Source: an uncultured virus (IMG/VR IMGVR_UViG_3300020042_003594) (taxonomy: Duplodnaviria > Heunggongvirae > Uroviricota > Caudoviricetes). From it: 64,000 nucleotides of DNA. The notes beneath the pieces were generated by a model. It was not told the origin of the DNA. It saw only the letters and a list, made by a program, of their open reading frames with translations, and did not search any database. Below, piece after piece: positions 1 to 64,000 of this stretch; the first letter of the stretch is position 1; each line of letters opens with the position of its first letter. The stretch lies in IMG/VR virus record IMGVR_UViG_3300020042_003594; one strand, given 5' to 3'. The translations under genes and the position numbers were made by a program.

Positions 1-1
1 T

Positions 2-673
2 GCTCAAACCATCAGCGTTGGTGTCGCCTGAGTGGTCATACGCACAGATTGAAAGGTTAAAAATATCACTTGCAGTTGTGCCAATGCTGGGTCTGAAGTT
101 CAACACCCCGCCAATGCTTGAGGTAAGGCCACCGGAGGTAAACAGCGAGATGCCAGCGCCAGCAAGCGAGGTCACGCCACTTGTTGGGCCTACATTGAAT
201 TTGTAGTTTGGCGAACTCGTCCCAATCCCCACATTGCCGCTGGAGTCGATACGCATAACCTCCGCGCCACCTTCAGCAAAAGCAATAGTGTCAGCAGCGG
301 GAAAGAAGATGCCGGTGTTGGTGTCTCCATCGTTAGTAATAGAGGGCGTAGTGGCAGAACCATCCGCAACCGTCACCGTGTTGAACGTAGCCGAAGTCCC
401 CGCAGGGATAGCCAAGCTCAGGTTGGTGGTGCTCAGATACCGCACATACACATTGCTCGTACCCGCTGATGGCGCTGCTGAGAATGTCAGGGTTGTACCC
501 GACACAGAGTAGCCACTGGGAATCTGCTCAACATTGTTGACGATCACCTCGATGTCATTGACCGAGTTGACAGAACGGCTCAGGGTAAAGTTGACAGTAG
601 ACCCGTTACCATTGAAGTAGTCCGTCCCAGCAATAAAACTCTGGGTAGTTGGTGTAGATCCTATATAACTCAT
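2..673 (-). CDS. Tail fibre-like protein (3' partial, runs off window start)
   Basis: Manual translation MSYIGSTPTTQSFIAGTDYFNGNGST...DTNTGIFFPAADTIAFAEGGAEVMRIDSSGNVGIG. ATG overlaps the upstream TGA. N-terminus is paralogous to 58429..60048 and an internal block to 62002..63057. Confidence 0.8.
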   Translation of the reverse strand, partial: MSYIGSTPTTQSFIAGTDYFNGNGSTVNFTLSRSVNSVNDIEVIVNNVEQIPSGYSVSGTTLTFSAAPSAGTSNVYVRYLSTTNLSLAIPAGTSATFNTVTVADGSATTPSITNDGDTNTGIFFPAADTIAFAEGGAEVMRIDSSGNVGIGTSSPNYKFNVGPTSGVTSLAGAGISLFTSGGLTSSIGGVLNFRPSIGTTASDIFNLSICAYDHSGDTNADGLS

Positions 674-1002
674 GGTGCAATTTCTAGTAATGAACAGACT
701 ACATCAGCTGATGTTGCTGCAGAGGTTACAATCAAAAGTACATCAGCGGCCTCTAAGACTGTTTTTTGATCTCCACCTACAATTACTAAAGAGCCACCTA
801 CAGGCACAACAGCTGACTTAATTAAGTAGTAGTTTACTGCGCTGGAAGTAATGTATGCGTCACAAGTAATAGGAGATGCTGAAGTGTTTGCAACAGACAA
901 ACCAATAATAGTAGTTTGAGTTGAGGCTGGGCATGTATAAACAGTCGCAGGTGATGTCCCTACGTTTTTGCTCATAAAGTTTTTAAAAGTATTTGTTGCC
1001 AT
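670..1002 (-). CDS. Small tail-module structural protein
   Basis: 110 aa beta-rich protein (MATNTFKN...VYTCP) lying between fibre genes. Confidence 0.65.
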   Translation of the reverse strand: MATNTFKNFMSKNVGTSPATVYTCPASTQTTIIGLSVANTSASPITCDAYITSSAVNYYLIKSAVVPVGGSLVIVGGDQKTVLEAADVLLIVTSAATSADVVCSLLEIAP

Positions 1003-1437
1003 TTATATTCCTTTTGAATTTTCGAGATATTGAATTGCTCGTTTTAATAATTCTACATCATCTTTTAAATGACCAATACCTGAATTACAATTACCACACA
1101 ATAAACCTCTGATATTACCTGTAGTATGGCAATGGTCTACTGCAAATGCTCTTGCGCCAGACTCATCCGTTCCACATATACCACAACAATTATCTTGAGC
1201 AGCAAGCATATGTAAGTATTCTTGATACCCAATACCAAAAGTCTTTTTTAATTTATAATGCTTATTTTTTTCATAACTATATTTACTTTTTACAGTATCA
1301 ATATTTTCTGAATACCACTCTTGATTATATTTATTACGACATTCTTTACAATGAGGGCGATAACCATCTTTATTAGTTATGCCTTTGTGAAATTCAGAAA
1401 AATCTTTTTTTGTTTCACATGTTCTACATGTTTTCAT
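1003..1437 (-). CDS. Endonuclease VII-like HNH (homing) endonuclease
   Basis: CRTC..CKEC zinc motif, CGIC, and VDHCHTTGNIRGLLCGNCNSGIG EndoVII signature. Start taken at MKTCRTC. AT-rich relative to neighbours. Confidence 0.88.
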   Translation of the reverse strand: MKTCRTCETKKDFSEFHKGITNKDGYRPHCKECRNKYNQEWYSENIDTVKSKYSYEKNKHYKLKKTFGIGYQEYLHMLAAQDNCCGICGTDESGARAFAVDHCHTTGNIRGLLCGNCNSGIGHLKDDVELLKRAIQYLENSKGI

Positions 1438-1444
1438 ATTTATC

Positions 1445-3601
1445 CTATCCAAGGGCAATTGCCATACTGACAGCAGTACCTGCAGAATCTACCTGTAAGT
1501 TTGTTTGGGCAGCAGACACTGTTGATGCACCTGTACCACCATTAGCAATAGCTACAATACCAGATACATTAGTTGCAGTAGCAGCATTACCAGTAGTGTT
1601 TTGATTCCATGTGGGAACAGTACCTGTCAGACCACTATAGTCTACGTTTGTAGCTGTTGCTGCATTACCAGTAGTATTTTGATTCCATGTAGGAACAGCG
1701 CCTGTCAGACCACTATAAGCTACGTTAGTTGCAGTAGCAGCATTGCCTGTGGTATTCTGGTTTAATGTAGGTACATCAGCCACTTGAATAGTGTTCATCA
1801 CTACGTTTGTACCATTACCGCGCAGATATGATCCACTAGTTACTGCACCAGCAAATGTGTTTATAGCCGACTGAGCATTATTTTGACCAGAGCCACCATT
1901 AGCTAAAGGAAGAATTCCATTTACACCAGCAGTCAGTGATACAGTATTCTTTTCCCAAAGACTAGTTGCACTGTTATATACAATCGTCTGACCAGTGGCT
2001 GGAGATTGAGCCGACACATTATGCAACTCGTCCAATTCATAGCCGTTTTGCACCTTCACCAGCAGCTTACCCTGAGTCGGGTGGGCGTGCGCCACAACCG
2101 CCATGTAGACCAAATGCTGCGGCGCGTATGGCTTGGTGGCCGTCAAAGTTCCCGCTGTCGTTGGGCTGAGATAAAGCTGCGCCCCGTCGGTGTACGCTGA
2201 TGTATTAATGTTGGTGACCAAGCCAATAATGGTTACAAAACCATTGGCATTGTTTGCCAGATCGCTGGTTATCAAACCCAATGTTTGGGCTGAAGTAGCA
2301 TCACCCGTTGCCAAAGCTTTGGATACGGTTGGAATTTGGCCTGTAGCACCAGAGATATATACTGCTGTACCTTTAGTTAATGTTGCGCCAGTAGTATTTC
2401 TTACTTGTTCAACTAACACAGACGCAGGAGAGGTTTGAGATACAGCTAAATCAATAGCCGTTCCTGTTGTAGTAACAACAATACTTCCATCTGCAGAAGC
2501 AACAGTCTGTAATGCTGTGTCTGCTTTACCGCCTTGTACAGAGGTAGCATAAGCTGTGCTATCTGTAGTAGCTGCAGTACCTAAACCTAAGTTAGTTCTT
2601 GCGGTAGGAGCGCTTAATAAATCAGATAAGTTATTAGCTGTTGTTAAAAATCCTGTACCCGAAACATAAGCAGCTACCCAAACAGTCCCTGTATACACTT
2701 TCATTATATCATCAACTGAGTTGAAGTATAAAGCGCCTGTTTGTAAAGGGTTACCATCATTATCTACTGTAGGATCAGATGTTTTCTCTCCCAAATATTT
2801 ATCATCAAAGTTATCAAAGGCAGCTAGTGCTTGATCACGAGCAGCTTCAGAAGCAGCCGCAGAAGATGCAGAAGCAGTAGCACTGTTAGCAGAATTAGTT
2901 GCCTGTGTAGTTGCAATACCTGCTTGGGTAGTAGCTATGCCAGCCTGTGTTGTGGCTGTAGCAGCACTTGTTGAAGCGTTAGTAGCTTGCGTAGTAGCAA
3001 TACCCGCTTGAGTAGTTGCTGTTGAGGCACTTGTCCCCGCAGACGTAGCTGATGAGGAAGCATTAGTTGCCTGTGTAGTTGCAATACCTGCTTGGGTAGT
3101 AGCTGTTGAGGCAGAGGTTGAAGCACTAGTCGCTGAGTTTGAAGCATTAGTTGCTTGTGTAGTAGCTATCCCTGCTTGAGTAGTAGCAGTAGAAGCAGAC
3201 GTAGCAGCATTAGTTGCCTGTGTAGTAGCTATGCCAGCCTGTGTAGTTGCTGTAGTGGCTTGTGCAGTAGCTATTCCTGCTTGAGTAGTTGCTATACCAG
3301 CTTGGGTAGTAGCAGTAGCAGCACTTGTTCCAGCAGAGGTAGCTGAAGTTGAAGCGTTAGTAGCTTGGGTAGTCGCAATACCAGCTTGTGTAGTGGCAAT
3401 ACCAGCTTGAGTTGTTGCTGTAGCAGCACTGCCTGAAGCACTAGATGCGCTTGCAGCAGCAGCAGCTGCACTTAATGCAGCCTCAGCAGCTTTTTGTGCT
3501 GCTAGTTGTTGGTAGGATATCGAGTCTACTGTATCTAAATTATCATACTCTCCACCAGAGGCAATATTGCCAGTCATTCCTGGTTTTTGTTCGTAACCCA
3601 T
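1445..3601 (-). CDS. Tail fibre / spike protein with Ala-Thr heptad repeats
   Basis: 718 aa with many ATTQAGI repeats, FDDKYLG..GALYFN motif and three [14 protein letters not shown] repeats. Follows the adaptor gene. Confidence 0.82.
1565..1770 (-). repeat. Three ~75-nt tandem coding repeats ([18 protein letters not shown])
   Basis: Repeat visible in both protein and DNA. Confidence 0.8.
2880..3430 (-). repeat. Degenerate 21-nt (7 aa) tandem repeats, ATTQAGI / ATTQATN
   Basis: Repeated heptads in the fibre protein, suggesting a coiled-coil shaft. Confidence 0.85.
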
Positions 3602-3610
3602 AATACCTCC

Positions 3611-4522
3611 TTAGATTAAACCGTTTGTATTAAAGTTAATTTGAACGTTACCACCAGAAGCTCTACGCCATTTTTCTTCTTTATTTAAAGAAAATATATT
3701 TTCAGTAAATTTATTTTGATAGCGTTGTTCCATTTTCTCATCAAAGAGATATGCACCCAAATTATATAAACCACCCCAAATAAGGAGACGTTCATTTTGA
3801 TCTCTTAGCCAGTTTGATACTTCAGTACCCACATACATTTTAGTTGTTACGGGGGTAGCATAGGCTGTTGCTTCTGTAGAAGTTGCAAAACATTTAGTAA
3901 CTCCAGCTAATGTACTAAAATAAAGATTAGTACCTGCAGAAGCAACTAACTCTAAGTAAGGTTGTTCAGCATCTGACAGTCCTATTACATAGTTAATAGG
4001 TGTTACATTATAAATAGCGTTTAATGCTGGTAGCCTTTTATAGTAGTGTATCTCTACAATAGCGCCTACAGCTAACTGTGGGTGAATAAAGATTTTATTA
4101 TCTTGCCACATCCAGTTATATACAGAATATTTTTCGCTGTATAAGTCAAAGAAAGTACGGCTATCAGTAACCTCATTAAATACTTTACTTACGTTACTTG
4201 GGAAAGTAGAGTAAGATGTGCCTAAGTTTTCTTGAGCAATAGTTCGGATATACACGAACTGAGTTAAATCTTCAGGGATATAAAAAGAAGTATAAGCGTT
4301 ACCGTAAGGTAAACCCAAACTATTTTCACCCTCATTGTCTTCAGATGTAACTACGTATCTTGTTGTTTCTTCTAGTGGGGGGATACGTAGTAATCGATAA
4401 CTTTCATCAGCAGAATATTTTAAACAATCCTGAATGACGCTATCTGGAATCGTATTTACTTCTGGTTTATTTGACCAGTCTCTTACTTTAGCGACTAAGC
4501 CGTCATACAGTGGTGTTGCCAT
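3611..4522 (-). CDS. Head-tail adaptor (tail tubular protein A-like)
   Basis: 303 aa. N-terminal Y..L...V.DW..., LRIP and C-terminal LLIWGGL...AYL pattern typical of podovirus adaptors. Position downstream of the capsid gene. Confidence 0.65.
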   Translation of the reverse strand: MATPLYDGLVAKVRDWSNKPEVNTIPDSVIQDCLKYSADESYRLLRIPPLEETTRYVVTSEDNEGENSLGLPYGNAYTSFYIPEDLTQFVYIRTIAQENLGTSYSTFPSNVSKVFNEVTDSRTFFDLYSEKYSVYNWMWQDNKIFIHPQLAVGAIVEIHYYKRLPALNAIYNVTPINYVIGLSDAEQPYLELVASAGTNLYFSTLAGVTKCFATSTEATAYATPVTTKMYVGTEVSNWLRDQNERLLIWGGLYNLGAYLFDEKMEQRYQNKFTENIFSLNKEEKWRRASGGNVQINFNTNGLI

Positions 4523-4534
4523 ATTTAATTCTCC

Positions 4535-4858
4535 TTATAAGGCTTTCACATTACTTGTTTTTAGTAATGGGTAGTCTGATTCAATAATCTGTTTTAGTTT
4601 TCTTACTTGAGTAAGGTCACTCATAAATTCAGGTGAGTGTACATCTATATTATACTTTGTCAAAATATCAATAGCTACAATATCAGGAATAATAGCAAAT
4701 GAACGATATGTTTTGCCATTACTAGATAGTGAGTCTACTTCTCTTTGTTGAGCCGCATAATCTTTATACGCTTCAACATTCTGTTCTAGCTTAAAGTTAC
4801 TTTCATCTGTAGCAACTTTAAAACTGTTTTTATTATTTTCTTGTGATAGAAAGCCCAT
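4535..4858 (-). CDS. Conserved phage protein downstream of capsid
   Basis: 107 aa with RBS. A-x-IP motif common in small post-capsid genes. Confidence 0.6.
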   Translation of the reverse strand: MGFLSQENNKNSFKVATDESNFKLEQNVEAYKDYAAQQREVDSLSSNGKTYRSFAIIPDIVAIDILTKYNIDVHSPEFMSDLTQVRKLKQIIESDYPLLKTSNVKAL

Positions 4859-4870
4859 GTGTCCTCTTGT

Positions 4871-5158
4871 TTAATTAGATAACGCTGCTAAGAAAGCACC
4901 GTCTACGGTAAAACAACCATATGAGTATAAAATACCACCAGCCGCATAAGGAGACACTGCGGTTACAACAAGAGCACCAGCAGTTGTGTTAGCACCATCA
5001 TAATATTTTACTTGTGTAATCTTACCACGGATAACGTTTGGTGAACGGTAGTCACTACCTGCATCTACTGTATCAGCAGAAGTTGCAATATTAACAACAT
5101 AATTATCGGGGATATACTGTCTTGTACCATCAGCAGCTGTAATTCTTAGAAATTCCAT
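4871..5158 (-). CDS. Hypothetical (possible capsid decoration) protein
   Basis: 95 aa ORF with AAGGAA RBS, directly after the capsid terminator. Confidence 0.55.
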   Translation of the reverse strand: MEFLRITAADGTRQYIPDNYVVNIATSADTVDAGSDYRSPNVIRGKITQVKYYDGANTTAGALVVTAVSPYAAGGILYSYGCFTVDGAFLAALSN

Positions 5159-5175
5159 TTTATTTCCTTTAAAAT

Positions 5176-5206
5176 AAAAAGGGACAGGATTTCTCCCATC
5201 CCTTTT
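5176..5206 (-). terminator. Rho-independent terminator after major capsid gene
   Basis: Minus strand AAAAGGGATGGGA-GAAA-TCCTGTCCCTTTTT hairpin followed by a U tract. Confidence 0.8.
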
Positions 5207-5225
5207 ATTAGGTATTAATTACCGA

Positions 5226-6338
5226 TTAAGCGCCTGATAGACCGAAGATCATACCAGCACCCTTTGGATTACGGCACTCAAGTGTACCCTCTTCAACGAT
5301 TTGACCGATGATAGAGTCACCAAGCTGACCAAGGTCAACTTCTTGTAGTGGGCGTAATGAAGCGTAGCTGAACCACATTGGATCATAAAGGAACGCAGCA
5401 AAGTTAGCAGCCTGATCTAGACCTGAAACGCTGGTATTAGAGATGCCCATAACGTAGTTAGGAACAACCATAATATCACCGAAGTCAGACATGTAAATTT
5501 CAACTGATTGACGGAGTTTACCGTCCGCATCAATGTTACGGCGAACGTTAGAGTCACCAGTAGAACCAGTAACTGAACCAGCGCTCTGAGCTTTAGCAGA
5601 GAACACACGGCGGTTAGCAGGAGATAGCATTAGCTTGGTAGCTTTACCGCCATTCTCATAGATAGCTTGCATAACAGTATCAACATGTGATAGCTGTAGT
5701 GAAACTTTATCTGCTGAGGTAACAGTAGCGAATGTACCAGCAATACCGCCACCTGGATTGGTAGGAGCAGTGTACTCACCGGGAGTAGTTAGCACGTTTA
5801 ATGCAGTAGCTGGGGTAGTAGTAGCAGCTGTGTAGTTAACCCAAGCTGGGTAACCACCAAAGGTACGAGTACCTGAGCCATTGCTTGACTTCCAGTTAAC
5901 TAAGTCGAACTCAACGTCACGGCGAAGTTCGGTACCACGCTTTTTGAGCTGATACGCGTATTCGTCAGCAACACCAGCTTGGTCAACAGCACGTTTAGTA
6001 CCAGTAACGGTAACTGTTTTGCTGTTAATCTGGGTGTAGTTACCAAGACGGGTACGGAAAGGTTCTGCTGCTTGAGCAGAGTTTTGTGTAGAATAAGACA
6101 CACCCTCAGCAACTGCTTGAGAAGCAGGAGCAGCGAGTTCGTCTGTTTGCCACTCGTGAAACACAGCCGTAGCTTTTGTTTTGCCGATAGACGACATAAA
6201 CGGTGTCTCATCACGAGAGATCATTGAAATAAAGTTAGCTAAGTCTTCGCGCTCACCGGCGTTGACAGAGTTACCTGTAGCAGCTGCGCTACGTGCGGCG
6301 GCTTTAGGGCCACCTGTTGCAAAAGTATTACCAGCCAT
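5226..6338 (-). CDS. Major capsid protein (DUF5309 / SU10-like family)
   Basis: REDL..FISMI..ETPFMS, HEWQTDEL, NYTQI, AYQLKKRGTELRRDVE and SDFG motifs. Follows the scaffold gene. Confidence 0.9.
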   Translation of the reverse strand: MAGNTFATGGPKAAARSAAATGNSVNAGEREDLANFISMISRDETPFMSSIGKTKATAVFHEWQTDELAAPASQAVAEGVSYSTQNSAQAAEPFRTRLGNYTQINSKTVTVTGTKRAVDQAGVADEYAYQLKKRGTELRRDVEFDLVNWKSSNGSGTRTFGGYPAWVNYTAATTTPATALNVLTTPGEYTAPTNPGGGIAGTFATVTSADKVSLQLSHVDTVMQAIYENGGKATKLMLSPANRRVFSAKAQSAGSVTGSTGDSNVRRNIDADGKLRQSVEIYMSDFGDIMVVPNYVMGISNTSVSGLDQAANFAAFLYDPMWFSYASLRPLQEVDLGQLGDSIIGQIVEEGTLECRNPKGAGMIFGLSGA

Positions 6339-6365
6339 TTTGTTTTCCTTTTAGTAAGATTGGAA

Positions 6366-7505
6366 TTATAGTTTTTTGCTTACTGAAGAAATACGTTTTA
6401 GAAAATCAAGTTGATCTTGGGTAGACCCTTGTCCTGACAGAACTTTACTGCGGTTATTGCTTACGTTCTCACGTTCCTTTTGTGAAGTAGGAGTTCCCTT
6501 TTTAGTGGGTACCGACTTTACAGTGGGAGATGCTTTACGTTTAACTTCACCAGTGTCTCTAGCTGTTTTTAATTTACGATAGTCATTCACAAATTTAACT
6601 ATCTCAGGGCTATAAATTTCCCCAAGAATCTCTTCTGGAATGCCTTCTTTAAGTGCAAATTCTCGAACAGCTTTGGCAACTTTTTCCGAATAGTCTGGAA
6701 TTAGATCTACGATCTTTTCCTCATACTCTTTCAGTAACACTTGTTGTTGTTCTTGTTGTTGAATTTGAATCTTCTCAACTACAGCTTTAGTCTGCTCTTC
6801 TCGTTTGTTACGTGCTTTCCAATACTTTTCTTGAATAGCTTCTCTCTGTTCTTTTAATTCCCGTGCAGCGTACGTATCGCCTTCATCACGAGCTTTATCA
6901 ATTTCAGCAGATAGCTTATGGTATTGTGTAGACAGTTCACCTTCAACGGCAGTTAATTCTTCATGAATAACCTGTCCCAGTGTAACAACTTCTTTGAGCT
7001 TTTCAGTTCGTTCTGTTTCTAATTGTTTCTTTAGTTCGCCTAGTTCGCGCCCCTTTTGAGATAGATGTTTATCAGTAGAATAACCCTTACGGATTTCTTC
7101 TAAGGAAACGTACTCAGTCTTCCCATCAACAGTGACAGGTACTTGGTACTCCCAATCAATATCTTCTTCAGAAGGTAGATCAGCATTTTGGGTAGACGTA
7201 TCATCCTCAACTTTTCCTTCTTCCTCTGATTCTTTTGATTCTTCTTCATCTAGGTCGTTAGCAGTGTCTTCATCGGTCTCTTGGGTTGCTTCTTCTTCTT
7301 CTGCCGATGAGTCTTCTGGACTTGGGACGTCTTTGTCTTCTTTTGGTAGAGATTCTGGTAGACCCAACAGTTTAGCTGCAGGGCTGTTCCTTAGAATGTC
7401 ATCAAGACTTTTCACTTCCAAGTCGTTACTACTTGATCCGTCATCGAAACTCGTGCTACTGATTTCAGAAGCGGGAGTGTTGGTAGAGAGATGTGGTAAG
7501 TTCAT
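6366..7505 (-). CDS. Capsid scaffolding protein
   Basis: Acidic N-terminus, VTVDG..VSLEEIRKGY motif and long coiled coil. Immediately upstream of the capsid gene. Confidence 0.85.
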   Translation of the reverse strand: MNLPHLSTNTPASEISSTSFDDGSSSNDLEVKSLDDILRNSPAAKLLGLPESLPKEDKDVPSPEDSSAEEEEATQETDEDTANDLDEEESKESEEEGKVEDDTSTQNADLPSEEDIDWEYQVPVTVDGKTEYVSLEEIRKGYSTDKHLSQKGRELGELKKQLETERTEKLKEVVTLGQVIHEELTAVEGELSTQYHKLSAEIDKARDEGDTYAARELKEQREAIQEKYWKARNKREEQTKAVVEKIQIQQQEQQQVLLKEYEEKIVDLIPDYSEKVAKAVREFALKEGIPEEILGEIYSPEIVKFVNDYRKLKTARDTGEVKRKASPTVKSVPTKKGTPTSQKERENVSNNRSKVLSGQGSTQDQLDFLKRISSVSKKL

Positions 7506-7531
7506 ATATTCTTATACCTTTGTGTCTATTA

Positions 7532-7804
7532 TTAAGCTGTGGCAGCTAACTTCTTAGCGGCTTTAGCAATCTTCATTTTTTCAGCGAATGAAGGTTCGCC
7601 AGTAGTATCTTTAGTTACTACTTTTTTTGATAGAGGTTCTTCTAAAGAAACAACCACATCAATCGCTTGTTGTAGATTAACAAGTAGGGGTGCATAGCGT
7701 TGAGCTAGCCCAGTGCCACCTGACTCACCTGTACGAACAAGCTCACTAATAATTTCTTCTCGTGCTCGCACAAGAACTTCTTTTGATTTAGCGTATTTAC
7801 TCAT
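7532..7804 (-). CDS. Hypothetical protein
   Basis: ORF overlapping the stop of the upstream gene. Start taken at MSKY. Confidence 0.6.
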   Translation of the reverse strand: MSKYAKSKEVLVRAREEIISELVRTGESGGTGLAQRYAPLLVNLQQAIDVVVSLEEPLSKKVVTKDTTGEPSFAEKMKIAKAAKKLAATA

Positions 7805-8168
7805 TGTCTTTATTACTTTCTGGCCCCTCTTGGGCATCTTTGTTTTGTTGAGCTATGAACTTTACGTTATTACCGTACATTTCAATGCCAACTAATTTTT
7901 CTTTAACACTACCCAAAGCCATAGCTGTGTGGTATAAGTATTCTCTTTCTTTACTGCAGTGTGGTTCTGTGGAGAGCCATGCTACAAAGAGGTCTGCTAA
8001 GATTTCACCATATGCGTCACCAAAGAACTGTTCTCGTTCTCGGTTTACAAACTGTGCTCGTCCTAACGCTATTTGGGCATCACGGAAAGGTTCTACTTTA
8101 TATTCACCTGTCTCATGATTCATCTTTGGCTTAATCTTCTGTTCAAAGCCCTTACGATATTTGTCCAT
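7797..8168 (-). CDS. Conserved helical protein between portal and scaffold
   Basis: 123 aa with W..T.....ERE.LY pattern seen in post-portal genes. Confidence 0.65.
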   Translation of the reverse strand: MDKYRKGFEQKIKPKMNHETGEYKVEPFRDAQIALGRAQFVNREREQFFGDAYGEILADLFVAWLSTEPHCSKEREYLYHTAMALGSVKEKLVGIEMYGNNVKFIAQQNKDAQEGPESNKDNE

Positions 8169-8189
8169 TATTTGTTTCTATAAAGAACC

Positions 8190-8214
8190 CTCCCGCCTCA
8201 TTTCTGAGTGGGAG
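8190..8214 (-). terminator. Hairpin after portal gene (weak terminator or stabiliser)
   Basis: CTCCCACTCA-GAAA-TGAGGCGGGAG followed by GGTTCTTT. Confidence 0.5.
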
Positions 8215-8225
8215 AGCCGTGTTAA

Positions 8226-10481
8226 TTACATTTGCATTTGTTCACCAGCAGCGGCTGGCCCTTGTACATCAGGCATAGGTGCTCCACCTTGTGGGCGGGT
8301 TGCATCCATTTTTAAATCAGAGTCAATCACTTGTTTAGCAATAGACAAGAGTTCTGTAATACTTGGTCGTGGAGGTAGTTCAACTCCTTCTTTAGCTGCA
8401 GAAATATGTAGTTTAGACCATTCTTGGTAAGACTTATCTAAAGCAACCATAAGTTGTTTAGCGTTATCTTGCATGGCATTTTTAGCTTGTATATTAGTTA
8501 AGTCTAAAGTAGCTTGTTGTTGTGCTAAATTAAGTTGTTTAGCTTGTTCCTCTAAACCTTTTTGCTTTTCTGTTGAAGCCATCTCATCTTGTCTGGACTT
8601 GATAGCTTGCTCTTTAAACTTAGGATCAGTATAGTCTACTAAGTAGTCTAATGGATCTAGGTCTAAAGCCTCTAAAGTTTTACAAGCAATCTTAACTGCA
8701 GCCTCTGGATTAACAGCACCACCAGCACCAGCAGCCTGAAGCGCCGGTAATAGTTGCTGACCAACCATAGTCATCTTTTTAATTATGTTACTGTTACTGT
8801 TTTCACCTACATCAACATCAATGTATAGTAGCATGTTGTCAGGTAAAGTACCCGGATCAACCTGCTTGAAGATGTTATTCTGATCAAAATATTTAGTAAC
8901 TTTACCACGGAGTTTAGTCCGCATAGTTTTATAAATACCTTCAGTGAGGCGTTTAAAACCAGTCTCAGCAAACCTACGTGCCATGAATTGAATACGTACT
9001 TGTGCTGCTGACATAGCTTGCTGCATTTTAGCCTCTGAATTACCAGAGACATAAAGGGTATCATTTAAGCCTTGAGCAGCTTTACCCATACCTGTAGCTT
9101 GCTCTTTGTGAACCTGTAACAGTTCAAGTAGAGGTACAGTACCCGCACTGATAGTATCAGGGGTTAGAGCAGCAACAGCAGACTGGGGATTACCATTTGT
9201 AGCAATAATCTGTTTAGGCTTCATGTTTTGAAGAGCACTAAAGTCAACTACGTTAGGGTCAGCTAGTTTAGGAGAGTAGTTAGTTAGGTATACGTTCTCT
9301 ACAAAACCCCGTAGGATAGCAGTAGAAGCCATAGTAGAGGGGCGTACCATATCAGCAACTGATAAGCCAAAGAATTCGTGAGGAACTTCAAATGGGCATA
9401 GAGTAGCTAGTGGGATAGACTCACAATCTTCTTCTAGTAAGATAGTAGAACCGGCAATAATGAAGTGCTTAAGTTCAGCAATACCATCACCATCACGGTC
9501 AACACGTAACCAACACTCAATAACAGTAATCTGTCGGTTAGCTTCTGACGGGAATAGCTCCCGTGAATTTCCCCCTAGCCAGTACTCTTCACCAACCAGA
9601 CGCTTCCGAGCAGACTGCTCTTCGGTGTACTTGGTAGCCCAATCATAGCTACCGTCTCCTATAGCGTCCCAGTCAATATTCTCTGCAATATCGGGGAAAA
9701 ACTTTCTAACTTCAGAACGAGTCATGTCGATCTGAATACCTACGAATGCTGCATCATCTAGTGAGTGTGCATCCCGTGTAATACGGAAACATTCGGGGTG
9801 TACGTTCTTAATTAAGATACGTGTTTTGTTATATTTCTTTTTAAGGCGAACATTCTTGTATACCATATTGTATACGGTATTACCTTGTTCATCAGTAGTT
9901 AATTCTTGCTCATACTGTAGTTCACCAATAATTTCGGTGTCAGGATCAGCTAATAGAGTATCTAAATTAATTTGTTCAATAGAGTCATACTCTTCAAAAG
10001 AGTAGTCAAAGTCCTCAATAAACTCCCACCTTACAATACTATTCTTCCATAACAGAGCAGACTTAACCCATGTGTTAAGGATCTCCCATCCGGGATTCTG
10101 TTTAAAAATAGCATAATTAACTAAGTCTGAAGCTACTTTAGCCTCATGAAAGTCTTTAGGGGAAGTACCCGCAGGAATAAATCTGGCTATTTTATTGTTG
10201 TTGAACATTAGTTCAGCTAAAATAGCGGTATAACCCTCGATAGCCTCTACTGTATCTGAGGATACAATCTGAGACACACCTTGGGGAGTCAAGTGGAATT
10301 GCGGCATCATGCCGTACTCGTAGGTAGCTTTCTGTCGTTCACGCGCTAAGTCAGAACTGTTTAAGAAGTCACCTACAGAGTTCATTACACCCTGCTCAAT
10401 CATGGCTAGTAGTTCGTTATCTCCTACTACTTCCTTGTATCTATCAGAAAACCTGATAGGGGTAGTTGTATTATCTGCCAT
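8226..10481 (-). CDS. Portal protein
   Basis: About 750 aa with GVSQIVSSD, DRDGDGIAEL, PHEFFGLS motifs and a Gln-rich C-terminal barrel. Located between terL and scaffold. AAAGG RBS before MADN. Confidence 0.92.
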   Translation of the reverse strand: MADNTTTPIRFSDRYKEVVGDNELLAMIEQGVMNSVGDFLNSSDLARERQKATYEYGMMPQFHLTPQGVSQIVSSDTVEAIEGYTAILAELMFNNNKIARFIPAGTSPKDFHEAKVASDLVNYAIFKQNPGWEILNTWVKSALLWKNSIVRWEFIEDFDYSFEEYDSIEQINLDTLLADPDTEIIGELQYEQELTTDEQGNTVYNMVYKNVRLKKKYNKTRILIKNVHPECFRITRDAHSLDDAAFVGIQIDMTRSEVRKFFPDIAENIDWDAIGDGSYDWATKYTEEQSARKRLVGEEYWLGGNSRELFPSEANRQITVIECWLRVDRDGDGIAELKHFIIAGSTILLEEDCESIPLATLCPFEVPHEFFGLSVADMVRPSTMASTAILRGFVENVYLTNYSPKLADPNVVDFSALQNMKPKQIIATNGNPQSAVAALTPDTISAGTVPLLELLQVHKEQATGMGKAAQGLNDTLYVSGNSEAKMQQAMSAAQVRIQFMARRFAETGFKRLTEGIYKTMRTKLRGKVTKYFDQNNIFKQVDPGTLPDNMLLYIDVDVGENSNSNIIKKMTMVGQQLLPALQAAGAGGAVNPEAAVKIACKTLEALDLDPLDYLVDYTDPKFKEQAIKSRQDEMASTEKQKGLEEQAKQLNLAQQQATLDLTNIQAKNAMQDNAKQLMVALDKSYQEWSKLHISAAKEGVELPPRPSITELLSIAKQVIDSDLKMDATRPQGGAPMPDVQGPAAAGEQMQM

Positions 10482-10595
10482 TGTTAACCTTTCTTGGTTA
10501 TCTATCAATCATTCAATCAAAGTCAACAATGACTTGTTATATATCTTCTGGTCGTCCACCCGCCAGTCGCCCCGAGCTAAGACACAAGGGACTAA

Positions 10596-10736
10596 TTACT
10601 GTCCTCGGATTGGTAGCGTACGACCGCTTTTATCACCAATCTTTTCTTTTGGATTCACTTGTTTAACAGGAGCAGAAGGTTTAATAAACTTCTTGATATC
10701 CTGTGTCTCTTTTTTATCATTATAAAATACTGTCAT
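10596..10736 (-). CDS. Small basic hypothetical protein (46 aa)
   Basis: Manual translation MTVFYNDKKETQDIKKF...LPIRGQ. Tightly packed after the upstream gene. Confidence 0.5.
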   Translation of the reverse strand: MTVFYNDKKETQDIKKFIKPSAPVKQVNPKEKIGDKSGRTLPIRGQ

Positions 10737-10737
10737 A

Positions 10738-11001
10738 TTACCACTTTACTTTATTAGCCCAATACGCCGCTGAGAGAGGCCCACGGGCAATATCTTTTGC
10801 CATTCTAGCTTTAAAGGCATCACTCCGCTTAGATCCATCAGGGCTACCCTCAGTGCCTTGTTGACCAAAGCGAATAGTCTTGATAGTGTCTCCACTCTTA
10901 GCAACAACAACATGACTCTTTGTAGGATGACTGGGTGTCTTTTTAGGTTTATTAAAACCAGAAACACCAGCTCTCTCTAGTCTGGGATCTTTATCAGCCA
11001 T
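10738..11001 (-). CDS. Small basic conserved phage protein
   Basis: KTIRFGQQG...FKAR...SAAYWANKVKW, a recurrent small phage protein found near terminases. Confidence 0.75.
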   Translation of the reverse strand: MADKDPRLERAGVSGFNKPKKTPSHPTKSHVVVAKSGDTIKTIRFGQQGTEGSPDGSKRSDAFKARMAKDIARGPLSAAYWANKVKW

Positions 11002-11003
11002 AA

Positions 11004-11156
11004 TTATTTCTTCTTAGCAGTCTTAGCAGAATCTTTAAAGGCTGCATTAGTTGGAGCACCTTTAGCTCCGGGCTTCTTCATTTTCTCTCCGGAGCCTTCA
11101 GCAATCCGTTTCCTTTTAGCATGAATATTATCATACAATCCTGTTTTAGTAGCCAT
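11004..11156 (-). CDS. Small basic phage protein (50 aa)
   Basis: Manual translation MATKTGLYDNIHAKRKRIAEGSGEKMKKPGAKGAPT...AKTAKKK, with AGGA RBS. Confidence 0.7.
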   Translation of the reverse strand: MATKTGLYDNIHAKRKRIAEGSGEKMKKPGAKGAPTNAAFKDSAKTAKKK

Positions 11157-11172
11157 ATAATATCTTCCTGTA

Positions 11173-12816
11173 TTAAAGCCAAGTACTCTCTACTTGTTGG
11201 AATGACCCCTGCTTTTGTGCAAAGGTTACATTATTCGTTGTTAGTCTGTCACCGTGTGTTCTTATAACTTCAAGAGCAATCGCAAGCGCGATAACTGTGT
11301 CATCGTTGTGTCCCACAATAGCGTTAGTTTTTCCTGTATCATCTGCAACATAATTCATTAACTCCCCAATAATAATTCTGGAAGGGATCCAAACGTCATC
11401 CTGCTCGATAGCATTCTTTAAGAAACCAATAATAGCGGGTTTAGATGCTGAAGTAGTTCTCCAGCCAATCCTGTTACCTTCTTCCTTAGATACATTAGAC
11501 ATCTTTGTTTGATAGTACATGTTAACATACTTCATCTGAGTGAGTCTGTTTAATGTAGCTATACCCATAGAGTTTGACTCTACTGCTAACAAAGCATTGT
11601 TATAGTACCTGCCTAAGTAAAAGAGTAAGTCACCAAACTGGGAAGGATCAATAGTGTTATTTCTGTATACAGCGCATACTTGTCTTGAGGCATTCATAAT
11701 TACAGCAGAAGAATAGTCTTTACCTACTCCTAAAGCTACGTCAGCACCTATAACAAAAGAGTCTTCAAAGGTAGGATACTTAAATATCTCTATAGAGCCT
11801 CTCTGAACATCCTCCATCATGGAAGACTCAAAGTTAAACTCTCTTTTAGCTAATATAGGTTGTGGTATTAATTGACTCAGTTTTTCTAAGTTAAATACAT
11901 TAGAGCCAGAAATAATGAAGGCTTCTTCAGGGGTACAGGGATACTCCTGACGGAACTTATCTACACCACCCTCAGCAATCTTAAGTCTTCTCCAGTATAA
12001 CTGTTCATCATCTAAACTAAATCTGGTTACTAAGATTTCTTCTTCTGGAGATCTTTCAAAGATTGTACCTAAAGATACCTTTCTCCGGTATTCTTTCATT
12101 AAGAACCATGGTACGAAAATAGGTAAGTATTCATTCTCACCATTAACAGCACCCATCCATAATCGGTGCATGGCATTCCCCACACCATTAGCAGTACTCT
12201 CTAAAATAACCTCAGTACCATCGGCCTGAGAGATACCCTGAAATAAACCTGCTAAGATCTTTTCATCATGAGTCCAAAATCCAACCTCGGATAAATGTGC
12301 AATAGTGGGAGTCGTTCCTCTACCAGCCTCTGGAGCACCAGCAGTATATAGTCTGTATCCTGAGTCATTATGTTCAAACATAATCTCTTTGGCATTTGAC
12401 TTCTTAAACTTAGGTCTGAAACTATCAGTCATGTTATCAATAATATTTCTGCTCATTGAAAACAAAGCATCCGATGTAGCAGCATCATGAGCCATAACAA
12501 CAGACTTGTTATAGGCATTATAGTATGACTTCCAGAATACTCTGGCTGTGGTATATGTTGAGAGACCCATCTGTCGGGCTTTCAAAATAATAACCCTTAC
12601 TTTACCTGTCTCTCTTAATTGTTTCTCAATAGCTTCATTAACAATAGTTTGAGCATCATTAAACTCAAAAGGCTTGAATCCTTGAGATGAATCTTTAGGA
12701 AGTATCTTAATCTGTTCTTTGGCAAACAACTCAAAGTTATTTTTATACTCTGAGTTCTTTTGCCTCTTTTGAAGCTCCCTGAGAGCGTCTACTTTTTGTT
12801 TGTTAGTTGTGGTCAT
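11173..12816 (-). CDS. terL: Terminase large subunit
   Basis: Walker A ILKARQMGLST, HLSE, ESTANG coupling motif, nuclease IGADVA..G.DYS and GHNDDTV. Confidence 0.95.
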   Translation of the reverse strand: MTTTNKQKVDALRELQKRQKNSEYKNNFELFAKEQIKILPKDSSQGFKPFEFNDAQTIVNEAIEKQLRETGKVRVIILKARQMGLSTYTTARVFWKSYYNAYNKSVVMAHDAATSDALFSMSRNIIDNMTDSFRPKFKKSNAKEIMFEHNDSGYRLYTAGAPEAGRGTTPTIAHLSEVGFWTHDEKILAGLFQGISQADGTEVILESTANGVGNAMHRLWMGAVNGENEYLPIFVPWFLMKEYRRKVSLGTIFERSPEEEILVTRFSLDDEQLYWRRLKIAEGGVDKFRQEYPCTPEEAFIISGSNVFNLEKLSQLIPQPILAKREFNFESSMMEDVQRGSIEIFKYPTFEDSFVIGADVALGVGKDYSSAVIMNASRQVCAVYRNNTIDPSQFGDLLFYLGRYYNNALLAVESNSMGIATLNRLTQMKYVNMYYQTKMSNVSKEEGNRIGWRTTSASKPAIIGFLKNAIEQDDVWIPSRIIIGELMNYVADDTGKTNAIVGHNDDTVIALAIALEVIRTHGDRLTTNNVTFAQKQGSFQQVESTWL

Positions 12817-12893
12817 TCGTTATGGGACAGTATGTTCCATCCTGTTGTGTCTTAGCACGATATTATTATTTTAATAACGCGTTGGTTTTTTGT

Positions 12894-12906
12894 CTATTAG
12901 GAACCG
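12894..12906 (-). promoter_or_regulatory. Putative phage RNAP promoter (CGGTTCCTAATAG) upstream of terL
   Basis: One of 7 intergenic copies, oriented with the downstream operon. Confidence 0.7.
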
Positions 12907-12916
12907 ACTAATTCTC

Positions 12917-13125
12917 GTGGTAAATAGTATAAGGGTATACTTTGGATTACTTTTATTTGTAGAATATATTGGGATAATTTTTGGGAAAAAGGTTTTTGGG
13001 AAATAGTTTTGAGGGTACCCCTAGTTGCTTTATAGGGAAAAGGTTTAGGGAATTTTTTTATAGAGAGTTTTGTTAGGGTGCGTGTGTCTTTGTGTGTAAA
13101 AGAATCAGGGTGTTTGTTTGGGTTC
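12917..13125. other. Non-coding divergence region with periodic GGG tracts; probable genome terminus or packaging region
   Basis: Strand switch point. C-poor, with repeated TTTGGGAAA/TAGGGAA units and a central GGGTACCC palindrome. Confidence 0.5.
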
Positions 13126-13224
13126 GCTTGCCTCTGTGCTGTGTTCCCCCCTCTTTCCCTCTGGTCGTTGCTGCGTGGCGCTGCTGCTTCGTCCTTTCTT
13201 TGTCTGCGCTGCTTGGAGTCTGTT

Positions 13225-13542
13225 ATGGTTTCTTCTTCTGTTGTTGTGTCGGTTGAGGTGTGCTCGTACTCTGCTGGCTTTGGTGAGACTGTTCGTTTGT
13301 TGTCTCGTTTGTCAGCGACTCCTGTTTCTGTGGGGGTGTGTCCTTACACTGCTGTTGCTTCCGTTAGTGCAGAGCTTTATCGTGCTGCTGTTCCTGTGTG
13401 GCCTGCTATTCGTTCTCTTGCGTGGAGCGATGGTAGTTCTTCGGGAGACGCTGCCGATGTGTTTGTTGCTCGTCTTGACATTAAAACCGGCAGTGCTCGT
13501 TACTTTGCGCTTGGTGCGTTGCTTGAGTCTGTTGGTATTTAA
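13225..13542 (+). CDS. First early gene, adenine-depleted hypothetical protein (105 aa)
   Basis: GGAG RBS at 13215 before ATG. About 10% A by manual count. Confidence 0.6.
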   Translation: MVSSSVVVSVEVCSYSAGFGETVRLLSRLSATPVSVGVCPYTAVASVSAELYRAAVPVWPAIRSLAWSDGSSSGDAADVFVARLDIKTGSARYFALGALLESVGI

Positions 13543-13614
13543 GATCTCTGCCTGAAGGCTTTGGCCTTTGGAGAGCGTTCTTGCTCTGTTACGACATAAC
13601 TCAAGGAGATTACT

Positions 13615-13839
13615 ATGTCTAAGGTCTTTCACATTATAGTAGCATTACTCACATATCAAACAGGTATGTGGCTGTTGAACATCCATGAAGCAGGTAACGG
13701 TGGTTACTTTCACTTTGCTGCTACTATCTTAGTTGGTATGATCTTCTGTGCTCAGATCCATGTCTTAATTGATGAAGCATCTGAGATTGTTAACCTTGAT
13801 AAAGACTCTGAGATTATTGACTTAAACAAGAAAGACTAA
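13615..13839 (+). CDS. Early membrane protein (2 hydrophobic segments)
   Basis: AAGGAG RBS and two hydrophobic stretches. Confidence 0.65.
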   Translation: MSKVFHIIVALLTYQTGMWLLNIHEAGNGGYFHFAATILVGMIFCAQIHVLIDEASEIVNLDKDSEIIDLNKKD

Positions 13840-13841
13840 TC

Positions 13842-13949
13842 ATGTATTACATTTACTTGCGTTCTACTGGTTCATTAATCCTTAAGACATCATTGAAGTC
13901 AGTGTTACCTGTCTATGATCCTAAAGTATTTGAAGTAGTTATTTACTGA
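13842..13949 (+). CDS. Small early protein (35 aa)
   Basis: Manual translation MYYIYLRSTGSLILKTS...VVIY. Fills the gap exactly. Confidence 0.45.
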   Translation: MYYIYLRSTGSLILKTSLKSVLPVYDPKVFEVVIY

Positions 13950-13968
13950 TCACACCCATTCTCTGGGT

Positions 13969-14000
13969 TACAGAGAGACCTCTTGGGGTAAGTACCAAGA
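13969..14000 (+). repeat. 32-nt direct repeat, copy 1 (double-hairpin element)
   Basis: TACAGAGAGACCTCTTGGGGTAAGTACCAAGA, identical at 14382-14413. Confidence 0.9.
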
Positions 14001-14031
14001 AAACATCAACGTTCTTAACTAAGGAAATATC

Positions 14032-14361
14032 ATGGCAAAAGTCTTCACACCATCGTTTAAAGTTGCTACACCAGTAGTCACTAAGTTCTCTACAAACAAT
14101 CCATTCGGGGAAGATCGTAAGAGTCTGCCTGTAACTATCATTGAGTTAACCTTCAATGAAAATACTCGTAGTATCCAAGCTACAGGCTCTGACATGCGTA
14201 TGCGTCAATGCCGTATTGATCGTATGACTGATCAGAAAATGGTAGTAGCATTGACTAAACAACTGCAAAATGCCTACGATGACGGTACTAAGGTATGCTT
14301 TGTTGCAGCTGGTGCTAACGATCCTAATGTGTGGTTCTACACTGTCCTTGATCAGGCATAA
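14032..14361 (+). CDS. Early hypothetical protein
   Basis: 109 aa with TAAGGA RBS. Confidence 0.75.
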   Translation: MAKVFTPSFKVATPVVTKFSTNNPFGEDRKSLPVTIIELTFNENTRSIQATGSDMRMRQCRIDRMTDQKMVVALTKQLQNAYDDGTKVCFVAAGANDPNVWFYTVLDQA

Positions 14362-14381
14362 TTAAAGACCTTTCTCAGGTA

Positions 14382-14413
14382 TACAGAGAGACCTCTTGGG
14401 GTAAGTACCAAGA
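14382..14413 (+). repeat. 32-nt direct repeat, copy 2 (double-hairpin element)
   Basis: Identical to 13969-14000 and intergenic. Confidence 0.9.
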
Positions 14414-14467
14414 TAATCATAGGAATAGCGTTAGCTATTGCTACCTCTATATTAACAAGGAAATACT

Positions 14468-14716
14468 ATGACTACCTACCTACTACTTAACCCAATGACG
14501 CCCGATATGTTCGGATTAACCGAATACAAAGATGTAGAAGATGCCTTAGATGAGTTTGCCTGTGGATATCTCTACAGTAAAGACATACTAGGTAACGACA
14601 TCATGTTTGCAACAGCAAAATCACTGAAAACCATGACAAATATGGTAACAACAGTAGAGATTCCCGGCATAGTTATCGAGTATACAGCAGTTTATGATCA
14701 ATTTGTGGAGGCATAA
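14468..14716 (+). CDS. Early hypothetical protein
   Basis: 82 aa with AAGGA RBS. Confidence 0.7.
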   Translation: MTTYLLLNPMTPDMFGLTEYKDVEDALDEFACGYLYSKDILGNDIMFATAKSLKTMTNMVTTVEIPGIVIEYTAVYDQFVEA

Positions 14717-14724
14717 GACATATT

Positions 14725-14979
14725 ATGACAAACGACAAAGCAAATGAAATAGCAACTATCATTAAAGAGCTAATCTACTGCATGATTATTGAAGAAAGTG
14801 AACGATATTCACTAACAGTAAGAATATCAGCAGCAAAAGACATAACTGATAGCTACAAAGATCTGGTTAAGGCCTTAGAAACTGTACAATGCAATAAACC
14901 TATTGCAGCCTTACTAGGAAAACATGCATTAAAGGGCATAACAACACAAAAGGATAGCCAAGGTATCAACTATATGTAA
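14725..14979 (+). CDS. Early hypothetical protein
   Basis: 84 aa with GGAGG upstream. Confidence 0.6.
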   Translation: MTNDKANEIATIIKELIYCMIIEESERYSLTVRISAAKDITDSYKDLVKALETVQCNKPIAALLGKHALKGITTQKDSQGINYM

Positions 14980-15132
14980 ATGGTGTCTCCTAGAGGTTCT
15001 CTTAATAACGTTTATTATAAGAGAATCTCTTCTGGTAAAGCTCTCTGAATGACATATATAGCGAGATGTCAGCGAATATATGTTGTTTGGAGGGTTTTTG
15101 TGTGTGTATTGAAAGTTAAACAAAGGAGTAAT

Positions 15133-15408
15133 ATGAAAGTAATCATTAACAGCTGTTACGGCGGCTACGGCATCTCAGAAACAGCCCTCCAAAGATACAA
15201 CGCCACAACTCTTAATCCAGTAACCCATGAGTATGACATATCTAGAACTGATCCTATCCTAATAAAAATAATCGAAGAGCTAGGCGATGAAGCAAATAGT
15301 CAATACTCCAAACTAAGAATCGTAGAAATCCCTGATAACACTGATTATACTATCGAAAACTACGATGGATTAGAGCATATCGCAGAAGTCCACAAAACAT
15401 GGTACTAA
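15133..15408 (+). CDS. Conserved phage protein (INxCYGGxG family)
   Basis: MKVIINSCYGGYGISE...R.DP.L..IIEELG...YDGLE, with AAAGGAG RBS. Confidence 0.8.
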   Translation: MKVIINSCYGGYGISETALQRYNATTLNPVTHEYDISRTDPILIKIIEELGDEANSQYSKLRIVEIPDNTDYTIENYDGLEHIAEVHKTWY

Positions 15409-15412
15409 TTAA

Positions 15413-15700
15413 ATGAAACATCATCACTACGACCTAATCATAGACTGGGCTAATGACCCAACCCAAACTGTGCAATTAAGAGATAAAAGGAGTAATACTG
15501 ATTGGACTGACGTATCACAACCGACATGGGTGCCTTACTTCGAATACCGTATTAAACCTAAAACAACCGTCCGATATGTAGGTATTCGATCAAACACTTC
15601 TCTTGTAGCTCAAAGCGATCTAAGAAACAGAAATGACAATCTACGACTCACCTACGATACCTTCACCGATGAACTAATCTCCGCAGAAATCATCAACTAG
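15413..15700 (+). CDS. Hypothetical protein (YRIKP family), paralogue of 16280..16582
   Basis: H.H..LI...P.W....YRIKP...NLRL...LI.AE.I. Confidence 0.75.
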   Translation: MKHHHYDLIIDWANDPTQTVQLRDKRSNTDWTDVSQPTWVPYFEYRIKPKTTVRYVGIRSNTSLVAQSDLRNRNDNLRLTYDTFTDELISAEIIN

Positions 15701-15712
15701 AAAGCCACACCT

Positions 15713-15931
15713 ATGATAGTATCCAAATACACTGCCTTATTCACACCAATCACACTAAATGTCACATTCGAATCAACCAAAGAATATGACCTGTTCTACT
15801 CCATGATGGTTATGAATGTAACTGTACCAAGTGTATGTATATTCAATGAGAATGATGAAGAAGAAACCTCAGACAGAAAAACTCTCTCAGACCTAATGGC
15901 TAAAGTATCTCAATCACTAAGGACTAAATAA
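15713..15931 (+). CDS. Hypothetical protein, paralogue of 15931..16131
   Basis: PITLNVTFES..E..LF..M. Confidence 0.65.
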   Translation: MIVSKYTALFTPITLNVTFESTKEYDLFYSMMVMNVTVPSVCIFNENDEEETSDRKTLSDLMAKVSQSLRTK

Positions 15932-16131
15932 TGAAACTATCCTATTCAAAACCAGTCTCACCTATCATTCTTACACTATCTTTTGAGACAGAAGAAGAAG
16001 CCTACCTGTTCGGTCAAATGGCTTCTTACTCATTGACTATACCATCAGTAATGGCTCTTGAACCTGTTGAGTCTATCAAACTAAGGAACATGCTTCAACA
16101 AATCTTTGAAGAGCTTACTGAAGTAGACTGA
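15931..16131 (+). CDS. Hypothetical protein, paralogue of 15713..15931
   Basis: PIILTLSFET..E..LF..M, with TAATG coupling to the upstream gene. Confidence 0.65.
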   Translation: MKLSYSKPVSPIILTLSFETEEEAYLFGQMASYSLTIPSVMALEPVESIKLRNMLQQIFEELTEVD

Positions 16132-16165
16132 AAAGCCAACGCGTCTCATAAATACCGTTTTTAGC

Positions 16166-16178
16166 CGGTACCTAATAG
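16166..16178 (+). promoter_or_regulatory. Putative phage RNAP promoter (CGGTACCTAATAG)
   Basis: Consensus copy, intergenic. Confidence 0.75.
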
Positions 16179-16215
16179 AAAATTCTCTCTCCGGTGGATG
16201 TTATATAGATAATAT

Positions 16216-16277
16216 TTATTAAGAGAGTATTAACTAAGAGAGTATTAATCAAGATTATTTAACTAAGAGAAAGTTAT
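16216..16277 (+). repeat. AT-rich ~15-nt tandem repeats (TAACTAAGAGAGTAT, about 4 copies)
   Basis: ttattaagagagtat / taactaagagagtat / taatcaagattatt / taactaagagaaagttat. Confidence 0.7.
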
Positions 16278-16279
16278 TC

Positions 16280-16582
16280 ATGTTACATCCTCATCATGAA
16301 ATTATCATAGAGTATCTAGAAGGTAAAGTTATTGAGGTATATGTCTCCGATGAAGATAGATGGGAAGAGCTAGGTACAGTTAGTTCTTCTCTCTTTATGC
16401 CTTTATTCCACAGAGATATTCTTTATAGGGTTAAACCAAAGAGTGTCACTAAAGTAAGCGTATTAAAGATCAGTTATGGAGAAGAAGATAATGAACATTA
16501 CATATGGAGTACCTCTCAGATGCCTAATCTCAGGTTATACTGGTTAGATAATAAACTTATTAATGCTGAGGTTATTGTATGA
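16280..16582 (+). CDS. Hypothetical protein (YRVKP family)
   Basis: Paralogue of 15413..15700. Confidence 0.7.
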   Translation: MLHPHHEIIIEYLEGKVIEVYVSDEDRWEELGTVSSSLFMPLFHRDILYRVKPKSVTKVSVLKISYGEEDNEHYIWSTSQMPNLRLYWLDNKLINAEVIV

Positions 16583-16751
16583 CTAATACTGCTAAAGAAG
16601 TATATGATGAACTAATCAAGAAAGCTAAAGATAGTGTTAAAGCTAAAGAGAGAGTTGTTTATGATCCTAACAGTGGGATACAAAAGACCTTTCTTGATGG
16701 TAAACTTATTCATGTAAGAACATTCACTCCTAACTCTAAAAGGTTTTAATT

Positions 16752-17102
16752 ATGTCATACACTATGCAGGAAGCTTTTAGTATTGTTGAGTCTCATCTAT
16801 TAACTCAAGAACAACCTTCAATAGAGGAAGGTCAATGTAAGTACCACTACAACGGTCTTAAGTGTGCTGTAGGTTGTTTAATCTCTGAAGAAGACTATAC
16901 TCCTATACTAGAGGGAGTATGTGTAGCTAATCTACCAGAATCATTACTAGAGAAGATTATTGGCAGAGATTGGGAGACATTAGATATGCTCAGTGAATTA
17001 CAAGATACTCATGATTGTGTAAGTGTAAGTAACTGGAAAGATAGTCTAGATTACATAGCATCTAAGTATAAACTTAAAACCAGCAATATTCAACTTAACT
17101 AA
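16752..17102 (+). CDS. Conserved phage protein
   Basis: C.Y....KCAVGCLI...LQ..HD motif. Confidence 0.75.
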   Translation: MSYTMQEAFSIVESHLLTQEQPSIEEGQCKYHYNGLKCAVGCLISEEDYTPILEGVCVANLPESLLEKIIGRDWETLDMLSELQDTHDCVSVSNWKDSLDYIASKYKLKTSNIQLN

Positions 17103-17112
17103 GGAAAATAAC

Positions 17113-17577
17113 ATGGGCTTAGATATGTACTTGTCAGCAAAACAATATCTGTCAAAATATTCCAATGCTGCAGATTCTGAAAAGATTGCCAAAATTAATG
17201 AAATATTTAATATAAAAACTGAAGAAGATAACGAGTATGGTGTAAAAGAAGTTAGTTTCAGAGTTGCCTACTGGCGTAAAGCCAATGCAATCCATCAATG
17301 GTTCGTTGATAATGTTCAAGATGGTGTTGATGAATGCCAAGAATCATATGTACCTCGTGAAAAACTTCAAGAACTAATAAAACTATGTGAAAGGATTATT
17401 GCTGATCCTAAATCCAGTAAAGACCTTTTACCAACTCAAAATGGTTTCTTCTTTGGTTCAAATCAATACGATGAATGGTACATCAATTACATAAACTACA
17501 CTGCTAAAGAATTAAATAAAGCCTTAAAAGATCCCGCATTTACTGAAGCAGAATTCTACTATCAAGCAAGCTGGTAA
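17113..17577 (+). CDS. Conserved phage protein (MGLDMY / YWRKANAIH family)
   Basis: MGLDMYL, YWRKANAIHQWF, LPT..GFFFG, Y.ASW. Confidence 0.85.
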   Translation: MGLDMYLSAKQYLSKYSNAADSEKIAKINEIFNIKTEEDNEYGVKEVSFRVAYWRKANAIHQWFVDNVQDGVDECQESYVPREKLQELIKLCERIIADPKSSKDLLPTQNGFFFGSNQYDEWYINYINYTAKELNKALKDPAFTEAEFYYQASW

Positions 17578-17585
17578 TAACTAAC

Positions 17586-17894
17586 ATGTCTGACATACAG
17601 TACATAACTGCATTAATCAAAGACAAACGAGGTAACATCCTCAGCATAGGTAAAAACAACTACATTAAAACACACCCGTATCAAGCTAAATGTGCTAAAG
17701 CTGTAGGTATGCCTGAAAAAATATACCTACATGCCGAAATAGATGCTATCATTAAATGCCATGATATCTCTAAAGCCTACTCGATACATGTATTCAGGCA
17801 AAGTAAATCTAAAGAGTATCTCTATGCTAAACCCTGCCCAGTGTGTCAACAAGCTATCCTTCAAACAAATATCAAGAAAGTACATCATACATGA
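17586..17894 (+). CDS. Cytidine/deoxycytidylate deaminase-like zinc protein
   Basis: HAE...PCPVC deaminase motif. Confidence 0.8.
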   Translation: MSDIQYITALIKDKRGNILSIGKNNYIKTHPYQAKCAKAVGMPEKIYLHAEIDAIIKCHDISKAYSIHVFRQSKSKEYLYAKPCPVCQQAILQTNIKKVHHT

Positions 17895-18202
17895 GTGAAC
17901 TAAAAGACCTTGTAATTAAGCTACATGATAAAATATGTGAGCTTGATGAAAAAGAAGACTATAAATTCTCTGAAAACATTGCTGAAGAATATGAAGGTAA
18001 CATAACACTAAGCGCAGATAAAGGCTATAGTGATAATGTAGATATCCTATGCCACATGCAAAATACAGGTAACGGGTTTATTGCTTTCTTTCCAGCCTAC
18101 AACAAAGCATACCAAGATAACTATATCTGTATGGACTATAGTGAAGCAGAATACCTACGTAAACTGCTAAACTATGAAAATAAAAAGAACCACAAGGTAT
18201 AA
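17891..18202 (+). CDS. Hypothetical protein
   Basis: ATGA overlap with the deaminase gene. Start taken at MSELK. Confidence 0.65.
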   Translation: MSELKDLVIKLHDKICELDEKEDYKFSENIAEEYEGNITLSADKGYSDNVDILCHMQNTGNGFIAFFPAYNKAYQDNYICMDYSEAEYLRKLLNYENKKNHKV

Positions 18203-18214
18203 TCCTTATGGTTC
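18187..18214. terminator. Hairpin between convergent genes
   Basis: GAACCACAAGG-TATAAT-CCTTATGGTTC. Confidence 0.4.
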
Positions 18215-18222
18215 ATTCTATC

Positions 18223-18624
18223 TTATAGACCTTCTTTTTTAAGAATCTCTTTAAGTTCCTCATCAGTCAAATCCTCTACTTTAGAGATATTTGTCTGTTC
18301 CAAACGAGCTAATTTAGCTTGTTCGTATTCAGCTAATTGAGAGGCATACCTTGCAGCATCCTCAAAGTTATCCTGATTCAATGCATTCATCATAGACATA
18401 CGGAGGACATCAGTTGCCTTAATATCCACTAAAGCTAAAACTTTCTTCACTGCGTCAGCACTACAGTTGTATTCTTCTGCCATCTGCTTGATAGCCTCAC
18501 TATCACGCTTTCTTGCAGCAGCAGAACGCAACTGATAATCTCTGGCCATCTCAGGGCTAGTAATAACCTTAAGATTAGCCAAACTATTCGGAGATACTTT
18601 TACGTATCTTTTGTGTATTTTCAT
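18223..18624 (-). CDS. Putative terminase small subunit
   Basis: NSLANLK N-terminal motif and C-terminal DLTDEEL, both common in TerS. GGAG RBS and own promoter motif. The only minus-strand gene in the early arm. Confidence 0.55.
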   Translation of the reverse strand: MKIHKRYVKVSPNSLANLKVITSPEMARDYQLRSAAARKRDSEAIKQMAEEYNCSADAVKKVLALVDIKATDVLRMSMMNALNQDNFEDAARYASQLAEYEQAKLARLEQTNISKVEDLTDEELKEILKKEGL

Positions 18625-18678
18625 ATAAACTCCAAAAAACCAACGTGTTATTAAGACAATAATAACCAAGTGTTTTAT

Positions 18679-18691
18679 CTATTAGGTACCA
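18679..18691 (-). promoter_or_regulatory. Putative phage RNAP promoter (TGGTACCTAATAG) for the inverted gene
   Basis: Motif copy oriented toward 18223..18624. Confidence 0.72.
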
Positions 18692-18741
18692 TCTGGTACT
18701 TAATTAACTTAAATTAAACTAACGTCCAATAGGAAAATCAA

Positions 18742-19257
18742 ATGACTACAGCTACCGCCACTAACGAAACAACAAATGTCATCATCAAAGATGTACAAGT
18801 ATACTGGGTTAAAATTGCCGAAGCAGTCTCTCCATTCGGTGTACCACAGTACGAATGCACCATCCAAGTGCCAAAGAAACGTGCCAAAGAACTAGAAGCT
18901 TTCGGTAAAGTTAAAGATGGTTTTGATGCAGGTACAGTTAAAGTATCTCTCAAAAAGAAAGCTCTTAAGGCTGATGGTACTGATGCAGCTAAAGTTCGTT
19001 GTGTTGATGCTTTCAAAAATCCTCTAGATCCAAAAACTATCGGTAATGGTTCTACAGGTAACGTGCTTGTAATGCAACGTCCTTACCAAATCAAACTTCC
19101 TAACGGTAAAATCTCCAAAGAAGGCATCACTACTGCTCTCTCAGGTATCCAAATTACTAAGCTAATCAAATACGAAGCCAAAAATGAAAACTTTGTTGAC
19201 TTCGATCAAGAAGAAGGCTCATACGCAGCAGGTGTAACAGAAGACTCACCGTTCTAA
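18742..19257 (+). CDS. ssb: Single-stranded DNA-binding protein (T7 gp2.5-like)
   Basis: IGNGS motif and acidic C-terminal tail ending in Phe (EDSPF). Confidence 0.8.
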   Translation: MTTATATNETTNVIIKDVQVYWVKIAEAVSPFGVPQYECTIQVPKKRAKELEAFGKVKDGFDAGTVKVSLKKKALKADGTDAAKVRCVDAFKNPLDPKTIGNGSTGNVLVMQRPYQIKLPNGKISKEGITTALSGIQITKLIKYEAKNENFVDFDQEEGSYAAGVTEDSPF

Positions 19258-19265
19258 AAGTAAAC

Positions 19266-19296
19266 ACCAACATGTTATGTAGCATGTTGGTTTTTT
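19266..19296 (+). terminator. Rho-independent terminator after SSB
   Basis: ACCAACATGTTA-TG-TAGCATGTTGGT followed by TTTTT. Confidence 0.8.
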
Positions 19297-19318
19297 ATTC
19301 ACCATCTTAAGGAACATA

Positions 19319-19561
19319 ATGGCAAATATAATAATCTTTATAGGTACCATAATTGTAAGTATCTCTTCGTACTATGCAGGTGTACAGAAAACATTGTTTG
19401 ACCTAGACATGAAAGAAGCTGAGGTATCCTCCAGATGCTACAGCCACAAAAACCTTGAAGCCTATGTAGCTAAAGATGGTGAACACTTTGCTTGCTTCAA
19501 ACAAAATATTGATAATAAAAAAATCAGTAAAAGCTTGATTGTTATGGATGAAAACAAATAA
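19319..19561 (+). CDS. Hypothetical protein with N-terminal membrane anchor
   Basis: TAAGGA RBS and hydrophobic N-terminus. Confidence 0.65.
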   Translation: MANIIIFIGTIIVSISSYYAGVQKTLFDLDMKEAEVSSRCYSHKNLEAYVAKDGEHFACFKQNIDNKKISKSLIVMDENK

Positions 19562-19736
19562 CAAACTCAAAGAAGAACTTGATAAAATGCAAGCTGAAAG
19601 ATCAAAAATTTATAGTGAATGGGAAAACACTTGGAGCACGTACCGCCAAAACCCAAAAGCCTTTGAACAAGCAAAAAATAAACTTCTTGAATATGACATT
19701 AAACTAAGCAACCTTTGGGAAGAATATGATGAATGA
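19548..19736 (+). CDS. Hypothetical coiled-coil protein
   Basis: Overlaps both neighbours. Start taken at MKTNN. Confidence 0.5.
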   Translation: MKTNNKLKEELDKMQAERSKIYSEWENTWSTYRQNPKAFEQAKNKLLEYDIKLSNLWEEYDE

Positions 19737-20019
19737 TGTACAAAAGTTCTATGAGTCTGCCCGTAAGCACTTTCCAAACAGTGTTCCATGGGAACAATTA
19801 CACCCTGCTGCTCAACAACAATTAATCATGGGTATTAACTTAATTATAGGAGTAATGAATTGACAAATGGTTACTTTGTATTTAAAAAAGAAAGTTATGA
19901 CAGAATATACTGGTGCGTAGCGGGTCGTGAAATATCCCACAATGAAGCTCCAATGTTTAATACACTTAAAGAAGCACAAGCATATGCTAAAAAACTTAAA
20001 AGTAAAAAAGAAACGATCA

Positions 20020-20292
20020 ATGCCAGAAGGAGTAGCTGAAAAAGGTCAAACAGCTTTAAAACTATGGCGTGAATCAAAAGAAAAAGCTAAAAAACTTGGC
20101 CCAGTGGCCTATGCAGCATGGAATGAAGAGCAAGAAATTAAAAAAGCTCAAAAAAGAGTATCTCCAATGCAAGCTATCCGTAACTTCTGCATCAGCTGTG
20201 TAGGTGAAATAAAAAAAGATATCACAAACTGTACTGCTAAAAAGTGTCCTCTATATATCTATCGTCCTTACCAGAAAGATGAAAATGAATAA
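20020..20292 (+). CDS. Hypothetical Cys-rich (zinc-binding) phage protein
   Basis: AIRNFCISC...C....CPLY.YR motif. Confidence 0.65.
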   Translation: MPEGVAEKGQTALKLWRESKEKAKKLGPVAYAAWNEEQEIKKAQKRVSPMQAIRNFCISCVGEIKKDITNCTAKKCPLYIYRPYQKDENE

Positions 20293-20473
20293 CTCTGATA
20301 AAAGCTCAATAAATGTAGAACTATTAAGGGAAAATAGTGATGGCTCTGCTGTATATACATTCGACTTCACTCCAGAAATGCAAGAAGCGTTACTTCGTTT
20401 TGGTATTATAAAAGCTATTGAAATGGGTCTAGAAGAAGCTAAAAAACTTCATCCCGACTTTAAAGATGAATGA
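20285..20473 (+). CDS. Hypothetical protein
   Basis: EN.DGSA motif; overlaps neighbours. Confidence 0.6.
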   Translation: MNNSDKSSINVELLRENSDGSAVYTFDFTPEMQEALLRFGIIKAIEMGLEEAKKLHPDFKDE

Positions 20474-20603
20474 AGACATCATCCGCATGGCGCAAGAGGC
20501 TAATGTGTATTGCACTACCCGACAACCAACTCTTGACGCCATGCTTGAACGATTTGCCGCCCTTGTCGCAGCAGCAGAGCAAGGGGACAAGCATGAACTC
20601 TGA
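20466..20603 (+). CDS. Small phage protein (DIIRMA..LERFAALV type, 45 aa)
   Basis: Manual translation MNEDIIRMAQEA...LERFAALVAAAEQGDKHEL, in a GC-richer patch. Confidence 0.6.
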   Translation: MNEDIIRMAQEANVYCTTRQPTLDAMLERFAALVAAAEQGDKHEL

Positions 20604-20841
20604 ATTTAACAAGTGGTGGGATGAAGACGATTTGACAACGCAAGGTAATAACTTTGTTGATGGCACACCTGCTTATTGGGCGTGGGAGGGCTGGTGCGCT
20701 GCGGTCAAGATCGAGCGTGAAGCGATTGCAAAGGTGTGTGATGAAACCGCTAAAAAATATTACCCATCAAATAAAAAAGCTAGCAGCGCTTTCATGTATC
20801 TTGCCTCAACCATTCGCTTTGCGGAAAGAGGAAAAATATGA
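20593..20841 (+). CDS. Hypothetical protein
   Basis: MNSEFNKWW...AWEGW.AA...EREA, with AAGGGG RBS. Confidence 0.65.
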   Translation: MNSEFNKWWDEDDLTTQGNNFVDGTPAYWAWEGWCAAVKIEREAIAKVCDETAKKYYPSNKKASSAFMYLASTIRFAERGKI

Positions 20842-21197
20842 CTAAAGACAAAGCACTGAAACTGGCGCTGGTTGCGCTGGAGAACATATCAACCGCTTTG
20901 CGTGAAGATGATGTACTCGGAAGCGACATTGAACTGATGCTGGACACTATCGCCGCCATCAAAGAAGCCTTAGAACAACCACCGCTGCCAGCGCAAAATG
21001 AAGAACTCAAATCATTAGTAAAAGAACTATTCGATAACTACTTAAACCGAGTAGAAGAAAGTGACTCCGGTAGAGTATTTAGCCCTATCTCAATAAGCTG
21101 TTGCAGAGCGTTAATGCTTGAGCCACTAAGTAAAATACTTGACCGAATGGCAGAACTCTCTGATGCCAAACCAAAGAAAGTAACATACGACTTATGA
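20838..21197 (+). CDS. Hypothetical protein
   Basis: ALKLAL.ALE...AIKEALEQP, with GAGGA RBS. Confidence 0.65.
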   Translation: MTKDKALKLALVALENISTALREDDVLGSDIELMLDTIAAIKEALEQPPLPAQNEELKSLVKELFDNYLNRVEESDSGRVFSPISISCCRALMLEPLSKILDRMAELSDAKPKKVTYDL

Positions 21198-21633
21198 GTG
21201 CATGGCTAATCGCCCTAGTAGGGTTTATATACTTGTATATTTGCATTGAACAATTTATGAAAGGTAATACAGGAATGGCTATCTGCTATTTCGGTTATGC
21301 TGTAGGCAACATAGGACTATGGAAACTAGCATCATGAAACTATACGATCTACCCAGAGAAAGTTATTTCACAATTGACTGTGATGACACAAAAGAAATTT
21401 TCTTCTTTAAACATATAGATGGTATGTACTCATACTGTTTAGATAAAAAACAAAACGTAATACATTTAAGTGCTTCAACTGAAGTAACTAAACATGAATG
21501 AATACTACGTAATCTCTGAAGTTAAAAATTTCTATGTATATGCAAACAACCAAGAAGAGGCTTACTACGAAGCAGACGCTTATTTGTCCTGTAAGTATGA
21601 ACACCTTGAAGTGTTCCTAAATGAGGAGTATGT

Positions 21634-21867
21634 ATGATTGTAGTAAATGTAACCAGTAATACAATAGATGTAAGCTGTAATTACTATGCCAGCTCTTATG
21701 ATGATGAAATAAAATTACCAGAAGGATATACTGACGCCGACATCGATGAGTATTATGTAAAATGGGGTATTTTAAACATCACATTCAAAGATGGATTTAA
21801 ATGGGAATATACCCTTGATGAAATAGAAATTGATAGTAAACACCCTATTGAAGTATCAATAACATGA
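21634..21867 (+). CDS. Hypothetical acidic protein
   Basis: GAGGAG RBS. Confidence 0.6.
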   Translation: MIVVNVTSNTIDVSCNYYASSYDDEIKLPEGYTDADIDEYYVKWGILNITFKDGFKWEYTLDEIEIDSKHPIEVSIT

Positions 21868-22166
21868 TAGCCTACAAACTATTCAATAAACGTAAAGATG
21901 GTACGTTTGGCCCTTTGTTTATTAATCGTAAACAACGAGTTGAACCTATGGTATGGTATAACGCTGAGGCTCACCCCACAAAAGGTTATGCTTATCGTCC
22001 GGGATGGCACTGCTGTGCTGAACCTTTAGCGCCGCACCTATCAAAGAAAAATCGTGTATGGTGTAAAGTAATGATAAGCCAATACACAGAACATAAACGA
22101 CCAGAATCACAAGGTGGACTGTGGTATACTGCAAACAAACTAAAAGTACTAGGTGAACTAAAATGA
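21864..22166 (+). CDS. Conserved phage protein
   Basis: AYKLF..PLFIN...AYRPGWH...PHL...RVW...QGG.W. Confidence 0.75.
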   Translation: MIAYKLFNKRKDGTFGPLFINRKQRVEPMVWYNAEAHPTKGYAYRPGWHCCAEPLAPHLSKKNRVWCKVMISQYTEHKRPESQGGLWYTANKLKVLGELK

Positions 22167-22384
22167 AATATACCTTTGATCTTAGTGACGATGATCTAGT
22201 TGAAATTATTCTGCAAAGCCTAAAAAAAGATATACGAAATTTTGAAAAAGACTTAAAAGTAATCGAAGAAAGAAACATAGGTTATGTGTTTGAAATGGAT
22301 GCAGAAAGCGATGTAAAAGAAATTACACGACACATTGAAGCACTTAAACTAGTTAAACAATACTACGGTGGTACAAATGACTAA
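22163..22384 (+). CDS. Hypothetical protein
   Basis: ATGA-coupled ORF. Confidence 0.6.
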   Translation: MKYTFDLSDDDLVEIILQSLKKDIRNFEKDLKVIEERNIGYVFEMDAESDVKEITRHIEALKLVKQYYGGTND

Positions 22385-22790
22385 ACAAAGAACTGTGTAT
22401 CTAGCTGGCCCTATGGAGCATGTCTCTGTTGAAGAAGCTGCTGGTTGGCGTACTAAAGCAGAGCTACTATTAAACTGTAATGATGTACAAACACTTAACC
22501 CATGTCGCCGTGTTCATGACTTTGAGCCTCGATACATGAAACGTATCTTCGAGTTAGACCTTCGAGACATCCAAGAGTCAGACATAATCTTGGTTAATCT
22601 AAACAACCCTGAAATAGCCAAGCATGGTACTGCTATGGAAGTGTTCTATGCTTCTTATGTTCTGCGTAAACCTGTTGTAGCATTCAAAGCTGATGCCTCT
22701 AAAATCCATCCGTTCTTTGAGTCATTAGTCACTGAATGGAGATCAGATGTTGTAAAAGCCTGTGATACTATCACTTCAGCCTACCTATAA
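22377..22790 (+). CDS. Nucleoside 2-deoxyribosyltransferase-like / nucleotide N-glycosidase
   Basis: VYLAGPM, DL..I..SD...V, GTAME motifs. Confidence 0.85.
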   Translation: MTKQRTVYLAGPMEHVSVEEAAGWRTKAELLLNCNDVQTLNPCRRVHDFEPRYMKRIFELDLRDIQESDIILVNLNNPEIAKHGTAMEVFYASYVLRKPVVAFKADASKIHPFFESLVTEWRSDVVKACDTITSAYL

Positions 22791-22952
22791 TGACAGCCCT
22801 ACTAATCATCGCCTTAGTGTACCTTCTATGGTACTTCACTTCTTTCCGTAACAACTAAACTATGATAAAAGCAATCTGGATTAGCATCCTATGTACAGCA
22901 GCAGTAGTAGTTATTGCTCAATTCTTTCGTAAACCTAAAGTTAAAATTTAAT

Positions 22953-23216
22953 ATGCCATACATTAAAATAATTGATCGTGATCGCTTAGACTACATTACA
23001 GACGCAGCAAGCACTGTAGGTATCCTAGATGCAGGTGAATTAAACTACCTAATCACCCGTCTCTGTATTACATTTATGAATGATAACGGTAAATGCTACC
23101 AAAACATTAATAATATAGTAGGTGCTCTTGAAGGTGCTAAAATGGAATTCTATCGCCGATATGCTGCGCCCTATGAAGATACTAAAATTATTGAAAATGG
23201 AGATGTTTACCTATGA
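22953..23216 (+). CDS. Conserved phage protein (GELNY...EFYRR...YED.K...NGD)
   Basis: Recognisable small helical phage family, lying among nucleotide-metabolism genes. Confidence 0.7.
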   Translation: MPYIKIIDRDRLDYITDAASTVGILDAGELNYLITRLCITFMNDNGKCYQNINNIVGALEGAKMEFYRRYAAPYEDTKIIENGDVYL

Positions 23217-23683
23217 CTGATTTTTATGATGAACAAACATCAAATATATTCTGGAAAGATACTATGGGACGTGCAGTAAATCGAATGATTGATGAAGATA
23301 CTAACAAACCAGTAGACTCTAACCTAAAAACGTTAGCCGCTATAAATAAACCTCGTCTCTCTGATGTACCACCAGTAGCACTATTCGCTTTAGGTGCTGC
23401 CATGTCAGATGGTAAAGATAAGTATGGTAGATTCAACTGGCGTCAAACAGGAGCAACCTCCAGTGTATTCTATGATGCAATCCAACGTCACCTAGCGCAA
23501 TGGTATGACGGTGAAGACTTTGCTGAAGACAGTAAAGTGCATCACTTAGCACACATCATGGCATCCTGCGCTATCTTGATGGATTGCGAACACCAAGGTA
23601 GTCTAAAAGATGATCGTGATTTTAGCTATGACAACCCACCACTAGCTAAACCTCTATACTGGATTAAACAAGATGAAACCTGA
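23213..23683 (+). CDS. dATP/dGTP diphosphohydrolase domain protein (DUF5664-like)
   Basis: KP.LS.VP, G..KYG..NW, A..RH...W..GED...S..HHLAH...C motifs. Confidence 0.85.
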   Translation: MTDFYDEQTSNIFWKDTMGRAVNRMIDEDTNKPVDSNLKTLAAINKPRLSDVPPVALFALGAAMSDGKDKYGRFNWRQTGATSSVFYDAIQRHLAQWYDGEDFAEDSKVHHLAHIMASCAILMDCEHQGSLKDDRDFSYDNPPLAKPLYWIKQDET

Positions 23684-23909
23684 AGTACACTATACAGGCG
23701 CTTTATTAATAAGAGAACACCCTCGTTACGATAATAATGAATCTATCTGCTTTGTAGCTTATGTAGAAAAAACATTAAATCATCCTAAATTAGGAGTATG
23801 CTATAACGTAAAAACATCCGAAATAAAAGTGTTCCCTGACCCACAAGGTAACTTTGAAACCCTCAACACTAAATACATTCGCGTGTATACCAACAATGGC
23901 CCAACTTAA
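23673..23909 (+). CDS. Hypothetical protein
   Basis: HPKLG...V.TS.....FETLNT.Y motif. Confidence 0.65.
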   Translation: MKPEVHYTGALLIREHPRYDNNESICFVAYVEKTLNHPKLGVCYNVKTSEIKVFPDPQGNFETLNTKYIRVYTNNGPT

Positions 23910-24069
23910 AAAAGTAAATTTGTTTGCCACAAAAAACTCTATTAAAGAAGCTCTCGAATACGGTATTAAAATTGGTATGGGTACAGACAACCCAGCAGCA
24001 GTAACAACTGCATTATATGTACTGTATAACACAATGATAGATAAAATTAATAAAGAATATGAAGAATGA
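23896..24069 (+). CDS. Hypothetical protein
   Basis: Start taken at MAQLKK; overlaps neighbours. Confidence 0.5.
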   Translation: MAQLKKVNLFATKNSIKEALEYGIKIGMGTDNPAAVTTALYVLYNTMIDKINKEYEE

Positions 24070-24671
24070 ATCTTATTAAAACAATCAAGCGTTGGGTTGC
24101 TGGTTCAGAAAAATACTTTGATATCTACGAATGTAAAATAGATGAAGTAGAAGCATATACCTCTGACTCTGGTAAATCAATGGTGAAAGTAAAAGTAAAT
24201 GATCAAGAGTTCAATGGACTACATAACAGATGGGTCTATGATCATTTATGCGCCAATGAAGGTCAACCCTCTTTCATTGTAATGTGGCGAGCACCTAAAG
24301 GTAAACCTATGGTTGCTTATGTAAAAGAAATTTGGCAAGACCATATCAACGGAGTCTACAATGTCGAAGTCCCTGCCGAATCTAACGCCTACAGCAACAG
24401 CGGTGAGTCTTTTGTGTATCTTTGGTTATGTAAAGACACAGACAGAAAGTATATCGGAAAGCACAAAGGAACAGCTGATGACGGATATGTCTGTAGCAGT
24501 GAAACGTTCCTTGCAGAATACAATGAGTGTCCTTCACGATTCATCCGCACAATCCTAGCTTATGGAAGTGATCAGGAAATGCTTGAATTAGAAACAATGC
24601 TATTGTTACAACTAAGAGCAACTAAGTCACATCTCTATTACAATATGAGTAACAATCTCAGGAAAGATTAA
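24066..24671 (+). CDS. Protein with C-terminal GIY-YIG (Seg-like) nuclease domain
   Basis: FVYLW...KYIGKHKG...GY..SS...E...YYN. Confidence 0.7.
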   Translation: MNLIKTIKRWVAGSEKYFDIYECKIDEVEAYTSDSGKSMVKVKVNDQEFNGLHNRWVYDHLCANEGQPSFIVMWRAPKGKPMVAYVKEIWQDHINGVYNVEVPAESNAYSNSGESFVYLWLCKDTDRKYIGKHKGTADDGYVCSSETFLAEYNECPSRFIRTILAYGSDQEMLELETMLLLQLRATKSHLYYNMSNNLRKD

Positions 24672-24672
24672 T

Positions 24673-24906
24673 ATGGCTAAAAACTACAACTGGAATATCC
24701 GACTAGGTACTCAAAACTTTACTGTTGCTATCGATAGTAAAGAAAAATATGGTTGGTTTGAACATGAATCTCTAGGTGATAACTGTGGAGGTGGCTTGTG
24801 GTTTGATAAAAACTTTAAATTAGAAGACTATGATGGTGTATACGACTTACCATCTGAAGTTAAAAATATCTTAGTAATGTTTAAAATGTGTGATAAGGAT
24901 TTCTGA
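24673..24906 (+). CDS. Hypothetical protein
   Basis: GGLWF....DYDGVY.LP motif. Confidence 0.65.
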   Translation: MAKNYNWNIRLGTQNFTVAIDSKEKYGWFEHESLGDNCGGGLWFDKNFKLEDYDGVYDLPSEVKNILVMFKMCDKDF

Positions 24907-25024
24907 TGCTAGATTATACTACAGTATACTACTTAATCGTAGAAGGTAAAATGTCTCTTAAAGAATTTGATGAATGGCTAGACAAAGAGCTATGTGACGC
25001 TTTTGATGAAGCTCTAAAAATAGC

Positions 25025-25037
25025 CGGTGCCTAATAG
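25025..25037 (+). promoter_or_regulatory. Putative phage RNAP promoter (CGGTGCCTAATAG) upstream of replication genes
   Basis: TAGCCGGTGCCTAATAGAAA matches the 16162 copy at 19 of 20 nt. Confidence 0.75.
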
Positions 25038-25057
25038 AAACTACAGAAAGGCATACT

Positions 25058-25201
25058 ATGCTAGTCGATGTCAGTGATACGCAACTAGTGCAAGTAACTT
25101 TGTTCTTTGAGGCACCACAGTCTCATGAACAACAAATAAAGCTTGACTATATCCTCAACAATATATTCGAATTGGAGCAAGACTACCATGAAGACCAATA
25201 A
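25058..25201 (+). CDS. Small hypothetical protein (47 aa)
   Basis: AAAGG RBS. Manual translation MLVDVSDTQL...YHEDQ. Confidence 0.45.
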   Translation: MLVDVSDTQLVQVTLFFEAPQSHEQQIKLDYILNNIFELEQDYHEDQ

Positions 25202-25634
25202 AGATTGGGATGACTTCTATTTAGAATTATGTGAAGTTATAGCTAAACAATCTTATGCAGAGGATAAAAAAGTAGGTGCTTTAATTGTAAAAAATGACAA
25301 CATTATATCGTTCTCTTATAATGGAACACCTAGAAAGACAAACAATGACACACAAAAATGTACAGTATTACATGCTGAAGCGCAAGCCATTGCTAAAGTG
25401 GCTCGCTCAAACCTTTCTACTGAGAATACCACTCTCTATTGTACTCTTTCTCCCTGTATCGATTGTGCTAAGCTTATATACAGCTGCGGCATTAATCGTG
25501 TGGTGTATCGGATGGGATACAAATGCAATAAAGGAATTGATTTCCTCAAACAAAACGGAGTATTTGTAAACGAACAAGTTCACCATGTAGGATTAGTTGA
25601 TCTGGAATATCTAAAGAAAACAGGGCTTATATAG
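25188..25634 (+). CDS. dCMP deaminase
   Basis: KVGA.IV, YNG.P, HAE, TLSPCIDC motifs. Confidence 0.9.
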   Translation: MKTNKDWDDFYLELCEVIAKQSYAEDKKVGALIVKNDNIISFSYNGTPRKTNNDTQKCTVLHAEAQAIAKVARSNLSTENTTLYCTLSPCIDCAKLIYSCGINRVVYRMGYKCNKGIDFLKQNGVFVNEQVHHVGLVDLEYLKKTGLI

Positions 25635-26128
25635 TGACAAAAAAACCACCTAAAGTAATTCTACCAAAGAATATTAAAGTACATGTAGCATGTTTACCAG
25701 ATGAGGGAACGCTAATTGAAAAATTATTCTTTGACTGCTTACTAGATTACAGTAAAAGGTTTAATGCACCAATCAGTAAAGAAAAGTTTGAAGTATTTAT
25801 CTGTCTGATTGAATACCCAGAAGGTAGCTCTACTCAAGGGTTAACCTCACATGAGATGCCTGATGGTACTCGTATCTTAATTCAATTAAGAGACCCTATC
25901 TTAAATGACTGGGAACTTAATCAATATACAATGGATAAGTTTGTTAACATATTATGCCATGAAATTGTACATGCGTGTCAACGTATTTGCAAAAGAAAAG
26001 GTATAACTGTTCGTAACTTAAAAATAAATAAAGATGATGAACGTGAAACATATTTCTTTGACCCCTCTGAAATGGAAGCTCGGTTGTTGGAAGCTCCTTA
26101 TAGCTCCTTATACGGCGAAAAACTATGA
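25634..26128 (+). CDS. Putative zinc metallopeptidase
   Basis: HEIVH (HExxH) and downstream E.EA. GTG start. Confidence 0.65.
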   Translation: MTKKPPKVILPKNIKVHVACLPDEGTLIEKLFFDCLLDYSKRFNAPISKEKFEVFICLIEYPEGSSTQGLTSHEMPDGTRILIQLRDPILNDWELNQYTMDKFVNILCHEIVHACQRICKRKGITVRNLKINKDDERETYFFDPSEMEARLLEAPYSSLYGEKL

Positions 26129-27990
26129 CTAAGTTACGGTACGTATACGACATTGAAACCAATGGTTTTATGCCTACCGTGGATAAAATCTGGATGTTAG
26201 TGTTAACTAACGTTGATACTAATGAAGTAAAAACTTATGTAAGTAGGTCAGGTAATCCTAATGACGCCTGTATACATAAAGGTTTAAAGGAGTTAAGTAA
26301 AGCAGACGTAATCATAGGCCATAACATTATTGGTTATGATAACGTAGTACTTAAACATCTTACAGGATGGGAACCTCTACCCCATCAACGAGTAATAGAC
26401 ACTTGGATTTTATCTCTACTAAACCAATATAAAAGAGACCACAAACATGGTCTTGAAGGTTGGGGTAGTAAATTTAGTCTACCTAAGCTACCATTCGATA
26501 AGTTTGATGAGTACTCAGATGAGATGCTTACATACTGCATCCGAGATGTAGAGTTAAATGTTAAAGTATATAAACACTTAGTAGAAGAAGCAAATAAAAT
26601 TATCGCTAAATTTCCTACCTATAAAAAAGGTATTGAAGTTGAAATGGAGTTTGCTAAAATAGAGTCTGACATCCGTAATAAAGGTTGGCTATTTGATATG
26701 GCCTCTGCTCAAACACTATTAAGTGAAATCAATAACAAATTAGACGCTATTGAAATGGTTTTAGAACCTCGTATTGGTATGCGCTGTATTAAAATAGATG
26801 GTAAAGATGAACACAAAGAACCAGCATGGAGAAAAGACGGATGTTATACTGTGGCCACTGTACGTCACTTTAAATATGAGCAAGAAACAGGTCGAACAAC
26901 TCGTCCAATTGAAGGCCCGTATTCTAGAATCTCCTTTGAACAAGGTAAAGTGGGTAGTATTGAAGTCGTCAAAGACTGGTTATACTCGCTAGGATGGGTT
27001 CCTGATGAATGGAATGTAGAAAAGATTAATGGTAAATTCATTAACAAGTCACCTAAGATTACAGAATCTTCTCTTGAGAAACTAGGTGCTGATGCTATGC
27101 TAGTGTCAGAGTATTATACAATAAGAAGCCGTAAAGGTATTCTAGAAGGATGGATTGATGCTGTTAAAGAATCAAAAGATAACCGTCTTCATGGCCGCAT
27201 GTGGACTATTGGGACTCCTACCTTTCGCTGTCGTCATGAGCTTGTTGCTAATTTGCCTAGCGTTGATTCGGTTTACGGCAAAGAAATGCGAGGACTTCTT
27301 ATCTGCGAAGATGGAACAAGTATTGTGGGAGCCGACTCAGCGGGTAACCAAATGCGTGGTCTATGTCATTACATTGGTGACGATAATTTTACTAACGAGG
27401 TAATTAATGGTGACATACATCAAAAGAATGCTGACATTCTGTCAAGGGTTTATTCTTGTCCGCGTAGGGTTGCAAAACCTTGGCTATATGCTTACCTTTT
27501 TGGGGCTGGCCCTAGTAAATTGGGTACAATTCTAACAGGTAAGTCTGATATGAAGGTAGGTAAAGAGTCTGCCTCATTATTTGAAACATCTATTCCCGGA
27601 TTAAAAGAATTAAAAGATAAACTATCAAACTTATTTGATAAAACAAATAATGCCTTTGGTAAAGATAAAGCTTTTATTAGAGGCGTTGATGGTCGTATGG
27701 TGTTTGTAAGCTCTCAACATCAAGTATTAAACTACCTATTACAAACAGCTGAAGGTGTTACTTGTAAAGCAGCGATCGTATATATGAGAGATAAGCTAAA
27801 TAGTCTCAATATTAAGTACTATTTCACACTACATTATCATGATGAGTTTGCTGTGGTAGTTAAAGATGAGTATGCAGAACAAGTAGCTCAAATAGCTATT
27901 GAAGCTTTTACTGAAGCACCTAAATGGTTTGGTATTAATTGCATGGGCGGTGACGCTCACATAGGAAAAACGTATGCAGAGGTTCACTAA
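26125..27990 (+). CDS. polA: Family A DNA polymerase with 3'-5' exonuclease
   Basis: DIET, GHNIIGYD, YCIRD exonuclease motifs; motif A GADSAGNQMR, motif B R..AK...Y...FG, motif C YHDE. Confidence 0.95.
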   Translation: MTKLRYVYDIETNGFMPTVDKIWMLVLTNVDTNEVKTYVSRSGNPNDACIHKGLKELSKADVIIGHNIIGYDNVVLKHLTGWEPLPHQRVIDTWILSLLNQYKRDHKHGLEGWGSKFSLPKLPFDKFDEYSDEMLTYCIRDVELNVKVYKHLVEEANKIIAKFPTYKKGIEVEMEFAKIESDIRNKGWLFDMASAQTLLSEINNKLDAIEMVLEPRIGMRCIKIDGKDEHKEPAWRKDGCYTVATVRHFKYEQETGRTTRPIEGPYSRISFEQGKVGSIEVVKDWLYSLGWVPDEWNVEKINGKFINKSPKITESSLEKLGADAMLVSEYYTIRSRKGILEGWIDAVKESKDNRLHGRMWTIGTPTFRCRHELVANLPSVDSVYGKEMRGLLICEDGTSIVGADSAGNQMRGLCHYIGDDNFTNEVINGDIHQKNADILSRVYSCPRRVAKPWLYAYLFGAGPSKLGTILTGKSDMKVGKESASLFETSIPGLKELKDKLSNLFDKTNNAFGKDKAFIRGVDGRMVFVSSQHQVLNYLLQTAEGVTCKAAIVYMRDKLNSLNIKYYFTLHYHDEFAVVVKDEYAEQVAQIAIEAFTEAPKWFGINCMGGDAHIGKTYAEVH

Positions 27991-28833
27991 ATGAATGAAA
28001 ACGAATTTGAAGTAGCTATTATAGATGCAGACTCTATTCTGTATCAGATAGCTCACTATCAACCCTCACCTGCTCTCTGTAAAAAATCTTTTGATGATAA
28101 GCTAGCTGAGATTATGGCTAATACAGGCGCTTTAAGTGGTGCTGTGTTTATTAAAGGTAAAAATAACTTTAGGTATAGTGTAGCTGCTGACTACAAAGGT
28201 AATCGTAAAGATACTCTTGAACCAGAAGTAAAAGATAGACTAGATATTCTGTATAAATACGCTACTGAGTTCTGTATCGAGTCTGATGAAGCTGAAGCTG
28301 ATGACTATTGTGGTGTAGCTTTTAGGCTGGCACAACAAGAAAACAAATCAGCTATTATATGCCACATCGATAAAGACTTAGATGCTTTATCTGGATGGCA
28401 CTACAACTTCAGGAAACAGGAGTTCTACCATGTAGACGCTGCTCAAGGCTACTGGTTCTTAATGAAACAAATCTTGATGGGTGACTCTACAGACAACATC
28501 CAAGGTATTAAAGGTCTTGGGCCTAAAACAGCTGAAAAAATTCTTAGTGACATACCAAGTAACCTTTTACTCAGTACGGTTATTGACACTTACAAACAAA
28601 AAACAGGTAATAATTGGGAGTCCGAGTTTACAAAAGCAGCTAACCTCATCTACATTAGGGAGTCAAGTGAAGACTTCAAGCCATTAACCTATCAAGAACT
28701 AACAGAAAAGCTATCATGGAAACCGATTACGGACACTGGATCCCTCTCACAGAACGACCAGACAACGCCTTTGGGTTTGTCTACGCAGTCTTTGGGCCAA
28801 CAGGCCGACAGTACATTGGAAGAAAGCAACTAA
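27991..28833 (+). CDS. 5'-3' exonuclease (T7 gp6-like)
   Basis: IDAD, NFR, YKGNR, EADD, IDKDL, GD.TDNI.G..G.G.K.A motifs. Confidence 0.92.
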   Translation: MNENEFEVAIIDADSILYQIAHYQPSPALCKKSFDDKLAEIMANTGALSGAVFIKGKNNFRYSVAADYKGNRKDTLEPEVKDRLDILYKYATEFCIESDEAEADDYCGVAFRLAQQENKSAIICHIDKDLDALSGWHYNFRKQEFYHVDAAQGYWFLMKQILMGDSTDNIQGIKGLGPKTAEKILSDIPSNLLLSTVIDTYKQKTGNNWESEFTKAANLIYIRESSEDFKPLTYQELTEKLSWKPITDTGSLSQNDQTTPLGLSTQSLGQQADSTLEESN

Positions 28834-29135
28834 TAAGTGTATCAAGAAAAACAATCCCTGGACTTAAGCGAAGAAGGATTACTAAAACAGAAAGTCCTTG
28901 GCGATCATATACGTCCTCCTGCCGAGAACTCCTTGATGATATTGAGCTATACGGATCTGGAGCATTTACTTTTGTTATATACAAATGGTGCAACGGTGCG
29001 GGAGATCTTACCTATAGCGAGGTGCAAGAGCAATGGGCAAGTGAAGTCTTATCTAGAGATGAGACACCTTTCGGGGAGCGTCTTTGGTACAACGGGAACA
29101 TCGGAGCCGTTAAATTTCTAAAGCCTAAGTCATGA
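28716..29135 (+). CDS. GIY-YIG-like nuclease
   Basis: FGFVY...YIGRK...W..Y.SS...E...YN.NI. Confidence 0.72.
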   Translation: METDYGHWIPLTERPDNAFGFVYAVFGPTGRQYIGRKQLISVSRKTIPGLKRRRITKTESPWRSYTSSCRELLDDIELYGSGAFTFVIYKWCNGAGDLTYSEVQEQWASEVLSRDETPFGERLWYNGNIGAVKFLKPKS

Positions 29136-29286
29136 ATAATAAAAAAGAAAAGAAAGATAAAGAAGAAACATCACTAAAGGACGACTTCAAAAATAAATTT
29201 AAACAAAAGAAACAAACCCAAGAAGAAGCTCATGAACGTAGACAACGTATCAGAGAGCTTAAAGAGGAACGTGACTGGAATTAAAT

Positions 29287-30891
29287 ATGTCAAGATGGAT
29301 ACATGCAGCTTGTTCTAAGTGTGAGTCTTCTGATGCCTTTAGCTACAAAGAAGATGATACTTTTGGTTTCTGTTTTAGCTGCCAGAAATCTTCACCCATA
29401 GACCCTAATTTTAAACCTACTGAATACCACAAAGAAAATTACAACATGCACAAATTAGAGGACATTCAATCATATGACACTAGGGGTTTTCAAGAACGAA
29501 GTATTACTAAGTCTGTTGCTGCTCACTATGGCGTTAAAGTATCATATGCGGAGGATGGCACTATCAGTAGTCACTTCTACCCTTATACTAAGTCAGGCCA
29601 AATTGTTGCATACAAAGAACGAAAGTTACCTAAATCATTTGTTATTCATGGAGACTTTAAAGGTATCCAACTCTTCGGACAAAACGTATCCTCTTCAGGA
29701 AAACGAATTGTTATTACTGAAGGTGAACTTGATGCTCTGGCTATTGCTCAAGCACAATACGATAAGTATCAACGATTTTATCCAGCGGTGGCGATCCCAT
29801 CTGCTAGCGCTACGTCTGTCATCTTGGAACAAAGGGAATGGTTACGATCGTTTGATGAAGTAATCCTAGCCTTTGATATGGATGAACCCGGTAAAAAAGC
29901 TTCAGAGATTGCTGCTAAAATTATTGGCTATGATAAAGTTAGGATATGCACACTACCCGAAAAAGATCCTTGTGATGTGTTGATTAAACAAGGTTCAGCT
30001 GCTTTAATGAGCTGTATCTTTGATGCCCGTATCTTTAGTCCTGCTGGTGTAGTTAAAGGTGAAGAGATCTGGGAACAATTCCAACGTAAACAAACAACAA
30101 TTTCTTTACCATACCCTGACTGTCTTAAGACTCTTAATGATAAGCTGTATGGTATGCGTTTAGGCGAAATCGTATTGTTTACTTCAGGTACTGGCTCAGG
30201 TAAATCAACTGTCATTAAAGAAATTGTCATGGAAATCCTAGACAAAACTACTGACATGGTAGGTATGGTATCACTAGAAGAATCTATTGGCGACTCTGCT
30301 CAGAAGTTTATTGGTATGCAGTTACGTAAGAACCTTAATACGGATAACGTATCTGAAGAAGAACAATACGCTGCATTCAAAACTGTATTCGGCGATGAAC
30401 GCTTAGTACTACTAGACCATCAAGGCTCTGTAGGTGATGAGTCTCTTGTAGATAAGCTTGAACACCTAGCTTTAATGGGTTGTAAATATATTATCTTAGA
30501 CCATATTACTATTGCAGTATCTGAAGGTGCTAAAGGTAAAACAGGTAATGAAGCTGTTGACTCAGTTATGTCTGACTTACTTAAGGTATGTAAAAAACAT
30601 AACGTATGGTTAGGTGTTGTATCTCACCTACGTAAAGGTGAAAAGCCTTTTGAAGAGGGTCACCTACCTACTATCGATGACATCAAAGGCTCAGGCTCTA
30701 TCAAACAAATTAGCTTTGATATCATTGCTTTCTCCCGTAATATGATTGCTGCAACTGATATAGCCAGAAACACTATCAAACTACGTGTACTTAAATCACG
30801 ATTCACTGGCCTTACTGGTGACTGTGGTAGTACTAAGTATGACACTGCAACTGGTCGGTTAATGCACACTAATTTTGTTGACTTTGAATAA
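29287..30891 (+). CDS. Primase-helicase (T7 gp4-like)
   Basis: Zinc finger CSKC..CFSC, TOPRIM EGELD/DMD, Walker A GTGSGKST, LDH, SHL, KSR. Confidence 0.95.
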   Translation: MSRWIHAACSKCESSDAFSYKEDDTFGFCFSCQKSSPIDPNFKPTEYHKENYNMHKLEDIQSYDTRGFQERSITKSVAAHYGVKVSYAEDGTISSHFYPYTKSGQIVAYKERKLPKSFVIHGDFKGIQLFGQNVSSSGKRIVITEGELDALAIAQAQYDKYQRFYPAVAIPSASATSVILEQREWLRSFDEVILAFDMDEPGKKASEIAAKIIGYDKVRICTLPEKDPCDVLIKQGSAALMSCIFDARIFSPAGVVKGEEIWEQFQRKQTTISLPYPDCLKTLNDKLYGMRLGEIVLFTSGTGSGKSTVIKEIVMEILDKTTDMVGMVSLEESIGDSAQKFIGMQLRKNLNTDNVSEEEQYAAFKTVFGDERLVLLDHQGSVGDESLVDKLEHLALMGCKYIILDHITIAVSEGAKGKTGNEAVDSVMSDLLKVCKKHNVWLGVVSHLRKGEKPFEEGHLPTIDDIKGSGSIKQISFDIIAFSRNMIAATDIARNTIKLRVLKSRFTGLTGDCGSTKYDTATGRLMHTNFVDFE

Positions 30892-33099
30892 ATGAATCCA
30901 CTAAAATATCTTACAGAACGTGTATCAAAAGTTGTCCCCAACTCTGATAAGATTTATAATGAGGGTGCTCGACTTTTAGCACATCATTCAACATGGGAAT
31001 ATGATTTAGAAAGGTTTATCAATGAAGCTTGGGACTCCCTCCTTAAGTATTGCATCCGTAACAAGAATGCTACACACTCTGCATCAGTTAAACTCACCTT
31101 CGCATCTGATCTTATCGGGAAAAGAATTGCAAGAAGTATCGGTGCTGATGAATCAAACGTTAAAACAACCTTGTCTTTGGGAGATCTTCTCCTTGAAACG
31201 TTCCTTCAAGACGGTCTAATAGATATTTTCCGTGAGTATGAAGGTCGTAAAGCTCCGTATCTAATCTCTATAGTTAATATGGATGATTCTATTAAGCCTA
31301 CGCTTATTGGTACTTCATTTGAACCTTTGTTACCTATTGCTGGATTATATAGTCCGTTAACTAAAGAACCTTTTATTAAAGGATGGACTAACAGCAAATT
31401 GTTTCATAGCTACCTAGATAAACCATTTATTAATGCTCTTGAAACTTTAAGACAGCAGCCTTGGCAGCTAAACCATGCTGTAATATCAGCCATGAAAGAA
31501 ACTAAACCAAAACATTTAATGGAATTAGTTGATGAGAATGGTGAGATTCAAGTATACAATATACACCATGAGAATATACATCTCCCAAAGAAACTTAATA
31601 ACTTAGATGGTACTAAGTTCTTAGGTAAAAAAGACCCTAAGTTACAGAGAATGTTAAGTAAATATTTTGAATACAATCAAGTATTAAAGAAGGCTGATAT
31701 GATAGGGTCTAAAACATTCTATCAAGAAGTATCCTGTGACTATCGAGGTAGAGTATACTATGTAGAATCTTTCCTAGAGTTTCAAGGCTCAGACTTAGCT
31801 CGATCTTTATTCCTATTTGCTAATAAGAAGAAGGTTGATGAGCGAGGTTATTATTGGTTGTCAGTTCATACTGCTGCTTGTTATAATATGTCTTATACAC
31901 TTGAAGAGCTTAAAGATATAACCTGGTTGACAACAGACTATATTAAGTATTTAACCTCTGAAGGCTTAGATACTATTTCTGTTGATAAAATGACCCTTGA
32001 TGATCGTGCTTTGTGGGTTAAACATAACCTAGAATTTATTATTAAGTCTGCTCGTACTAAACACATACATCAAGATGCAGAAAAGCCTTATAGCTTTTTA
32101 GCTTGCTGTGTTGAGATAGCATCATACCACAAATGTAAAATCATGAATCAAGATTACATGAGTGGATTCCCTATACCTATTGATGGCTCAAATAACGGAT
32201 GGCAACACCTAGCAGCAATGTCTAAGGACAAACAAGCAGGTGAGTTAGTGTCTCTTGTACCTACACCTATCCAGAAAGACTTCTATGTAGCTGTAGCTAA
32301 AGAACTTATCTCTGTTATGCCTGACTGGTTTGCTGAAAAACAAATGCCTATGAAACATATTCGTAAAGGCATTGCCAAGCGTGGTTCTATGACTCGTGCT
32401 TACTCAGCAGGTAAACAACGTATTGCTAAGAATATGTATGATGACTGCCACGTAGAAGGCTTTACTGTTAAGTATGGCATCACTGAAGAACAATGTACTG
32501 AGTTAGCTGGTAACTTAATTAAAGCAATCAATACTGTTTGTGCTGGCCCACTTAAAACAACTAAGTACCTACAAAAGATTGCTGAACACGAGCTTAATAA
32601 TGGTCGTAATGTATTAAATTGGACAACACCTAGTGGATTCCCTGTAATATATAAAGCTTACTTACAACATGAAAGAAAACAACGTGGGACTATTAAAGGA
32701 ATTAAAGGGAATAAAGATGGTCGCGTCATGCACGTTATACGAGTTGATGTTATTAACAAAGAAACAGGTGAACGGGTACCGTGTAGAAGAAGTTTTGCCT
32801 CGGGTATTAGCCCTAATGTTGTGCATTCCTATGATGCTGCTCATATGGCTAACACTATTATTAGCTTCAATGCTTCTTTTGGTGCCGTACACGACTCCTT
32901 TAGCTCACACGCTTCAGAAGTGGATTTTCTACAAGAAGTAACTAAGATGACTTTCATAGCTCAGTACGATGTAGAAAACTTCTTTAACATCCTTCAAGAA
33001 GCCCTTATGGATAATAAAGAATCATTCACTTTCCAACAGCCAGAATTAGGTAATCTTGACTTATCCGAGATTGCTAATTCAAAATATTTCTTTTGTTAA
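30892..33099 (+). CDS. T7-type single-subunit DNA-directed RNA polymerase (735 aa)
   Basis: DYRGRVY, motif A PIDGSNNGWQH, motif B RKGIAKRGSMTRAY, PNVVHSYDA, motif C VHDSF. Confidence 0.95.
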   Translation: MNPLKYLTERVSKVVPNSDKIYNEGARLLAHHSTWEYDLERFINEAWDSLLKYCIRNKNATHSASVKLTFASDLIGKRIARSIGADESNVKTTLSLGDLLLETFLQDGLIDIFREYEGRKAPYLISIVNMDDSIKPTLIGTSFEPLLPIAGLYSPLTKEPFIKGWTNSKLFHSYLDKPFINALETLRQQPWQLNHAVISAMKETKPKHLMELVDENGEIQVYNIHHENIHLPKKLNNLDGTKFLGKKDPKLQRMLSKYFEYNQVLKKADMIGSKTFYQEVSCDYRGRVYYVESFLEFQGSDLARSLFLFANKKKVDERGYYWLSVHTAACYNMSYTLEELKDITWLTTDYIKYLTSEGLDTISVDKMTLDDRALWVKHNLEFIIKSARTKHIHQDAEKPYSFLACCVEIASYHKCKIMNQDYMSGFPIPIDGSNNGWQHLAAMSKDKQAGELVSLVPTPIQKDFYVAVAKELISVMPDWFAEKQMPMKHIRKGIAKRGSMTRAYSAGKQRIAKNMYDDCHVEGFTVKYGITEEQCTELAGNLIKAINTVCAGPLKTTKYLQKIAEHELNNGRNVLNWTTPSGFPVIYKAYLQHERKQRGTIKGIKGNKDGRVMHVIRVDVINKETGERVPCRRSFASGISPNVVHSYDAAHMANTIISFNASFGAVHDSFSSHASEVDFLQEVTKMTFIAQYDVENFFNILQEALMDNKESFTFQQPELGNLDLSEIANSKYFFC

Positions 33100-33113
33100 T
33101 TAACACTAGAAGA

Positions 33114-33126
33114 CGGTACCTAATAG
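33114..33126 (+). promoter_or_regulatory. Putative phage RNAP promoter (CGGTACCTAATAG) upstream of RNR
   Basis: Consensus copy, intergenic. Confidence 0.75.
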
Positions 33127-33130
33127 ACCC

Positions 33131-33153
33131 TACCCCTTTCTTGGGGTATTTTT
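33131..33153 (+). terminator. Terminator-like hairpin
   Basis: TACCCC-TTTCTT-GGGGTA followed by TTTTT. Confidence 0.6.
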
Positions 33154-33174
33154 AACTATAAAAAGAAAGAACAA

Positions 33175-35043
33175 GTGAACCCTTACCAAAACCTAATCGC
33201 CAAATCCCGTTACGCTCGATACCTACCTGAACTCTCCCGCCGTGAAAACTGGGATGAGTCTGCCACTCGATGGGTAACTTTCTTTAAAAAAGAATTAATA
33301 AATAAAATTGATAATACTGATCCTATTTGGGATGTGCTTGGTGATAGCATCACTAATCTAAAAGCACTACCATCTATGCGCTCTATTATGACTGCTGGTG
33401 AAGCATTAGACAGAACGCATGTGGCTGCATATAATTGTAGTTACTTGCCTGTAGATCATCCAAGGGCGTTTGACGAAGCAATGTATATTTTGTTATGTGG
33501 TACAGGCGTAGGATTTTCTTGTGAGTCACAATATATCCAACAATTACCTGTTGTACCTCAATTACAACCTTCAGATCACAGGATTGTAGTAGAAGATAGT
33601 AAAGAGGGATGGTGTTCTTCTTACCAAGAGCTAATTGATTGTTTGTATAAAGGTCTTATCCCTTCATGGGATGTATCTAAGGTACGTCCAGCAGGTGCTC
33701 CACTAAAAGTCTTTGGTGGTCGTGCTAGTGGCCCTGAACCATTAGTATCTTTGTTTAACTATACAGTTAAAAAGTTTACTAAGGCTAATGGTCGTAAGCT
33801 TAAGAACATTGAAGCACACGATATCATGTGTAAAATTGGTGAAGTAGTAGTTGTAGGTGGTGTTCGCCGTTCAGCTATGATTTCTTTAGGTGACCTGTTT
33901 GATACTGACCATGCTACAGCTAAGTCAGGCGAATGGTGGAAACACTTTGGTGAACGTGCTTTAGCTAATAACTCTGCTGTATACAACTCTAAACCTGCTA
34001 TTGGTGAGTTTATGAAAGAGTGGTTAGACATTTATAACAGCCATTCAGGTGAGCGTGGTGTATTTAACCGTGAAGCTTCACAGAAACAGGCTGCTAAATG
34101 GGGTCGCCGTAGTGCTACTGTTGACTATGGAACTAATCCTTGTGCAGAAATCATTCTTAAGCCATACCAATTCTGTAACCTATCTACAGTAGTAGTAAAC
34201 AAAGCAGATACCCTTGATGACTTAGTAAGCAAAGTTCGTTTAGCTGCTATCATGGGTACTATGCAGTCAACGCTAACTAACTTCCCATACCTACGTAGTA
34301 TCTGGAAAGAGAATACTGAGTCAGAACGTCTTCTAGGTGTATCCTTAACTGGTATCTTTGATAACGCTATTCTTCGTGGAGAAGGTAGTTTACCTCTTGA
34401 GTATGTACTTAATAAGCTTAGGGATGTTGCCAGAGATACTAATGAAGAGTGGGCTGCAATCCTTGGGGTTTCAGCTTCAACAGCTATCACAGCTATCAAG
34501 CCTGAAGGTACAGCCAGTCAGCTAACACAAACATCTTCGGGTATTCATCCCGGTCATGCTCCATTCTATATCAGGCGTATTCGTCAGGATAAAAAAGATC
34601 CACTAACAAAGTTTCTTATTGAACAAGGTGTGCCTCATGAAGATTGTGTTATGAAACCTAATGACACTACTGTGTTTTCTTTTCCACAAAATTCTCCCGG
34701 ATTTACCCGTAAAGATCTTACTGCATTACAACATCTAAACATCTGGTTAGCTTATCAAAGACATTACTGTGAGCATAAGCCTTCAGTAACTATCTCAGTT
34801 AAAGATCATGAGTGGATGGAGGTTGGTGCGTGGTTGTATGAAAACTTTGATGAGGCTACTGGTATCAGCTTTTTACCTGATAGCGGAGGTACATACCAAC
34901 AAGCGCCATATGAGACTTGCAGTGAAGAGGACTATCACAAAATGAAAATGGTAAATGTTGATTGGTCTTTGTTTATTGAAGATAGAGACAACGTAGAAGG
35001 TGCTCAAATGCTTGCTTGCACAAGTGGAGTATGTGAAATTTAA
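33175..35043 (+). CDS. nrdJ: Class II (B12-dependent) ribonucleotide reductase
   Basis: SRYAR, YNC, GTGVGF, VVVGGVRRSA, TNPCAEI, KPEGT and C-terminal C...C. No beta-subunit gene present. Confidence 0.92.
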   Translation: MNPYQNLIAKSRYARYLPELSRRENWDESATRWVTFFKKELINKIDNTDPIWDVLGDSITNLKALPSMRSIMTAGEALDRTHVAAYNCSYLPVDHPRAFDEAMYILLCGTGVGFSCESQYIQQLPVVPQLQPSDHRIVVEDSKEGWCSSYQELIDCLYKGLIPSWDVSKVRPAGAPLKVFGGRASGPEPLVSLFNYTVKKFTKANGRKLKNIEAHDIMCKIGEVVVVGGVRRSAMISLGDLFDTDHATAKSGEWWKHFGERALANNSAVYNSKPAIGEFMKEWLDIYNSHSGERGVFNREASQKQAAKWGRRSATVDYGTNPCAEIILKPYQFCNLSTVVVNKADTLDDLVSKVRLAAIMGTMQSTLTNFPYLRSIWKENTESERLLGVSLTGIFDNAILRGEGSLPLEYVLNKLRDVARDTNEEWAAILGVSASTAITAIKPEGTASQLTQTSSGIHPGHAPFYIRRIRQDKKDPLTKFLIEQGVPHEDCVMKPNDTTVFSFPQNSPGFTRKDLTALQHLNIWLAYQRHYCEHKPSVTISVKDHEWMEVGAWLYENFDEATGISFLPDSGGTYQQAPYETCSEEDYHKMKMVNVDWSLFIEDRDNVEGAQMLACTSGVCEI

Positions 35044-35044
35044 T

Positions 35045-35257
35045 ATGGAAGATAAAATTAAATTAGTATTGAATACTACACTAACACAAGACGAATTAAA
35101 TATGCAGATGATGATTTCACTTATACAAATTAAACAACAAATAAAGCTTATAGAAGATGTTCTCCATGAGATGTATCCTAAGTATTTGTTAATTGAAGAA
35201 ACTGTAAATGATTTAGTAAATAACTTAATGCCTTATGATGAAATGACTCTGCAATAA
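35045..35257 (+). CDS. Hypothetical protein
   Basis: Start taken at MEDKI, immediately after the RNR stop. Confidence 0.55.
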   Translation: MEDKIKLVLNTTLTQDELNMQMMISLIQIKQQIKLIEDVLHEMYPKYLLIEETVNDLVNNLMPYDEMTLQ

Positions 35258-35264
35258 AATTAGC

Positions 35265-35277
35265 TGGAGCCTAATAG
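35265..35277 (+). promoter_or_regulatory. Putative phage RNAP promoter variant (TGGAGCCTAATAG) directly upstream of the tRNA
   Basis: TAGCTGGAGCCTAATAG ends 4 nt before the tRNA 5' end. Confidence 0.65.
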
Positions 35278-35281
35278 TAAA

Positions 35282-35358
35282 GCGGCTGTAGCTCAGTTGG
35301 ATAGAGCAACGGTCTTCTACACCGCTTGTCAGGGGTTCGAATCCCTTCTGCCGCACCA
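35282..35358 (+). tRNA. tRNA-Arg (anticodon TCT)
   Basis: Cloverleaf GCGGCTG/CTGCCGC, D arm GCTC..GAGC, anticodon loop CT-TCT-AC, T loop TTCGAAT, encoded CCA. Confidence 0.93.
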
Positions 35359-35375
35359 ATTCAAATAAAGGTTAT

Positions 35376-35699
35376 ATGAAAAAGATTAAACATAACTCAA
35401 GAAAGTTTTTAAATAAATCTGAGGGTATGGCTTCTATTGAAGTAATTTCTTCTGTAGAGAGTTGGGCTTTTGAGTCTCAAGTATCTATTAGTGATTGCAA
35501 TCGTTTAATTACTCTTGATTTTACTGCTTATAGTAATAAGGATTTTAAATCTAAAGTAGATAAATTAGATTTAATTATTACTGAGCTTAGTATATTAAAA
35601 CAATTTATGCTTGATAATAAAACTAAGATGGAAGAAATATTTGCTAAGAAATTAAAGGCATCAGATATTGAGCCAATGTTTAAGAAATTAAATGATTAA
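35376..35699 (+). CDS. Hypothetical protein
   Basis: RKFLN...ISDC.R.I.LDF motif, with AAGG RBS. Confidence 0.7.
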   Translation: MKKIKHNSRKFLNKSEGMASIEVISSVESWAFESQVSISDCNRLITLDFTAYSNKDFKSKVDKLDLIITELSILKQFMLDNKTKMEEIFAKKLKASDIEPMFKKLND

Positions 35700-35882
35700 T
35701 AAACACGACATACAAGACATGATGCCTGAGTATAATCTAACCCCTGAAGAAACTTTGCATGGTGATAAAGCATTCTTAATAGATTTGGAGCTAGAAGCCC
35801 TATCAATTGAGATGGGATGGGGTAGCTATACCCAACCTAATTTTAAAGCCTCTATGCGTATGGAATAACTAAGAGAGCTATT

Positions 35883-36035
35883 ATGTCAGGTAAAGGTAGC
35901 GGTCGTAGACCTACAGATGAACAAAAATACCAGAGCAATTGGGATGCAATCTTTGGTAAACAAATAAAGGAGCAGCCTAAACTGCCTCCTGAAGAAAAGG
36001 AAAAAGAAAATGAGTTGCCAAACAAAACTATGTAA
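35883..36035 (+). CDS. Small phage protein (GKGS.RRP...NWD.IF)
   Basis: Manual translation, 50 aa. Confidence 0.55.
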   Translation: MSGKGSGRRPTDEQKYQSNWDAIFGKQIKEQPKLPPEEKEKENELPNKTM

Positions 36036-36441
36036 TCTAATTGCAGATAACTTTATTAGTTATTTTAAAACACATGTATATCACTTTAATATTACTGGTG
36101 CTGAGTTTCCTCAATATCACGCTTTATTTAGTGAAGTATATGAATACCTATTTGATCATCATGATTCACTCAGTGAACAGCTACGTCAGATGGATGTTAA
36201 AGTTCCCGGTAGTCTTGAGATGTACCTTAAAGATACTCTCATTTCACCTAACGCAAAAGAACAACGCGCCTCCGATATGTTATCTGCTACTTGTAAATTA
36301 CTTGAAGTGCTACATGAGACTGCTCAAAAGCTTTATGAAGAAGCAGGCACTGAGGGTCATGGCGCATTAGAAACTTATATTGGTGACTATATGATGGGTG
36401 TTTCTAAATTAAAATGGAAAGTTAAATCATGCCTGATCTAA
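36010..36441 (+). CDS. dps: Dps / ferritin-like protein
   Basis: H.YH.NI.G..F...H..F.E.Y......D...E ferroxidase pattern and C-terminal K..W. Confidence 0.85.
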   Translation: MSCQTKLCNLIADNFISYFKTHVYHFNITGAEFPQYHALFSEVYEYLFDHHDSLSEQLRQMDVKVPGSLEMYLKDTLISPNAKEQRASDMLSATCKLLEVLHETAQKLYEEAGTEGHGALETYIGDYMMGVSKLKWKVKSCLI

Positions 36442-36689
36442 AACATTATAATATTTTTGCCCTCCGAGGTGACACTCAAACAACAGATCAAGATGTATGT
36501 TCTACTCTTGGATTAGATCCACGTCTGGCTAACACACCAGCTATTAATGAAGCTGCTATTAAGGCAATGCACAAAGAAAATTATGACTCTTACATCAATC
36601 GTGGTATTGACGGTGATAGTGCTTTGGTTTTGGCTGACAAGCTAGCCGGTGAAACTCGTAGCCAAATTAAAGAGTTGAGTAAAGAATAA
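36429..36689 (+). CDS. Hypothetical protein
   Basis: Last plus-strand gene before the terminator. Confidence 0.65.
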   Translation: MPDLKHYNIFALRGDTQTTDQDVCSTLGLDPRLANTPAINEAAIKAMHKENYDSYINRGIDGDSALVLADKLAGETRSQIKELSKE

Positions 36690-36736
36690 AAAAAAAAATA
36701 ACCCCTATTAGGAATAATCCTAGTAGGGGTTTTTTA
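36688..36736. terminator. Bidirectional Rho-independent terminator between convergent genome arms
   Basis: A-run, ACCCCTATTAGGA-ATAA-TCCTAGTAGGGGT, T-run. Confidence 0.9.
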
Positions 36737-36744
36737 TTTGTTAA

Positions 36745-39700
36745 TTAATCTGGAAAAGATTTTTCAAAATTAGATACAAAGTTTTCTGCTCGTTTAATAT
36801 CAGACTTTTCATTAATAGCTTTTGTTTTACTTATGTTACCTCTGTTACCAGTAGCTCCATAAGTCATTTGACCAATGCCATCCTTCTTAGAGGCAGTCAT
36901 TAGCTTAGAGGCAGTATCATTAACCTTGTTAGCAAAATTATTTACCCAAGAGTCAAACCTATTTGAAGGGCCAGACAGCTTAAGCATCTCTTTAGCAATC
37001 ATAGTTAATCTCTTAAACTCACTAGGTGCTACTGCTAAATGTTGCCTGATGTATTCCCCACCCATATTAGGTGTATTAGGAATAGAACCAGGTGCTTTCC
37101 AACCAGCTGCTTCAGCTTCTTTAAGCATTGCATTAATACGTTGTTGATACTTAACCCACTTAACAGGGTTATTATGTGCTCTACTTAAAAACAATTCTTT
37201 ATAAGAACCATTATCTTGTACGCGCTCATACTGCTCATCAAGGTAAGCGCCTAAAGCAGGGTAGTCTCCTTTATCACCAATGCCAACAGGTCTACGGATA
37301 TCCATAACTCTATTGAATTCTTTTTCTTCAGCTTCTTTAATTACTTGGTCAAACTTTTTACCAAACTTAGCAATTTGAGGAATAGCTCCTGGTATAGAGA
37401 TATTGTTATAAGCATTACGATAAATTAAAGAACCACCCGGAGTTGAAATAGATGAGTCATGAACCCACATAACAGGTACTGGAGTAGTTTTATCTTTATT
37501 AACAAATAGAGTAGTACCTTTAACTAAATCACCATCAAGCGACTGAATAGGCATAACAACCATTTGCCTAGATTGACTAGTACCAATAGCATTATTATAG
37601 ATATCATACTTCTTAGTACGCTGATTGTAAATTAGTTGTGAGCCTTTACTAGCTGCTGGATTATAATCCATTGCAGAAGATTCAACTGTAACTTCTTCAC
37701 CCGCGCTATTAATAAAAGTATCTGACTCATAAGCTTTATACTTAACCATAACAGTAGAGCCATCAGGCAGCTTAACAGGTAGCAATTCACCAGTATCATT
37801 TGCTTTATTAACAGGCATAACTTCTACGGGAGTCAGTACATAAGTGTCTCCTGATACACCTTCCATCATAACTGTTGTGTTAAGAATAGAAGTATACCTT
37901 CCAATGTCTTTTAATACTTGAGTTGATTGAGAGTTAATAACTTCTCTTAGAGTACCTTCAAGGGCATCGCTCAATGCAGTAGCAGCTTTATCAAGGTCTC
38001 TTGAGTATGCAGTACTATTTAATAAGTATTGTTGAGTTTCATCAGGATAAACACTGGCTAAAATTTCAACCATCATATCACCAAACATGCTGGCATCTTT
38101 ACCATAAGCATTCTGCATAAGAGGCTTCTTAAAGAAGTCTTTAGACATTTGTGCTTTACCTTGCTTATCTTTAATAGACTTAAAGAAGTTTCTCCATGCA
38201 TCATTTGCATCAGGATTATCTTTAAGATTGTCTTCCAAATTAGCAATCATAGTATTCATAGCGTACTCACGCATGTCATCTAAGTTTGGATTAAACATAC
38301 CTAAACGAATAGCGTTATCAGGGCTACCAAAGAATAAAGCTTGAAGGAAAATACCATTCTGATTACCGTCATCAAAGGCATGATGAGTTAACGCCACATG
38401 TTTTCTTGTTTGTGCAGGATCTAATGATGCTGCTTTAAGATTAAACATATCGTCCCATAGATTCTTAGAACCCATAGACTCACCTTTCTCCATACCAGCT
38501 AGCAGCTCTTGAATATTATCAGGTGCATTAACAGGGTCTGATAAGAACATATTATATTCTTTACCAACTTCAGCTAATTTATTACCAATATCTGGTGTGT
38601 ACATAGCTACAATATTAGCAGGTGACTGGCTAGTAATATCTGGGTTAGTACCGTTAACAGCTGAGTAATAGTTAATAACTGCATTAAGCATAGTGCCAAT
38701 GGCTGCTCTCTCAGAAGGAGATAATTTACTTAATGTATCATGTTGTTGTTCCCCAGACATGCGAAGAATCTTAACCGCTTTTTGCTTAATACTTTCAACC
38801 ATCTTAGGATCAAACAACATATCAGAGGTTACATAATCTTTATTAGCAAACCCGATCATGTCACGAGTACCATTCTTTGAACCCATGTAGTCAACATCAA
38901 AACTATTAGGGAAGAAACGTTGATTAGCTAAACTGTGTACCCACTCTGAGTATCGAATACCGGGAGAGCCTTTAGTATTTGCAACATCAAACTGAAGAGT
39001 CTTAAGTTTATTATTAATAACTTCCACAGCTTGGTATTCTTGTTGGGCTTCAAACTCACGAACATCTTCTGGATTAGAAGCATCAAAATCTTTTTTAGGA
39101 TTTGTTTTAAGTTTAGCTTCAATGTAGTCTTTCTCACTAACTCCATTACGTTTAGCAGCCCAATGATTACTGAATTGGATTTTACCTTCTCTGTTTTTCT
39201 GAAGATACTGAGGATCCATAATCAAACTAAGTTCAATCTCTTTATACTGAACATCTTTAGCCCCAAACATAAAACCAACAGAACCAAGAATATCTTTAGT
39301 TGCTTCAGCAGAAGTAGTAACAAGATCACCCTTCTTAATAGAACGCTTAGTTAGTTGTTGACGATTAGCTGCAAAAGAAGAACCGCTACGACTAGGGGTA
39401 GATGAAGAACGTCTACGGCCATAGTCACCTACTAAAGCTTCAGAAGCTATTTGTAAGTCTTTAGCAATGTTCTTTAAGTCAGGACTCATTTGAACTACGG
39501 GACGATCATTAATATGAAATACTTTAATTGATCCCCTATCAATAGCATCCATTACAGTAGCTTTAGACATCTCATTAATAGCTTTAGGTGAAACCTTTTT
39601 ACCCATGCGGTTTAATCCGTTAGTGGCAAAGTGTTTAACAGAGTTAATATAGTCTAGTAAATAGGTAGCATCATCAATAGTAGCACCAGACCCAACTACA

Positions 39701-40542
39701 ACTTTACCTGTACCTTCTTTTTCACCTTTCTCAACTTTACCTTGAGAAGCGGACTTAGCTAATGCTACACCAAACACTAAACCTAAGTCAGCTAGTTCTT
39801 CAGGAGCAGTAAAACCATCTTCATAAGCTGCTTTTAAACCAGCAGCAATTAAAACAGAGCTACCATCAGCACCTTTCATTTCACTTTTAATTCTTGCATT
39901 AGAAGTAAAGAGTGCATCATTTGTTTGGGAAACAATACTTGCTAATGCAGTAGAAGTCTTATCAGCATAACGATCAATAGCATCTTCATCCATTGATTTG
40001 TTAGCAACCTCTCTTGAGGACGCATTAAACATAGCATCTTGTCTACCAGACAATAATGCTTGGGTAGCAGGAGCAGCAGCCATGAACGGGTCTTGAGCCA
40101 TTCCCTGCATAGACTCCATTGTATTTAATTGAGAAGCTTTTTCCATAGTCTGCTGTGTAGCATAATCTTCTGGAGTAATTTGTCTCATCATTGGTAAACC
40201 AGTTTGAGGGTTAACTCGTGGAGCACCTGTCTCATCTAAGATAGGTTCTTCTACAGGTCTAGCCCCAAATCTAGATCCAGAAGCTAGTGCTACATCTTCA
40301 GCTGTCCTAATAGTAGGTGCTGTAGCAAGCATTTCTTCTGATGGGCCTGTTGGTACAGGTATATCAGTAGGTTGAGGCATATACTGGTCTACAGTAGCCT
40401 GAACTGTTTTACGTGGATCTTCTACAGGTGCAGGTACTTGACCCATCATGCCTGTAGCTTGTGATTCGAGAGCCATAAGTTGATCTAATGAAAGACCAGC
40501 TTTTGGCGCCCCTAAAGGTGCGACTTTAGTTTGAATTGCCAT
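36745..40542 (-). CDS. Divergent single-subunit RNA polymerase, probable virion-encapsidated (ejected) RNAP
   Basis: Motif A FDDGNQNG, motif B KDFFKKPLMQNAYG, IQSLDG and motif C WVHDS, in T7/N4 order. No Cys in 1265 aa. Last gene of the ejection cluster. Confidence 0.8.
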   Translation of the reverse strand: MAIQTKVAPLGAPKAGLSLDQLMALESQATGMMGQVPAPVEDPRKTVQATVDQYMPQPTDIPVPTGPSEEMLATAPTIRTAEDVALASGSRFGARPVEEPILDETGAPRVNPQTGLPMMRQITPEDYATQQTMEKASQLNTMESMQGMAQDPFMAAAPATQALLSGRQDAMFNASSREVANKSMDEDAIDRYADKTSTALASIVSQTNDALFTSNARIKSEMKGADGSSVLIAAGLKAAYEDGFTAPEELADLGLVFGVALAKSASQGKVEKGEKEGTGKVVVGSGATIDDATYLLDYINSVKHFATNGLNRMGKKVSPKAINEMSKATVMDAIDRGSIKVFHINDRPVVQMSPDLKNIAKDLQIASEALVGDYGRRRSSSTPSRSGSSFAANRQQLTKRSIKKGDLVTTSAEATKDILGSVGFMFGAKDVQYKEIELSLIMDPQYLQKNREGKIQFSNHWAAKRNGVSEKDYIEAKLKTNPKKDFDASNPEDVREFEAQQEYQAVEVINNKLKTLQFDVANTKGSPGIRYSEWVHSLANQRFFPNSFDVDYMGSKNGTRDMIGFANKDYVTSDMLFDPKMVESIKQKAVKILRMSGEQQHDTLSKLSPSERAAIGTMLNAVINYYSAVNGTNPDITSQSPANIVAMYTPDIGNKLAEVGKEYNMFLSDPVNAPDNIQELLAGMEKGESMGSKNLWDDMFNLKAASLDPAQTRKHVALTHHAFDDGNQNGIFLQALFFGSPDNAIRLGMFNPNLDDMREYAMNTMIANLEDNLKDNPDANDAWRNFFKSIKDKQGKAQMSKDFFKKPLMQNAYGKDASMFGDMMVEILASVYPDETQQYLLNSTAYSRDLDKAATALSDALEGTLREVINSQSTQVLKDIGRYTSILNTTVMMEGVSGDTYVLTPVEVMPVNKANDTGELLPVKLPDGSTVMVKYKAYESDTFINSAGEEVTVESSAMDYNPAASKGSQLIYNQRTKKYDIYNNAIGTSQSRQMVVMPIQSLDGDLVKGTTLFVNKDKTTPVPVMWVHDSSISTPGGSLIYRNAYNNISIPGAIPQIAKFGKKFDQVIKEAEEKEFNRVMDIRRPVGIGDKGDYPALGAYLDEQYERVQDNGSYKELFLSRAHNNPVKWVKYQQRINAMLKEAEAAGWKAPGSIPNTPNMGGEYIRQHLAVAPSEFKRLTMIAKEMLKLSGPSNRFDSWVNNFANKVNDTASKLMTASKKDGIGQMTYGATGNRGNISKTKAINEKSDIKRAENFVSNFEKSFPD

Positions 40543-40548
40543 TTATAA

Positions 40549-43500
40549 TTACTCCTTTAAATACTCTTTAGCTTCTTTAGCTACTATTGGGAAACTACCT
40601 ACAACAGGAGCTGCTCTAATTAATTGAGCAACACCCTCAGCAGTCTTTCCTTCACTAATTTTATATGCACCTTGAATAGGTTTGTCTGCCCAAGATGCGA
40701 CTGGTGAAATATCTTTCAACGTTTCGTATGACCATTTAGCTGGGTTATCTAACACAGATGGTTTCTTATCTGGATACAATGGCATAACACCATCTACTAA
40801 TCTTTCATATTGACCAAGTAAACCTGAACCATAAATAGTTCTTTGGATATTAGCTACTTTACCTTTAATATAAGGGTTCTCTTCACCATATGATAGCTCA
40901 TCCTTAAGCATATTAGCTAAGATAGAGAACATAATAGCCATAGACACAACAGTAAAAGCTTGGTATCTCATACCAGCACTGCCTTCAAGTACATAATTTC
41001 TATATAGCTTAGGTAATACAGTAGAATGTAGTACAGCCATAAATCGAGTCATAGCAGTAATAATTCTTAGTCTAGGGTCATGATAGTACTTAGGTAAGTT
41101 ATGCGCCTGTGGGTTAGCAATCTTACCATCAATCATATTACCAATAGTTGTTAAGATATTTTCTTGAAGAAATTTAGCTTGGGTGTTAGCTGGATAACCA
41201 TCTTTAGTTAAGTTTTGTTCAGAAAAAAAGTCATAAGGATTATAATTGTTTGATTCAAAGTTATCTAAGATATCAATAACACTTAACACATCCATACCTG
41301 ACTGTTGCAATTCTTTAAGAGCCTGACCTTGTTGGTTATCAAGACTTTGACCTGTTGTTAATGCTTTAACTCTATCTTCTGCAGGAATAGCTCTTAATGA
41401 TTGTAGCTTAGTAACAACTGCATCTGAAGCAAATGATAAAGCAGACATACGTACTGCATCAGTAGTAGCTCTAAGACCAATAACTGCAGCAAACACTTGC
41501 ATTGCTTTACGCATGTTGCTATTAGGTAATTCAAATTTAGCTTGAGTGTTATAGCCACTCTCGTTGTAACCTAATGTTTCAAACAAAGATCGACCAAAAG
41601 CTCTACGATGCAAGTCATTTACTTCTTTAGAGATTCGTTCATATTCTTTGATGTCATCATTAACTTGAGCTTTATCTAAGTCTGCCTGTAGCTTTTCAAT
41701 CTTAGCGTTTATAGCTGCATGTGGGCTATACCTAGTATAAGCAATACCAACGCTAGCAGCTGCAAAAGATGCACCACCATTAAGATCATGACGTAATTCT
41801 TCAGCAAATGTTTTAGCATACAAAGCTAATTGAGCTTTTACTTGATCACCATTAGTTCCAAGAGTAGACATAGCTACCTCTGTCTGAGAGCTAATAGCTG
41901 CTTTACCTAATGAAGCTAACATAGTTAATGTTGTACCCCACCCTAGAATTTTTTCTAGCTTAGGGTAATTAGTTAGCGGGTTATAATTACCTGTTACAAT
42001 ATCATACCAGTCACGAACATTCTTAACTGTGTCCATGTATTGTTGATCACTATCAAACTCATTATTATTTTTTGCTTGTGTAAGTAGTTTTGATAATACT
42101 AATCCATCTTGACCTAAGAATACTTCGTGAGCAATCCTATTAGCAATGTTTTCTTTTAAGTTCTCCATGCTATTAAAGAGGTTAGTCTCAAACACATGAT
42201 TAAGTTTAGGATCAGCAAATACACCATATTGAGACATCCAGTCTCTGGCTGGCTTAGCTTTATCTGGATTACCAGACACAACATTTTCAATTGCTTCTTG
42301 GGCTTGTCTACGATTACTACCATTAGCAACCATTGTAGCAATAACTGCTTCACGGTTACGCATTAGAGTTGCAGGATGAATTGATGCTGACTCAAACAAA
42401 GGGTCAGTAGAATCTAAATCAGAACTAGTAGTGTTAAACCTATTAACTTCTGTTTTCATTTTACTAACAACAGTATCTAAGTTATCTTTCCAGTTTTGTA
42501 ACTCAATATTTTGAGGTGTAGTTTGAGGTAACGTTTGACCTTTAGACCAATAGTTTTGCCAAGACTCTTTAACCATTAAGTTAGCTGTTTTAACATTAGT
42601 ATTTAAATTACTGGCTAACTCTTCGGCGGTATTACCTGACCAACTACCCATTAGTCTTTGTTTAAAACCGGCGTAGTTATCTCCGGGTAAAATACCTTTA
42701 CCACCAATAATAGACTTAAGATAAGCTAGATTAGTTTTAAAAGAGCCATCTTGGTTAACAATAGTTGGGATAGCAGTATCAGATAGTTGCCTTAACAAAC
42801 GACCAGGATCAGTAATAATAGATTTAAAACCATTCCATGCACCTTCTAGAGCAGGTAAAGTAGATAGCTTAGGTGTAGGTACATTAGTAGGTTGTGACTT
42901 AATATCACGAACCATAGATACTGTATTGTTGTAAGCAGTAGGGTCACCCTCTCTTACTCTTAAGCTTTGTTCATTATTAAAAGATTGTTCTTCAGTAAGT
43001 TGATTGTTATAAACTTCTTTAGCATTAGATAAAGACTGCCATTCAGCAGTTGATTTAAGTTGAGATGCACTCTGAAACATACCGCCCATAGTACCACCAC
43101 CAATAGCAGCATCCATAAGGTTCTGATAAAAGTTTCTTTCGTATTGAATATCAGTATCAAATACACCAGTAGTTGCCATCATTTCCAGATACTGTTGAGC
43201 ACTCTCTGTAAGGGCTTCTCCACCGCTAGAAGTAGTTAATTTACCTAAGCCACGTAAGACTGCCTCAGAAGAGGCATACTGTTGTTTAGCTAATGCAGCA
43301 CCTGCCTTAGACATGTCAACTAATTCTTTCTTAGTAGCATTTTCAATAATCTTTAATGCAGCACTATCAGATAAAATTTCACCTGTTTCTTTTAACGCTT
43401 TATCTTTAAGAGCAGCAACTACTTCAGTCCTACCCGAGCTTGTAAGGATATTACCAGTCATCATCATACCATCTAAACCTATTCGGTCTAGTACAGCAGA

Positions 43501-44745
43501 ACCAATACCTAATGTTACAGCCAAATTAGCATTCTTTTTATCATCAGGTTGATCAGCATAAAAGCTACCTGAATACATTAATGCTGAGGGTATAGCTGAT
43601 AAACCATAAGCAGCTAATGCAGGTAAATTAGTACCACCAGTAGCAGCAGTAGAAGTCATAAGTAAAGCTAAACTAGGTAGTGTACCTGCAATAAGGTTAG
43701 AAGAATAGGTAGCTGTATCCTTAATAGCAGACCAAGGGTCATTAGTATTAATATCTTTAAAAGAAGTTAATGTATCAGCTAAATTATCTTGTTGTGCTTT
43801 AGTAGACCTAACCATTGTTTGGCCTTTATCAGACAACCACTTCCACTGATTCTCATCACCAGTTAACTGCAACATACCACCTAAGCTTTTATACATATCT
43901 AATGATGCTCTATGTAGCGTAGTACTAAATTGATCATTAGCTTGATTCATTATGTTACGATCATTACTTCGTACCATAACACCGCCAACAATGTCAGGGG
44001 TAGTTGCTGCTAAAAATAATCTTTGTTTTGAATCATTAAGTTTAGTTTCTAATTTAGTTCGTGTTTCAGGCTTTAATTGTTCTTCTTTAAGAATTTTTTC
44101 TAGTCTGGCAATCTCTTCTACTTCGTCCTTAACAGCAGGAATACCTGTAGAGTTTTTAAATGCTGCATACATCTTTTCATCTTGTACATTTATTTTAGGT
44201 ATGTACAAAGGGTTACCACCTGCATTAGCAATAGCTTCTTCTTTACGTTCTCTGGCTAACCTTAGCATAGGGTCTGCATTAGTTAGCTCTGGGATAACCC
44301 TAGATATAGCGCCTAGTGTAGCATTCTTTTTAACTGCTTCATCTGAACTGTAAGAATTAATTCTTTGCATACCTAATGCTGTAAGAGTATCACCTAGTGA
44401 ATCACCTAAACGATTAGTTTGTTTAGCTAATACTCGGCCATAAGGATCTTTGCCTTCTGTTTGAAGATTAGTATATCCACCTAATTGAGCAATATCATTT
44501 ACATCTTGTTGAGAAGTATCATTAGCTACTTGATTAGGAACAAAGATACCGCCTTGAAACTTTGCTGTTTCAGGGGCGTTAAACCCTCTAAGACGGTATG
44601 ATTGTTGTCCTACTTTAATAGTATCAGGGTCAATAATATTAACAGGGGAAGCTACAGGTTCACCATTGATAGTAGTAACTGGAGAACCAGTTTCTCCTTT
44701 AAGGCTTTCAGCTAATAGCTGTGCGCGTTCTTCTAATGTACTCAT
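40549..44745 (-). CDS. Large internal virion (ejection) protein with N-terminal SNase/thermonuclease-like domain
   Basis: [16 protein letters not shown]...KDPYGRVLA, then Ala/Gly-rich hydrophobic helices. No Cys seen. Confidence 0.75.
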
Positions 44746-44761
44746 AGATTCCTCATATTAA

Positions 44762-47700
44762 TTAAATCTTACCACCAGTTTGTTGTAACCAAAATAGCAT
44801 TGGTGTAGAACCGGGAGCACCTTTGGACATATCTGTAAACTTATTTTTAGTTTCAGTAGGTAATGACTTCCAATCGTTTTCAATAGCATTACTTGCTTTA
44901 TCAATAGATATACCTTGCTTTTTGTAAGTATCAATAGCAGTACCTAATGCGGTTTGATAGGGAGTAGCAGGTAAAACAAACTTATTTTTACTATCTTTAG
45001 CCATATAAAGTTCTTTGTTATTAGTAACCATCTTAGTTTCAATAACAGCATTACCAAAGAAAGCTTTACGTAATCCTTCTTCATTAATTGCTTTACCATT
45101 AATTTTAGCAGATTCAATAGCAGATCTAATAGTGTTTTCAGACATTACAGCAAAGGAAGTAGCTGAGATGTTTGGACCAAGATCTTCTTTAAGAAGATTA
45201 AGTGCTTCAGCATATCTGGCTGCATCTAACTTAGCTCGTTCTGTAGTGTATTCTTTAGATTTAAAATTATCAAGAAGTATAGGTGTTAAACGATTAACGT
45301 TTGCATCGGTCATTTTCTTAACATCAGCATCTCTACGCTCTCTTGTTTCAAAACGTTTTAAATCAGCTGGAGGAATGTTTTCCCATTCACCTTTATTATT
45401 AACTTTTTGAATATTACCGCCTTGTTCTCGATATTCCATAGGTTTACCATCAAAAAATCCTTGATCAGGTTTCTTTGGTTTACTACTACCAGTAGTATCT
45501 TCAACAGACTTATTAGCTTTAAGTAATTGAATAACAGCTCTTAAACTATCAGGAGTTTTAGCACTATTACGAAGTTCAATAGCTTTAAGACGAATAGAGG
45601 CAGGAACATTCTCTCCTAATGCAGTACGATAGTCTCCATCTAACTTTTCTAAAAGTTCTCTGGTATTTTTCTTATCTTCAGCAGCAGCAACTGCTTGAGC
45701 ATTTCTACGGGAGTCACCTGCCTTAAGCGCATCTACACCAGCGTATCTTAATGATCCACCAGTTGAACCGCCAGAAAGCATACCACCAGCAGCAACAATA
45801 GCAAAGCGAATAAGTTCTTTATCATTAAATAAACCAGTATCACCAAATAAATTTCCAATTTGTTTAGCTAACCAAGACTCTTGTTCTTTAGGATTATTGC
45901 TTACAGTAGTAGCTTCTTCTCTTAATTTATCAATTTGTATTGATTGTTTTTGAGAGATATCTGCAATAGCTTTGTTAGCTTGAACAGGATTAGTTTCAAT
46001 TAAAGATGGAGCATCCACTATTTTAGGAACTTCTGTAGGCTCAATTTGATCTACTTGTCTTCCAGACACTCTTGCAACAGCATCATTAGCTTCTGTAGAG
46101 ATTGGTGGAACTACTTTGTCTGAAAAAGTATTTGAACCTGTAAATTGTTGAATTCTATTATTAGGTTCAGAAACTCCAACTAATTTAGGAACTTCACCCT
46201 CAAGTCTTTTTACTTCTTGCTCAAAAAAAGCTCTATCATTTGCTGATATGTTTGGATCTTTTGATAATTCTCTAGATCTTTCTAAATCATTAATAGGAAC
46301 AAAAGGTGCAGATGCTAATGGTTCTGCTTTAATTGTATTACGGTTATCAGCTAAAGTAGGTATTGTTTGCTTAGCCTTAGCTAACATTTCTTCTGCTTTA
46401 AGTCTTGTATCTTTATTAGTGCTAGTTGCAAGATCTTGTTTAGCAATAAGGATTTCTCTACCACTAGGTGGTCTTAATTTAGAATTAGTTACAAGAATAG
46501 CATCTTTACCTACTCTGGAATATGGGTTAGGATCATTAATAAAATCAGCATTAGTTTTACCTTGTAAGTTAGGATTTTTTGCAATTGCTTCTTTACTTAA
46601 AGATAAAGTTGAGTTAGGGTCGCCTTTAAAAATATTCTTAAGGCCTTCTGCACCAACTACCCATGCTTTAGCAATTGAAGCATCATTAGGTTCAATGCCT
46701 TTCTTAGATAATTGTTTAGCTAAAACATTTTTGTAAGCTTGTCTACCTTGTTCTTGTACATCTGCATTAGCGCGATCTGCATATTTAAGTGCAGAATTTT
46801 CTTTAATTGCATCTGTCCAAGCAGCATCTGTCATTTGGTATAAGCCTTTAGCAGAGCTTAAAGGATTAGCAGCAAAAGCACCAAGAACACCTGATTCGTT
46901 CTTTTTAGTAAAAGCATCTCCATAATTAAAGGTAGGATCAACCGGCATTTTGTATTGGTATTTAGAAGATTCTGGAACCGTAATATCAAAGTTGTCAACA
47001 AAGCCTCTTTTACCAACACCACCCGGAGTAACAGTTGGAACAGCACCTCGTTTGCCAGCACCACCTGGGTTAACGCCTGTACTAACAGAAGGAATGTCAA
47101 CAGGTATTACTACAGGAGGAGCTTCTACATTAGTAGTAGCAACAGGAATAACAGCAGGAGCTACTGTTGTTGGAATAGTATTAACAGGAACTTCAATAGG
47201 AGCAACAGGAGCAGGAGGTGCTACTACTACAGGTGCAGGCACTGGTGTTTGTACACCCATCTTTTGTAACAAGTTATCTAACCAACTTACTCCAGTTGTA
47301 CCATCCTCATAGTTAGCTTGATCAGAAGAACCACGACTAAACACTTCAGTAGTTCCATGCATGAAAGAAGAACCGGGAACATCATAGTGCCTGTAAGCTA
47401 ATGAAGGAGGTGTTACTTGTACCGCACCATCTCTAAGCATATTAGCCTCACGCCCTTCTTCAACCATCCTTTGAATGACCTCTTTATTCTTTGGGTCTTG
47501 TGCAGCTGGCTCTGGGATAACAGCTTCTCCGGGAGTTAACATAGCAGGAACAGTATCAGTACCTTGTTCTAGTTTATGTTGACCTTGCTTAAACATTTCA
47601 GTCCCCGCCATAGGGTTTGTTGAAGGTAAACCTAGTTTTTGCCTATTAATTTTAGGTGGTTTACTTAAAGGTGACTGAGCATCCTTAAGTTTAACTTGCT

Positions 47701-47875
47701 GCATTTGTTCTTTATGACCGATACTTTGGTTGGCCTTTGCAGCAGCTTCCTGTAGTTTGATCTCGTGTAGTTGTTGTTTTCTACCTTGATCTTGTTCCAT
47801 CTTAACTTTTTCTCTTTGTTCTTGAGAGTTTAATTTAAGATATTCTCTATGTTGTTTAGCGCTTAGTGGCCCCAT
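44762..47875 (-). CDS. Internal virion protein with lytic transglycosylase domain
   Basis: NES...NP.SSAKGLYQM...W...AWVVG SLT motifs and a GTDTVPAMLTPGEAVI motif. Confidence 0.8.
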   Translation of the reverse strand: MGPLSAKQHREYLKLNSQEQREKVKMEQDQGRKQQLHEIKLQEAAAKANQSIGHKEQMQQVKLKDAQSPLSKPPKINRQKLGLPSTNPMAGTEMFKQGQHKLEQGTDTVPAMLTPGEAVIPEPAAQDPKNKEVIQRMVEEGREANMLRDGAVQVTPPSLAYRHYDVPGSSFMHGTTEVFSRGSSDQANYEDGTTGVSWLDNLLQKMGVQTPVPAPVVVAPPAPVAPIEVPVNTIPTTVAPAVIPVATTNVEAPPVVIPVDIPSVSTGVNPGGAGKRGAVPTVTPGGVGKRGFVDNFDITVPESSKYQYKMPVDPTFNYGDAFTKKNESGVLGAFAANPLSSAKGLYQMTDAAWTDAIKENSALKYADRANADVQEQGRQAYKNVLAKQLSKKGIEPNDASIAKAWVVGAEGLKNIFKGDPNSTLSLSKEAIAKNPNLQGKTNADFINDPNPYSRVGKDAILVTNSKLRPPSGREILIAKQDLATSTNKDTRLKAEEMLAKAKQTIPTLADNRNTIKAEPLASAPFVPINDLERSRELSKDPNISANDRAFFEQEVKRLEGEVPKLVGVSEPNNRIQQFTGSNTFSDKVVPPISTEANDAVARVSGRQVDQIEPTEVPKIVDAPSLIETNPVQANKAIADISQKQSIQIDKLREEATTVSNNPKEQESWLAKQIGNLFGDTGLFNDKELIRFAIVAAGGMLSGGSTGGSLRYAGVDALKAGDSRRNAQAVAAAEDKKNTRELLEKLDGDYRTALGENVPASIRLKAIELRNSAKTPDSLRAVIQLLKANKSVEDTTGSSKPKKPDQGFFDGKPMEYREQGGNIQKVNNKGEWENIPPADLKRFETRERRDADVKKMTDANVNRLTPILLDNFKSKEYTTERAKLDAARYAEALNLLKEDLGPNISATSFAVMSENTIRSAIESAKINGKAINEEGLRKAFFGNAVIETKMVTNNKELYMAKDSKNKFVLPATPYQTALGTAIDTYKKQGISIDKASNAIENDWKSLPTETKNKFTDMSKGAPGSTPMLFWLQQTGGKI

Positions 47876-47884
47876 AGTATCTCC

Positions 47885-48514
47885 TTAGAATAATTTTAAT
47901 TTCTTTGCTAGTAGTCCTGCAGCAATAGCCCACCCAACTGGCCCCATACCTAATAAAGCAGCTTCACCACCAGCAGCAGCAGCAGCACCCAATCCAGCAG
48001 TAGCTACTGGAGCAGCAGCAGCGGCAGTACCAGCAGCAGCAGTGCTAGCTAGTGCTCCGGGAACTGCAGTTGCAGTTAAAGCTCCGGGAATTGCACTTGT
48101 TAATGCACCAGTAGTTGCAGCTTCTGTACCTAATAGTGCTGCATTTCCAGCAGTAGAAGCTAATGGGGCTGTTAGCCCAGTAATACCTGCTTCAGTAAGA
48201 GCCGTAGTAGCAGCAGGAGTAACAGCAGGAGCTAAAGACATTGCAGGAGCAGGAGCGCCTAATAATGCTTGTGAAGCAGTGCTTGTTGTAGGCGCAGCCA
48301 AAGGAGCGCCATAAGCTTTATAAGCAGTCTGCATACCTGTACCTAAAGCATCAACTCCTTTAGTAATCCCCATTGTTGTTAGTTGTTGACCTAGAGGGTC
48401 AGGCGCTACGGAAGGGGGAGGAGCTTGCTCAGTTGAAGGTTGTATAGAAGCGGCTAAAGGAGCAGCTTGCTTATTAGTTTTAGTCCATGCCCAAGGATCA
48501 TCTTCTTCACGCAT
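47885..48514 (-). CDS. Ala/Gly-rich ejection protein
   Basis: C-terminal GMGPVGWAIAAG hydrophobic segment; located in the ejection cluster. Confidence 0.65.
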   Translation of the reverse strand: MREEDDPWAWTKTNKQAAPLAASIQPSTEQAPPPSVAPDPLGQQLTTMGITKGVDALGTGMQTAYKAYGAPLAAPTTSTASQALLGAPAPAMSLAPAVTPAATTALTEAGITGLTAPLASTAGNAALLGTEAATTGALTSAIPGALTATAVPGALASTAAAGTAAAAAPVATAGLGAAAAAGGEAALLGMGPVGWAIAAGLLAKKLKLF

Positions 48515-48516
48515 GA

Positions 48517-49212
48517 TTATTTACCACCAGCAACTGTTTGTTGTCTGGCAGGATTACCATAGATAGTAGAAGCATAACGTTGTAGTGCTTGGTAAGGTGC
48601 ATCTGCTTGTTGTTGCTCGATAGAACGTTGTTGTCCACCTAAGTTTGCCATACTGGAAGCACCTGAACCAGCAATACTAGATCCAGTAGTAACACCTTTT
48701 TGTAAGGCTTCTTCTGCTGACATTCTATTTTGAAACATTTTGTTTTCATAGTCAGCGTCTACTTTAGCTAGTTCTGCAGTTGTTGCTGCATTTTGTGAGC
48801 CTTGCATAACAGCTTGTCTGGCAGAACCTAATGTACCTGCTCCACCAAAACCAGTATTTAATCCTGCAACCTTTTGTTGAGCACCTTGTATAACAGCTTC
48901 TTTTTGAGCAGCTAATGTAGCAGCACTAGGAGTAGTAGCCATGTTAGTTAGTCTGGTATTTTGATCTTGAATAGTATTTAAACCTAATTCAGTAGCACGA
49001 CTAATACCACCGGCACCTTCATTAAAAGCTCTATCTTGTAGGGTGCTTGTTCCTGCCACGTTATCTAGTTGACCTGAACCATACAATGATTCAGCTTGAC
49101 CTTGTACTCTTTCAATAGCGGGTCTTGCCCATGCAGGGATTGTCTCAGTTGTTGTTGGGCTATTACCGCCACCATAGTTACGCTTGATAGCGCCTTTTAA
49201 TTTGTATGTCAT
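48517..49212 (-). CDS. Internal virion / DNA-transfer protein
   Basis: GGG..TTT..P.W, G..GSAR, Gln-rich, PYQ.L..Y pattern. Confidence 0.7.
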   Translation of the reverse strand: MTYKLKGAIKRNYGGGNSPTTTETIPAWARPAIERVQGQAESLYGSGQLDNVAGTSTLQDRAFNEGAGGISRATELGLNTIQDQNTRLTNMATTPSAATLAAQKEAVIQGAQQKVAGLNTGFGGAGTLGSARQAVMQGSQNAATTAELAKVDADYENKMFQNRMSAEEALQKGVTTGSSIAGSGASSMANLGGQQRSIEQQQADAPYQALQRYASTIYGNPARQQTVAGGK

Positions 49213-49625
49213 GTTATATCCTTTCGCATAACTACGTAAGCTTGTTTAAATCCCGGAACATATTTAGGTAAAGCTTTAGCCCAACCTTTACGCCCCCATT
49301 GCTCTATTGCTTTACAGCCAGAGTCTTTAGCAAATTGTTCTACCGCAGGGAACACTTTAGATTGTTCCTCAAAGTTACTTCCAGCAAATAGTATGATATG
49401 AAGTGTTTTGTGTTGAGAGTAATATATAAACTCAGTTAAACCAGCGCCAACAATATTGTTGTCATCTAATACAACCCAACATTGAGCAACCTCATTAAGT
49501 ATTTTCTTCATATAGTCAGTCATAGAAGACTCACCTTGACCTGTGTCCATTGCTGTTTGCAACATAGGTGCGATTATATGCCAGTGTTTTAAGGCATCTT
49601 CAGGGGTTGTTTTATGTATAATCAT
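49209..49625 (-). CDS. GNAT-like virion-assembly protein
   Basis: FAK..GC..I...GRKGW motif; precedes the ejection genes. Confidence 0.65.
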   Translation of the reverse strand: MIIHKTTPEDALKHWHIIAPMLQTAMDTGQGESSMTDYMKKILNEVAQCWVVLDDNNIVGAGLTEFIYYSQHKTLHIILFAGSNFEEQSKVFPAVEQFAKDSGCKAIEQWGRKGWAKALPKYVPGFKQAYVVMRKDIT

Positions 49626-50269
49626 AATTTAGATATAAGCTTTGTGTAGTACTCATCCCAATAAGATTCTTTAGATGGTATATTATAAGTATATGATTTT
49701 ACTTTAGAAGTTTCATTAGTTACTGTGTTAATAGAAGCACCATAATAAGTTCTGAATTCTCCTTTAGGAAAATTATAATTAAAGTATTTACATACTAAGT
49801 CATGATCACATTTAAAATATATATCTATATAGTCATATAACCTGGTAGGGAAACTGTATTCATCTAATGGTTTATAAATACCAGTAGAAAAAATAAAAGA
49901 TCCTTCAGGTAATAAGTAATTATGTTGTAATTCTTTAAATAAAGTTACTTCTTTTCTTGCTGCTTCTTTAGTATTTAAATAAAACTTTAGTTCTAATACA
50001 GGGATATTATTATCAAAACTAGGAGTGAATACTGTGATAGTATTATCTAAGTCATAATGACCTAAATGATATGAAGGATAGTTATCTAATACATCACCGT
50101 ATATATCTTTAATATTATTAGTTAATGTAATACCTTCTTCAGACTCATTTGAAACTAATTTCCTATATCCACCTAAACTAGTAAAGTATTCTTCATTAGG
50201 TTCAGAAGCATAAGCACTTGGTTTACTTATTACTACAGTAAAAGCTTGATTTAAAACCACATTAGTCAT
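49622..50269 (-). CDS. Hypothetical AT-rich protein
   Basis: Tyr-rich ORF. Start taken at MTNVV, overlapping the upstream stop. Confidence 0.55.
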   Translation of the reverse strand: MTNVVLNQAFTVVISKPSAYASEPNEEYFTSLGGYRKLVSNESEEGITLTNNIKDIYGDVLDNYPSYHLGHYDLDNTITVFTPSFDNNIPVLELKFYLNTKEAARKEVTLFKELQHNYLLPEGSFIFSTGIYKPLDEYSFPTRLYDYIDIYFKCDHDLVCKYFNYNFPKGEFRTYYGASINTVTNETSKVKSYTYNIPSKESYWDEYYTKLISKL

Positions 50270-51275
50270 AATCAGCTCCATCAATAATAGGTATGTAAAC
50301 AGGAAATTGAGCTTCAATCTTTTGAACAGAAGTTCCTACGTCTGTTGTTTGAGTAGTACCCCATTCAGTTACATCTATTCCTGATAAACCATATATACGA
50401 GCTGTTTTACCTGTATTAGTTCTTACACCACCAATAAGAAAACCTTGTTTAAAATAACAATACATAGGCCCATAGTTTTCGCACTCACCATAAGTAGTAT
50501 CATAGCCATAAGCTAAATTACCCATATAGAAACTTTGTTGCCATAGATATCTTGCCCAATCAATGTTTAAGAAACTGGGTTTATTCATTAAATTCCAAGC
50601 AACAACTGGTGTAGACGAAGTAGTATCATTTATAATTAATGAACCTAAGTTTGCAGGAGTAACAAGAGTTGTTGAGGTTATTGTAACCATGTCTTTTACT
50701 TTTAAGGTCTTAGTTGAAGAAGAATAAGTTAATCTACCACTAGAGTCAAAAGTATTAATACCGTATCCTGTAGCTGGGTCATCTTTTATTTTAGAAAAAC
50801 AATAAAATGTTAGATAAGGTAATGCTGCATCTCTTGTGCCTACAGGATAAGATACTATTGTTTTAATATACCATACAATCATACCACCAGAAGTAGTACC
50901 TGAGTTAGCAATACTAAGAATAGTTGCTGATATATCTTGGTTTGAAGAATATACAAACACTTGTGGGTAGTCAGGACAGGCTATTGAATAAGTATATACT
51001 CCATTATCATTAGGAATAGTTAAACCAACTGTACCATTACCACACCATCCAAAAGCTTTAATTTCTCTGACACCTGTACCGGCATAACTAGATAACGCAT
51101 TGTATGAGCCTGTTGGGATATTAGTTGTTTTTCTTAAATTACCTGAATCATTATTAAAGAATGTTAACCCAGCACCTGTTACTCTTGTAGCTTTACCAAA
51201 GTATTGTAGGCTGGGCCAGTCAGTATTGAATGATAAACTACCGTTAAAGCCGTATGTTTCTAATCCGTATGCCAT
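50262..51275 (-). CDS. Tail tip-associated protein
   Basis: MAYGL...G and internal YGI..FD..G..TY motifs typical of genes after central tail fibres. Confidence 0.6.
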   Translation of the reverse strand: MAYGLETYGFNGSLSFNTDWPSLQYFGKATRVTGAGLTFFNNDSGNLRKTTNIPTGSYNALSSYAGTGVREIKAFGWCGNGTVGLTIPNDNGVYTYSIACPDYPQVFVYSSNQDISATILSIANSGTTSGGMIVWYIKTIVSYPVGTRDAALPYLTFYCFSKIKDDPATGYGINTFDSSGRLTYSSSTKTLKVKDMVTITSTTLVTPANLGSLIINDTTSSTPVVAWNLMNKPSFLNIDWARYLWQQSFYMGNLAYGYDTTYGECENYGPMYCYFKQGFLIGGVRTNTGKTARIYGLSGIDVTEWGTTQTTDVGTSVQKIEAQFPVYIPIIDGADYD

Positions 51276-51277
51276 AA

Positions 51278-51598
51278 TTAATAACCAAAAATATATATTT
51301 GAACATTATACGATGTACCAAAAGCAGTACCGGGAGACCAAGAAACTATTTTATTAGTTCCAGAATCGTATGAAGATGTGTTCATTGAGTTAAAAGAAAC
51401 TAAGCTATTAAAATCAATAGTAGTAGGCTCGATAGCTGTTTGTGCGATAATAACAGTTCTACCTGCTAGGTTTGCATATGTCCTAGAGCCTGAGCTAGTT
51501 TGACCAACTGAAAATAAATCTATTAAATTGTAGTTAAGGTCATCACTTGACAAAGTAATAACACCACCAGAATTAGATATTTGAAAACCATAGCTCAT
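51278..51598 (-). CDS. Small tail tip-associated protein
   Basis: MSYGFQI.N..G motif, ATGA/TAG coupled. Confidence 0.6.
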   Translation of the reverse strand: MSYGFQISNSGGVITLSSDDLNYNLIDLFSVGQTSSGSRTYANLAGRTVIIAQTAIEPTTIDFNSLVSFNSMNTSSYDSGTNKIVSWSPGTAFGTSYNVQIYIFGY

Positions 51599-52479
51599 GC
51601 TAAGTTACCTATTTTAACTCTTAATACCCCGCTAGCATCATATACTTTAAGAGTACTATTAGTAAGCTCCATCCTTGCACCAGATGTCCCACTATTAATA
51701 GTAGTATTACCACTGGCATCAACGATGAACCTACTGTTAATGTTTAATGATCCAGCTGTAATAGACCCTAGATTAGCGCTTAAAGCACTTAATGATCCTA
51801 CTCTAAAGGTTGCTAAGTAAGGGGAAGCCCAAGTAGTTATGTTTGAGTTAGGGTTATACAAACCATCAATCTGGAATAACACTTCAGTGCTGGATAATCC
51901 GGGAACAGTTCCTTGCCAAGTCTCACTTCCACCCCAAGTATTAGGGTCTGGAAAAGAACTAGATCCAAACGTAGAAAGATTATAAGGAACAGATGCTAAC
52001 TGATTACTGGTAGACTTAGCATAAGCTACTCTACCTAAAGAACCATCATAAGAGATAGTTATTGTAAGGTCAATAGCTCCACCTAACTCCATAATAAACA
52101 GTAGGTCAGGGGCGCTATCTGAAACAACATAGTCTAGGTAAGAACCATTAACTGTTTTATACCAGAATCTTTTTGTTGTACCAAACCCACCTGAGACTTG
52201 ATACCAAGTATAATCTGCTGGTGTAGTTGACTCTGTTGTTGAGTCACTATTAAATAATCCAAAGTAAGCTTTATTAGTAGGTGAGTTAGATAAACCAGTA
52301 CCAATATTATCATCAGCATACTTTACATGGATATACCTTCTTAAGTAACCTATATATTCTCCTGATGGGGAGTAAGCAGACTCAACACTACCTGTACCAG
52401 TAACCTCTTGTTGAAATATAGATTGAGCATATAGATATGCGTCTAACTCAGGATTACCTGTGAATGGTGGGCTTATCAT
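51595..52479 (-). CDS. Tail tip / central fibre-like protein
   Basis: YIHVKYAD...G...S..P.DYTW motif and gpJ-like C-terminus (LKVYDASGVLRVKIG). Confidence 0.65.
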   Translation of the reverse strand: MISPPFTGNPELDAYLYAQSIFQQEVTGTGSVESAYSPSGEYIGYLRRYIHVKYADDNIGTGLSNSPTNKAYFGLFNSDSTTESTTPADYTWYQVSGGFGTTKRFWYKTVNGSYLDYVVSDSAPDLLFIMELGGAIDLTITISYDGSLGRVAYAKSTSNQLASVPYNLSTFGSSSFPDPNTWGGSETWQGTVPGLSSTEVLFQIDGLYNPNSNITTWASPYLATFRVGSLSALSANLGSITAGSLNINSRFIVDASGNTTINSGTSGARMELTNSTLKVYDASGVLRVKIGNLA

Positions 52480-52480
52480 T

Positions 52481-54025
52481 TTATCTCCGATCAGCTGGTT
52501 TGGCATCTAAGCCAAAGGAAGCTAGTCTCCAATAGCCAGATGAAGTAATTCTATAATTAATAACACGACCATTAACTCGTGGATCTACTTTATATCCTTG
52601 TGACTTTTCGTTATTAGGTAAGAAAGTGAAGGTATCTTTTAAGTTAGCATCGTCTACAGATAAATCATAATTTTTAACATAATTGTTTTGTCCTATAACC
52701 CTGATAGTAATATTAGCGTCATTAGGTACTTCATCAAAGATAGGATAAATAGAGGTTATTAAAGTACTACCTGTTACATCTCCGGTATTCATTTTCTTTC
52801 TTTCGATATAAGAAGTATACCCTGCTAAAGCAGTACCATTCCACATTAAGTATCCATCGTTGGTAACTAATGTTTGAGTAGTATTAGTAGTCATGTAGAT
52901 TACACTTTTACCAGACTGCCAAGCACTACTTGCATTATTAGGGCCAATAAAAGAATAAGTAACATTACCTAAAGATCTTTTAGTCCAAGTATTATTTTTA
53001 TATTGATAGATTAAAGCTTCAGTACAAACAGTTGATGCACCTTTAGGATAGCAGATCCAGATTTCTTTTCTTGAAGTATCTTTAATTACATGTACTTTAT
53101 TAATATAACTTTGATTTAAGTTACTAAAGAAATAATTCTTAATCCTGAAGTCAGCGATAGACTCAATAGCACCAGAACCATTATGTAGATAGATATCATT
53201 TCTATCAACAACAAAATGTTTACCATCAAACTCAGTTACACAATCAGTAGAAAGTATACCATAGGTCTTTGAGTATGTAGATACCTTAGTTGTTTGCCCA
53301 CCAATAGTTACAATACTAATACTGTCTGATGAGTACACAAACATATTACCACGTAGTTCAGCCATATCTAAGATAGGGCTTGTTGAGCTTAATTCAAACT
53401 CATCAGCAGTGTCTGTTGTAGTTCCCGGTTGCCATACAGTAGGGATAGCCCCTGTAGCTGCTTGTACTGAGATACGAATAGTTCCTGGTGCATAAGTAGT
53501 AACACCACTTTGATCTAGAGTTAAGTTAGCAGCAACTAAAGAATAGTTTAAAGATCTGATTACTTTAGCGGTTACAGTTAAACCAGCTATATAATTCCAA
53601 TTAGGTAGCGGTTGAAATGTAGAGCCAGCAGTTAAATCATTATATAAACAATACAAAGGAGTTGACTTACCATTGTTGATTACAATAGCAAAACCACCGT
53701 TAAAGGTTGTACCCTGCCAATCACTATCTGTATATTTAATATCAACACTACTAAGCATACTAGATACACTACCGGCAGCATCAATCCTGACTGCATTACC
53801 ATTCTTAACAAATATGTTATAACTCTGATCTGGTCTTTGCCAGTGAATACCAAAGTCAGGAGCAATAGCAACTACCCTATGAGTTGTTTCTCCTGTAATA
53901 GTCTCAATAGATTCGTTATCAAACCTTACATTTGAAACATCAGTGAACGTGTTTAATGGGACTAACATGGCAGGGATATCTGTGTTTAAACCGCCTTGCC
54001 CTAACTTATTAATTTGTTCTGCCAT
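52481..54025 (-). CDS. Tail nozzle / stabilisation protein (tail tubular B-like)
   Basis: GGLN.D.P, NVRF, beta-propeller-like composition, E.W..YP, Y.Y....W. Confidence 0.75.
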   Translation of the reverse strand: MAEQINKLGQGGLNTDIPAMLVPLNTFTDVSNVRFDNESIETITGETTHRVVAIAPDFGIHWQRPDQSYNIFVKNGNAVRIDAAGSVSSMLSSVDIKYTDSDWQGTTFNGGFAIVINNGKSTPLYCLYNDLTAGSTFQPLPNWNYIAGLTVTAKVIRSLNYSLVAANLTLDQSGVTTYAPGTIRISVQAATGAIPTVWQPGTTTDTADEFELSSTSPILDMAELRGNMFVYSSDSISIVTIGGQTTKVSTYSKTYGILSTDCVTEFDGKHFVVDRNDIYLHNGSGAIESIADFRIKNYFFSNLNQSYINKVHVIKDTSRKEIWICYPKGASTVCTEALIYQYKNNTWTKRSLGNVTYSFIGPNNASSAWQSGKSVIYMTTNTTQTLVTNDGYLMWNGTALAGYTSYIERKKMNTGDVTGSTLITSIYPIFDEVPNDANITIRVIGQNNYVKNYDLSVDDANLKDTFTFLPNNEKSQGYKVDPRVNGRVINYRITSSGYWRLASFGLDAKPADRR

Positions 54026-54037
54026 ATAGTCTCCTAT

Positions 54038-54721
54038 TTAAATTTTCTCTTTAATAAATGCTCTAACTAATTGCCCTACAATATCAGACCTGACAATATC
54101 ATTTACTGTAAATCTTACAATAGGTATTTCAATATTATGCTTTTCACATATGTTACAAAACTTAATAATGTTTGAACCATTATCAATATCTGATTGAGTA
54201 GAGTCACCCATTAAAACCATTTTAGAATTTTCACCCAGACGAGTTGTTATTGCTTTTAATTCGTCAATAGTTAAGTTCTGGCATTCATCAACCAGCACTA
54301 AAGAGTTTTCAAAAGATCTACCACGAATAGTTTCAAGTGGTTGTAATTGAAGAACACCTCGTGCTTTAATATATTCGTACTTTGTTTTACCTAATTGCTT
54401 TTCTAGTACCGTAATTAAAGGTAATAACCAAGGAGTTAGTTTATCATTGACATCTCCCGGAAAAAATCCAAGAGACTTACCTGTAGGTACATTACTACGA
54501 GTAAGAATAATATGTTCGTATTTACCAGTTAAGTATAACTGAGCTACTTTAGAAGCAGCACAAAAGGTTTTACCTACACCTGCAGCCCCTAGTGTTACGG
54601 TAATTGGAAAGCTATTTATTGCATCTAACAGCAACTGTTGATTGTGTGTTTTAGGTTGGATATGAAATGAACGAATCTCTCTGACAATACGTTCATTACG
54701 CTGCTTAATGTTTCTTTTCAA
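54038..54721 (-). CDS. phoH: PhoH-family ATPase
   Basis: GAAGVGKT, LGF.PG, RGRSF, DECQN, TRLG..SK...GD..Q.D, VRS. TTG start. Confidence 0.95.
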   Translation of the reverse strand: MKRNIKQRNERIVREIRSFHIQPKTHNQQLLLDAINSFPITVTLGAAGVGKTFCAASKVAQLYLTGKYEHIILTRSNVPTGKSLGFFPGDVNDKLTPWLLPLITVLEKQLGKTKYEYIKARGVLQLQPLETIRGRSFENSLVLVDECQNLTIDELKAITTRLGENSKMVLMGDSTQSDIDNGSNIIKFCNICEKHNIEIPIVRFTVNDIVRSDIVGQLVRAFIKEKI

Positions 54722-54729
54722 TTGTTATC

Positions 54730-54742
54730 CTATTAGGTACCG
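54730..54742 (-). promoter_or_regulatory. Putative phage RNAP promoter (CGGTACCTAATAG) heading the phoH-tail-ejection operon
   Basis: Consensus copy in a 22-nt intergenic gap. Confidence 0.75.
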
Positions 54743-54743
54743 A

Positions 54744-55208
54744 TTAAGTTTGTAATCCTGGTAAGTAAACTGTCTTACCCTCTTTCTTTACTGCTGTTAG
54801 TGCCTGACATTTAAGATTAGATGGGTCATAGGATACGTGAACCCATCCACTATCTGGAACGCCTAACGTATAGAACTCTAGGATTAATTGTGTGTATTGT
54901 AAATTATCTTTAATGTATTGTGCAAGTACTGCGTTAGGTACCCCTGCTATCTCGATGTCAGCAGCCTGTCCTTTGCAGTGGTCAGAAGTACGACTACCTC
55001 CAACAGCAGCATTAACATCAGGGCTACGATAACCACTGTTAACTTTAATACCTACTTTATAATGGTCTCTTAATGGCTGAAGAACTTTTTCAGCTAATAG
55101 TTTTAAGTTTGCTATATCTGTCTCTGTAGGGTTGTTAGGCATATCTTTACGAAGAGCAGTTTCACTCTTTGTCATTTCATGTAAAGAAAAGTTTGCTGTA
55201 AGATTCAT
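54744..55208 (-). CDS. Endolysin, peptidase M15 family
   Basis: SGYRS...N..VGG..SDH..GQAAD and WVHVS. Confidence 0.9.
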   Translation of the reverse strand: MNLTANFSLHEMTKSETALRKDMPNNPTETDIANLKLLAEKVLQPLRDHYKVGIKVNSGYRSPDVNAAVGGSRTSDHCKGQAADIEIAGVPNAVLAQYIKDNLQYTQLILEFYTLGVPDSGWVHVSYDPSNLKCQALTAVKKEGKTVYLPGLQT

Positions 55209-55621
55209 TTCTTAGCTTTCATATCCATAATTTTTTCTAAGGTACGACCACCAAAATAAAAGCTCATTACTAACATACCCCATTGGCCTAATAAAGTAAC
55301 ATATACTTCATTGGCATCTAACTTAAATGCGCTCATCATTGCAAATACAAAGTATCCAATAAAAATAGCAACTAACGTCATGGGTCTGATGTTCTTAGAT
55401 AACCGAGAGTCTGACGCCATATCTGAGTTTAGTCTTTCAGTCAGATTATTTTGTTCTGTTTTATACAATTCAGTGTCATTAGCCATCTTAGCTAACTCAC
55501 CGTCCTGAGCCATCTTAGCTAAGTCTAATTGTGCTTTAGCTTTAGCTTCAGGGTCTGGAATAAGTTTATCAATTAGCTTACCACCAACTTCTAATAGTGC
55601 TGTGAGAGGAAACATGCTCAA
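55205..55621 (-). CDS. Holin-like membrane protein (3TM / GTA holin-like)
   Basis: IDK.IPDP, IRP, two TM segments, FYFGGR..EK; adjacent to the endolysin. Confidence 0.75.
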   Translation of the reverse strand: MSMFPLTALLEVGGKLIDKLIPDPEAKAKAQLDLAKMAQDGELAKMANDTELYKTEQNNLTERLNSDMASDSRLSKNIRPMTLVAIFIGYFVFAMMSAFKLDANEVYVTLLGQWGMLVMSFYFGGRTLEKIMDMKAKK

Positions 55622-56121
55622 CCTTTCTGAAAACTACAATTACCGGCACACTGTTCAAGTATCTCAATTGAGAAATAACCAATAGCACCTACCATAATAA
55701 AAAATACAAGCCCTAGTAGAATGAGTTCAATGAGTTCATCTATTTCTTTTTTACGTTTTGCAGCAGCCTCTCTCTCACGCCGTGCGTCATGTGCTGCTTC
55801 TTTATCAATACTTGCTGCACGAGCTACAATCTTAGCCCACACATCCATTTTATTACTTTGGAAGAACAGCATTTTTACTTCTTCTTCAAAAGCTCTGGCT
55901 TGTTCAATTGCAAGTTCTAGTTCAATAGCTTTTCCCATAGAACTACCACTAAACTTGCCTTGCTTAGACTGGCTAACCACTTTAATGGCATCAGCTTTAG
56001 CTGAAAAAAACTTACCTAAGACAGGGCCAAGACTTTCTACGTCCTGTACGGTCTTAGCTGCTGTCTTAACTAACTTAACTGCTGTTTGTATAGCAGCTAA
56101 CGCTGTGAATGGATCAATCAT
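55618..56121 (-). CDS. Hypothetical protein with C-terminal TM helix
   Basis: MIDPFTA.A N-terminus, coiled coil and TM segment. Confidence 0.7.
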   Translation of the reverse strand: MIDPFTALAAIQTAVKLVKTAAKTVQDVESLGPVLGKFFSAKADAIKVVSQSKQGKFSGSSMGKAIELELAIEQARAFEEEVKMLFFQSNKMDVWAKIVARAASIDKEAAHDARREREAAAKRKKEIDELIELILLGLVFFIMVGAIGYFSIEILEQCAGNCSFQKG

Positions 56122-56255
56122 TTTTTAATCTCCTTGTCAGGCTGTTTAACCCATGTGATACACCAGACATGTTGTCTATTGGGAGACCATCCCCACCTCT
56201 TACATACATATACCGGAGCATATATAGCAGGAGGTGGAGGGGGTAACGCATCCAT
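56118..56255 (-). CDS. Small Pro-rich protein (45 aa)
   Basis: Manual translation MDALPPPPPAIYAPVYVCKRW...WC.TW; coupled to neighbours at both ends. Confidence 0.5.
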   Translation of the reverse strand: MDALPPPPPAIYAPVYVCKRWGWSPNRQHVWCITWVKQPDKEIKK

Positions 56256-56482
56256 TAATTACTCTTAAAGTCTTGAATAAAAATAGCTATAGCAGCTATT
56301 AACCCACCAATCCAGAGTAAAGGTTTAGCCAATTTACTTAAAGTTTCTAATACTTTAAATGCACCTTGAGCAGCATTAAAAGCTTCTGTAACATCTTTAG
56401 TACTGTTGCTTAGATTATCTACTTTACCTTCAACAGCTACAAGTCTGTCATATATTTCTTTATGTGTTATCTCTTCACTCAT
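56255..56482 (-). CDS. Small membrane protein (coiled coil + TM, holin/hemolysin-like)
   Basis: AAGGA RBS and C-terminal TM segment. Confidence 0.65.
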   Translation of the reverse strand: MSEEITHKEIYDRLVAVEGKVDNLSNSTKDVTEAFNAAQGAFKVLETLSKLAKPLLWIGGLIAAIAIFIQDFKSN

Positions 56483-56498
56483 TGGGTTCCTTTATATA

Positions 56499-56645
56499 TT
56501 AAGTTGTGTTGTCAGCAGGTTCGGGCGTGTTGCCCTCTGCCAGCCACTTCAAGTACTCTTGGTAGTCTGTGTTGGCTGGGTCGAAAGGGATGCAAGCGCC
56601 GTCCGTTGTGCGAATGACGGTATTTGTGTTTGTTAATTTGTACAT
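56499..56645 (-). CDS. Small tail-fibre accessory protein (48 aa)
   Basis: [23 protein letters not shown]; paralogue of 58270..58428. Confidence 0.75.
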
Positions 56646-57743
56646 TTATAGCTCCGCTGATGCTGCGTATTGGGCTTCAACAAATGCAACCACCCAAGCA
56701 GCGCCAGCGTTTGCAATGCCACGACACCCTGAAGTTCCAATACTGTCAAAGGTTGCAGTTGTAGTCCCTGATGCACCGTTACGCCCGTAATTAAAAAGAC
56801 CGGATGTGCCGTCATTTGCGTACCCCGTTACAGTTGGTGCTGCACGCTTTTCAACTTTCCAGCGTATTGGTAAAAGCATGTTATTGCTTTGATTAGTTGA
56901 TCCAGCCATAGTCCAAAAACCAGTTGTTGTATTTGTTCCGGGCGCAGTACCAGTGTCGTAGGTTTTCTCATAATACCGCTGGCACTGGATAAGCTGCCGT
57001 CCGTAGTCAATGAACTCAAAGCTGGTGGCGTTACTTCCGCGCTCCAGTTGTACTCCAGTGATGTAGAAGGTTGCGCCGTTTGTTGCAATAATGTTGGTCT
57101 GACCTATAGCGCCAAAATATTGAGCAGATGCCCAAGCGCCAGCAGTTCCTAAGTGGTCAGTTCCAGCACCTAACGACCAACCAATTTGCATACCGATTCC
57201 GTTTGTCGCACCTAACCATGTACCAGCCGTAGGCCCAGCAATAGTGACTGTTTTGTTTTCCCAAGTATTAGCAACAGAAATACTGTATGAAAATGGGTAA
57301 CTGTAATTAGCAGCAGAGTTGTAAATAAACCCGCCAAAAGTGCCTGTTAAGCTAGAACGAACCCAAAAGCTAAGAGTTACAGTTTGAGCCGCCGCAGTCC
57401 CCCACCCAAGGTCGGCGGTATTAAAAGCCTCAATTCTTTGGGCTATGTAATATCTTTGGGTAACTCCAATAGAGGCGTCTGCTGTTGTTACTGTATTTTG
57501 TAGAGAATTGTTAAAACCTGTTGGCGCATTTGTAGACTGAGACATAGTAAAGATGCCATCAGTAGATTGACCACTAGCCCACCACCTGTCGGTACAAAAT
57601 GTCTGACTTGTTGAATTCACCGTAACAACCGCCCCAGCGTTCCTCTGGTCAATCACCATCGCGCCGTTGATGATGCGGTTCTTGAAGCCGTTGTACTGGG
57701 CTTGGGTGTCCAGCATCCCTGCGTTTACTGTTGTGAGTGTCAT
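56646..57743 (-). CDS. Tail fibre / receptor-binding module protein
   Basis: KNRIINGAM.IDQRN...ITGVQLE.G..AT.FE...CQRYY...AEL family. Confidence 0.8.
   Translation of the reverse strand: MTLTTVNAGMLDTQAQYNGFKNRIINGAMVIDQRNAGAVVTVNSTSQTFCTDRWWASGQSTDGIFTMSQSTNAPTGFNNSLQNTVTTADASIGVTQRYYIAQRIEAFNTADLGWGTAAAQTVTLSFWVRSSLTGTFGGFIYNSAANYSYPFSYSISVANTWENKTVTIAGPTAGTWLGATNGIGMQIGWSLGAGTDHLGTAGAWASAQYFGAIGQTNIIATNGATFYITGVQLERGSNATSFEFIDYGRQLIQCQRYYEKTYDTGTAPGTNTTTGFWTMAGSTNQSNNMLLPIRWKVEKRAAPTVTGYANDGTSGLFNYGRNGASGTTTATFDSIGTSGCRGIANAGAAWVVAFVEAQYAASAEL
56983..57077. repeat. ~95-nt near-identical direct repeat, copy 1
   Basis: Matches 58760-58854 with 3 mismatches. Confidence 0.85.
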
Positions 57744-57745
57744 GT

Positions 57746-58273
57746 TTATTCCCAGAGAATGTTGATGGTTCCGGCGTCAAAGGTGTCTGTGCCGTTTACT
57801 GTGGTGATGCGGATGCGGTCTAGTGTTGCCCCAAGAGACTTACTTCCGCTTGTAAACATCGTATACCCCGGCTGCGCGCCAAGATTAGCAAACCCACCAA
57901 ACCCAACCCAAGTGTTGTTATTAAAGAGAATAAAAGATACCGAGCCAGATTTATTATCACCAGCAGCGTTATGAAAAATGCCAAATCCAGTAGTAATAGC
58001 AGCTCCTGAATTTCCAGGGCCATTGTATGACCAAGCTGCGTTATAGCTAGTTGCTTGTATGCCAGAAGATGTACCAAGCTGAATTTGCATATTAGATGTG
58101 CCATTTGTTGACACTTGGTCAAACATGACCGTAACCCGTTTTGCCCAAGACGGAATGCCAGTAAAGTCAATGCTGGTTCCGCTGGTAGATGCCACCGCTG
58201 TCCCAGAAATAAGCAAACTGCCTGTTGCGCTGGCGTTTGATCCCACTGCCGCAAGGTTTACTGTTCGTGTCAT
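57746..58273 (-). CDS. Tail-module protein
   Basis: STSGTSIDFTGIPSW.KR...DTFDAG.INI.WE. Confidence 0.7.
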   Translation of the reverse strand: MTRTVNLAAVGSNASATGSLLISGTAVASTSGTSIDFTGIPSWAKRVTVMFDQVSTNGTSNMQIQLGTSSGIQATSYNAAWSYNGPGNSGAAITTGFGIFHNAAGDNKSGSVSFILFNNNTWVGFGGFANLGAQPGYTMFTSGSKSLGATLDRIRITTVNGTDTFDAGTINILWE

Positions 58274-58428
58274 TCTGCTGCCTCCGGTTGGTTGCCTTCA
58301 GCAAGCCATGCTAGATAGGCGATGTAGTCTGTGTTGTCGGGGTCGAAGGGGATGCTGATATTTTGCCCGACAATTGTTACGGCAACAACATCACCAAACG
58401 AGCCTTTTTGTAATTTATATTGAGTCAT
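58270..58428 (-). CDS. Small tail-fibre accessory protein (52 aa)
   Basis: IPFDPDNTDYIAYLAWLAEGNQP; paralogue of 56499..56645. Confidence 0.75.
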   Translation of the reverse strand: MTQYKLQKGSFGDVVAVTIVGQNISIPFDPDNTDYIAYLAWLAEGNQPEAAE

Positions 58429-60048
58429 TTATAGCTCCGCTGAAAGTTGTAGACGCGCTGTTGTGGTGTTGTTTGCAACAACAGTTACTGGCCGATATGT
58501 TGTTAATCCGCTTGCCACTCCATAAATTGCATTAATTACTTTTGTGCTTGGTTGGTCAACAGTTATCGAAGTTACTGCGGTCACATTAACGCCATCAAAT
58601 AATCCCCAAGTACTAGAAGCCGAACTTGTCAAAGAAGGCGCTGTTCGCATTTCAACGGGTAAAAATGTTATACATGGAGCGGCTGTAGCGGAAGAACATG
58701 TTCCTGTAGCAAGACGCTCATAACTAGTAACTCCTCCGTAACTAATAAAATACCTGTAGCACTGGATCAACTGCCGTCCGTAGTCAATGAACTCAAAGCT
58801 GGTGGCGTTACTTCCGCGCTCCAGTTGTACTCCAGTAATGTAGAAGGTTGCGCCTGTGGTTACTTTTCCATGTGTTTGACCACTTGCACCATACGAGTTT
58901 GTTGAAACCCAAGCATTGTTACTTGCGGTGCATACATCATCGTGAGCATCAAGAGTAAAGCGCAACTCTAAGCCAATGCCGTTTGTGTAGTTCCATGTGC
59001 CGCCAGACGCTGTAAGCGGTATTGTCAGTGTAATTTGCTGCCATGTGTTTGCTGCTGTGACTGTGTAAGTAGTCGCGTAAGAGCGATCAACAGCATTGGT
59101 GGCGACCAAAGAATACGTGCCAGAGTTTGAAAAATACGTCCAAAAAGATATCGTCACACTTGACTGGCTTCTCAGTGCATCAGCAATGTTAAATCCCTCA
59201 ATCACATGACGATACATCATGTAAGCGCCTCCGCTGGCCCCTAGCGTTTGCCCTGTCGTTGCGGTTAAATACGCGGAATTACCGTACCCCGTTGGTGCAG
59301 TGGTAGATTGCTGGCAGTTAAAAACAGCGGTTATCCCAAGACCAGCGCGTTGGTACGAAAAGCGGTCTGCAATAAAAGTGTTGTTTCCAATACCCGTTTG
59401 CAACGCACCAGCGTTCCTCTGATCCACAACCATGTTCCCGTTGATGATGCGGTTCTTCATGCCTGTGAAGCCCGACACTGCTGCGCCGTTGATGGTCACT
59501 GCGCTGTTGAATGTCGTAGACCCCGTTACTGTGCCGCCTGTCAGTGGGAGGGCGTTGGTCAGCGAAGTCAGGGTGTAGTATTCAATCGTGACCAGATCAC
59601 CCGCAGTGGCTGCGCTTGCCAGAGTGATTGTTGTGCCGTTGGTAGCTGTGAAGTCAGCGTTGCCCAGCCTTGCACCGTTGCGGAACACCTGTACGAAGCC
59701 GGGGGTGTAGCTGCCAGCCGAAGCAAACACAGTCTGTCCAGCCGTGGCGGTCAGGTCAGTTGAACTCAGGAACGCAGTGTTGCCCGGTGAGGACGAGCCA
59801 ATCACTGGCAGACCTAAGTACAGCACAGCAATGTTGTTTGTCCCTGTGGGCGGGGCTGGGCTGAACGTCAGGGTTGTGCCAACGACGGAGTACAGGTTGG
59901 GGTTCTGCACCACGCCACTGATGGCGACAACGATAGAGGTTGCACTCGCTGGAGCGTATGTCAGCGTGAAAGAAGTGGTTGTGCCGTTACCAGTGAACTG
60001 GTCAAACGGAAACGCTGCTGTGGTTGGCTCCGCGCCGATGTAGCTCAT
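58429..60048 (-). CDS. Tail fibre / receptor-binding module protein
   Basis: MSYIG N-terminus plus KNRIING...ITGVQLE domain; paralogue of 56646..57743. Confidence 0.8.
   Translation of the reverse strand: MSYIGAEPTTAAFPFDQFTGNGTTTSFTLTYAPASATSIVVAISGVVQNPNLYSVVGTTLTFSPAPPTGTNNIAVLYLGLPVIGSSSPGNTAFLSSTDLTATAGQTVFASAGSYTPGFVQVFRNGARLGNADFTATNGTTITLASAATAGDLVTIEYYTLTSLTNALPLTGGTVTGSTTFNSAVTINGAAVSGFTGMKNRIINGNMVVDQRNAGALQTGIGNNTFIADRFSYQRAGLGITAVFNCQQSTTAPTGYGNSAYLTATTGQTLGASGGAYMMYRHVIEGFNIADALRSQSSVTISFWTYFSNSGTYSLVATNAVDRSYATTYTVTAANTWQQITLTIPLTASGGTWNYTNGIGLELRFTLDAHDDVCTASNNAWVSTNSYGASGQTHGKVTTGATFYITGVQLERGSNATSFEFIDYGRQLIQCYRYFISYGGVTSYERLATGTCSSATAAPCITFLPVEMRTAPSLTSSASSTWGLFDGVNVTAVTSITVDQPSTKVINAIYGVASGLTTYRPVTVVANNTTTARLQLSAEL
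58760..58854. repeat. ~95-nt near-identical direct repeat, copy 2
   Basis: Matches 56983-57077. Confidence 0.85.
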
Positions 60049-60299
60049 GGTGTTTCCCGGTTGGCTTGTGCGGCTTGGTAGGCTGCTACAACTTCATCTG
60101 TCCAAGCTGCGTTGCAGATCGCCACCACGTTGGCAGGCTGACCTGTGAGGTCTTGTGCTGGTGTCAGGCTGGTTCGGTGGTAGGTCTGAGCAATCTGGTC
60201 GCCATCCTTGAGGATGCGTGTAGCCTCGCGGTACAGCACAGTGCCGTTCTCAGTGACGGTGATCTGGTCGATGACTTTAGATTCGGTGAATGTTGGCAT
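60045..60299 (-). CDS. Tail-fibre accessory protein
   Basis: VIDQI.V..NG...R..T...DG......HR...C...WT motif. Confidence 0.7.
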   Translation of the reverse strand: MPTFTESKVIDQITVTENGTVLYREATRILKDGDQIAQTYHRTSLTPAQDLTGQPANVVAICNAAWTDEVVAAYQAAQANRETP

Positions 60300-60309
60300 G
60301 GGTTTCCTT

Positions 60310-60813
60310 TTATGAAGTGATGTAAGTTATAGAACCTTGCCAGCCATAAGAGTTTGTAACAGCAGTTGAGTTGTCGTATTTACGAACATCCGCTGTAACA
60401 GTGTTACCAACTGCTGCAATTTGGTATATTGCTCCCGTTACTTGTATTTCCCTTGCCGCGCCGCACGCTTGCTGGTTAGCGTTTATGGAGGTAAATGGAA
60501 AGCCGCCAATAGTGCCTATAGCGGTAACTGTCCCACCAGTGATAATTGCTTTAAAAGTTAAAGTTACTTGATTGCCTATTTTTATATAACTACCAAAAAC
60601 ACTTTGTGAGGTAATTGTTCCAGTTACGGGAGCAAGCGCAGGCGTCCAAGTTCCCTCCTCATAATCATCCAGCGTGTTTGCGTTGGCTGATGGGACTGCT
60701 GTTGCGGGGAACGTGATCTGACCACCCGTCAGGTTGATGGTGGGTATCGTTTGCTGGCCGCTAAAAGTCAACCCGCTGTTCAGGCTGTCGCTGTCAATTT
60801 TACTGAGTGGCAT
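60310..60813 (-). CDS. Tail fibre-like protein
   Basis: ANTLDDYEEGTWTP...Y.KIG..V motif. Confidence 0.75.
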   Translation of the reverse strand: MPLSKIDSDSLNSGLTFSGQQTIPTINLTGGQITFPATAVPSANANTLDDYEEGTWTPALAPVTGTITSQSVFGSYIKIGNQVTLTFKAIITGGTVTAIGTIGGFPFTSINANQQACGAAREIQVTGAIYQIAAVGNTVTADVRKYDNSTAVTNSYGWQGSITYITS

Positions 60814-61051
60814 TATTGTTCTCCAGCGCGGTGATGATTGTCTTCAGCGCAGCCACATCACCAGCAGCGTCAACAGCAGTCTGCATTTCAGCGTACTTGG
60901 TACGGATAGCAGCACGGGCAGCTTCAGCGGCTGCGGCCTCTGACGGGATGGTGGCCTTTGTATCCAGTGGGGCAAACTCAGCAGCACGGGCTGTCCTACG
61001 CGCATCATGCGTGATTGCTTTCGCTTTGGTGATGTCGATTACGATGCCCAT
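60800..61051 (-). CDS. Tail-module hypothetical protein
   Basis: Ala-rich helical ORF with GAGGAG RBS. Confidence 0.6.
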   Translation of the reverse strand: MGIVIDITKAKAITHDARRTARAAEFAPLDTKATIPSEAAAAEAARAAIRTKYAEMQTAVDAAGDVAALKTIITALENNNATQ

Positions 61052-61215
61052 GTCCATGCTCCTCTGAATGTGCGGTCTGTTGGAATGTCTGCAACATCCA
61101 CAATGGCGTATTCAGCGCCCTCTGGAATGTCTTTCATGCAGGCTTCAATGGTGTCTGCGGGGATGATGACGGCTACGCCGCCGTCTGCTGTTTTGTAAAT
61201 GATTCTTGAGTTCAT
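61039..61215 (-). CDS. Small tail-module protein (58 aa)
   Basis: Manual translation MNSRIIYKTADGGVAVIIP...IPTDRTFRGAW, with TAAGG RBS. Confidence 0.65.
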   Translation of the reverse strand: MNSRIIYKTADGGVAVIIPADTIEACMKDIPEGAEYAIVDVADIPTDRTFRGAWTWAS

Positions 61216-61224
61216 TGGGTTACC

Positions 61225-61968
61225 TTATCTAAAAACTGCAACAGCTACTACATCCATATCTTCTGCCCCGCCTGTGCTATTGCACCACAACCTACATGAA
61301 GATGTAGCTAAATTCGTGTCATAACGAATATTTACAACTTTTCCATTTGTACTACTTGCCGCCGCTGTAGGTTTTATTGTTGCAACTAAAGTATAATTTG
61401 CATCAGGCATCGCAGTAGTGAAATTCACTGTGTAATCGCCAGTGCCGTTATCCGTGATGCTTGACACATTCCCGCTAGCACGAATAATTGTTGCAAGGGT
61501 ACAGTTTCCGCTTGTGGTTTGTGATGTTGCGGAGGTAACCACAAATATGTTTGCGCTAGTTACGGATGTGACAGTAAATGCCTCTGCGCTTGCTGCGCCA
61601 GTTTGAAATGTTATATAAATAGACTGTCCTTGAGAAAGTCCGTGGCTTGTGACGGTAACAGTTATTGCCGTTCCTGACTGACTGTAAGTTCCAGTTAGCG
61701 CCCCCGCACCATTGAAGTTCACCCATGCTCGGCAAGCGTACAGGGGGGCAGTGCCGGATACAGTAGCAAACTGTGCCGAGTCAATGTTTGGCGTTGTCAG
61801 TGTAGGGCTGGTCAGCGTCTTATTGGTTAGCGTCTGAGTCGCAGCAATACCCGCCACTGTGTCAGTCACATCAGGCAGCGTCAGCGTCCTGTCGGTGTTT
61901 GTGACGGGTGCTAAAAGGGTGACAGTACCCGTGCCGGTAGCGCCTCCTTGTACGGCTAATAAACTCAT
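61225..61968 (-). CDS. Tail fibre-like protein
   Basis: RAWVNFNG...NVSSITDNGTGDYTVNF motif. Confidence 0.75.
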   Translation of the reverse strand: MSLLAVQGGATGTGTVTLLAPVTNTDRTLTLPDVTDTVAGIAATQTLTNKTLTSPTLTTPNIDSAQFATVSGTAPLYACRAWVNFNGAGALTGTYSQSGTAITVTVTSHGLSQGQSIYITFQTGAASAEAFTVTSVTSANIFVVTSATSQTTSGNCTLATIIRASGNVSSITDNGTGDYTVNFTTAMPDANYTLVATIKPTAAASSTNGKVVNIRYDTNLATSSCRLWCNSTGGAEDMDVVAVAVFR

Positions 61969-62001
61969 GCTGTTGCTCCTTGGGTGTTCATTTCATTTTC
62001 C

Positions 62002-63057
62002 TTAACAGGCCATCAGCACACAAGGCACACAGTAAGAGCCGTCTGCGTAGGTGCAAGTGACATGGGTTGATGTGACCTTGGCAACAGTCTTAGACCGCAC
62101 GATGTCATCACCTTGTGGCTTGGCAGTGCCATTACCAGCAGACATGAGTAGATCACCACGGGCAACAGTTGTGCCTTGAGCAATCCGGATAATCATGTCG
62201 CCCGTCATTGCCATGTTGATCTCGTCTACATTGTGCTGGTCATCATGCGTCCAATTGACAAACACACCAGCGACATTTGCATCGCCTTCAACATCCGACA
62301 CCTTGACCTTGTTTAACTGTTCGTTGTCAACAGGGTTGCCATCAGCGTCTGTGTAGACATTCATTTCATCAAGGTTTGACAGCACAGTGCCTTTGACAAG
62401 CGTATCGTCTTTAGCCGTTGTGGTCTGCGCCCAGCGTGACAAGTGACCGCCGTTGTAAGAGACTGTTGTGCCTGATACAGAAATCGTGCCTTCGACTGTT
62501 CCCGCTTGGGTAAAAGTTACTAAAGTTCCATCGTTGCCAATTCGACTTACGATAAGTGCGTCTTCTTCGTTTGCCGTAAACAATCCTCTGCCTGCTGTCG
62601 TAATAATGCACCCAACGACAGTCTCCCCTCCTACAACTGTTGTCTTCGCCACCAGAAAGTTGCCGCTAGAGTCGATACGGGCGCGTTCTGTGCCGTTTTG
62701 CGTAAATGCAAGAACCCCCGAGGCGCCATCTACATTTAACGCAAAGGTGTTTACACTAGGGTGGTAAAAGCCCCCTCTTGACCTGTTGCTCGTTGTACCA
62801 CCATCTGTAATCAAACTAAAACCTTGGCTTGGAGATGTAACGCACAGTGTTGCGTTGTCGTAAGAAGATGTTTGCCCAATTAGCAATCTGCCGCTGGCAT
62901 CAAACCTAGCGGCCTCAACACCGCCTTCAGCGAAGCCAATGGTGTCAGCAGCGGGGAAGAAGATGCCTGTGTTGGCATCAGTGCCTCTGATCGCTGGTGC
63001 GGCTGCTGTGCCGTCAACATCAGAAAGGCCGTTTGTGCCGTCTAGAATTAAACTCAT
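62002..63057 (-). CDS. Tail fibre-like protein
   Basis: NTGIFFPAADT, ERARIDSSGN, C-terminal YADGSYCVPCVL. Confidence 0.75.
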   Translation of the reverse strand: MSLILDGTNGLSDVDGTAAAPAIRGTDANTGIFFPAADTIGFAEGGVEAARFDASGRLLIGQTSSYDNATLCVTSPSQGFSLITDGGTTSNRSRGGFYHPSVNTFALNVDGASGVLAFTQNGTERARIDSSGNFLVAKTTVVGGETVVGCIITTAGRGLFTANEEDALIVSRIGNDGTLVTFTQAGTVEGTISVSGTTVSYNGGHLSRWAQTTTAKDDTLVKGTVLSNLDEMNVYTDADGNPVDNEQLNKVKVSDVEGDANVAGVFVNWTHDDQHNVDEINMAMTGDMIIRIAQGTTVARGDLLMSAGNGTAKPQGDDIVRSKTVAKVTSTHVTCTYADGSYCVPCVLMAC

Positions 63058-63069
63058 AATTGTTTCCTT

Positions 63070-63999
63070 TCAAACAACAGCCCAGCGAGAGCCGCTGGAA
63101 ACTGTGACTGTGATGCCTGAGTTGATAGTGATGGGGCCAGAGGACATTGCGTTGTTTGTTGCGGCAATGGTGTAATTCTCTGCCACCGTCTGGCTGTTCA
63201 CCACAATCCCGTTTGAAGCCACAAGCACTGTTGACTGAAACTCGCCCGTAGACGGCTTGTACAAGAGCTTGGCATTGCTGGTGTTGACTGTCAAGGCCGT
63301 GCCGCTTGTTGCACTTGCCATCAGCGGGTAGATGTTTGTCGCTGTGCTGGTGTCGTTGACGATTGCAGAGCCGCCCACAGAAGCCCAACCTGCGCCCGTG
63401 TAGCCCTCAAACTCACCCGTGGTAGTGTTGAACCTTAGCTTGCCCGTAACGCCCGTGGGTCGCTCTCCTGTCGTTCCCTTGGAAATCTGCACAGCACCTG
63501 TAGATGTGAAGGCTGAGTCTGCTGTGGCCGTGAGGACGGTGACTGTGGTTGTTGTCGCCGCCAAAGTGGTGACTGTGGCTGCTGCGGGGGTTGCGGCTCC
63601 TATCACAGTGCCGTCAATAGCACCCCCGTTGATGTCTACAAAGTCAAACATCTGGATGACGTTGGTGCCGTCTACATACAAGTGCGCCTTGCGCCCGTTG
63701 GGCACCGTGATGCCCGTCCCGCCCGAGGTCTTGACCGTGATGCTCTGAGCGCCGCTGGTGTTGTTCTGAACAATGTACTGCTTCTCGATGGTGGGCACCA
63801 CCAACTCACGGGTAACCGTCAGACTGCCCGTAGACGTAGCGTTGAGGACCAAAGCTCGCGCCGTCTGAAGCGCAACTGTGTTGCTCAGGCTGATGGTCAG
63901 GTTGGCGTCAGAGGTAAAAACGGGGTTGCCTAAACCAACAAGGGCCTGCTCGATGGCTGTGCCAATGTTGTCGTTGGTCGTAGTGCCCCAAGAGCCTGC
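63070..63999 (-). CDS. Tail fibre-like protein (5' partial, begins beyond window end)
   Basis: Frame stays open to the window end (AGSWGTTTNDNIG...). RFNTT..FEGY.G..W and SGPITI...V.V..GS.W motifs. Confidence 0.75.
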   Translation of the reverse strand, partial: AGSWGTTTNDNIGTAIEQALVGLGNPVFTSDANLTISLSNTVALQTARALVLNATSTGSLTVTRELVVPTIEKQYIVQNNTSGAQSITVKTSGGTGITVPNGRKAHLYVDGTNVIQMFDFVDINGGAIDGTVIGAATPAAATVTTLAATTTTVTVLTATADSAFTSTGAVQISKGTTGERPTGVTGKLRFNTTTGEFEGYTGAGWASVGGSAIVNDTSTATNIYPLMASATSGTALTVNTSNAKLLYKPSTGEFQSTVLVASNGIVVNSQTVAENYTIAATNNAMSSGPITINSGITVTVSSGSRWAVV

Positions 64000-64000
64000 T

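Follow-up and report, generated by a model that had tools for sequence, protein, structure and literature searches.

Avoidance of palindromes and restriction sites is a general phenomenon in phage genomes. In bacteriophage T7, the first gene (0.3, encoding Ocr) is preceded by a host-type promoter, hairpins lie between the early genes, and entry of the genome is slow and driven by transcription. Nucleic acids lacking one base or one motif have been engineered, as in the ACA-less mRNAs designed for MazF and the G-less or C-less cassettes for in vitro transcription; in the literature, neither a natural counterpart of such base-free templates nor a description of an adenine (A)-free cassette was found. 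For phage T5, an excerpt of PMC10644984 states that type I and type II restriction is resisted only if the region transferred first is without sites, and the same excerpt cites Krueger (1995) for the escape of sites present in a single orientation from enzymes that need two inverted sites.

The DNA analysed here, the whole of which is referred to as the window, is a 64-kb stretch from an uncultured virus. It comes from a lytic phage of podovirus type that encodes a T7-type RNA polymerase of its own; the gene for this single-subunit enzyme is found at 30892-33099 (PF00940, E = 3.9e-58). The motif AGTCGGTTCCTAATAG occurs six times in the window, compared to 0.31 occurrences expected, with each copy oriented as its neighbouring genes, and it is kept in relatives. 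We take this motif to resemble T7-type promoters, and by this analogy it probably acts as a promoter for the phage polymerase. The genes diverge from a single control region (12817-13224), the late ones leftward, starting with the terminase gene, and the early ones rightward. The elements of this region and of the early genes that follow it, including the A-depleted zone that begins at 13108, are:

12894-12909, minus strand: phage-RNA-polymerase-type promoter AGTCGGTTCCTAATAG, facing left into the terminase/late operon.
12951-13080, plus strand: putative untranscribed spacer with spaced G-runs and two C-free tracts (12951-13017 and 13029-13080).
13088-13107, plus strand: promoter-like motif CTTTGTGTGTAAAAGAATCA, whose final A is the last A preceding the zone.
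13108-13216, plus strand: A-free leader of 109 nt, containing a conserved C-run and a conserved hairpin (13163-13194).
13215-13218, plus strand: Shine-Dalgarno sequence GGAG, with an A-free GGGG in its place in many relatives.
13225-13542, plus strand: first early gene, 105 aa, 10.1% A (32 A in 318 nt), mostly NNT codons, predicted alpha/beta fold.
13555-13587, plus strand: two conserved hairpins closing the A-poor unit (AAGGC/GCCTT, 13555-13568; AGAGC/GCTCT, 13572-13587).
13615-13839, plus strand: gene for a small membrane-type protein, the first of normal composition (29.8% A), with the ribosome site AAGGAGAT upstream.
14032-14361, plus strand: early gene of normal composition (30% A), predicted OB fold, with A-depleted paralogues inside the zones of many relatives.

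The run at 13108-13216 is the longest A-free run in the window, the runners-up measuring 34, 33 and 32 nt; given 30.2% A, the probability of a 109-nt A-free run anywhere in the window is approximately 2e-13. When base composition was scanned along the window, the 300-nt stretch with the lowest A content was also found to begin at 13108 (4.7% A vs. a mean of 30.2%). The first A past the run is that of the ribosome-binding GGAG (13217), and the next one is that of the ATG (13225). The protein encoded by ORF 13225-13542 has no Asn, Gln or His and a single Lys, and AA is present before the stop codon in just one place (AAAA, 13483-13486). These counts confirmed a first-pass annotation of the same DNA, which had reported the run, the approximately 32 A of this ORF in an otherwise A-rich genome, the missing amino acids and the single AA. 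Its designation of the ORF as the first early gene also fits, as the ORF follows the sole copy of the promoter-like motif and lies upstream of the first phage-polymerase promoter, the earliest plus-strand motif of this type being located at 16163.

Homologues of the ORF 13225-13542 protein showed 56-69% identity, and this conservation of the product is that expected of a protein-coding gene; on two viral contigs, the homologous ORFs contain 17.5-18.8% A. The structure model of the protein (pLDDT 76) had no match in the PDB at E<=0.001 in a fold search, and its net charge, counted from the sequence, is around -1. Neither this ORF nor its neighbour 14032-14361 matched Pfam, PHROG or NCBIfam, and no recognisable anti-restriction fold or family was detected among the first-gene products with these databases or by fold search. 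The model of the 14032-14361 protein (pLDDT 79) produced fold matches with a TM of 0.58 and E = 1e-4, and a protein atlas query with it returned nothing usable. Scans of viral, metagenome and genome contigs did not yield the DNA of the closest protein homologues (P0002-P0004), and a DNA search of the region against a phage collection gave no match. The two metagenome loci retrieved (L003 and L004) are weak matches, L003 being high-GC and unrelated on inspection. P0002 and P0003 may carry A-free leaders of their own, judging by N-terminal extensions built of residues encodable by A-free codons.

A zone depleted in A was detected at the equivalent place in 68 of the 74 relatives that were found through the terminase gene and have at least 300 nt upstream of it, as well as in the cultured marine Roseobacter phage CRP-7 (599 nt with 7 A). 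The relatives and the equivalent position had been named in the first-pass annotation as the place to look for the bias, which is thus present there. Zone length in the relatives is 31-1089 nt (median 249), and the pooled zones (22,386 nt) consist of 1.6% A, 28.0% C, 29.5% G and 40.9% T. In these genomes, the conserved promoter-like motif immediately precedes the zone and the conserved hairpins close it; in CRP-7 and in every relative with a zone, it is the sense strand that is poor in A. The residual A's fall mainly where they are unavoidable, in start and stop codons and in some codons for Asp, His and Tyr. The first rightward unit, from the promoter-like motif to the hairpin pair, is kept nearly A-free whichever gene fills the slot. 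The gene at 13615-13839, whose family has 44 members in the relatives, marks where the constraint on A ends. The extent of the zone differs among lineages, from none (L048/L049) to 1.1 kb, and in one relative a different cassette has been substituted precisely at the ORF boundaries. The distant phage MW202692, with a terminase 32% identical, has no base-free tract. In the GenBank record of CRP-7, the gene in the zone region is annotated on the opposite strand.

The promoter-like motif CTTTGTGTGTAAAAGAATCA is present in one copy in the window and is conserved directly before the zone across relatives, and no match to a sigma-70 consensus promoter was detected before the zone. Transcription presumably starts after this motif, at the start of the zone. 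Just upstream of the A-free leader, the two C-free tracts of the spacer, which the first-pass annotation did not mention, are broken up by a conserved palindrome, GGGTACCC (13013-13020), and C-free runs of 35-126 nt are present at the spacer position in many relatives (63 nt in CRP-7).

The concern that the A-free run could be an assembly artefact, raised in the first-pass annotation, is answered by an independent freshwater metagenome contig that spans 12788-14215 with 23 letter differences and 6 gaps, by the 68 relatives and by the cultured phage. A low-complexity assembly error, or a mutation bias such as transcription-linked deamination of the exposed strand, would be in agreement with a zone rich in T and G, as in a heavily transcribed sense strand, but C is increased and not decreased (28% vs. 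around 20% in the window), the sharp edges coincide with functional signals, A is retained exactly at the positions where it is needed, and the feature recurs across dozens of assemblies made independently and is present in a cultured phage. This reading has next to no likelihood and is, in our view, already refuted by these data. A 156-nt contig from an RNA-seq library matched 13237-13381 exactly, but as the same library also covers the terminase gene, carry-over of DNA is possible and the contig was not counted as proof of transcription.

That selection acts on the DNA or RNA rather than on the protein, as had been proposed from the window, is strongly supported by the comparison of relatives. 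In 139 related pairs, the zones diverged by 12.0% and the flanks by 15.0%, but the share of differences that involve A was 5.9% in the zones vs. 54.5% in the flanking genes, in such a way that zone differences were almost confined to C, G and T. Non-homologous first genes occupy the A-depleted slot in different relatives, the bias being kept by position, and one gene family was found in both states, A-depleted inside the zone (2-8% A) and as a normal early gene (24-30% A). This is the family of 14032-14361, whose depleted and normal members matched each other with E = 8e-17 (blastp, composition-corrected). As both non-homologous genes in the slot and a recoded paralogue are observed, the target of selection is taken to be the nucleic acid. 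The in-zone genes are nevertheless real protein-coding genes: in the in-zone ORF family of the relatives, to which these counts refer and not to the family of the window's own ORF, differences followed the order 3>1>2 of codon positions (1889/1021/635), with 1370 synonymous and 1124 non-synonymous codon differences. The in-zone proteins use little beyond ten amino acids (V, A, S, R, G, L, P, F, C and W) plus a few D, E and Y, and T accounts for 59% of the third codon positions in the zones.

Several features of the zone are those expected if the relevant molecule were the RNA. The first mRNA, being nearly A-less, would escape a cellular agent that attacks or binds adenines in RNA, so that the first proteins could be made whatever the state of the cell; candidate agents are toxin endoribonucleases with A in their motif, A-specific accessory RNases, RNA adenosine deaminases or ADP-ribosyltransferases, and a nuclease delivered by the phage. 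The constant location of the depletion on the sense strand is in agreement with this, as are the limits of the zone, which are those of one RNA, running from a promoter-like motif to hairpins with compensatory changes; the ribosome site itself is often GGGG and not GGAG, and the lone A's are start and stop codons and the few Asp, His and Tyr codons. The hairpin in the leader (13163-13194) shows compensatory changes in 8 of 10 pairs in an alignment of 27 leaders, and its conservation implies that the leader works as RNA. The stability of the whole leader is not unusual (z = -0.02), and no Rfam covariance model matched 12700-13700 up to E = 1. The stems of the closing hairpins (13555-13587) also show compensatory changes, in an alignment of 38 distinct sequences, and no T-run follows them; they are candidate RNA processing or stabilising sites. 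Against an attack on adenines in RNA, a sequence-specific RNase would be expected to purge its own motif only, and we know of no agent that would strike every A in RNA. Moreover, infection-triggered RNases follow early expression, which would leave the first mRNA least in need of protection, and a constitutive A-directed attack is hard to imagine when host mRNAs contain A. Overall, an escape of the mRNA is considered unlikely.

The same strand and the same boundaries would be predicted if the template were what is protected. With a template nearly free of thymine, agents that damage or mark this base could not stall the polymerase on the first genes, these agents being UV dimers, a glycosylase or ADP-ribosyltransferase acting on T or on modified T/U of the phage DNA, or a T modification of the phage poorly read by the host polymerase; opposed nicks would be impossible as well. 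T is indeed heaped on the non-template strand (41% overall and, as given above, 59% of third codon positions), and the phage encodes nucleotide-pool proteins, namely two deaminase-family proteins, a nucleoside 2-deoxyribosyltransferase-like protein and a protein with a dATP/dGTP diphosphohydrolase N-terminal domain; no thymidylate synthase was seen in the window. However, a search of the window for a thymine-modifying enzyme found none, related phages without a zone exist, and an ordinary, T-rich template follows for 3 kb in the operon, as far as the first phage-type promoter, and from there to the gene of the phage polymerase (30.9 kb). Transcription of this DNA has to precede synthesis of the phage polymerase, and the composition of this DNA counts against protection of the template, which is regarded as improbable.

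The specific proposal of the first-pass annotation, resistance to UV dimers, is weak for the same reason, the remaining operon being read by the same polymerase. In addition, the A-poor strand is itself 41% T, template CC (sense GG) is hardly avoided (O/E 0.84), shielding 0.1-1 kb of a genome of around 60 kb would bring little gain, and a stochastic lesion could hardly repay the recoding of whole proteins. Another alternative that it listed, a low demand for ATP on entry, would mean that the cassette saves ATP or permits transcription when ATP is scarce, and ATP would in fact be almost unneeded as a substrate for this RNA. Nevertheless, A is still required in every cassette (ATG, stop and several codons, with 32 A in the ORF of the window), translation uses ATP anyway, the genes just downstream in the same operon are 30% A and the saving would be trivial, so that this proposal is rejected as having next to no likelihood.

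A duplex with one A-free strand cannot contain any palindrome with an A/T pair, any site requiring A on both strands (type I and most type II) or any asymmetric A-containing site in both orientations, as required by type III enzymes; the short palindromes still possible consist of G and C only. Words were counted in 48 distinct zones (18,073 nt), considering A-free 4-mers with an expected count of at least 15. The three most depleted, by 3- to 10-fold, were CCGG (7 observed vs. 75.1 expected), GGCC (10 vs. 57.4) and CGCG (13 vs. 44.1), which also ranked lowest across 17 dissimilar representative zones, whereas non-palindromes of the same composition were found as expected (GCCG, 66 vs. 62.7; CGGC, 74 vs. 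71.1). CGTCG (2 vs. 34.9) and CCTGG (5 vs. 24.1) were also depleted, and GCGC was not avoided but over-represented (104 vs. 54.4). Much of the avoidance of GC palindromes is genome-wide: 4-bp palindromes had a median O/E of 0.76-0.83 in whole genomes, compared to 1.00 for other words, and O/E in the flanks was 0.45 for GGCC, 0.57 for CGCG, 0.30 for CCWGG and 0.18 for GGWCC, the last being avoided less in the zone (0.61). Past the first kilobase, the early region showed no gradient of palindromes. In the CRP-7 zone, the GC palindromes were without clear depletion (2 vs. 3.9, 2 vs. 3.2 and 0 vs. 1.7), and ten 4-bp palindromes remain in ORF 13225-13542. Palindromes are also present in the DNA flanking the zone, such as GGTACC (conserved, in the spacer), AGATCT (just past the stop codon) and AATT/TATA (near the promoter).

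Our best guess, put forward tentatively, is that the first-expressed cassette has been rendered invisible to host defences that read sites in DNA. This cassette would be the first DNA used, perhaps the first to enter the cell, and probably encodes the first counter-measures of the phage. It would be written in such a way that the site-reading systems of the host find no site, with the G/C-only palindromes, the sole short ones left, being purged separately, and so would remain whole and ready for expression while no phage protein has yet been made. The position of the zone, the selection on A, the loss of palindromes and the variation among lineages are counted in favour of restriction evasion as the cause of the ban on A; this variation, together with the cassette swap at ORF boundaries, is in line with an arms race between phage and host, and the T5 region described above offers a precedent. 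The leading reading, held tentatively, is the evasion of A/T-directed host defences, which the first-pass annotation also listed. Counted against it are the genome-wide share of the GC-palindrome avoidance, the missing gradient, the over-represented GCGC, the palindromes left in ORF 13225-13542, in the CRP-7 zone and in the flanking DNA, first-gene products without a recognisable anti-restriction fold or family, and the contig breaks and terminase type described below, by which the genome might have no fixed leading end. To account for the strand and for the start of the zone, the DNA-site model can invoke only limits set by coding and the need of the promoter itself for A, whereas a sense strand always affected and a zone beginning at the likely start of transcription are predicted directly by an RNA-level cause and not by the DNA model. 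It is possible, if on balance doubtful, that this is a natural 'three-letter' cassette answering an unrecognised A- or T-directed attack on the nascent mRNA or template in the first minute, and not restriction enzymes; were this true, it could be one instance of a wider rule, with boot cassettes lacking the letter made dangerous by the host or by the phage's own DNA chemistry.

Regarding entry, the contigs of five near-complete relatives were classed as linear; they lack end repeats and their break points differ, and no long repeats were found within the window. The terminase shows a distant likeness to the T4 type (PMC6918029), and it could package by headful without a fixed leading end. The three giant late ORFs, candidates for virion polymerases, had no family match, and the middle one (40549-44745), which is the one that was searched against solved structures, had no match among them.

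Altogether, the data from this widespread group of aquatic phages point to a strong pressure on the first DNA or RNA that the phage exposes in the cell. If real, this would be a new type of signal, in which one nucleotide is banned at a given position with enough force to push working proteins into a reduced amino acid alphabet. It would be shared by lake phages and a cultured roseophage from the sea. Sequence alone could then suffice to recognise the immediate-early cassette in uncultured phages, flagging their first, probably counter-defence, genes in a zone where gene callers fail, as in CRP-7. As CRP-7 and its RCA Roseobacter host are in culture, what threatens the first DNA or RNA of the infecting phage can be tested directly, and the recoded paralogue pairs are natural experiments on the tolerance of a fold to the loss of K, N, I, T, Q, H and M.

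Compared to the palindrome avoidance known from phages, which is mild and genome-wide here too, that of CCGG, GGCC and CGCG is strong in the zone; the known phenomenon differs in that words are removed and not a base, and in that it is not limited to one transcription unit. Engineered templates share with the cassette the omission of one letter or word so that an enzyme cannot act, but they are laboratory designs and the cassette is natural. With the class I early region of T7, the phage of the window shares a podovirus type with its own single-subunit RNA polymerase, putative phage promoters downstream of the early unit, a first gene behind a promoter-like motif, hairpins between early genes and, in the reading proposed here, the logic of evading type III enzymes through a strand bias of sites. 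Its gene order is not T7-like, the acidity or fold of Ocr was not seen in its first proteins by charge or PDB fold search, and to our knowledge the first gene of T7 is of ordinary composition, unlike the cassette. The first-step-transfer (pre-early) region of T5 and BF23 would, in the reading proposed here, resemble the cassette in being a first-used block that must itself be without host restriction sites, since the protection that it encodes does not yet exist. The entry of T5 is documented to proceed in two steps with an injection stop signal, and its first-transferred region to be terminal. Particular sites are missing from the T5 region, which has an ordinary base composition; in the phage of the window, one base is nearly banned from one strand and the proteins are recoded.

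The + strand of the window contains a run of 109 nt without A (13108-13216), the runners-up in the 64 kb being of 34, 33 and 32 nt; at the 30.2% A of the window, a run of this length has a probability of about 2e-13. The first two A's past the run belong to the GGAG ribosome site (13217) and to the ATG (13225) of the first early gene (ORF 13225-13542), which has 32 A in 318 nt, only 5 of them at third positions, and in which NNT codons predominate. Its protein lacks N, Q and H and has a single K, so that the run, the low A count and the amino acid bias reported in the first-pass annotation were all borne out. The assembly artefact also raised there was rejected, because an independent freshwater metagenome contig spans 12788-14215 (23 letters differ, 6 gaps). 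The structure predicted for the ORF product is alpha/beta (pLDDT 76), with no significant fold match in the PDB. Directly upstream of the A-free tract lie two runs without C (12951-13017 and 13029-13080).

The phage is lytic, and its main gene blocks are arranged as follows.

11173-12816, − strand, terminase (distantly T4-like); portal and capsid genes also on this strand
30892-33099, + strand, T7-type RNA polymerase; DNA polymerase, primase-helicase and ribonucleotide reductase genes also on this strand
36.7-64 kb, − strand, genes for tail and lysis, plus three giant ORFs

With the terminase side on the − strand and the polymerase side on the + strand, the genes therefore diverge from 12817-13224. 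The same overall layout is found in Roseobacter phage CRP-7, the closest cultured relative (terminase 57% identical), for which the same tRNA-Arg (anticodon TCT) as that encoded at 35282-35358 (+) is reported. The giant ORFs (1265, 1398 and 1037 aa in succession, 36745-47875, −, closing the late block at its far end) had no Pfam or PHROG match, nor the middle one any match among PDB sequences; CRP-7 carries the same trio as gp33-35, and a possible role is that of ejection proteins or of proteins inside the virion. Internal tandem repeats of about 80 nt occur at 2891-3430 and 1565-1775 (−), inside the tail-fibre gene 1445-3601. Nucleotide-pool genes were detected at 22368-23683, 17586-17894 and 25143-25634 (a nucleoside 2-deoxyribosyltransferase-like protein, DUF6899, a protein with a dATP/dGTP diphosphohydrolase N-terminal domain (PF18909) and two deaminase-family proteins), and may hint at altered DNA bases; neither thymidylate synthase nor PurZ was seen in the window.

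A 16-nt motif, AGnCGGTnCCTAATAG, has 6 copies in the window compared to 0.31 expected, each oriented like the neighbouring genes.

12894-12909, − strand, facing the terminase
16163-16178, + strand, first copy on this strand
18679-18694, − strand
25022-25037, + strand
33111-33126, + strand
54730-54745, − strand

The phage's own RNA polymerase probably uses these copies as promoters, as we presume from their likeness to T7-type promoters. The ORF follows the control region and lies ahead of the first + strand copy (16163), preceded by CTTTGTGTGTAAAAGAATCA (13088-13107), a conserved motif with a single copy in the window. As no sigma-70 consensus was found around 13088-13107, it is conservation that points to a putative promoter and transcription start ahead of the A-poor stretch.

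A terminase protein search gave 80 IMG/VR loci at 72-94% identity, of which 74 extend 300 nt or more upstream of the gene. To delimit the A-depleted zone, we took the first stretch of 30 nt or more without A whose start was 80-450 nt away from the terminase, and lengthened it for as long as the 60 nt that came next held no more than 5 A. The bias is shared at the equivalent position by 68 of the 74 relatives, with zones of 31-1089 nt (median 249; at least 100 nt in 57 and at least 400 nt in 30) whose pooled 22,386 nt are 1.6% A, 28.0% C, 29.5% G and 40.9% T; the longest unbroken A-free run is of 259 nt. Regarding the six relatives without a zone, the contigs end within 326-553 nt in three; the upstream sequence of L047 is quite different and has none of the conserved control-region motifs; and in L048 and L049 the promoter motif and leader are preserved, the leader with A's in it, and the first gene is of ordinary composition. 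No A-free tract was found in a more distant phage (terminase 32% identical).

Alignment of 22 control regions revealed the following order of blocks.

Block 1, late promoter
Block 2, GGGGTACCCC palindrome within the C-free spacer
Block 3, motif ...CTTTGTGTGTG(T)nAAAAGAATCA; A ceases beyond it
Block 4, partly conserved leader with GGGTTCGCCCC, a C-run and CGTGGCGCTGC
Block 5, TTTGG(A/G)G-N6-ATG

Many relatives have GGGG in place of GGAG as ribosome site. A leader hairpin shows compensatory changes in 8 of 10 pairs; the whole leader was no more stable than shuffled sequence and matched no Rfam family. At its 3' end the zone closes with two or three hairpins with co-varying stems, followed by CTCAAGGAGATTAATATG and a conserved gene for a small membrane-type protein with 19-33% A, composition returning to normal abruptly past the zone.

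The spacer between the divergent promoters (12951-13080) is untranscribed and C-free on the early-gene strand, a second one-base exclusion adjoining the A-free one. It consists of spaced G-runs or tandem units of about 14 nt around the conserved GGGGTACCCC palindrome, and is also present in CRP-7 (L001 733-795) and in the relatives L065, L073, L076 and L084, the TAGAGAGTGTTTTAA repeats being an example of such units in L076 and L084.

Compared with a cassette freed of restriction sites in its DNA, an adenine-free mRNA would more directly predict that the sense strand is the one affected, that the zone begins at the likely transcription start and ends at the hairpins, and that ribosome sites read GGGG, but it has no known agent and no convincing timing, and we consider it possible though unlikely. 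The same predictions follow if what matters is a template without thymine, spared from damage to T or to a modified T; nevertheless, a T-modifying gene was looked for and none was found, and the same polymerase must read ordinary template just downstream, which makes this explanation rather improbable, protection against UV being its weakest form.

The gene content of the zone differs between relatives, so the bias is common to non-homologous first genes. The family of the window's ORF has 10.1% A in the window and 17.5-18.8% in homologues on two viral contigs. Homologues of a second in-zone family (2.3-7.8% A) occur in the same phages as early genes with 24-30% A, the window's 14032-14361 being one of them (E = 8e-17, 39.5% identity; blastp with composition correction). 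A third family (212-216 aa) has about 1% A, and in tiny in-zone ORFs A is found solely in ATG and TGA. In the second family, 1889, 1021 and 635 differences fall at codon positions 3, 1 and 2, respectively, and codon differences are synonymous in 1370 cases and non-synonymous in 1124, so these genes are truly coding. Their proteins contain 19% V, 18% A, 18% S and 10% R and are nearly free of K, N, I, T, Q and H, whereas T, N, K and I reach 6-10% each in the normal paralogues. The normal paralogue has a predicted OB fold (pLDDT 79) that matched AB5-toxin B subunits at TM 0.58, a likeness of predicted fold only.

In a relative (contig 17 of metagenome run X4), the leader and closing hairpins are kept and 13236-13570 is replaced by 195 unrelated letters, the cassette having been swapped at the boundaries of the ORF. 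A 52-nt repeat with a hairpin (88% identical; 13956-14006 and 14369-14420) flanks the OB-fold gene 14032-14361, and one metagenome run has a depth spike over the first copy; candidate roles for the repeat are a processing signal common to intergenic sites and a signal at which gene cassettes recombine.

The CRP-7 zone holds 7 A in 599 nt on the + strand of the record, near its right end, and is preceded by a C-free tract. GenBank annotates gp72 on the opposite, T-free strand (L001 141-836, record 57271-57966); as such a strand cannot hold a stop codon, this call was taken to be spurious. The true A-poor first gene lies on the strand opposite gp72, with its ATG near L001 position 499 and a product ending in ...GKWFCAVSPA, and by eye its C-terminal motifs resemble an in-zone family of freshwater relatives, a member of which retrieved 16 unnamed protein clusters. 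Gene callers mis-handle A-free and T-free tracts, hence the long N-terminal extensions of P0002 and P0003 (close homologues of the ORF product) and of ORF 13078-13542. The passages of the CRP-7 paper that mention this phage do not describe the tract (PMC6918029), and published full text yielded no relevant account of adenine-free or adenine-devoid tracts in phage or bacteriophage.

Among 139 pairs of related zones, which are not independent and serve for description, 12.0% of aligned sites differ compared to 15.0% in flanking genes, and 5.9% of the differences involve A compared to 54.5% in the flanks. The A's that remain are precisely those of start codons, stop codons and a few other codons. 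The low A is therefore the result of selection, not of stasis or mutation bias; deamination of the exposed strand does not fit, because C is raised in the zones. The low ATP demand suggested in the first-pass annotation was also rejected.

As an A-free strand cannot hold a palindrome with an A/T pair, the remaining possible words were tested in 48 distinct zones (18,073 nt) against an order-2 Markov expectation.

Observed and expected counts of 4-mers in 48 zones
CCGG, observed 7, expected 75.1
GGCC, observed 10, expected 57.4
CGCG, observed 13, expected 44.1
GCGC, observed 104, expected 54.4 (enriched; part of conserved leader motifs)
GCCG (control), observed 66, expected 62.7
CGGC (control), observed 74, expected 71.1

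The GC-only palindromes CCGG, GGCC and CGCG were the three most depleted A-free 4-mers, and again the lowest in 17 dissimilar representative zones (5 vs. 25.2, 6 vs. 14.3 and 7 vs. 16.6); by our arithmetic, GC palindromes, of which there are four, would fill all of the lowest three places among 81 words with a probability of about 5e-5. CGTCG (2 vs. 34.9), CGGCG (2 vs. 16.0) and CCTGG (5 vs. 24.1) were also depleted. Flanking genes avoid such words too (GGCC 0.45, CGCG 0.57, CCWGG 0.30, CGWCG 0.42), GGWCC even more strongly (0.18) than the zone. Genome-wide avoidance of 4-bp palindromes is mild (median observed/expected 0.76-0.83), no gradient was found along the early region, conserved palindromes flank the zone, and GC palindromes were not clearly depleted in that of CRP-7. 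These phages are thus under real pressure of the restriction type, to which the zone conforms no less strictly than the genome elsewhere.

That the exclusion of A is itself a dodge of restriction, giving a restriction-proof first cassette, is what we tentatively infer, while holding it to be somewhat doubtful; the probability left over by this, the mRNA and the template lies on something not yet thought of. Such a dodge would require that the cassette be used, or enter the cell, ahead of the remaining genome. The precedent is phage T5, in which, according to the passages available from PMC10644984, restriction sites matter only in the first-transferred region, which must lack them.

Follow-up and report, generated by a model that had tools for sequence, protein, structure and literature searches.

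A conserved family of double-hairpin elements, most likely structured mRNA leaders, in the early region of a freshwater podophage related to CRP-7

Introduction

The stretch of DNA analysed here (the window, 64 kb) comes from a freshwater podophage belonging to the relatives of roseophage CRP-7, a lineage that is abundant, almost unstudied and represented here by many freshwater contigs. Its early region carries the same short sequence in two gene gaps, and each copy can be drawn as two adjoining hairpins. We asked whether these hairpins act in the DNA, as promoters for a phage RNA polymerase, or in the RNA transcribed from it. The comparison with relatives indicates that they represent a conserved, previously undescribed family of structured leaders, which most likely act in mRNA rather than as DNA-hairpin promoters.

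Results

Anatomy of the repeat

Searches of the window at up to 3 mismatches indicated that an exact 32-mer occurs at 13969-14000 and 14382-14413 and nowhere else in the 64 kb, while shuffled sequences gave matches in 0/100 shuffles. The 32-mer lies within an extended repeat of 48 nt and 90% identity (13956-14003 and 14369-14416), copy 2 being offset from copy 1 by 413 nt. Both copies are intergenic, as a previous reading of the window made from the sequence only had stated, and one stands on each side of the ORF at 14032-14361. That each copy is two-stemmed, with GGTTA and GTATA as first loops, was likewise found, together with an inner A/A mismatch in copy 2 that the sequence-only reading had left unmentioned. 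The looser arrangement that it had placed at 13546-13606 is present and is better described as another double hairpin, the third, with a sequence unlike that of the two copies. The features of this region are as follows, types A and B being the two families described below and IG0, IG1 and IG2 the intergenic slots.

13552..13587, + strand: third double hairpin, type-A-like, slot IG0, 5' of the gene for a 74-aa membrane protein
13552-13559 with 13564-13571, then directly 13572-13577 with 13582-13587, + strand: pairing of the third double hairpin
13842..13949, + strand: 35-aa ORF (MYYIY...), its stop codon 9 nt 5' of stem 1 of copy 1
13959..14000, + strand: type B double hairpin, copy 1, slot IG1, 5' of the 109-aa gene
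13959-13965 with 13971-13977, + strand: copy 1 stem 1, loop GGTTA
13978-13980, + strand: copy 1 spacer, ACC
13981-13986 with 13995-14000, + strand: copy 1 stem 2, 8-nt loop GGTAAGTA
14001..14031, + strand: linker from copy 1 to the start codon, 31 nt, unstructured, C/A-rich, with Shine-Dalgarno AAGGAA
14032..14361, + strand: 109-aa early gene between the two copies, highly conserved
14372..14413, + strand: type B double hairpin, copy 2, slot IG2, 5' of the 82-aa gene
14372-14378 with 14384-14390, + strand: copy 2 stem 1, loop GTATA, inner A/A mismatch
14391-14393, + strand: copy 2 spacer, ACC
14394-14399 with 14408-14413, + strand: copy 2 stem 2
14468..14716, + strand: 82-aa early gene 3' of copy 2, with 12 related loci

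The window thus holds three double hairpins, all between 13552 and 14413. The third has a base CCUG..UUGG with tandem U·G/G·U and a second hairpin, GAGAGCG-uucu-UGCUCU, directly 3' of the first; it folds at -18.1 kcal/mol (z -2.9). Related hairpin pairs occupy slot IG0 in relatives L008, L011 and L013, and a canonical type A element occupies it in L002. The folding energies of the two type B copies are unremarkable when taken alone (copy 1, z -1.9, with 10/200 shuffles as stable; copy 2, z -1.0, 33/200), and the case for their structure rests on the comparison with relatives. Covariance model R2 scored 64.4 bits on copy 1 and 72.2 bits on copy 2.

Two families of double hairpins among relatives

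The comparison set comprised 62 loci from relatives. Judged from these alignments, the repeat is a member of one of at least two interchangeable double-hairpin families that occupy the same intergenic slots. Type B, to which both copies in the window belong, follows the pattern CUCUUCNC..GNGAGACC and then a stem with loop GGUANGUA, whereas type A reads CCUGUAG-stem-loop-stem-CUAUGGG and then a variable hairpin. Stems measure 5-7 bp in type B and 13 bp in type A; loops are 5 and 8 nt long in the window and 4-10 nt in relatives.

The 23 distinct type B sequences are paired at 86.6% of 291 cells and carry changes on both sides (compensatory changes) in 8/13 pairs. None of 500 shuffles reached the observed values on four measures, and 129/500 did so for further pair types. 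GAGACC and the loop GGUANGUA are invariant in 23/23 sequences, and a run of 28 nt is identical between the window and relative L001. Hairpin 1 of type A (19 sequences, 17 distinct, 13 pairs) is paired at 221/221 cells as compared with 35-57% in slid controls, its base with the tandem U·G/G·U is invariant, and both-side changes affect 5/13 pairs and 30 cells. Its shuffles gave 0/500 for the percentage of cells paired, the cells changed on both sides and the covariation score, 105/500 for the pairs changed on both sides and 62/500 for further pair types. Hairpin 2 of type A, of at least 4 bp, follows directly 3' of hairpin 1 in 39/39 unique sequences and comprises 24 distinct hairpins with a mean z of -3.5. 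Covariation across relatives had been proposed as a check on the element, and it was found in both families, the element being conserved. As read from the alignments, the compensatory changes and the invariant wobble pairs show selection on the pairing itself.

Exchange between the families is seen among near relatives: L016, with 89% identity in the 109-aa protein, carries a type-A-like element at IG1 and type B at IG2, and in most relatives different families stand on either side of the gene. The marine phage CRP-7 has a related apex motif, CCTGTAATGGG, twice in its early region, at 335 and 1136, and nowhere else on that strand; its proteins share about 32% identity with those of the window and its host is presumably different.

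Placement, spacing and neighbouring genes

Script patterns detected an element at slot IG1 in 38/43 non-duplicate loci, and reading by eye found variant double hairpins in 4 of the remaining 5; slot IG2 holds an element in 23/43. Complete relatives carry 1-2 copies each, all at the same intergenic slots, and in general the elements number 1-3 per genome and are confined to the first 1.5 kb of the early region. Copy number and position in the window and in complete relatives thus bear out the claim that the two-stem signal is restricted to the early region, and in the window the double hairpin is absent from the middle and late regions.

The distance from type B hairpin 2 to the start codon is 26-33 nt in 21/23 loci, and that from the end of type A hairpin 1 is 38-48 nt in 13/15. 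The ribosome-binding site lies outside the structure and is not sequestered. No conserved promoter-like block was found 5' of hairpin 1 in relatives, this stretch being the variable end of the preceding gene. The gene 3' of the element may be the 109-aa gene, an unrelated 94-97-aa gene, the 82-aa gene or inserted genes, and by gene content the element is bound to no single downstream gene. The 109-aa protein shows 57-91% identity in alignments among relatives and has no Pfam or PHROG family; its AF2 model (pLDDT 75) matched OB-fold chains at a TM of about 0.55-0.6, which predicts an OB-like fold. The 35-aa ORF is kept in relatives as a 36-aa ORF.

The gene 3' of IG1 is sometimes swapped for an unrelated one in relatives, extra genes are inserted beside elements (e.g. 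an HNH-like ORF in L011), and the intergenic regions are mosaics of hairpin modules.

Repeats at gene borders may also serve as recombination or cassette boundaries that mark swap points of small early genes and have little expression role of their own, T4-type phages having cassettes of promoter and stem-loop. The two copies in the window are indeed direct repeats around one gene, and the replacement of the gene after IG1, the insertions and the mosaic structure are compatible with such boundaries. However, the compensatory changes and invariant wobbles imply selection on pairing, the spacing to the start codon is constrained, and the two different families around the gene in most relatives leave no homology for exchange, so this explanation is very improbable.

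In RNA run X1, 6% of the sampled words were present and four contigs were obtained. A 192-nt RNA-library contig of a relative begins about 5 nt 5' of hairpin 1 and includes it; this is weak evidence, since RNA ends are not visible in contigs and the library may contain DNA.

Searches of databases and discarded readings

No match was found by blastn of window positions 13000-16000 or by tblastn of the 109-aa protein against GenBank phages. Rfam 15 at E up to 1 yielded tRNA only (window 12800-37000 and relatives L003, L024 and L034). A host-repeat (CRISPR-like) mimic was discarded, the 25-nt type B consensus having 0 matches in 185,579 species genomes. The invariant ATG in type A CTATGGG was treated as part of the helix rather than as the start of a small ORF because the mini-ORFs vary in length, frame and peptide between loci. 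A pseudoknot in type B would pair the invariant ACC with the loop GGU, and steric constraints forbid this at a linker of 0 nt, the majority case. The tRNA-like or RNase P substrate reading ('stem + ACC(A/U)') was a lead only, with a stem of 5-7 bp and no ARAGORN prediction there, and a competing GAGA/UCUU hairpin bridging the two stems is weak and lacks conservation. The comparisons gave no support for CRP-7 gp03, or the product of the alternative 94-aa gene, being a homologue of the 109-aa protein.

These results bear on the idea that both families are new small self-cleaving motifs which cleave the polycistronic early RNA at its cistron borders. In its favour, unlike structured motifs replace one another at a single slot, conserved loop and junction nucleotides stand next to covarying stems, conservation is independent of the host and, as a weak indication, the contig end falls near the base of hairpin 1. 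Against it, no Rfam ribozyme matched at E up to 1, no plausible tertiary pairing was found (the type B ACC/GGU pairing being excluded by steric reasoning at a zero-length linker), and the conserved type A positions lie within a regular helix. We regard self-cleavage as highly unlikely.

Polymerases and promoters of the phage

The phage carries two T7-type single-subunit RNA polymerases, the 1265-aa one being recognised by its predicted fold. The features relevant to transcription are given below.

12942..13024, + strand: presumed early operon start region, with AT-rich sigma-70-like hexamers and an invariant palindrome
12942-12947 (TTGGAT), 17 nt, 12965-12970 (TATATT); 12973-12978 (GATAAT), + strand: hexamers
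13013-13024, + strand: invariant palindrome GGGTACCCCTAG
16167..16179, + strand: first + strand copy of the putative promoter GGTACCTAATAGA, marking the end of the hairpin-holding early region
36745..40542, - strand: gene for the predicted 1265-aa second single-subunit RNA polymerase, in the structural module among giant proteins

The 1265-aa protein had no match by sequence in Pfam, PHROGs or PDB sequences (phmmer, profile) and no similarity to the 735-aa polymerase by BLASTP or hhalign. Its AF2 model (pLDDT 91.4) gave a Foldseek E of 5.5e-11, and structural alignment with VIA-align gave Z 24.8 to T7 RNAP and Z 18.4 to N4 mini-vRNAP (574 residues aligned), which agrees, at the level of the predicted fold, with the proposal that it is an RNA polymerase. 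Its homologue in CRP-7 is gp33. If packaged in the virion, the 1265-aa enzyme would be a candidate reader of signals in the early region.

The motif GGTACCTAATAGA, found at up to 1 mismatch at 12893(-), 16167, 18678(-), 25026, 33115 and 54729(-), is by its sequence and distribution a probable phage-polymerase promoter distinct from the double hairpin. A fuller form, wTTAGyCGGTACCTAATAGA, stands 5' of middle and late genes on both strands. The consensus GGTACCTAATAGA is not contained in the double hairpin, and no 14-mer of the element recurs elsewhere in matching context at up to 2 mismatches. The early region is distinguished by an A-poor leader and hairpin-punctuated cistrons.

A sigma-70 promoter scan of 12816-13600 returned no + strand site at the thresholds used. 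Our own hexamer scan detected -10-like hexamers in 13/13 loci holding the start region, and a host promoter there is plausible and not established because the best -35/-10 pair differs in position between loci.

Strand preference of the hairpins

Two pairs of type A are invariant wobbles (U·G or G·U; columns 7-34 in 17/17 and columns 16-25 in 15/17), as is one pair of type B (columns 15-36 in 23/23), and type A has A/C in 0 of 221 cells. Every non-Watson-Crick pair is a G·T on the sense strand and would be A/C on the template strand; type A as a whole gave 134 wobble pairs on the sense strand versus 13 on the opposite strand. The sense strand was also the more stable in 39/39 type A sequences (mean -22.9 vs -14.5 kcal/mol) and in 14/20 type B sequences. 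Hairpin 2 of type B is nearly all Watson-Crick and strand-neutral, folding equally on the template strand. A sense-strand RNA leader is favoured over a template-strand hairpin promoter of the N4 type because of the G·U strand bias and the fixed spacing to the start codon, and we estimate the probability that the element is a sense-strand RNA element at about 0.7.

The promoter was the option that the sequence-only reading had found most attractive: the repeats would extrude as hairpins in the injected DNA and the 1265-aa enzyme would initiate just downstream, as in N4. It remains a live minority reading because the 1265-aa protein folds as a second RNA polymerase, predicted to be of the T7/N4 type, and its gene lies among those for giant structural-module proteins. 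The 1-3 elements per genome, restricted to the early region, recall the three promoters of N4, the stems combine conserved with freely covarying positions as in N4, and the type B hairpin 2 stem of 5-7 bp folds equally on both strands. A transcription start just past hairpin 2 would agree with the fixed distance of 26-33 nt to the start codon, and the type A 5' arm GTACCTGTAG resembles the phage promoter GGTACCTAATAG. However, all non-Watson-Crick pairs take the form G·T on the non-template strand, so that on the template strand 3 of the 13 type A pairs would become A/C mismatches and several stems of hairpin 2 would be interrupted; such imperfect repeats should extrude poorly as cruciforms. 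Loops are of 5-10 nt instead of 3 and the GC-rich heptamer is absent, the genes 5' of the elements would require another promoter, hairpin 1 lies inside the RNA-library contig (a weak point), and packaging of the 1265-aa enzyme in the virion is presumed. On this evidence the strand of the wobbles, the better folding of the sense strand and the misfit of stems and loops speak against the N4-style promoter, which we consider quite unlikely. Among the three options that the sequence-only reading had offered, an RNA signal in the early transcript, either processing or polymerase-directed, fits best.

Discussion

A leader in the early mRNA

The likeliest role of the sense-strand leader is processing or stabilisation. 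The two directly adjoining stem-loops would form a cis-acting structured RNA, the 5' leader of the next early cistron, within one polycistronic early transcript that would start near 12950-13030. Here the hairpins would punctuate the early mRNA as nuclease barriers or as a processing site, so that the upstream message would end in a 3' hairpin and the downstream message would start hairpin-capped. Next would come a C/A-rich stretch of about 30 nt, free of structure and containing the ribosome-binding site, and the mRNA of the conserved early genes would be stabilised and their expression boosted. In this scheme we infer the single transcript, the generation of ends at the hairpins and the identity of the nuclease or protein reader.

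We put this mechanism forward tentatively, at somewhat below even odds. The stems of 5-13 bp are short in comparison with a classical RNase III site, which counts against processing, and the mechanism is further weakened by a second RNA polymerase with no promoter assigned to it, by the weakly supported host-type promoter upstream and by type B hairpin 2 being able to form on the template strand. The very strong conservation seen in the alignments goes beyond the needs of a passive nuclease barrier, which speaks for a specific reader. The presence of CCTGTAATGGG in CRP-7 despite about 32% identity and a presumably different host suggests that such a reader is phage-encoded rather than a host nuclease.

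The nascent double hairpin may bind the transcribing polymerase, be it the host's or the 1265-aa one, or else a conserved protein of the phage, and would then alter elongation or termination in the manner of put and nut sites, or be a translational operator or enhancer. The same sense-strand structure data agree with this account as with the processing leader. The invariant GAGACC, the loop GGUANGUA and the U·G/G·U base of type A resemble a recognition surface, the motif shared with CRP-7 suggests a phage-encoded partner, the two-stem architecture of about 50-65 nt is like that of HK022 put, and the adjacent 109-aa protein has a predicted OB-like fold, which often binds nucleic acid. However, one modifier site would be enough, and a single operon has 2-3 tandem copies, each ahead of a different gene; the elements are not followed by a terminator-like hairpin with a T run; two unrelated families per slot would call for either a pair of readers or one that recognises shape alone; and the structure leaves the ribosome-binding site free. 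Autoregulation by the 109-aa protein is opposed by the element also preceding genes unrelated to it. We judge binding of this kind unlikely.

A combination of these ideas, in which CRP-7-type podophages would run an N4-like programme with the 1265-aa polymerase delivered together with the DNA and the double hairpins as its own sense-strand signals, is rather unlikely. If true, it would represent a new class of hairpin signal (non-template DNA or nascent RNA) setting the start, pause or end of early transcription, and a second, independently evolved route to host-independent early transcription.

For the leaders in general, at least two covariation-supported RNA motifs absent from curated libraries are added. 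The analysis also exposes the transcription plan of the lineage, with a second, very diverged polymerase encoded in the structural module, a clear consensus for the promoters of its middle and late genes and a hairpin-punctuated early region. Since CRP-7, the only cultured relative, can be grown, the lineage is open to asking if hairpin signals also serve small phage polymerases beyond the N4 family, and on which strand.

Comparison with known systems

Like T7-type double-stranded promoters, the element has a type A 5' arm resembling the core of the phage's own motif; unlike them, it has covarying base pairs, for which a double-stranded promoter has no need.

As described in the review PMC4496689, N4 has three vRNAP promoters in the leftmost 10% of its genome, each with a template-strand hairpin of a 5-7-bp stem, a 3-nt loop and a GC-rich heptamer centred at -11, and the inverted repeats contain conserved bases and freely covarying ones. 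The window is alike in that its few copies are confined to the early, leading part of the genome (13552-14413 only) and in its highly diverged T7-like polymerase in the late/structural module with a second T7-like polymerase among the replication genes. It differs in its pair of hairpins, whose stems measure 5-13 bp and whose loops measure 4-10 nt, in lacking the heptamer, and in its complete pairing on the sense strand only, type B hairpin 2 being strand-neutral. Its 1265-aa polymerase stands alone, whereas the N4 enzyme is the middle of a 3500-aa protein.

HK022 put is named in PMC4496689 as an antitermination RNA. Like put, the elements are about 60 nt long, consist of two stem-loops side by side in the nascent sense RNA of an early operon, and occur more than once per genome. 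They differ in their 2-3 tandem copies in one operon, each just 5' of a cistron, and in their two interchangeable sequence families, the two systems being compared by architecture only. HK022 put is a two-stem RNA that occurs once per operon just past the promoter and acts on the host polymerase, while here the copies lie 0.6-1.4 kb from the presumed operon start. No terminator-like site follows the elements within the early region, the nearest + strand one in the stretch scanned (16362-16391) being past the first phage promoter.

The early RNase III sites of T7 each consist of one irregular hairpin, about two helical turns long and interrupted by an internal loop. The elements resemble them as intercistronic structured RNA of an early transcript, presumably polycistronic here, in several related copies that stand on both sides of the first well-conserved early gene. 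They differ as two separate short abutting hairpins, and would reach a helix of about 17-21 bp, as compared with the RNase III sites, only if the abutting hairpins stack.

Stabilising 5' stem-loops, for example those in the leaders of T7 late genes and of ompA, stand at a primary 5' end with the promoter directly upstream. Unlike these, the elements are preceded by no promoter-like conserved block, and a processing step would be needed for the role of a 5' leader because of this. Like them, they consist of hairpins followed by about 25-35 nt of open RNA with a ribosome-binding site at a fixed distance from the start codon.

A conserved double hairpin in the early region

Analysis of the window confirmed the identical intergenic 32-mers of the sequence-only reading, at 13969-14000 and 14382-14413; these were the only two matches at ≤3 mismatches in the window, and 0/100 shuffles gave a match. 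The two copies flank ORF 14032-14361, and the repeat widens to 48 nt at 90% identity. Computed folding reproduced the two stems proposed for each copy: the first has 6-7 bp and closes a 5-nt loop, the second has 6 bp and closes the 8-nt loop GGTAAGTA, and ACC separates them. The folding of these copies, hereafter type B, is not exceptional alone (z -1.9 and -1.0; sense strands -16.7 and -13.0 kcal/mol, antisense -14.4 and -9.7 kcal/mol). The looser arrangement noted after the first gene does exist, at 13552-13587, and forms a third double hairpin, unlike the other two in sequence (-18.1 kcal/mol, z -2.9).

A pattern scan found an identical 28-mer in one viral contig (locus L001), and searches anchored on the neighbouring 82-aa and 109-aa proteins gave 12, 21 and 27 loci; 43 loci were left once duplicates were removed. 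The conserved order is A-poor first ORF, small membrane protein, 36-aa ORF, intergenic slot IG1, 109-aa gene, slot IG2, 82-aa gene; slot IG0 precedes the membrane-protein gene, and in some loci an unrelated 94-97-aa gene takes the position after IG1. Absence from relatives had been named as evidence against the proposed functions, and script patterns detected type B at IG1 in 23/43 loci and a second family, type A, in 15/43, that is, one or the other in 38/43. Four of the five loci lacking a pattern match (L016, L040, L041 and L045) carry variant double hairpins by eye, and reading of the sequence showed L044 to be the only locus of the 43 with no double hairpin at IG1. At IG2, type A was found in 20 and type B in 3 of the 43 loci. 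The two families are combined as follows.

Window: type B at IG1 and IG2
L002: type A at IG0, type B at IG1
L016: type B at IG2 only
L024, L027, L028, L031: type B at IG1, type A at IG2

Since the families swap between close relatives at the same slots, the 'duplication' in the window is one lineage's choice among interchangeable modules. Covariance models matched only the two known type B copies in the window, where the type A model gave no match. In seven relatives with complete or nearly complete genomes they found 1-2 copies per genome, each of them at IG1 or IG2.

The intergenic regions of relatives are mosaics of hairpin modules, and the extra modules CAGGGTCGCAGAyyCTG and CAGAGnGAACATCGTTCCTCTG recur beside some double hairpins (L003 IG2, L025 IG2, L029 IG1; L004 and L012 IG1). 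In L011 the 109-aa gene is separated from the IG2 element by an inserted 151-aa ORF (3251-3706), HNH homing endonuclease-like by eye. The terminase coding sequence contains a stretch similar to the type A base (TAGAGT..ACTCTATGGGTA), at 11526-11590 (-) in the window and 1133-1197 (-) in L002; its covariance-model score is poor (16 bits in L002), and coding constraint has most likely preserved a chance resemblance.

Covariation and strand of the structure

Covariation across related phages, the check proposed in the sequence-only reading, was found in both families, with compensatory changes at 5 pairs of type A (30 cells) and 8/13 pairs of type B. Type A hairpin 1, the first stem-loop, is a 13-bp helix (aCCTGTAG-NNNN-TT / AG-NNNN-CTATGGG) with 221/221 cells paired among 17 distinct sequences, and slid controls gave 35-57% pairing. 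None of 500 shuffles matched its pairing, its cells changed on both sides or its covariation score; 105/500 and 62/500 equalled the pair-count and pair-type measures. The second hairpin begins ≤1 base from the first in 39/39 unique sequences (mean z -3.5 for 24 distinct hairpins).

Among 23 distinct type B sequences, 86.6% of 291 cells are paired; 0/500 shuffles matched the observed values on four measures and 129/500 did so for further pair types. Stem 2 occurs as TCTTGG/CCAAGA, CAGG/CCTG, ACACGA/TCGTGT and AGCACAG/CTGTGCT, and is broken by a T/C mismatch in L002. In 21/23 the inner pair 20-31 of stem 1 does not form, so that the real first stem has ~5 bp plus a closing pair. The columns GAGAC and GGTA.GTA are invariant, and the full hexamer GAGACC, which the collecting pattern required, is present in 23/23. 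The structure of both families is under selection.

All departures from Watson-Crick pairing are G·T on the + strand (type A columns 7-34 in 17/17, 8-33 in 11/17 and 16-25 in 15/17; type B column 15-36 in 23/23), and intermediate states of covarying pairs are G·U, never A/C. Type A carries 134 wobble pairs on the + strand versus 13 on the opposite strand. As RNA, the + strand folds more stably in 39/39 type A sequences (-22.9 vs -14.5 kcal/mol, Wilcoxon p 5e-8) and 14/20 type B sequences (-12.95 vs -11.70, p 0.019), type B hairpin 2 alone being strand-neutral. Together, the wobble pairs and the stabler folds indicate that the structure belongs to the sense strand, as RNA; non-template DNA is less plausible.

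Position relative to downstream genes

The distance to the start codon is 26-33 nt from the end of the type B element in 21/23 loci and 38-48 nt from the end of type A hairpin 1 in 13/15; this gap is C/A-rich, predicted to be open and contains the ribosome-binding site. No conserved promoter-like block was found 5' of hairpin 1, where the stretch is the variable end of the preceding gene. Because different, unrelated genes follow the element in different loci, it is a leader module of general use rather than the operator of one gene. The 109-aa protein (14032-14361) is the best-conserved early gene product (57-91% identity, 30 sequences), with a predicted beta-beta-beta-alpha-beta-beta OB-like fold (pLDDT 75); its nearest solved folds are OB-type B subunits (TM 0.55-0.6, E ~3e-4, a generic fold resemblance only), and nucleic-acid binding is possible on this model.

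Genome layout and candidate promoters

The + strand from ~12,900 to 36,500 opens with the small early genes and continues with genes for a family A DNA polymerase, primase-helicase, a 735-aa T7-like RNA polymerase (PF00940, E 3.9e-58), ribonucleotide reductase and tRNA-Arg. Terminase, portal and tail genes lie on the - strand, together with genes for three giant proteins (1037, 1398 and 1265 aa). The closest cultured phage is Roseobacter phage CRP-7 (L014), whose polymerase is 32% identical over 99% of its length and which shares the gene order. The passages on CRP-7 in its description (PMC6918029) are silent on regulatory elements, and the literature searched yielded no regulatory signals for this phage group. 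CRP-7 has a run of five iteron-like AACCTTG repeats at 1440-1530.

The tail-fibre region (1-700 and 56000-64000) has a much higher G+C, 46-56% vs ~36% elsewhere, which together with its diverged duplications suggests several paralogous or exchanged fibre modules.

56972-57137 with 58749-58914: diverged duplication, 80%
57630-57689 with 59404-59463: diverged duplication, 82%
259-321 with 62913-62975: diverged duplication, 84%
2887-3481, -: repeat with a 21-nt period (a 217-nt unit in 11 overlapping copies), within the tail-fibre-like gene 1445-3601 (718 aa)

A separate motif, wTTAGyCGGTACCTAATAGA, occurs at six places with ≤1 mismatch in its 13-nt core, and once in weaker form.

12893-12905, -: core
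16167-16179, +: core
18678-18690, -: core
25026-25038, +: core
33115-33127, +: core
54729-54741, -: core
35266-35278: weaker copy before the tRNA

All copies are intergenic and aimed at the next gene, on both strands. The signal lies in near-exact copies (<0.1 expected by chance, by our arithmetic); at ≤3 mismatches, 24 observed equal the 21.7 expected. Four complete relatives hold 8-11 copies at ≤2 mismatches versus 1-3 for a reversed control, and the motif is essentially absent from CRP-7 (one match, not above the reversed control). Most simply, the motif is a promoter used by one of the phage's polymerases, which is probable. The first + strand copy, at 16167, bounds a ~3.2-kb early region containing all hairpins.

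At the head of this region AT-rich sigma-70-like hexamers are weak; a promoter-prediction scan found no sigma-70 site there, and our own scan found -10-like hexamers in 13/13 loci at shifting places. The palindrome GGGTACCC(C)TAG (13013-13024), at the head of the A-poor leader and invariant in all 7 aligned loci, resembles the phage promoter core (GGTACC..TAG) and the type A stem base, and could be an early promoter of one phage polymerase. Leader and first ORF (13050-13540, +) contain only 9% A, and in relatives the stretch has 1-8% A over 400-900 nt, with ~40% T and ~30% G; stop and ATG codons are therefore nearly absent, and few A/T-containing palindromes are possible. An RNA library contains a 156-nt contig identical to 13237-13381 of this leader.

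A second single-subunit RNA polymerase

36745-40542, -: 1265-aa second, very diverged, single-subunit RNA polymerase (AF2, Foldseek, VIA-align)

The 1265-aa protein had no match in Pfam, PHROG or PDB sequences, and none of its 65 homologues has a Pfam match; its sole cultured-phage match is CRP-7 gp33, a weak one (E 4e-4). Language-model neighbours pointed to RNA_pol, and DYMGSK, AFDDGNQNGIFLQ, FFKKPLMQNAYGK and VHDSS follow in the order expected for the family, their key residues invariant or nearly so (27-61 homologues). An AlphaFold model of residues 400-1265 from 61 homologues (pLDDT 91.4, pTM 0.88) retrieved mitochondrial and T7 polymerases with Foldseek at E 5.5e-11 and below (73 hits at E ≤1e-3), and VIA-align gave Z 24.8 to T7 RNAP (500 residues) and Z 18.4 to N4 mini-vRNAP (574 residues). 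By this modelled fold and its matches, the phage has two single-subunit RNA polymerases, one in the structural module.

Nature of the element

The element is real, conserved and previously undescribed, and most probably serves as a leader or as punctuation in RNA. A cis-acting RNA leader fits best because of the sense-strand pairing, the fixed leader length, the missing upstream promoter block and the family swap. Phage early operons and 5' stabiliser hairpins offer an analogy, by which processing or stabilisation of the early message would be the favoured role; an RNA-library contig of a relative starts ~5 nt before hairpin 1, which is compatible with this role and proves little.

Three observations speak against a purely passive role and for recognition by a specific reader, perhaps a polymerase of the phage itself: GAGACC, the loop GGUANGUA and the type A tandem-wobble base are invariant; CCTGTAATGGG recurs at the apex of early-region hairpins in marine CRP-7; and a type A arm resembles the promoter core. 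In CRP-7 the hairpins at 325-352 and 1131-1150 have this same apex, and CCTGTAATGGG has no other + strand copy in the 58-kb genome. For these reasons two further readings are kept: an RNA directed at a polymerase or protein, which is unlikely, and a promoter, which is somewhat less likely still. As cultured relative, CRP-7 makes functional tests of the element feasible.

In the N4 model (PMC4496689) the hairpin forms on the template strand around a GC-rich heptamer, with 5-7 bp in the stem and 3 nt in the loop. The elements were tested for these features and lack them; the N4-style DNA-hairpin promoter favoured by the sequence-only reading was thus not borne out, and the element is not an N4-type promoter as defined. 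The N4 model does agree with the number and location of the copies and with the existence of a second polymerase. The 1265-aa protein comes after the 1037- and 1398-aa giants in the structural operon, and its packaging in the virion is inferred from gene position only. A pair of polymerases with one encoded in the structural module is an N4-like layout, and the three giants, totalling ~3700 aa and close to the 3500 of N4 gp50, look like a split N4-type virion polymerase.
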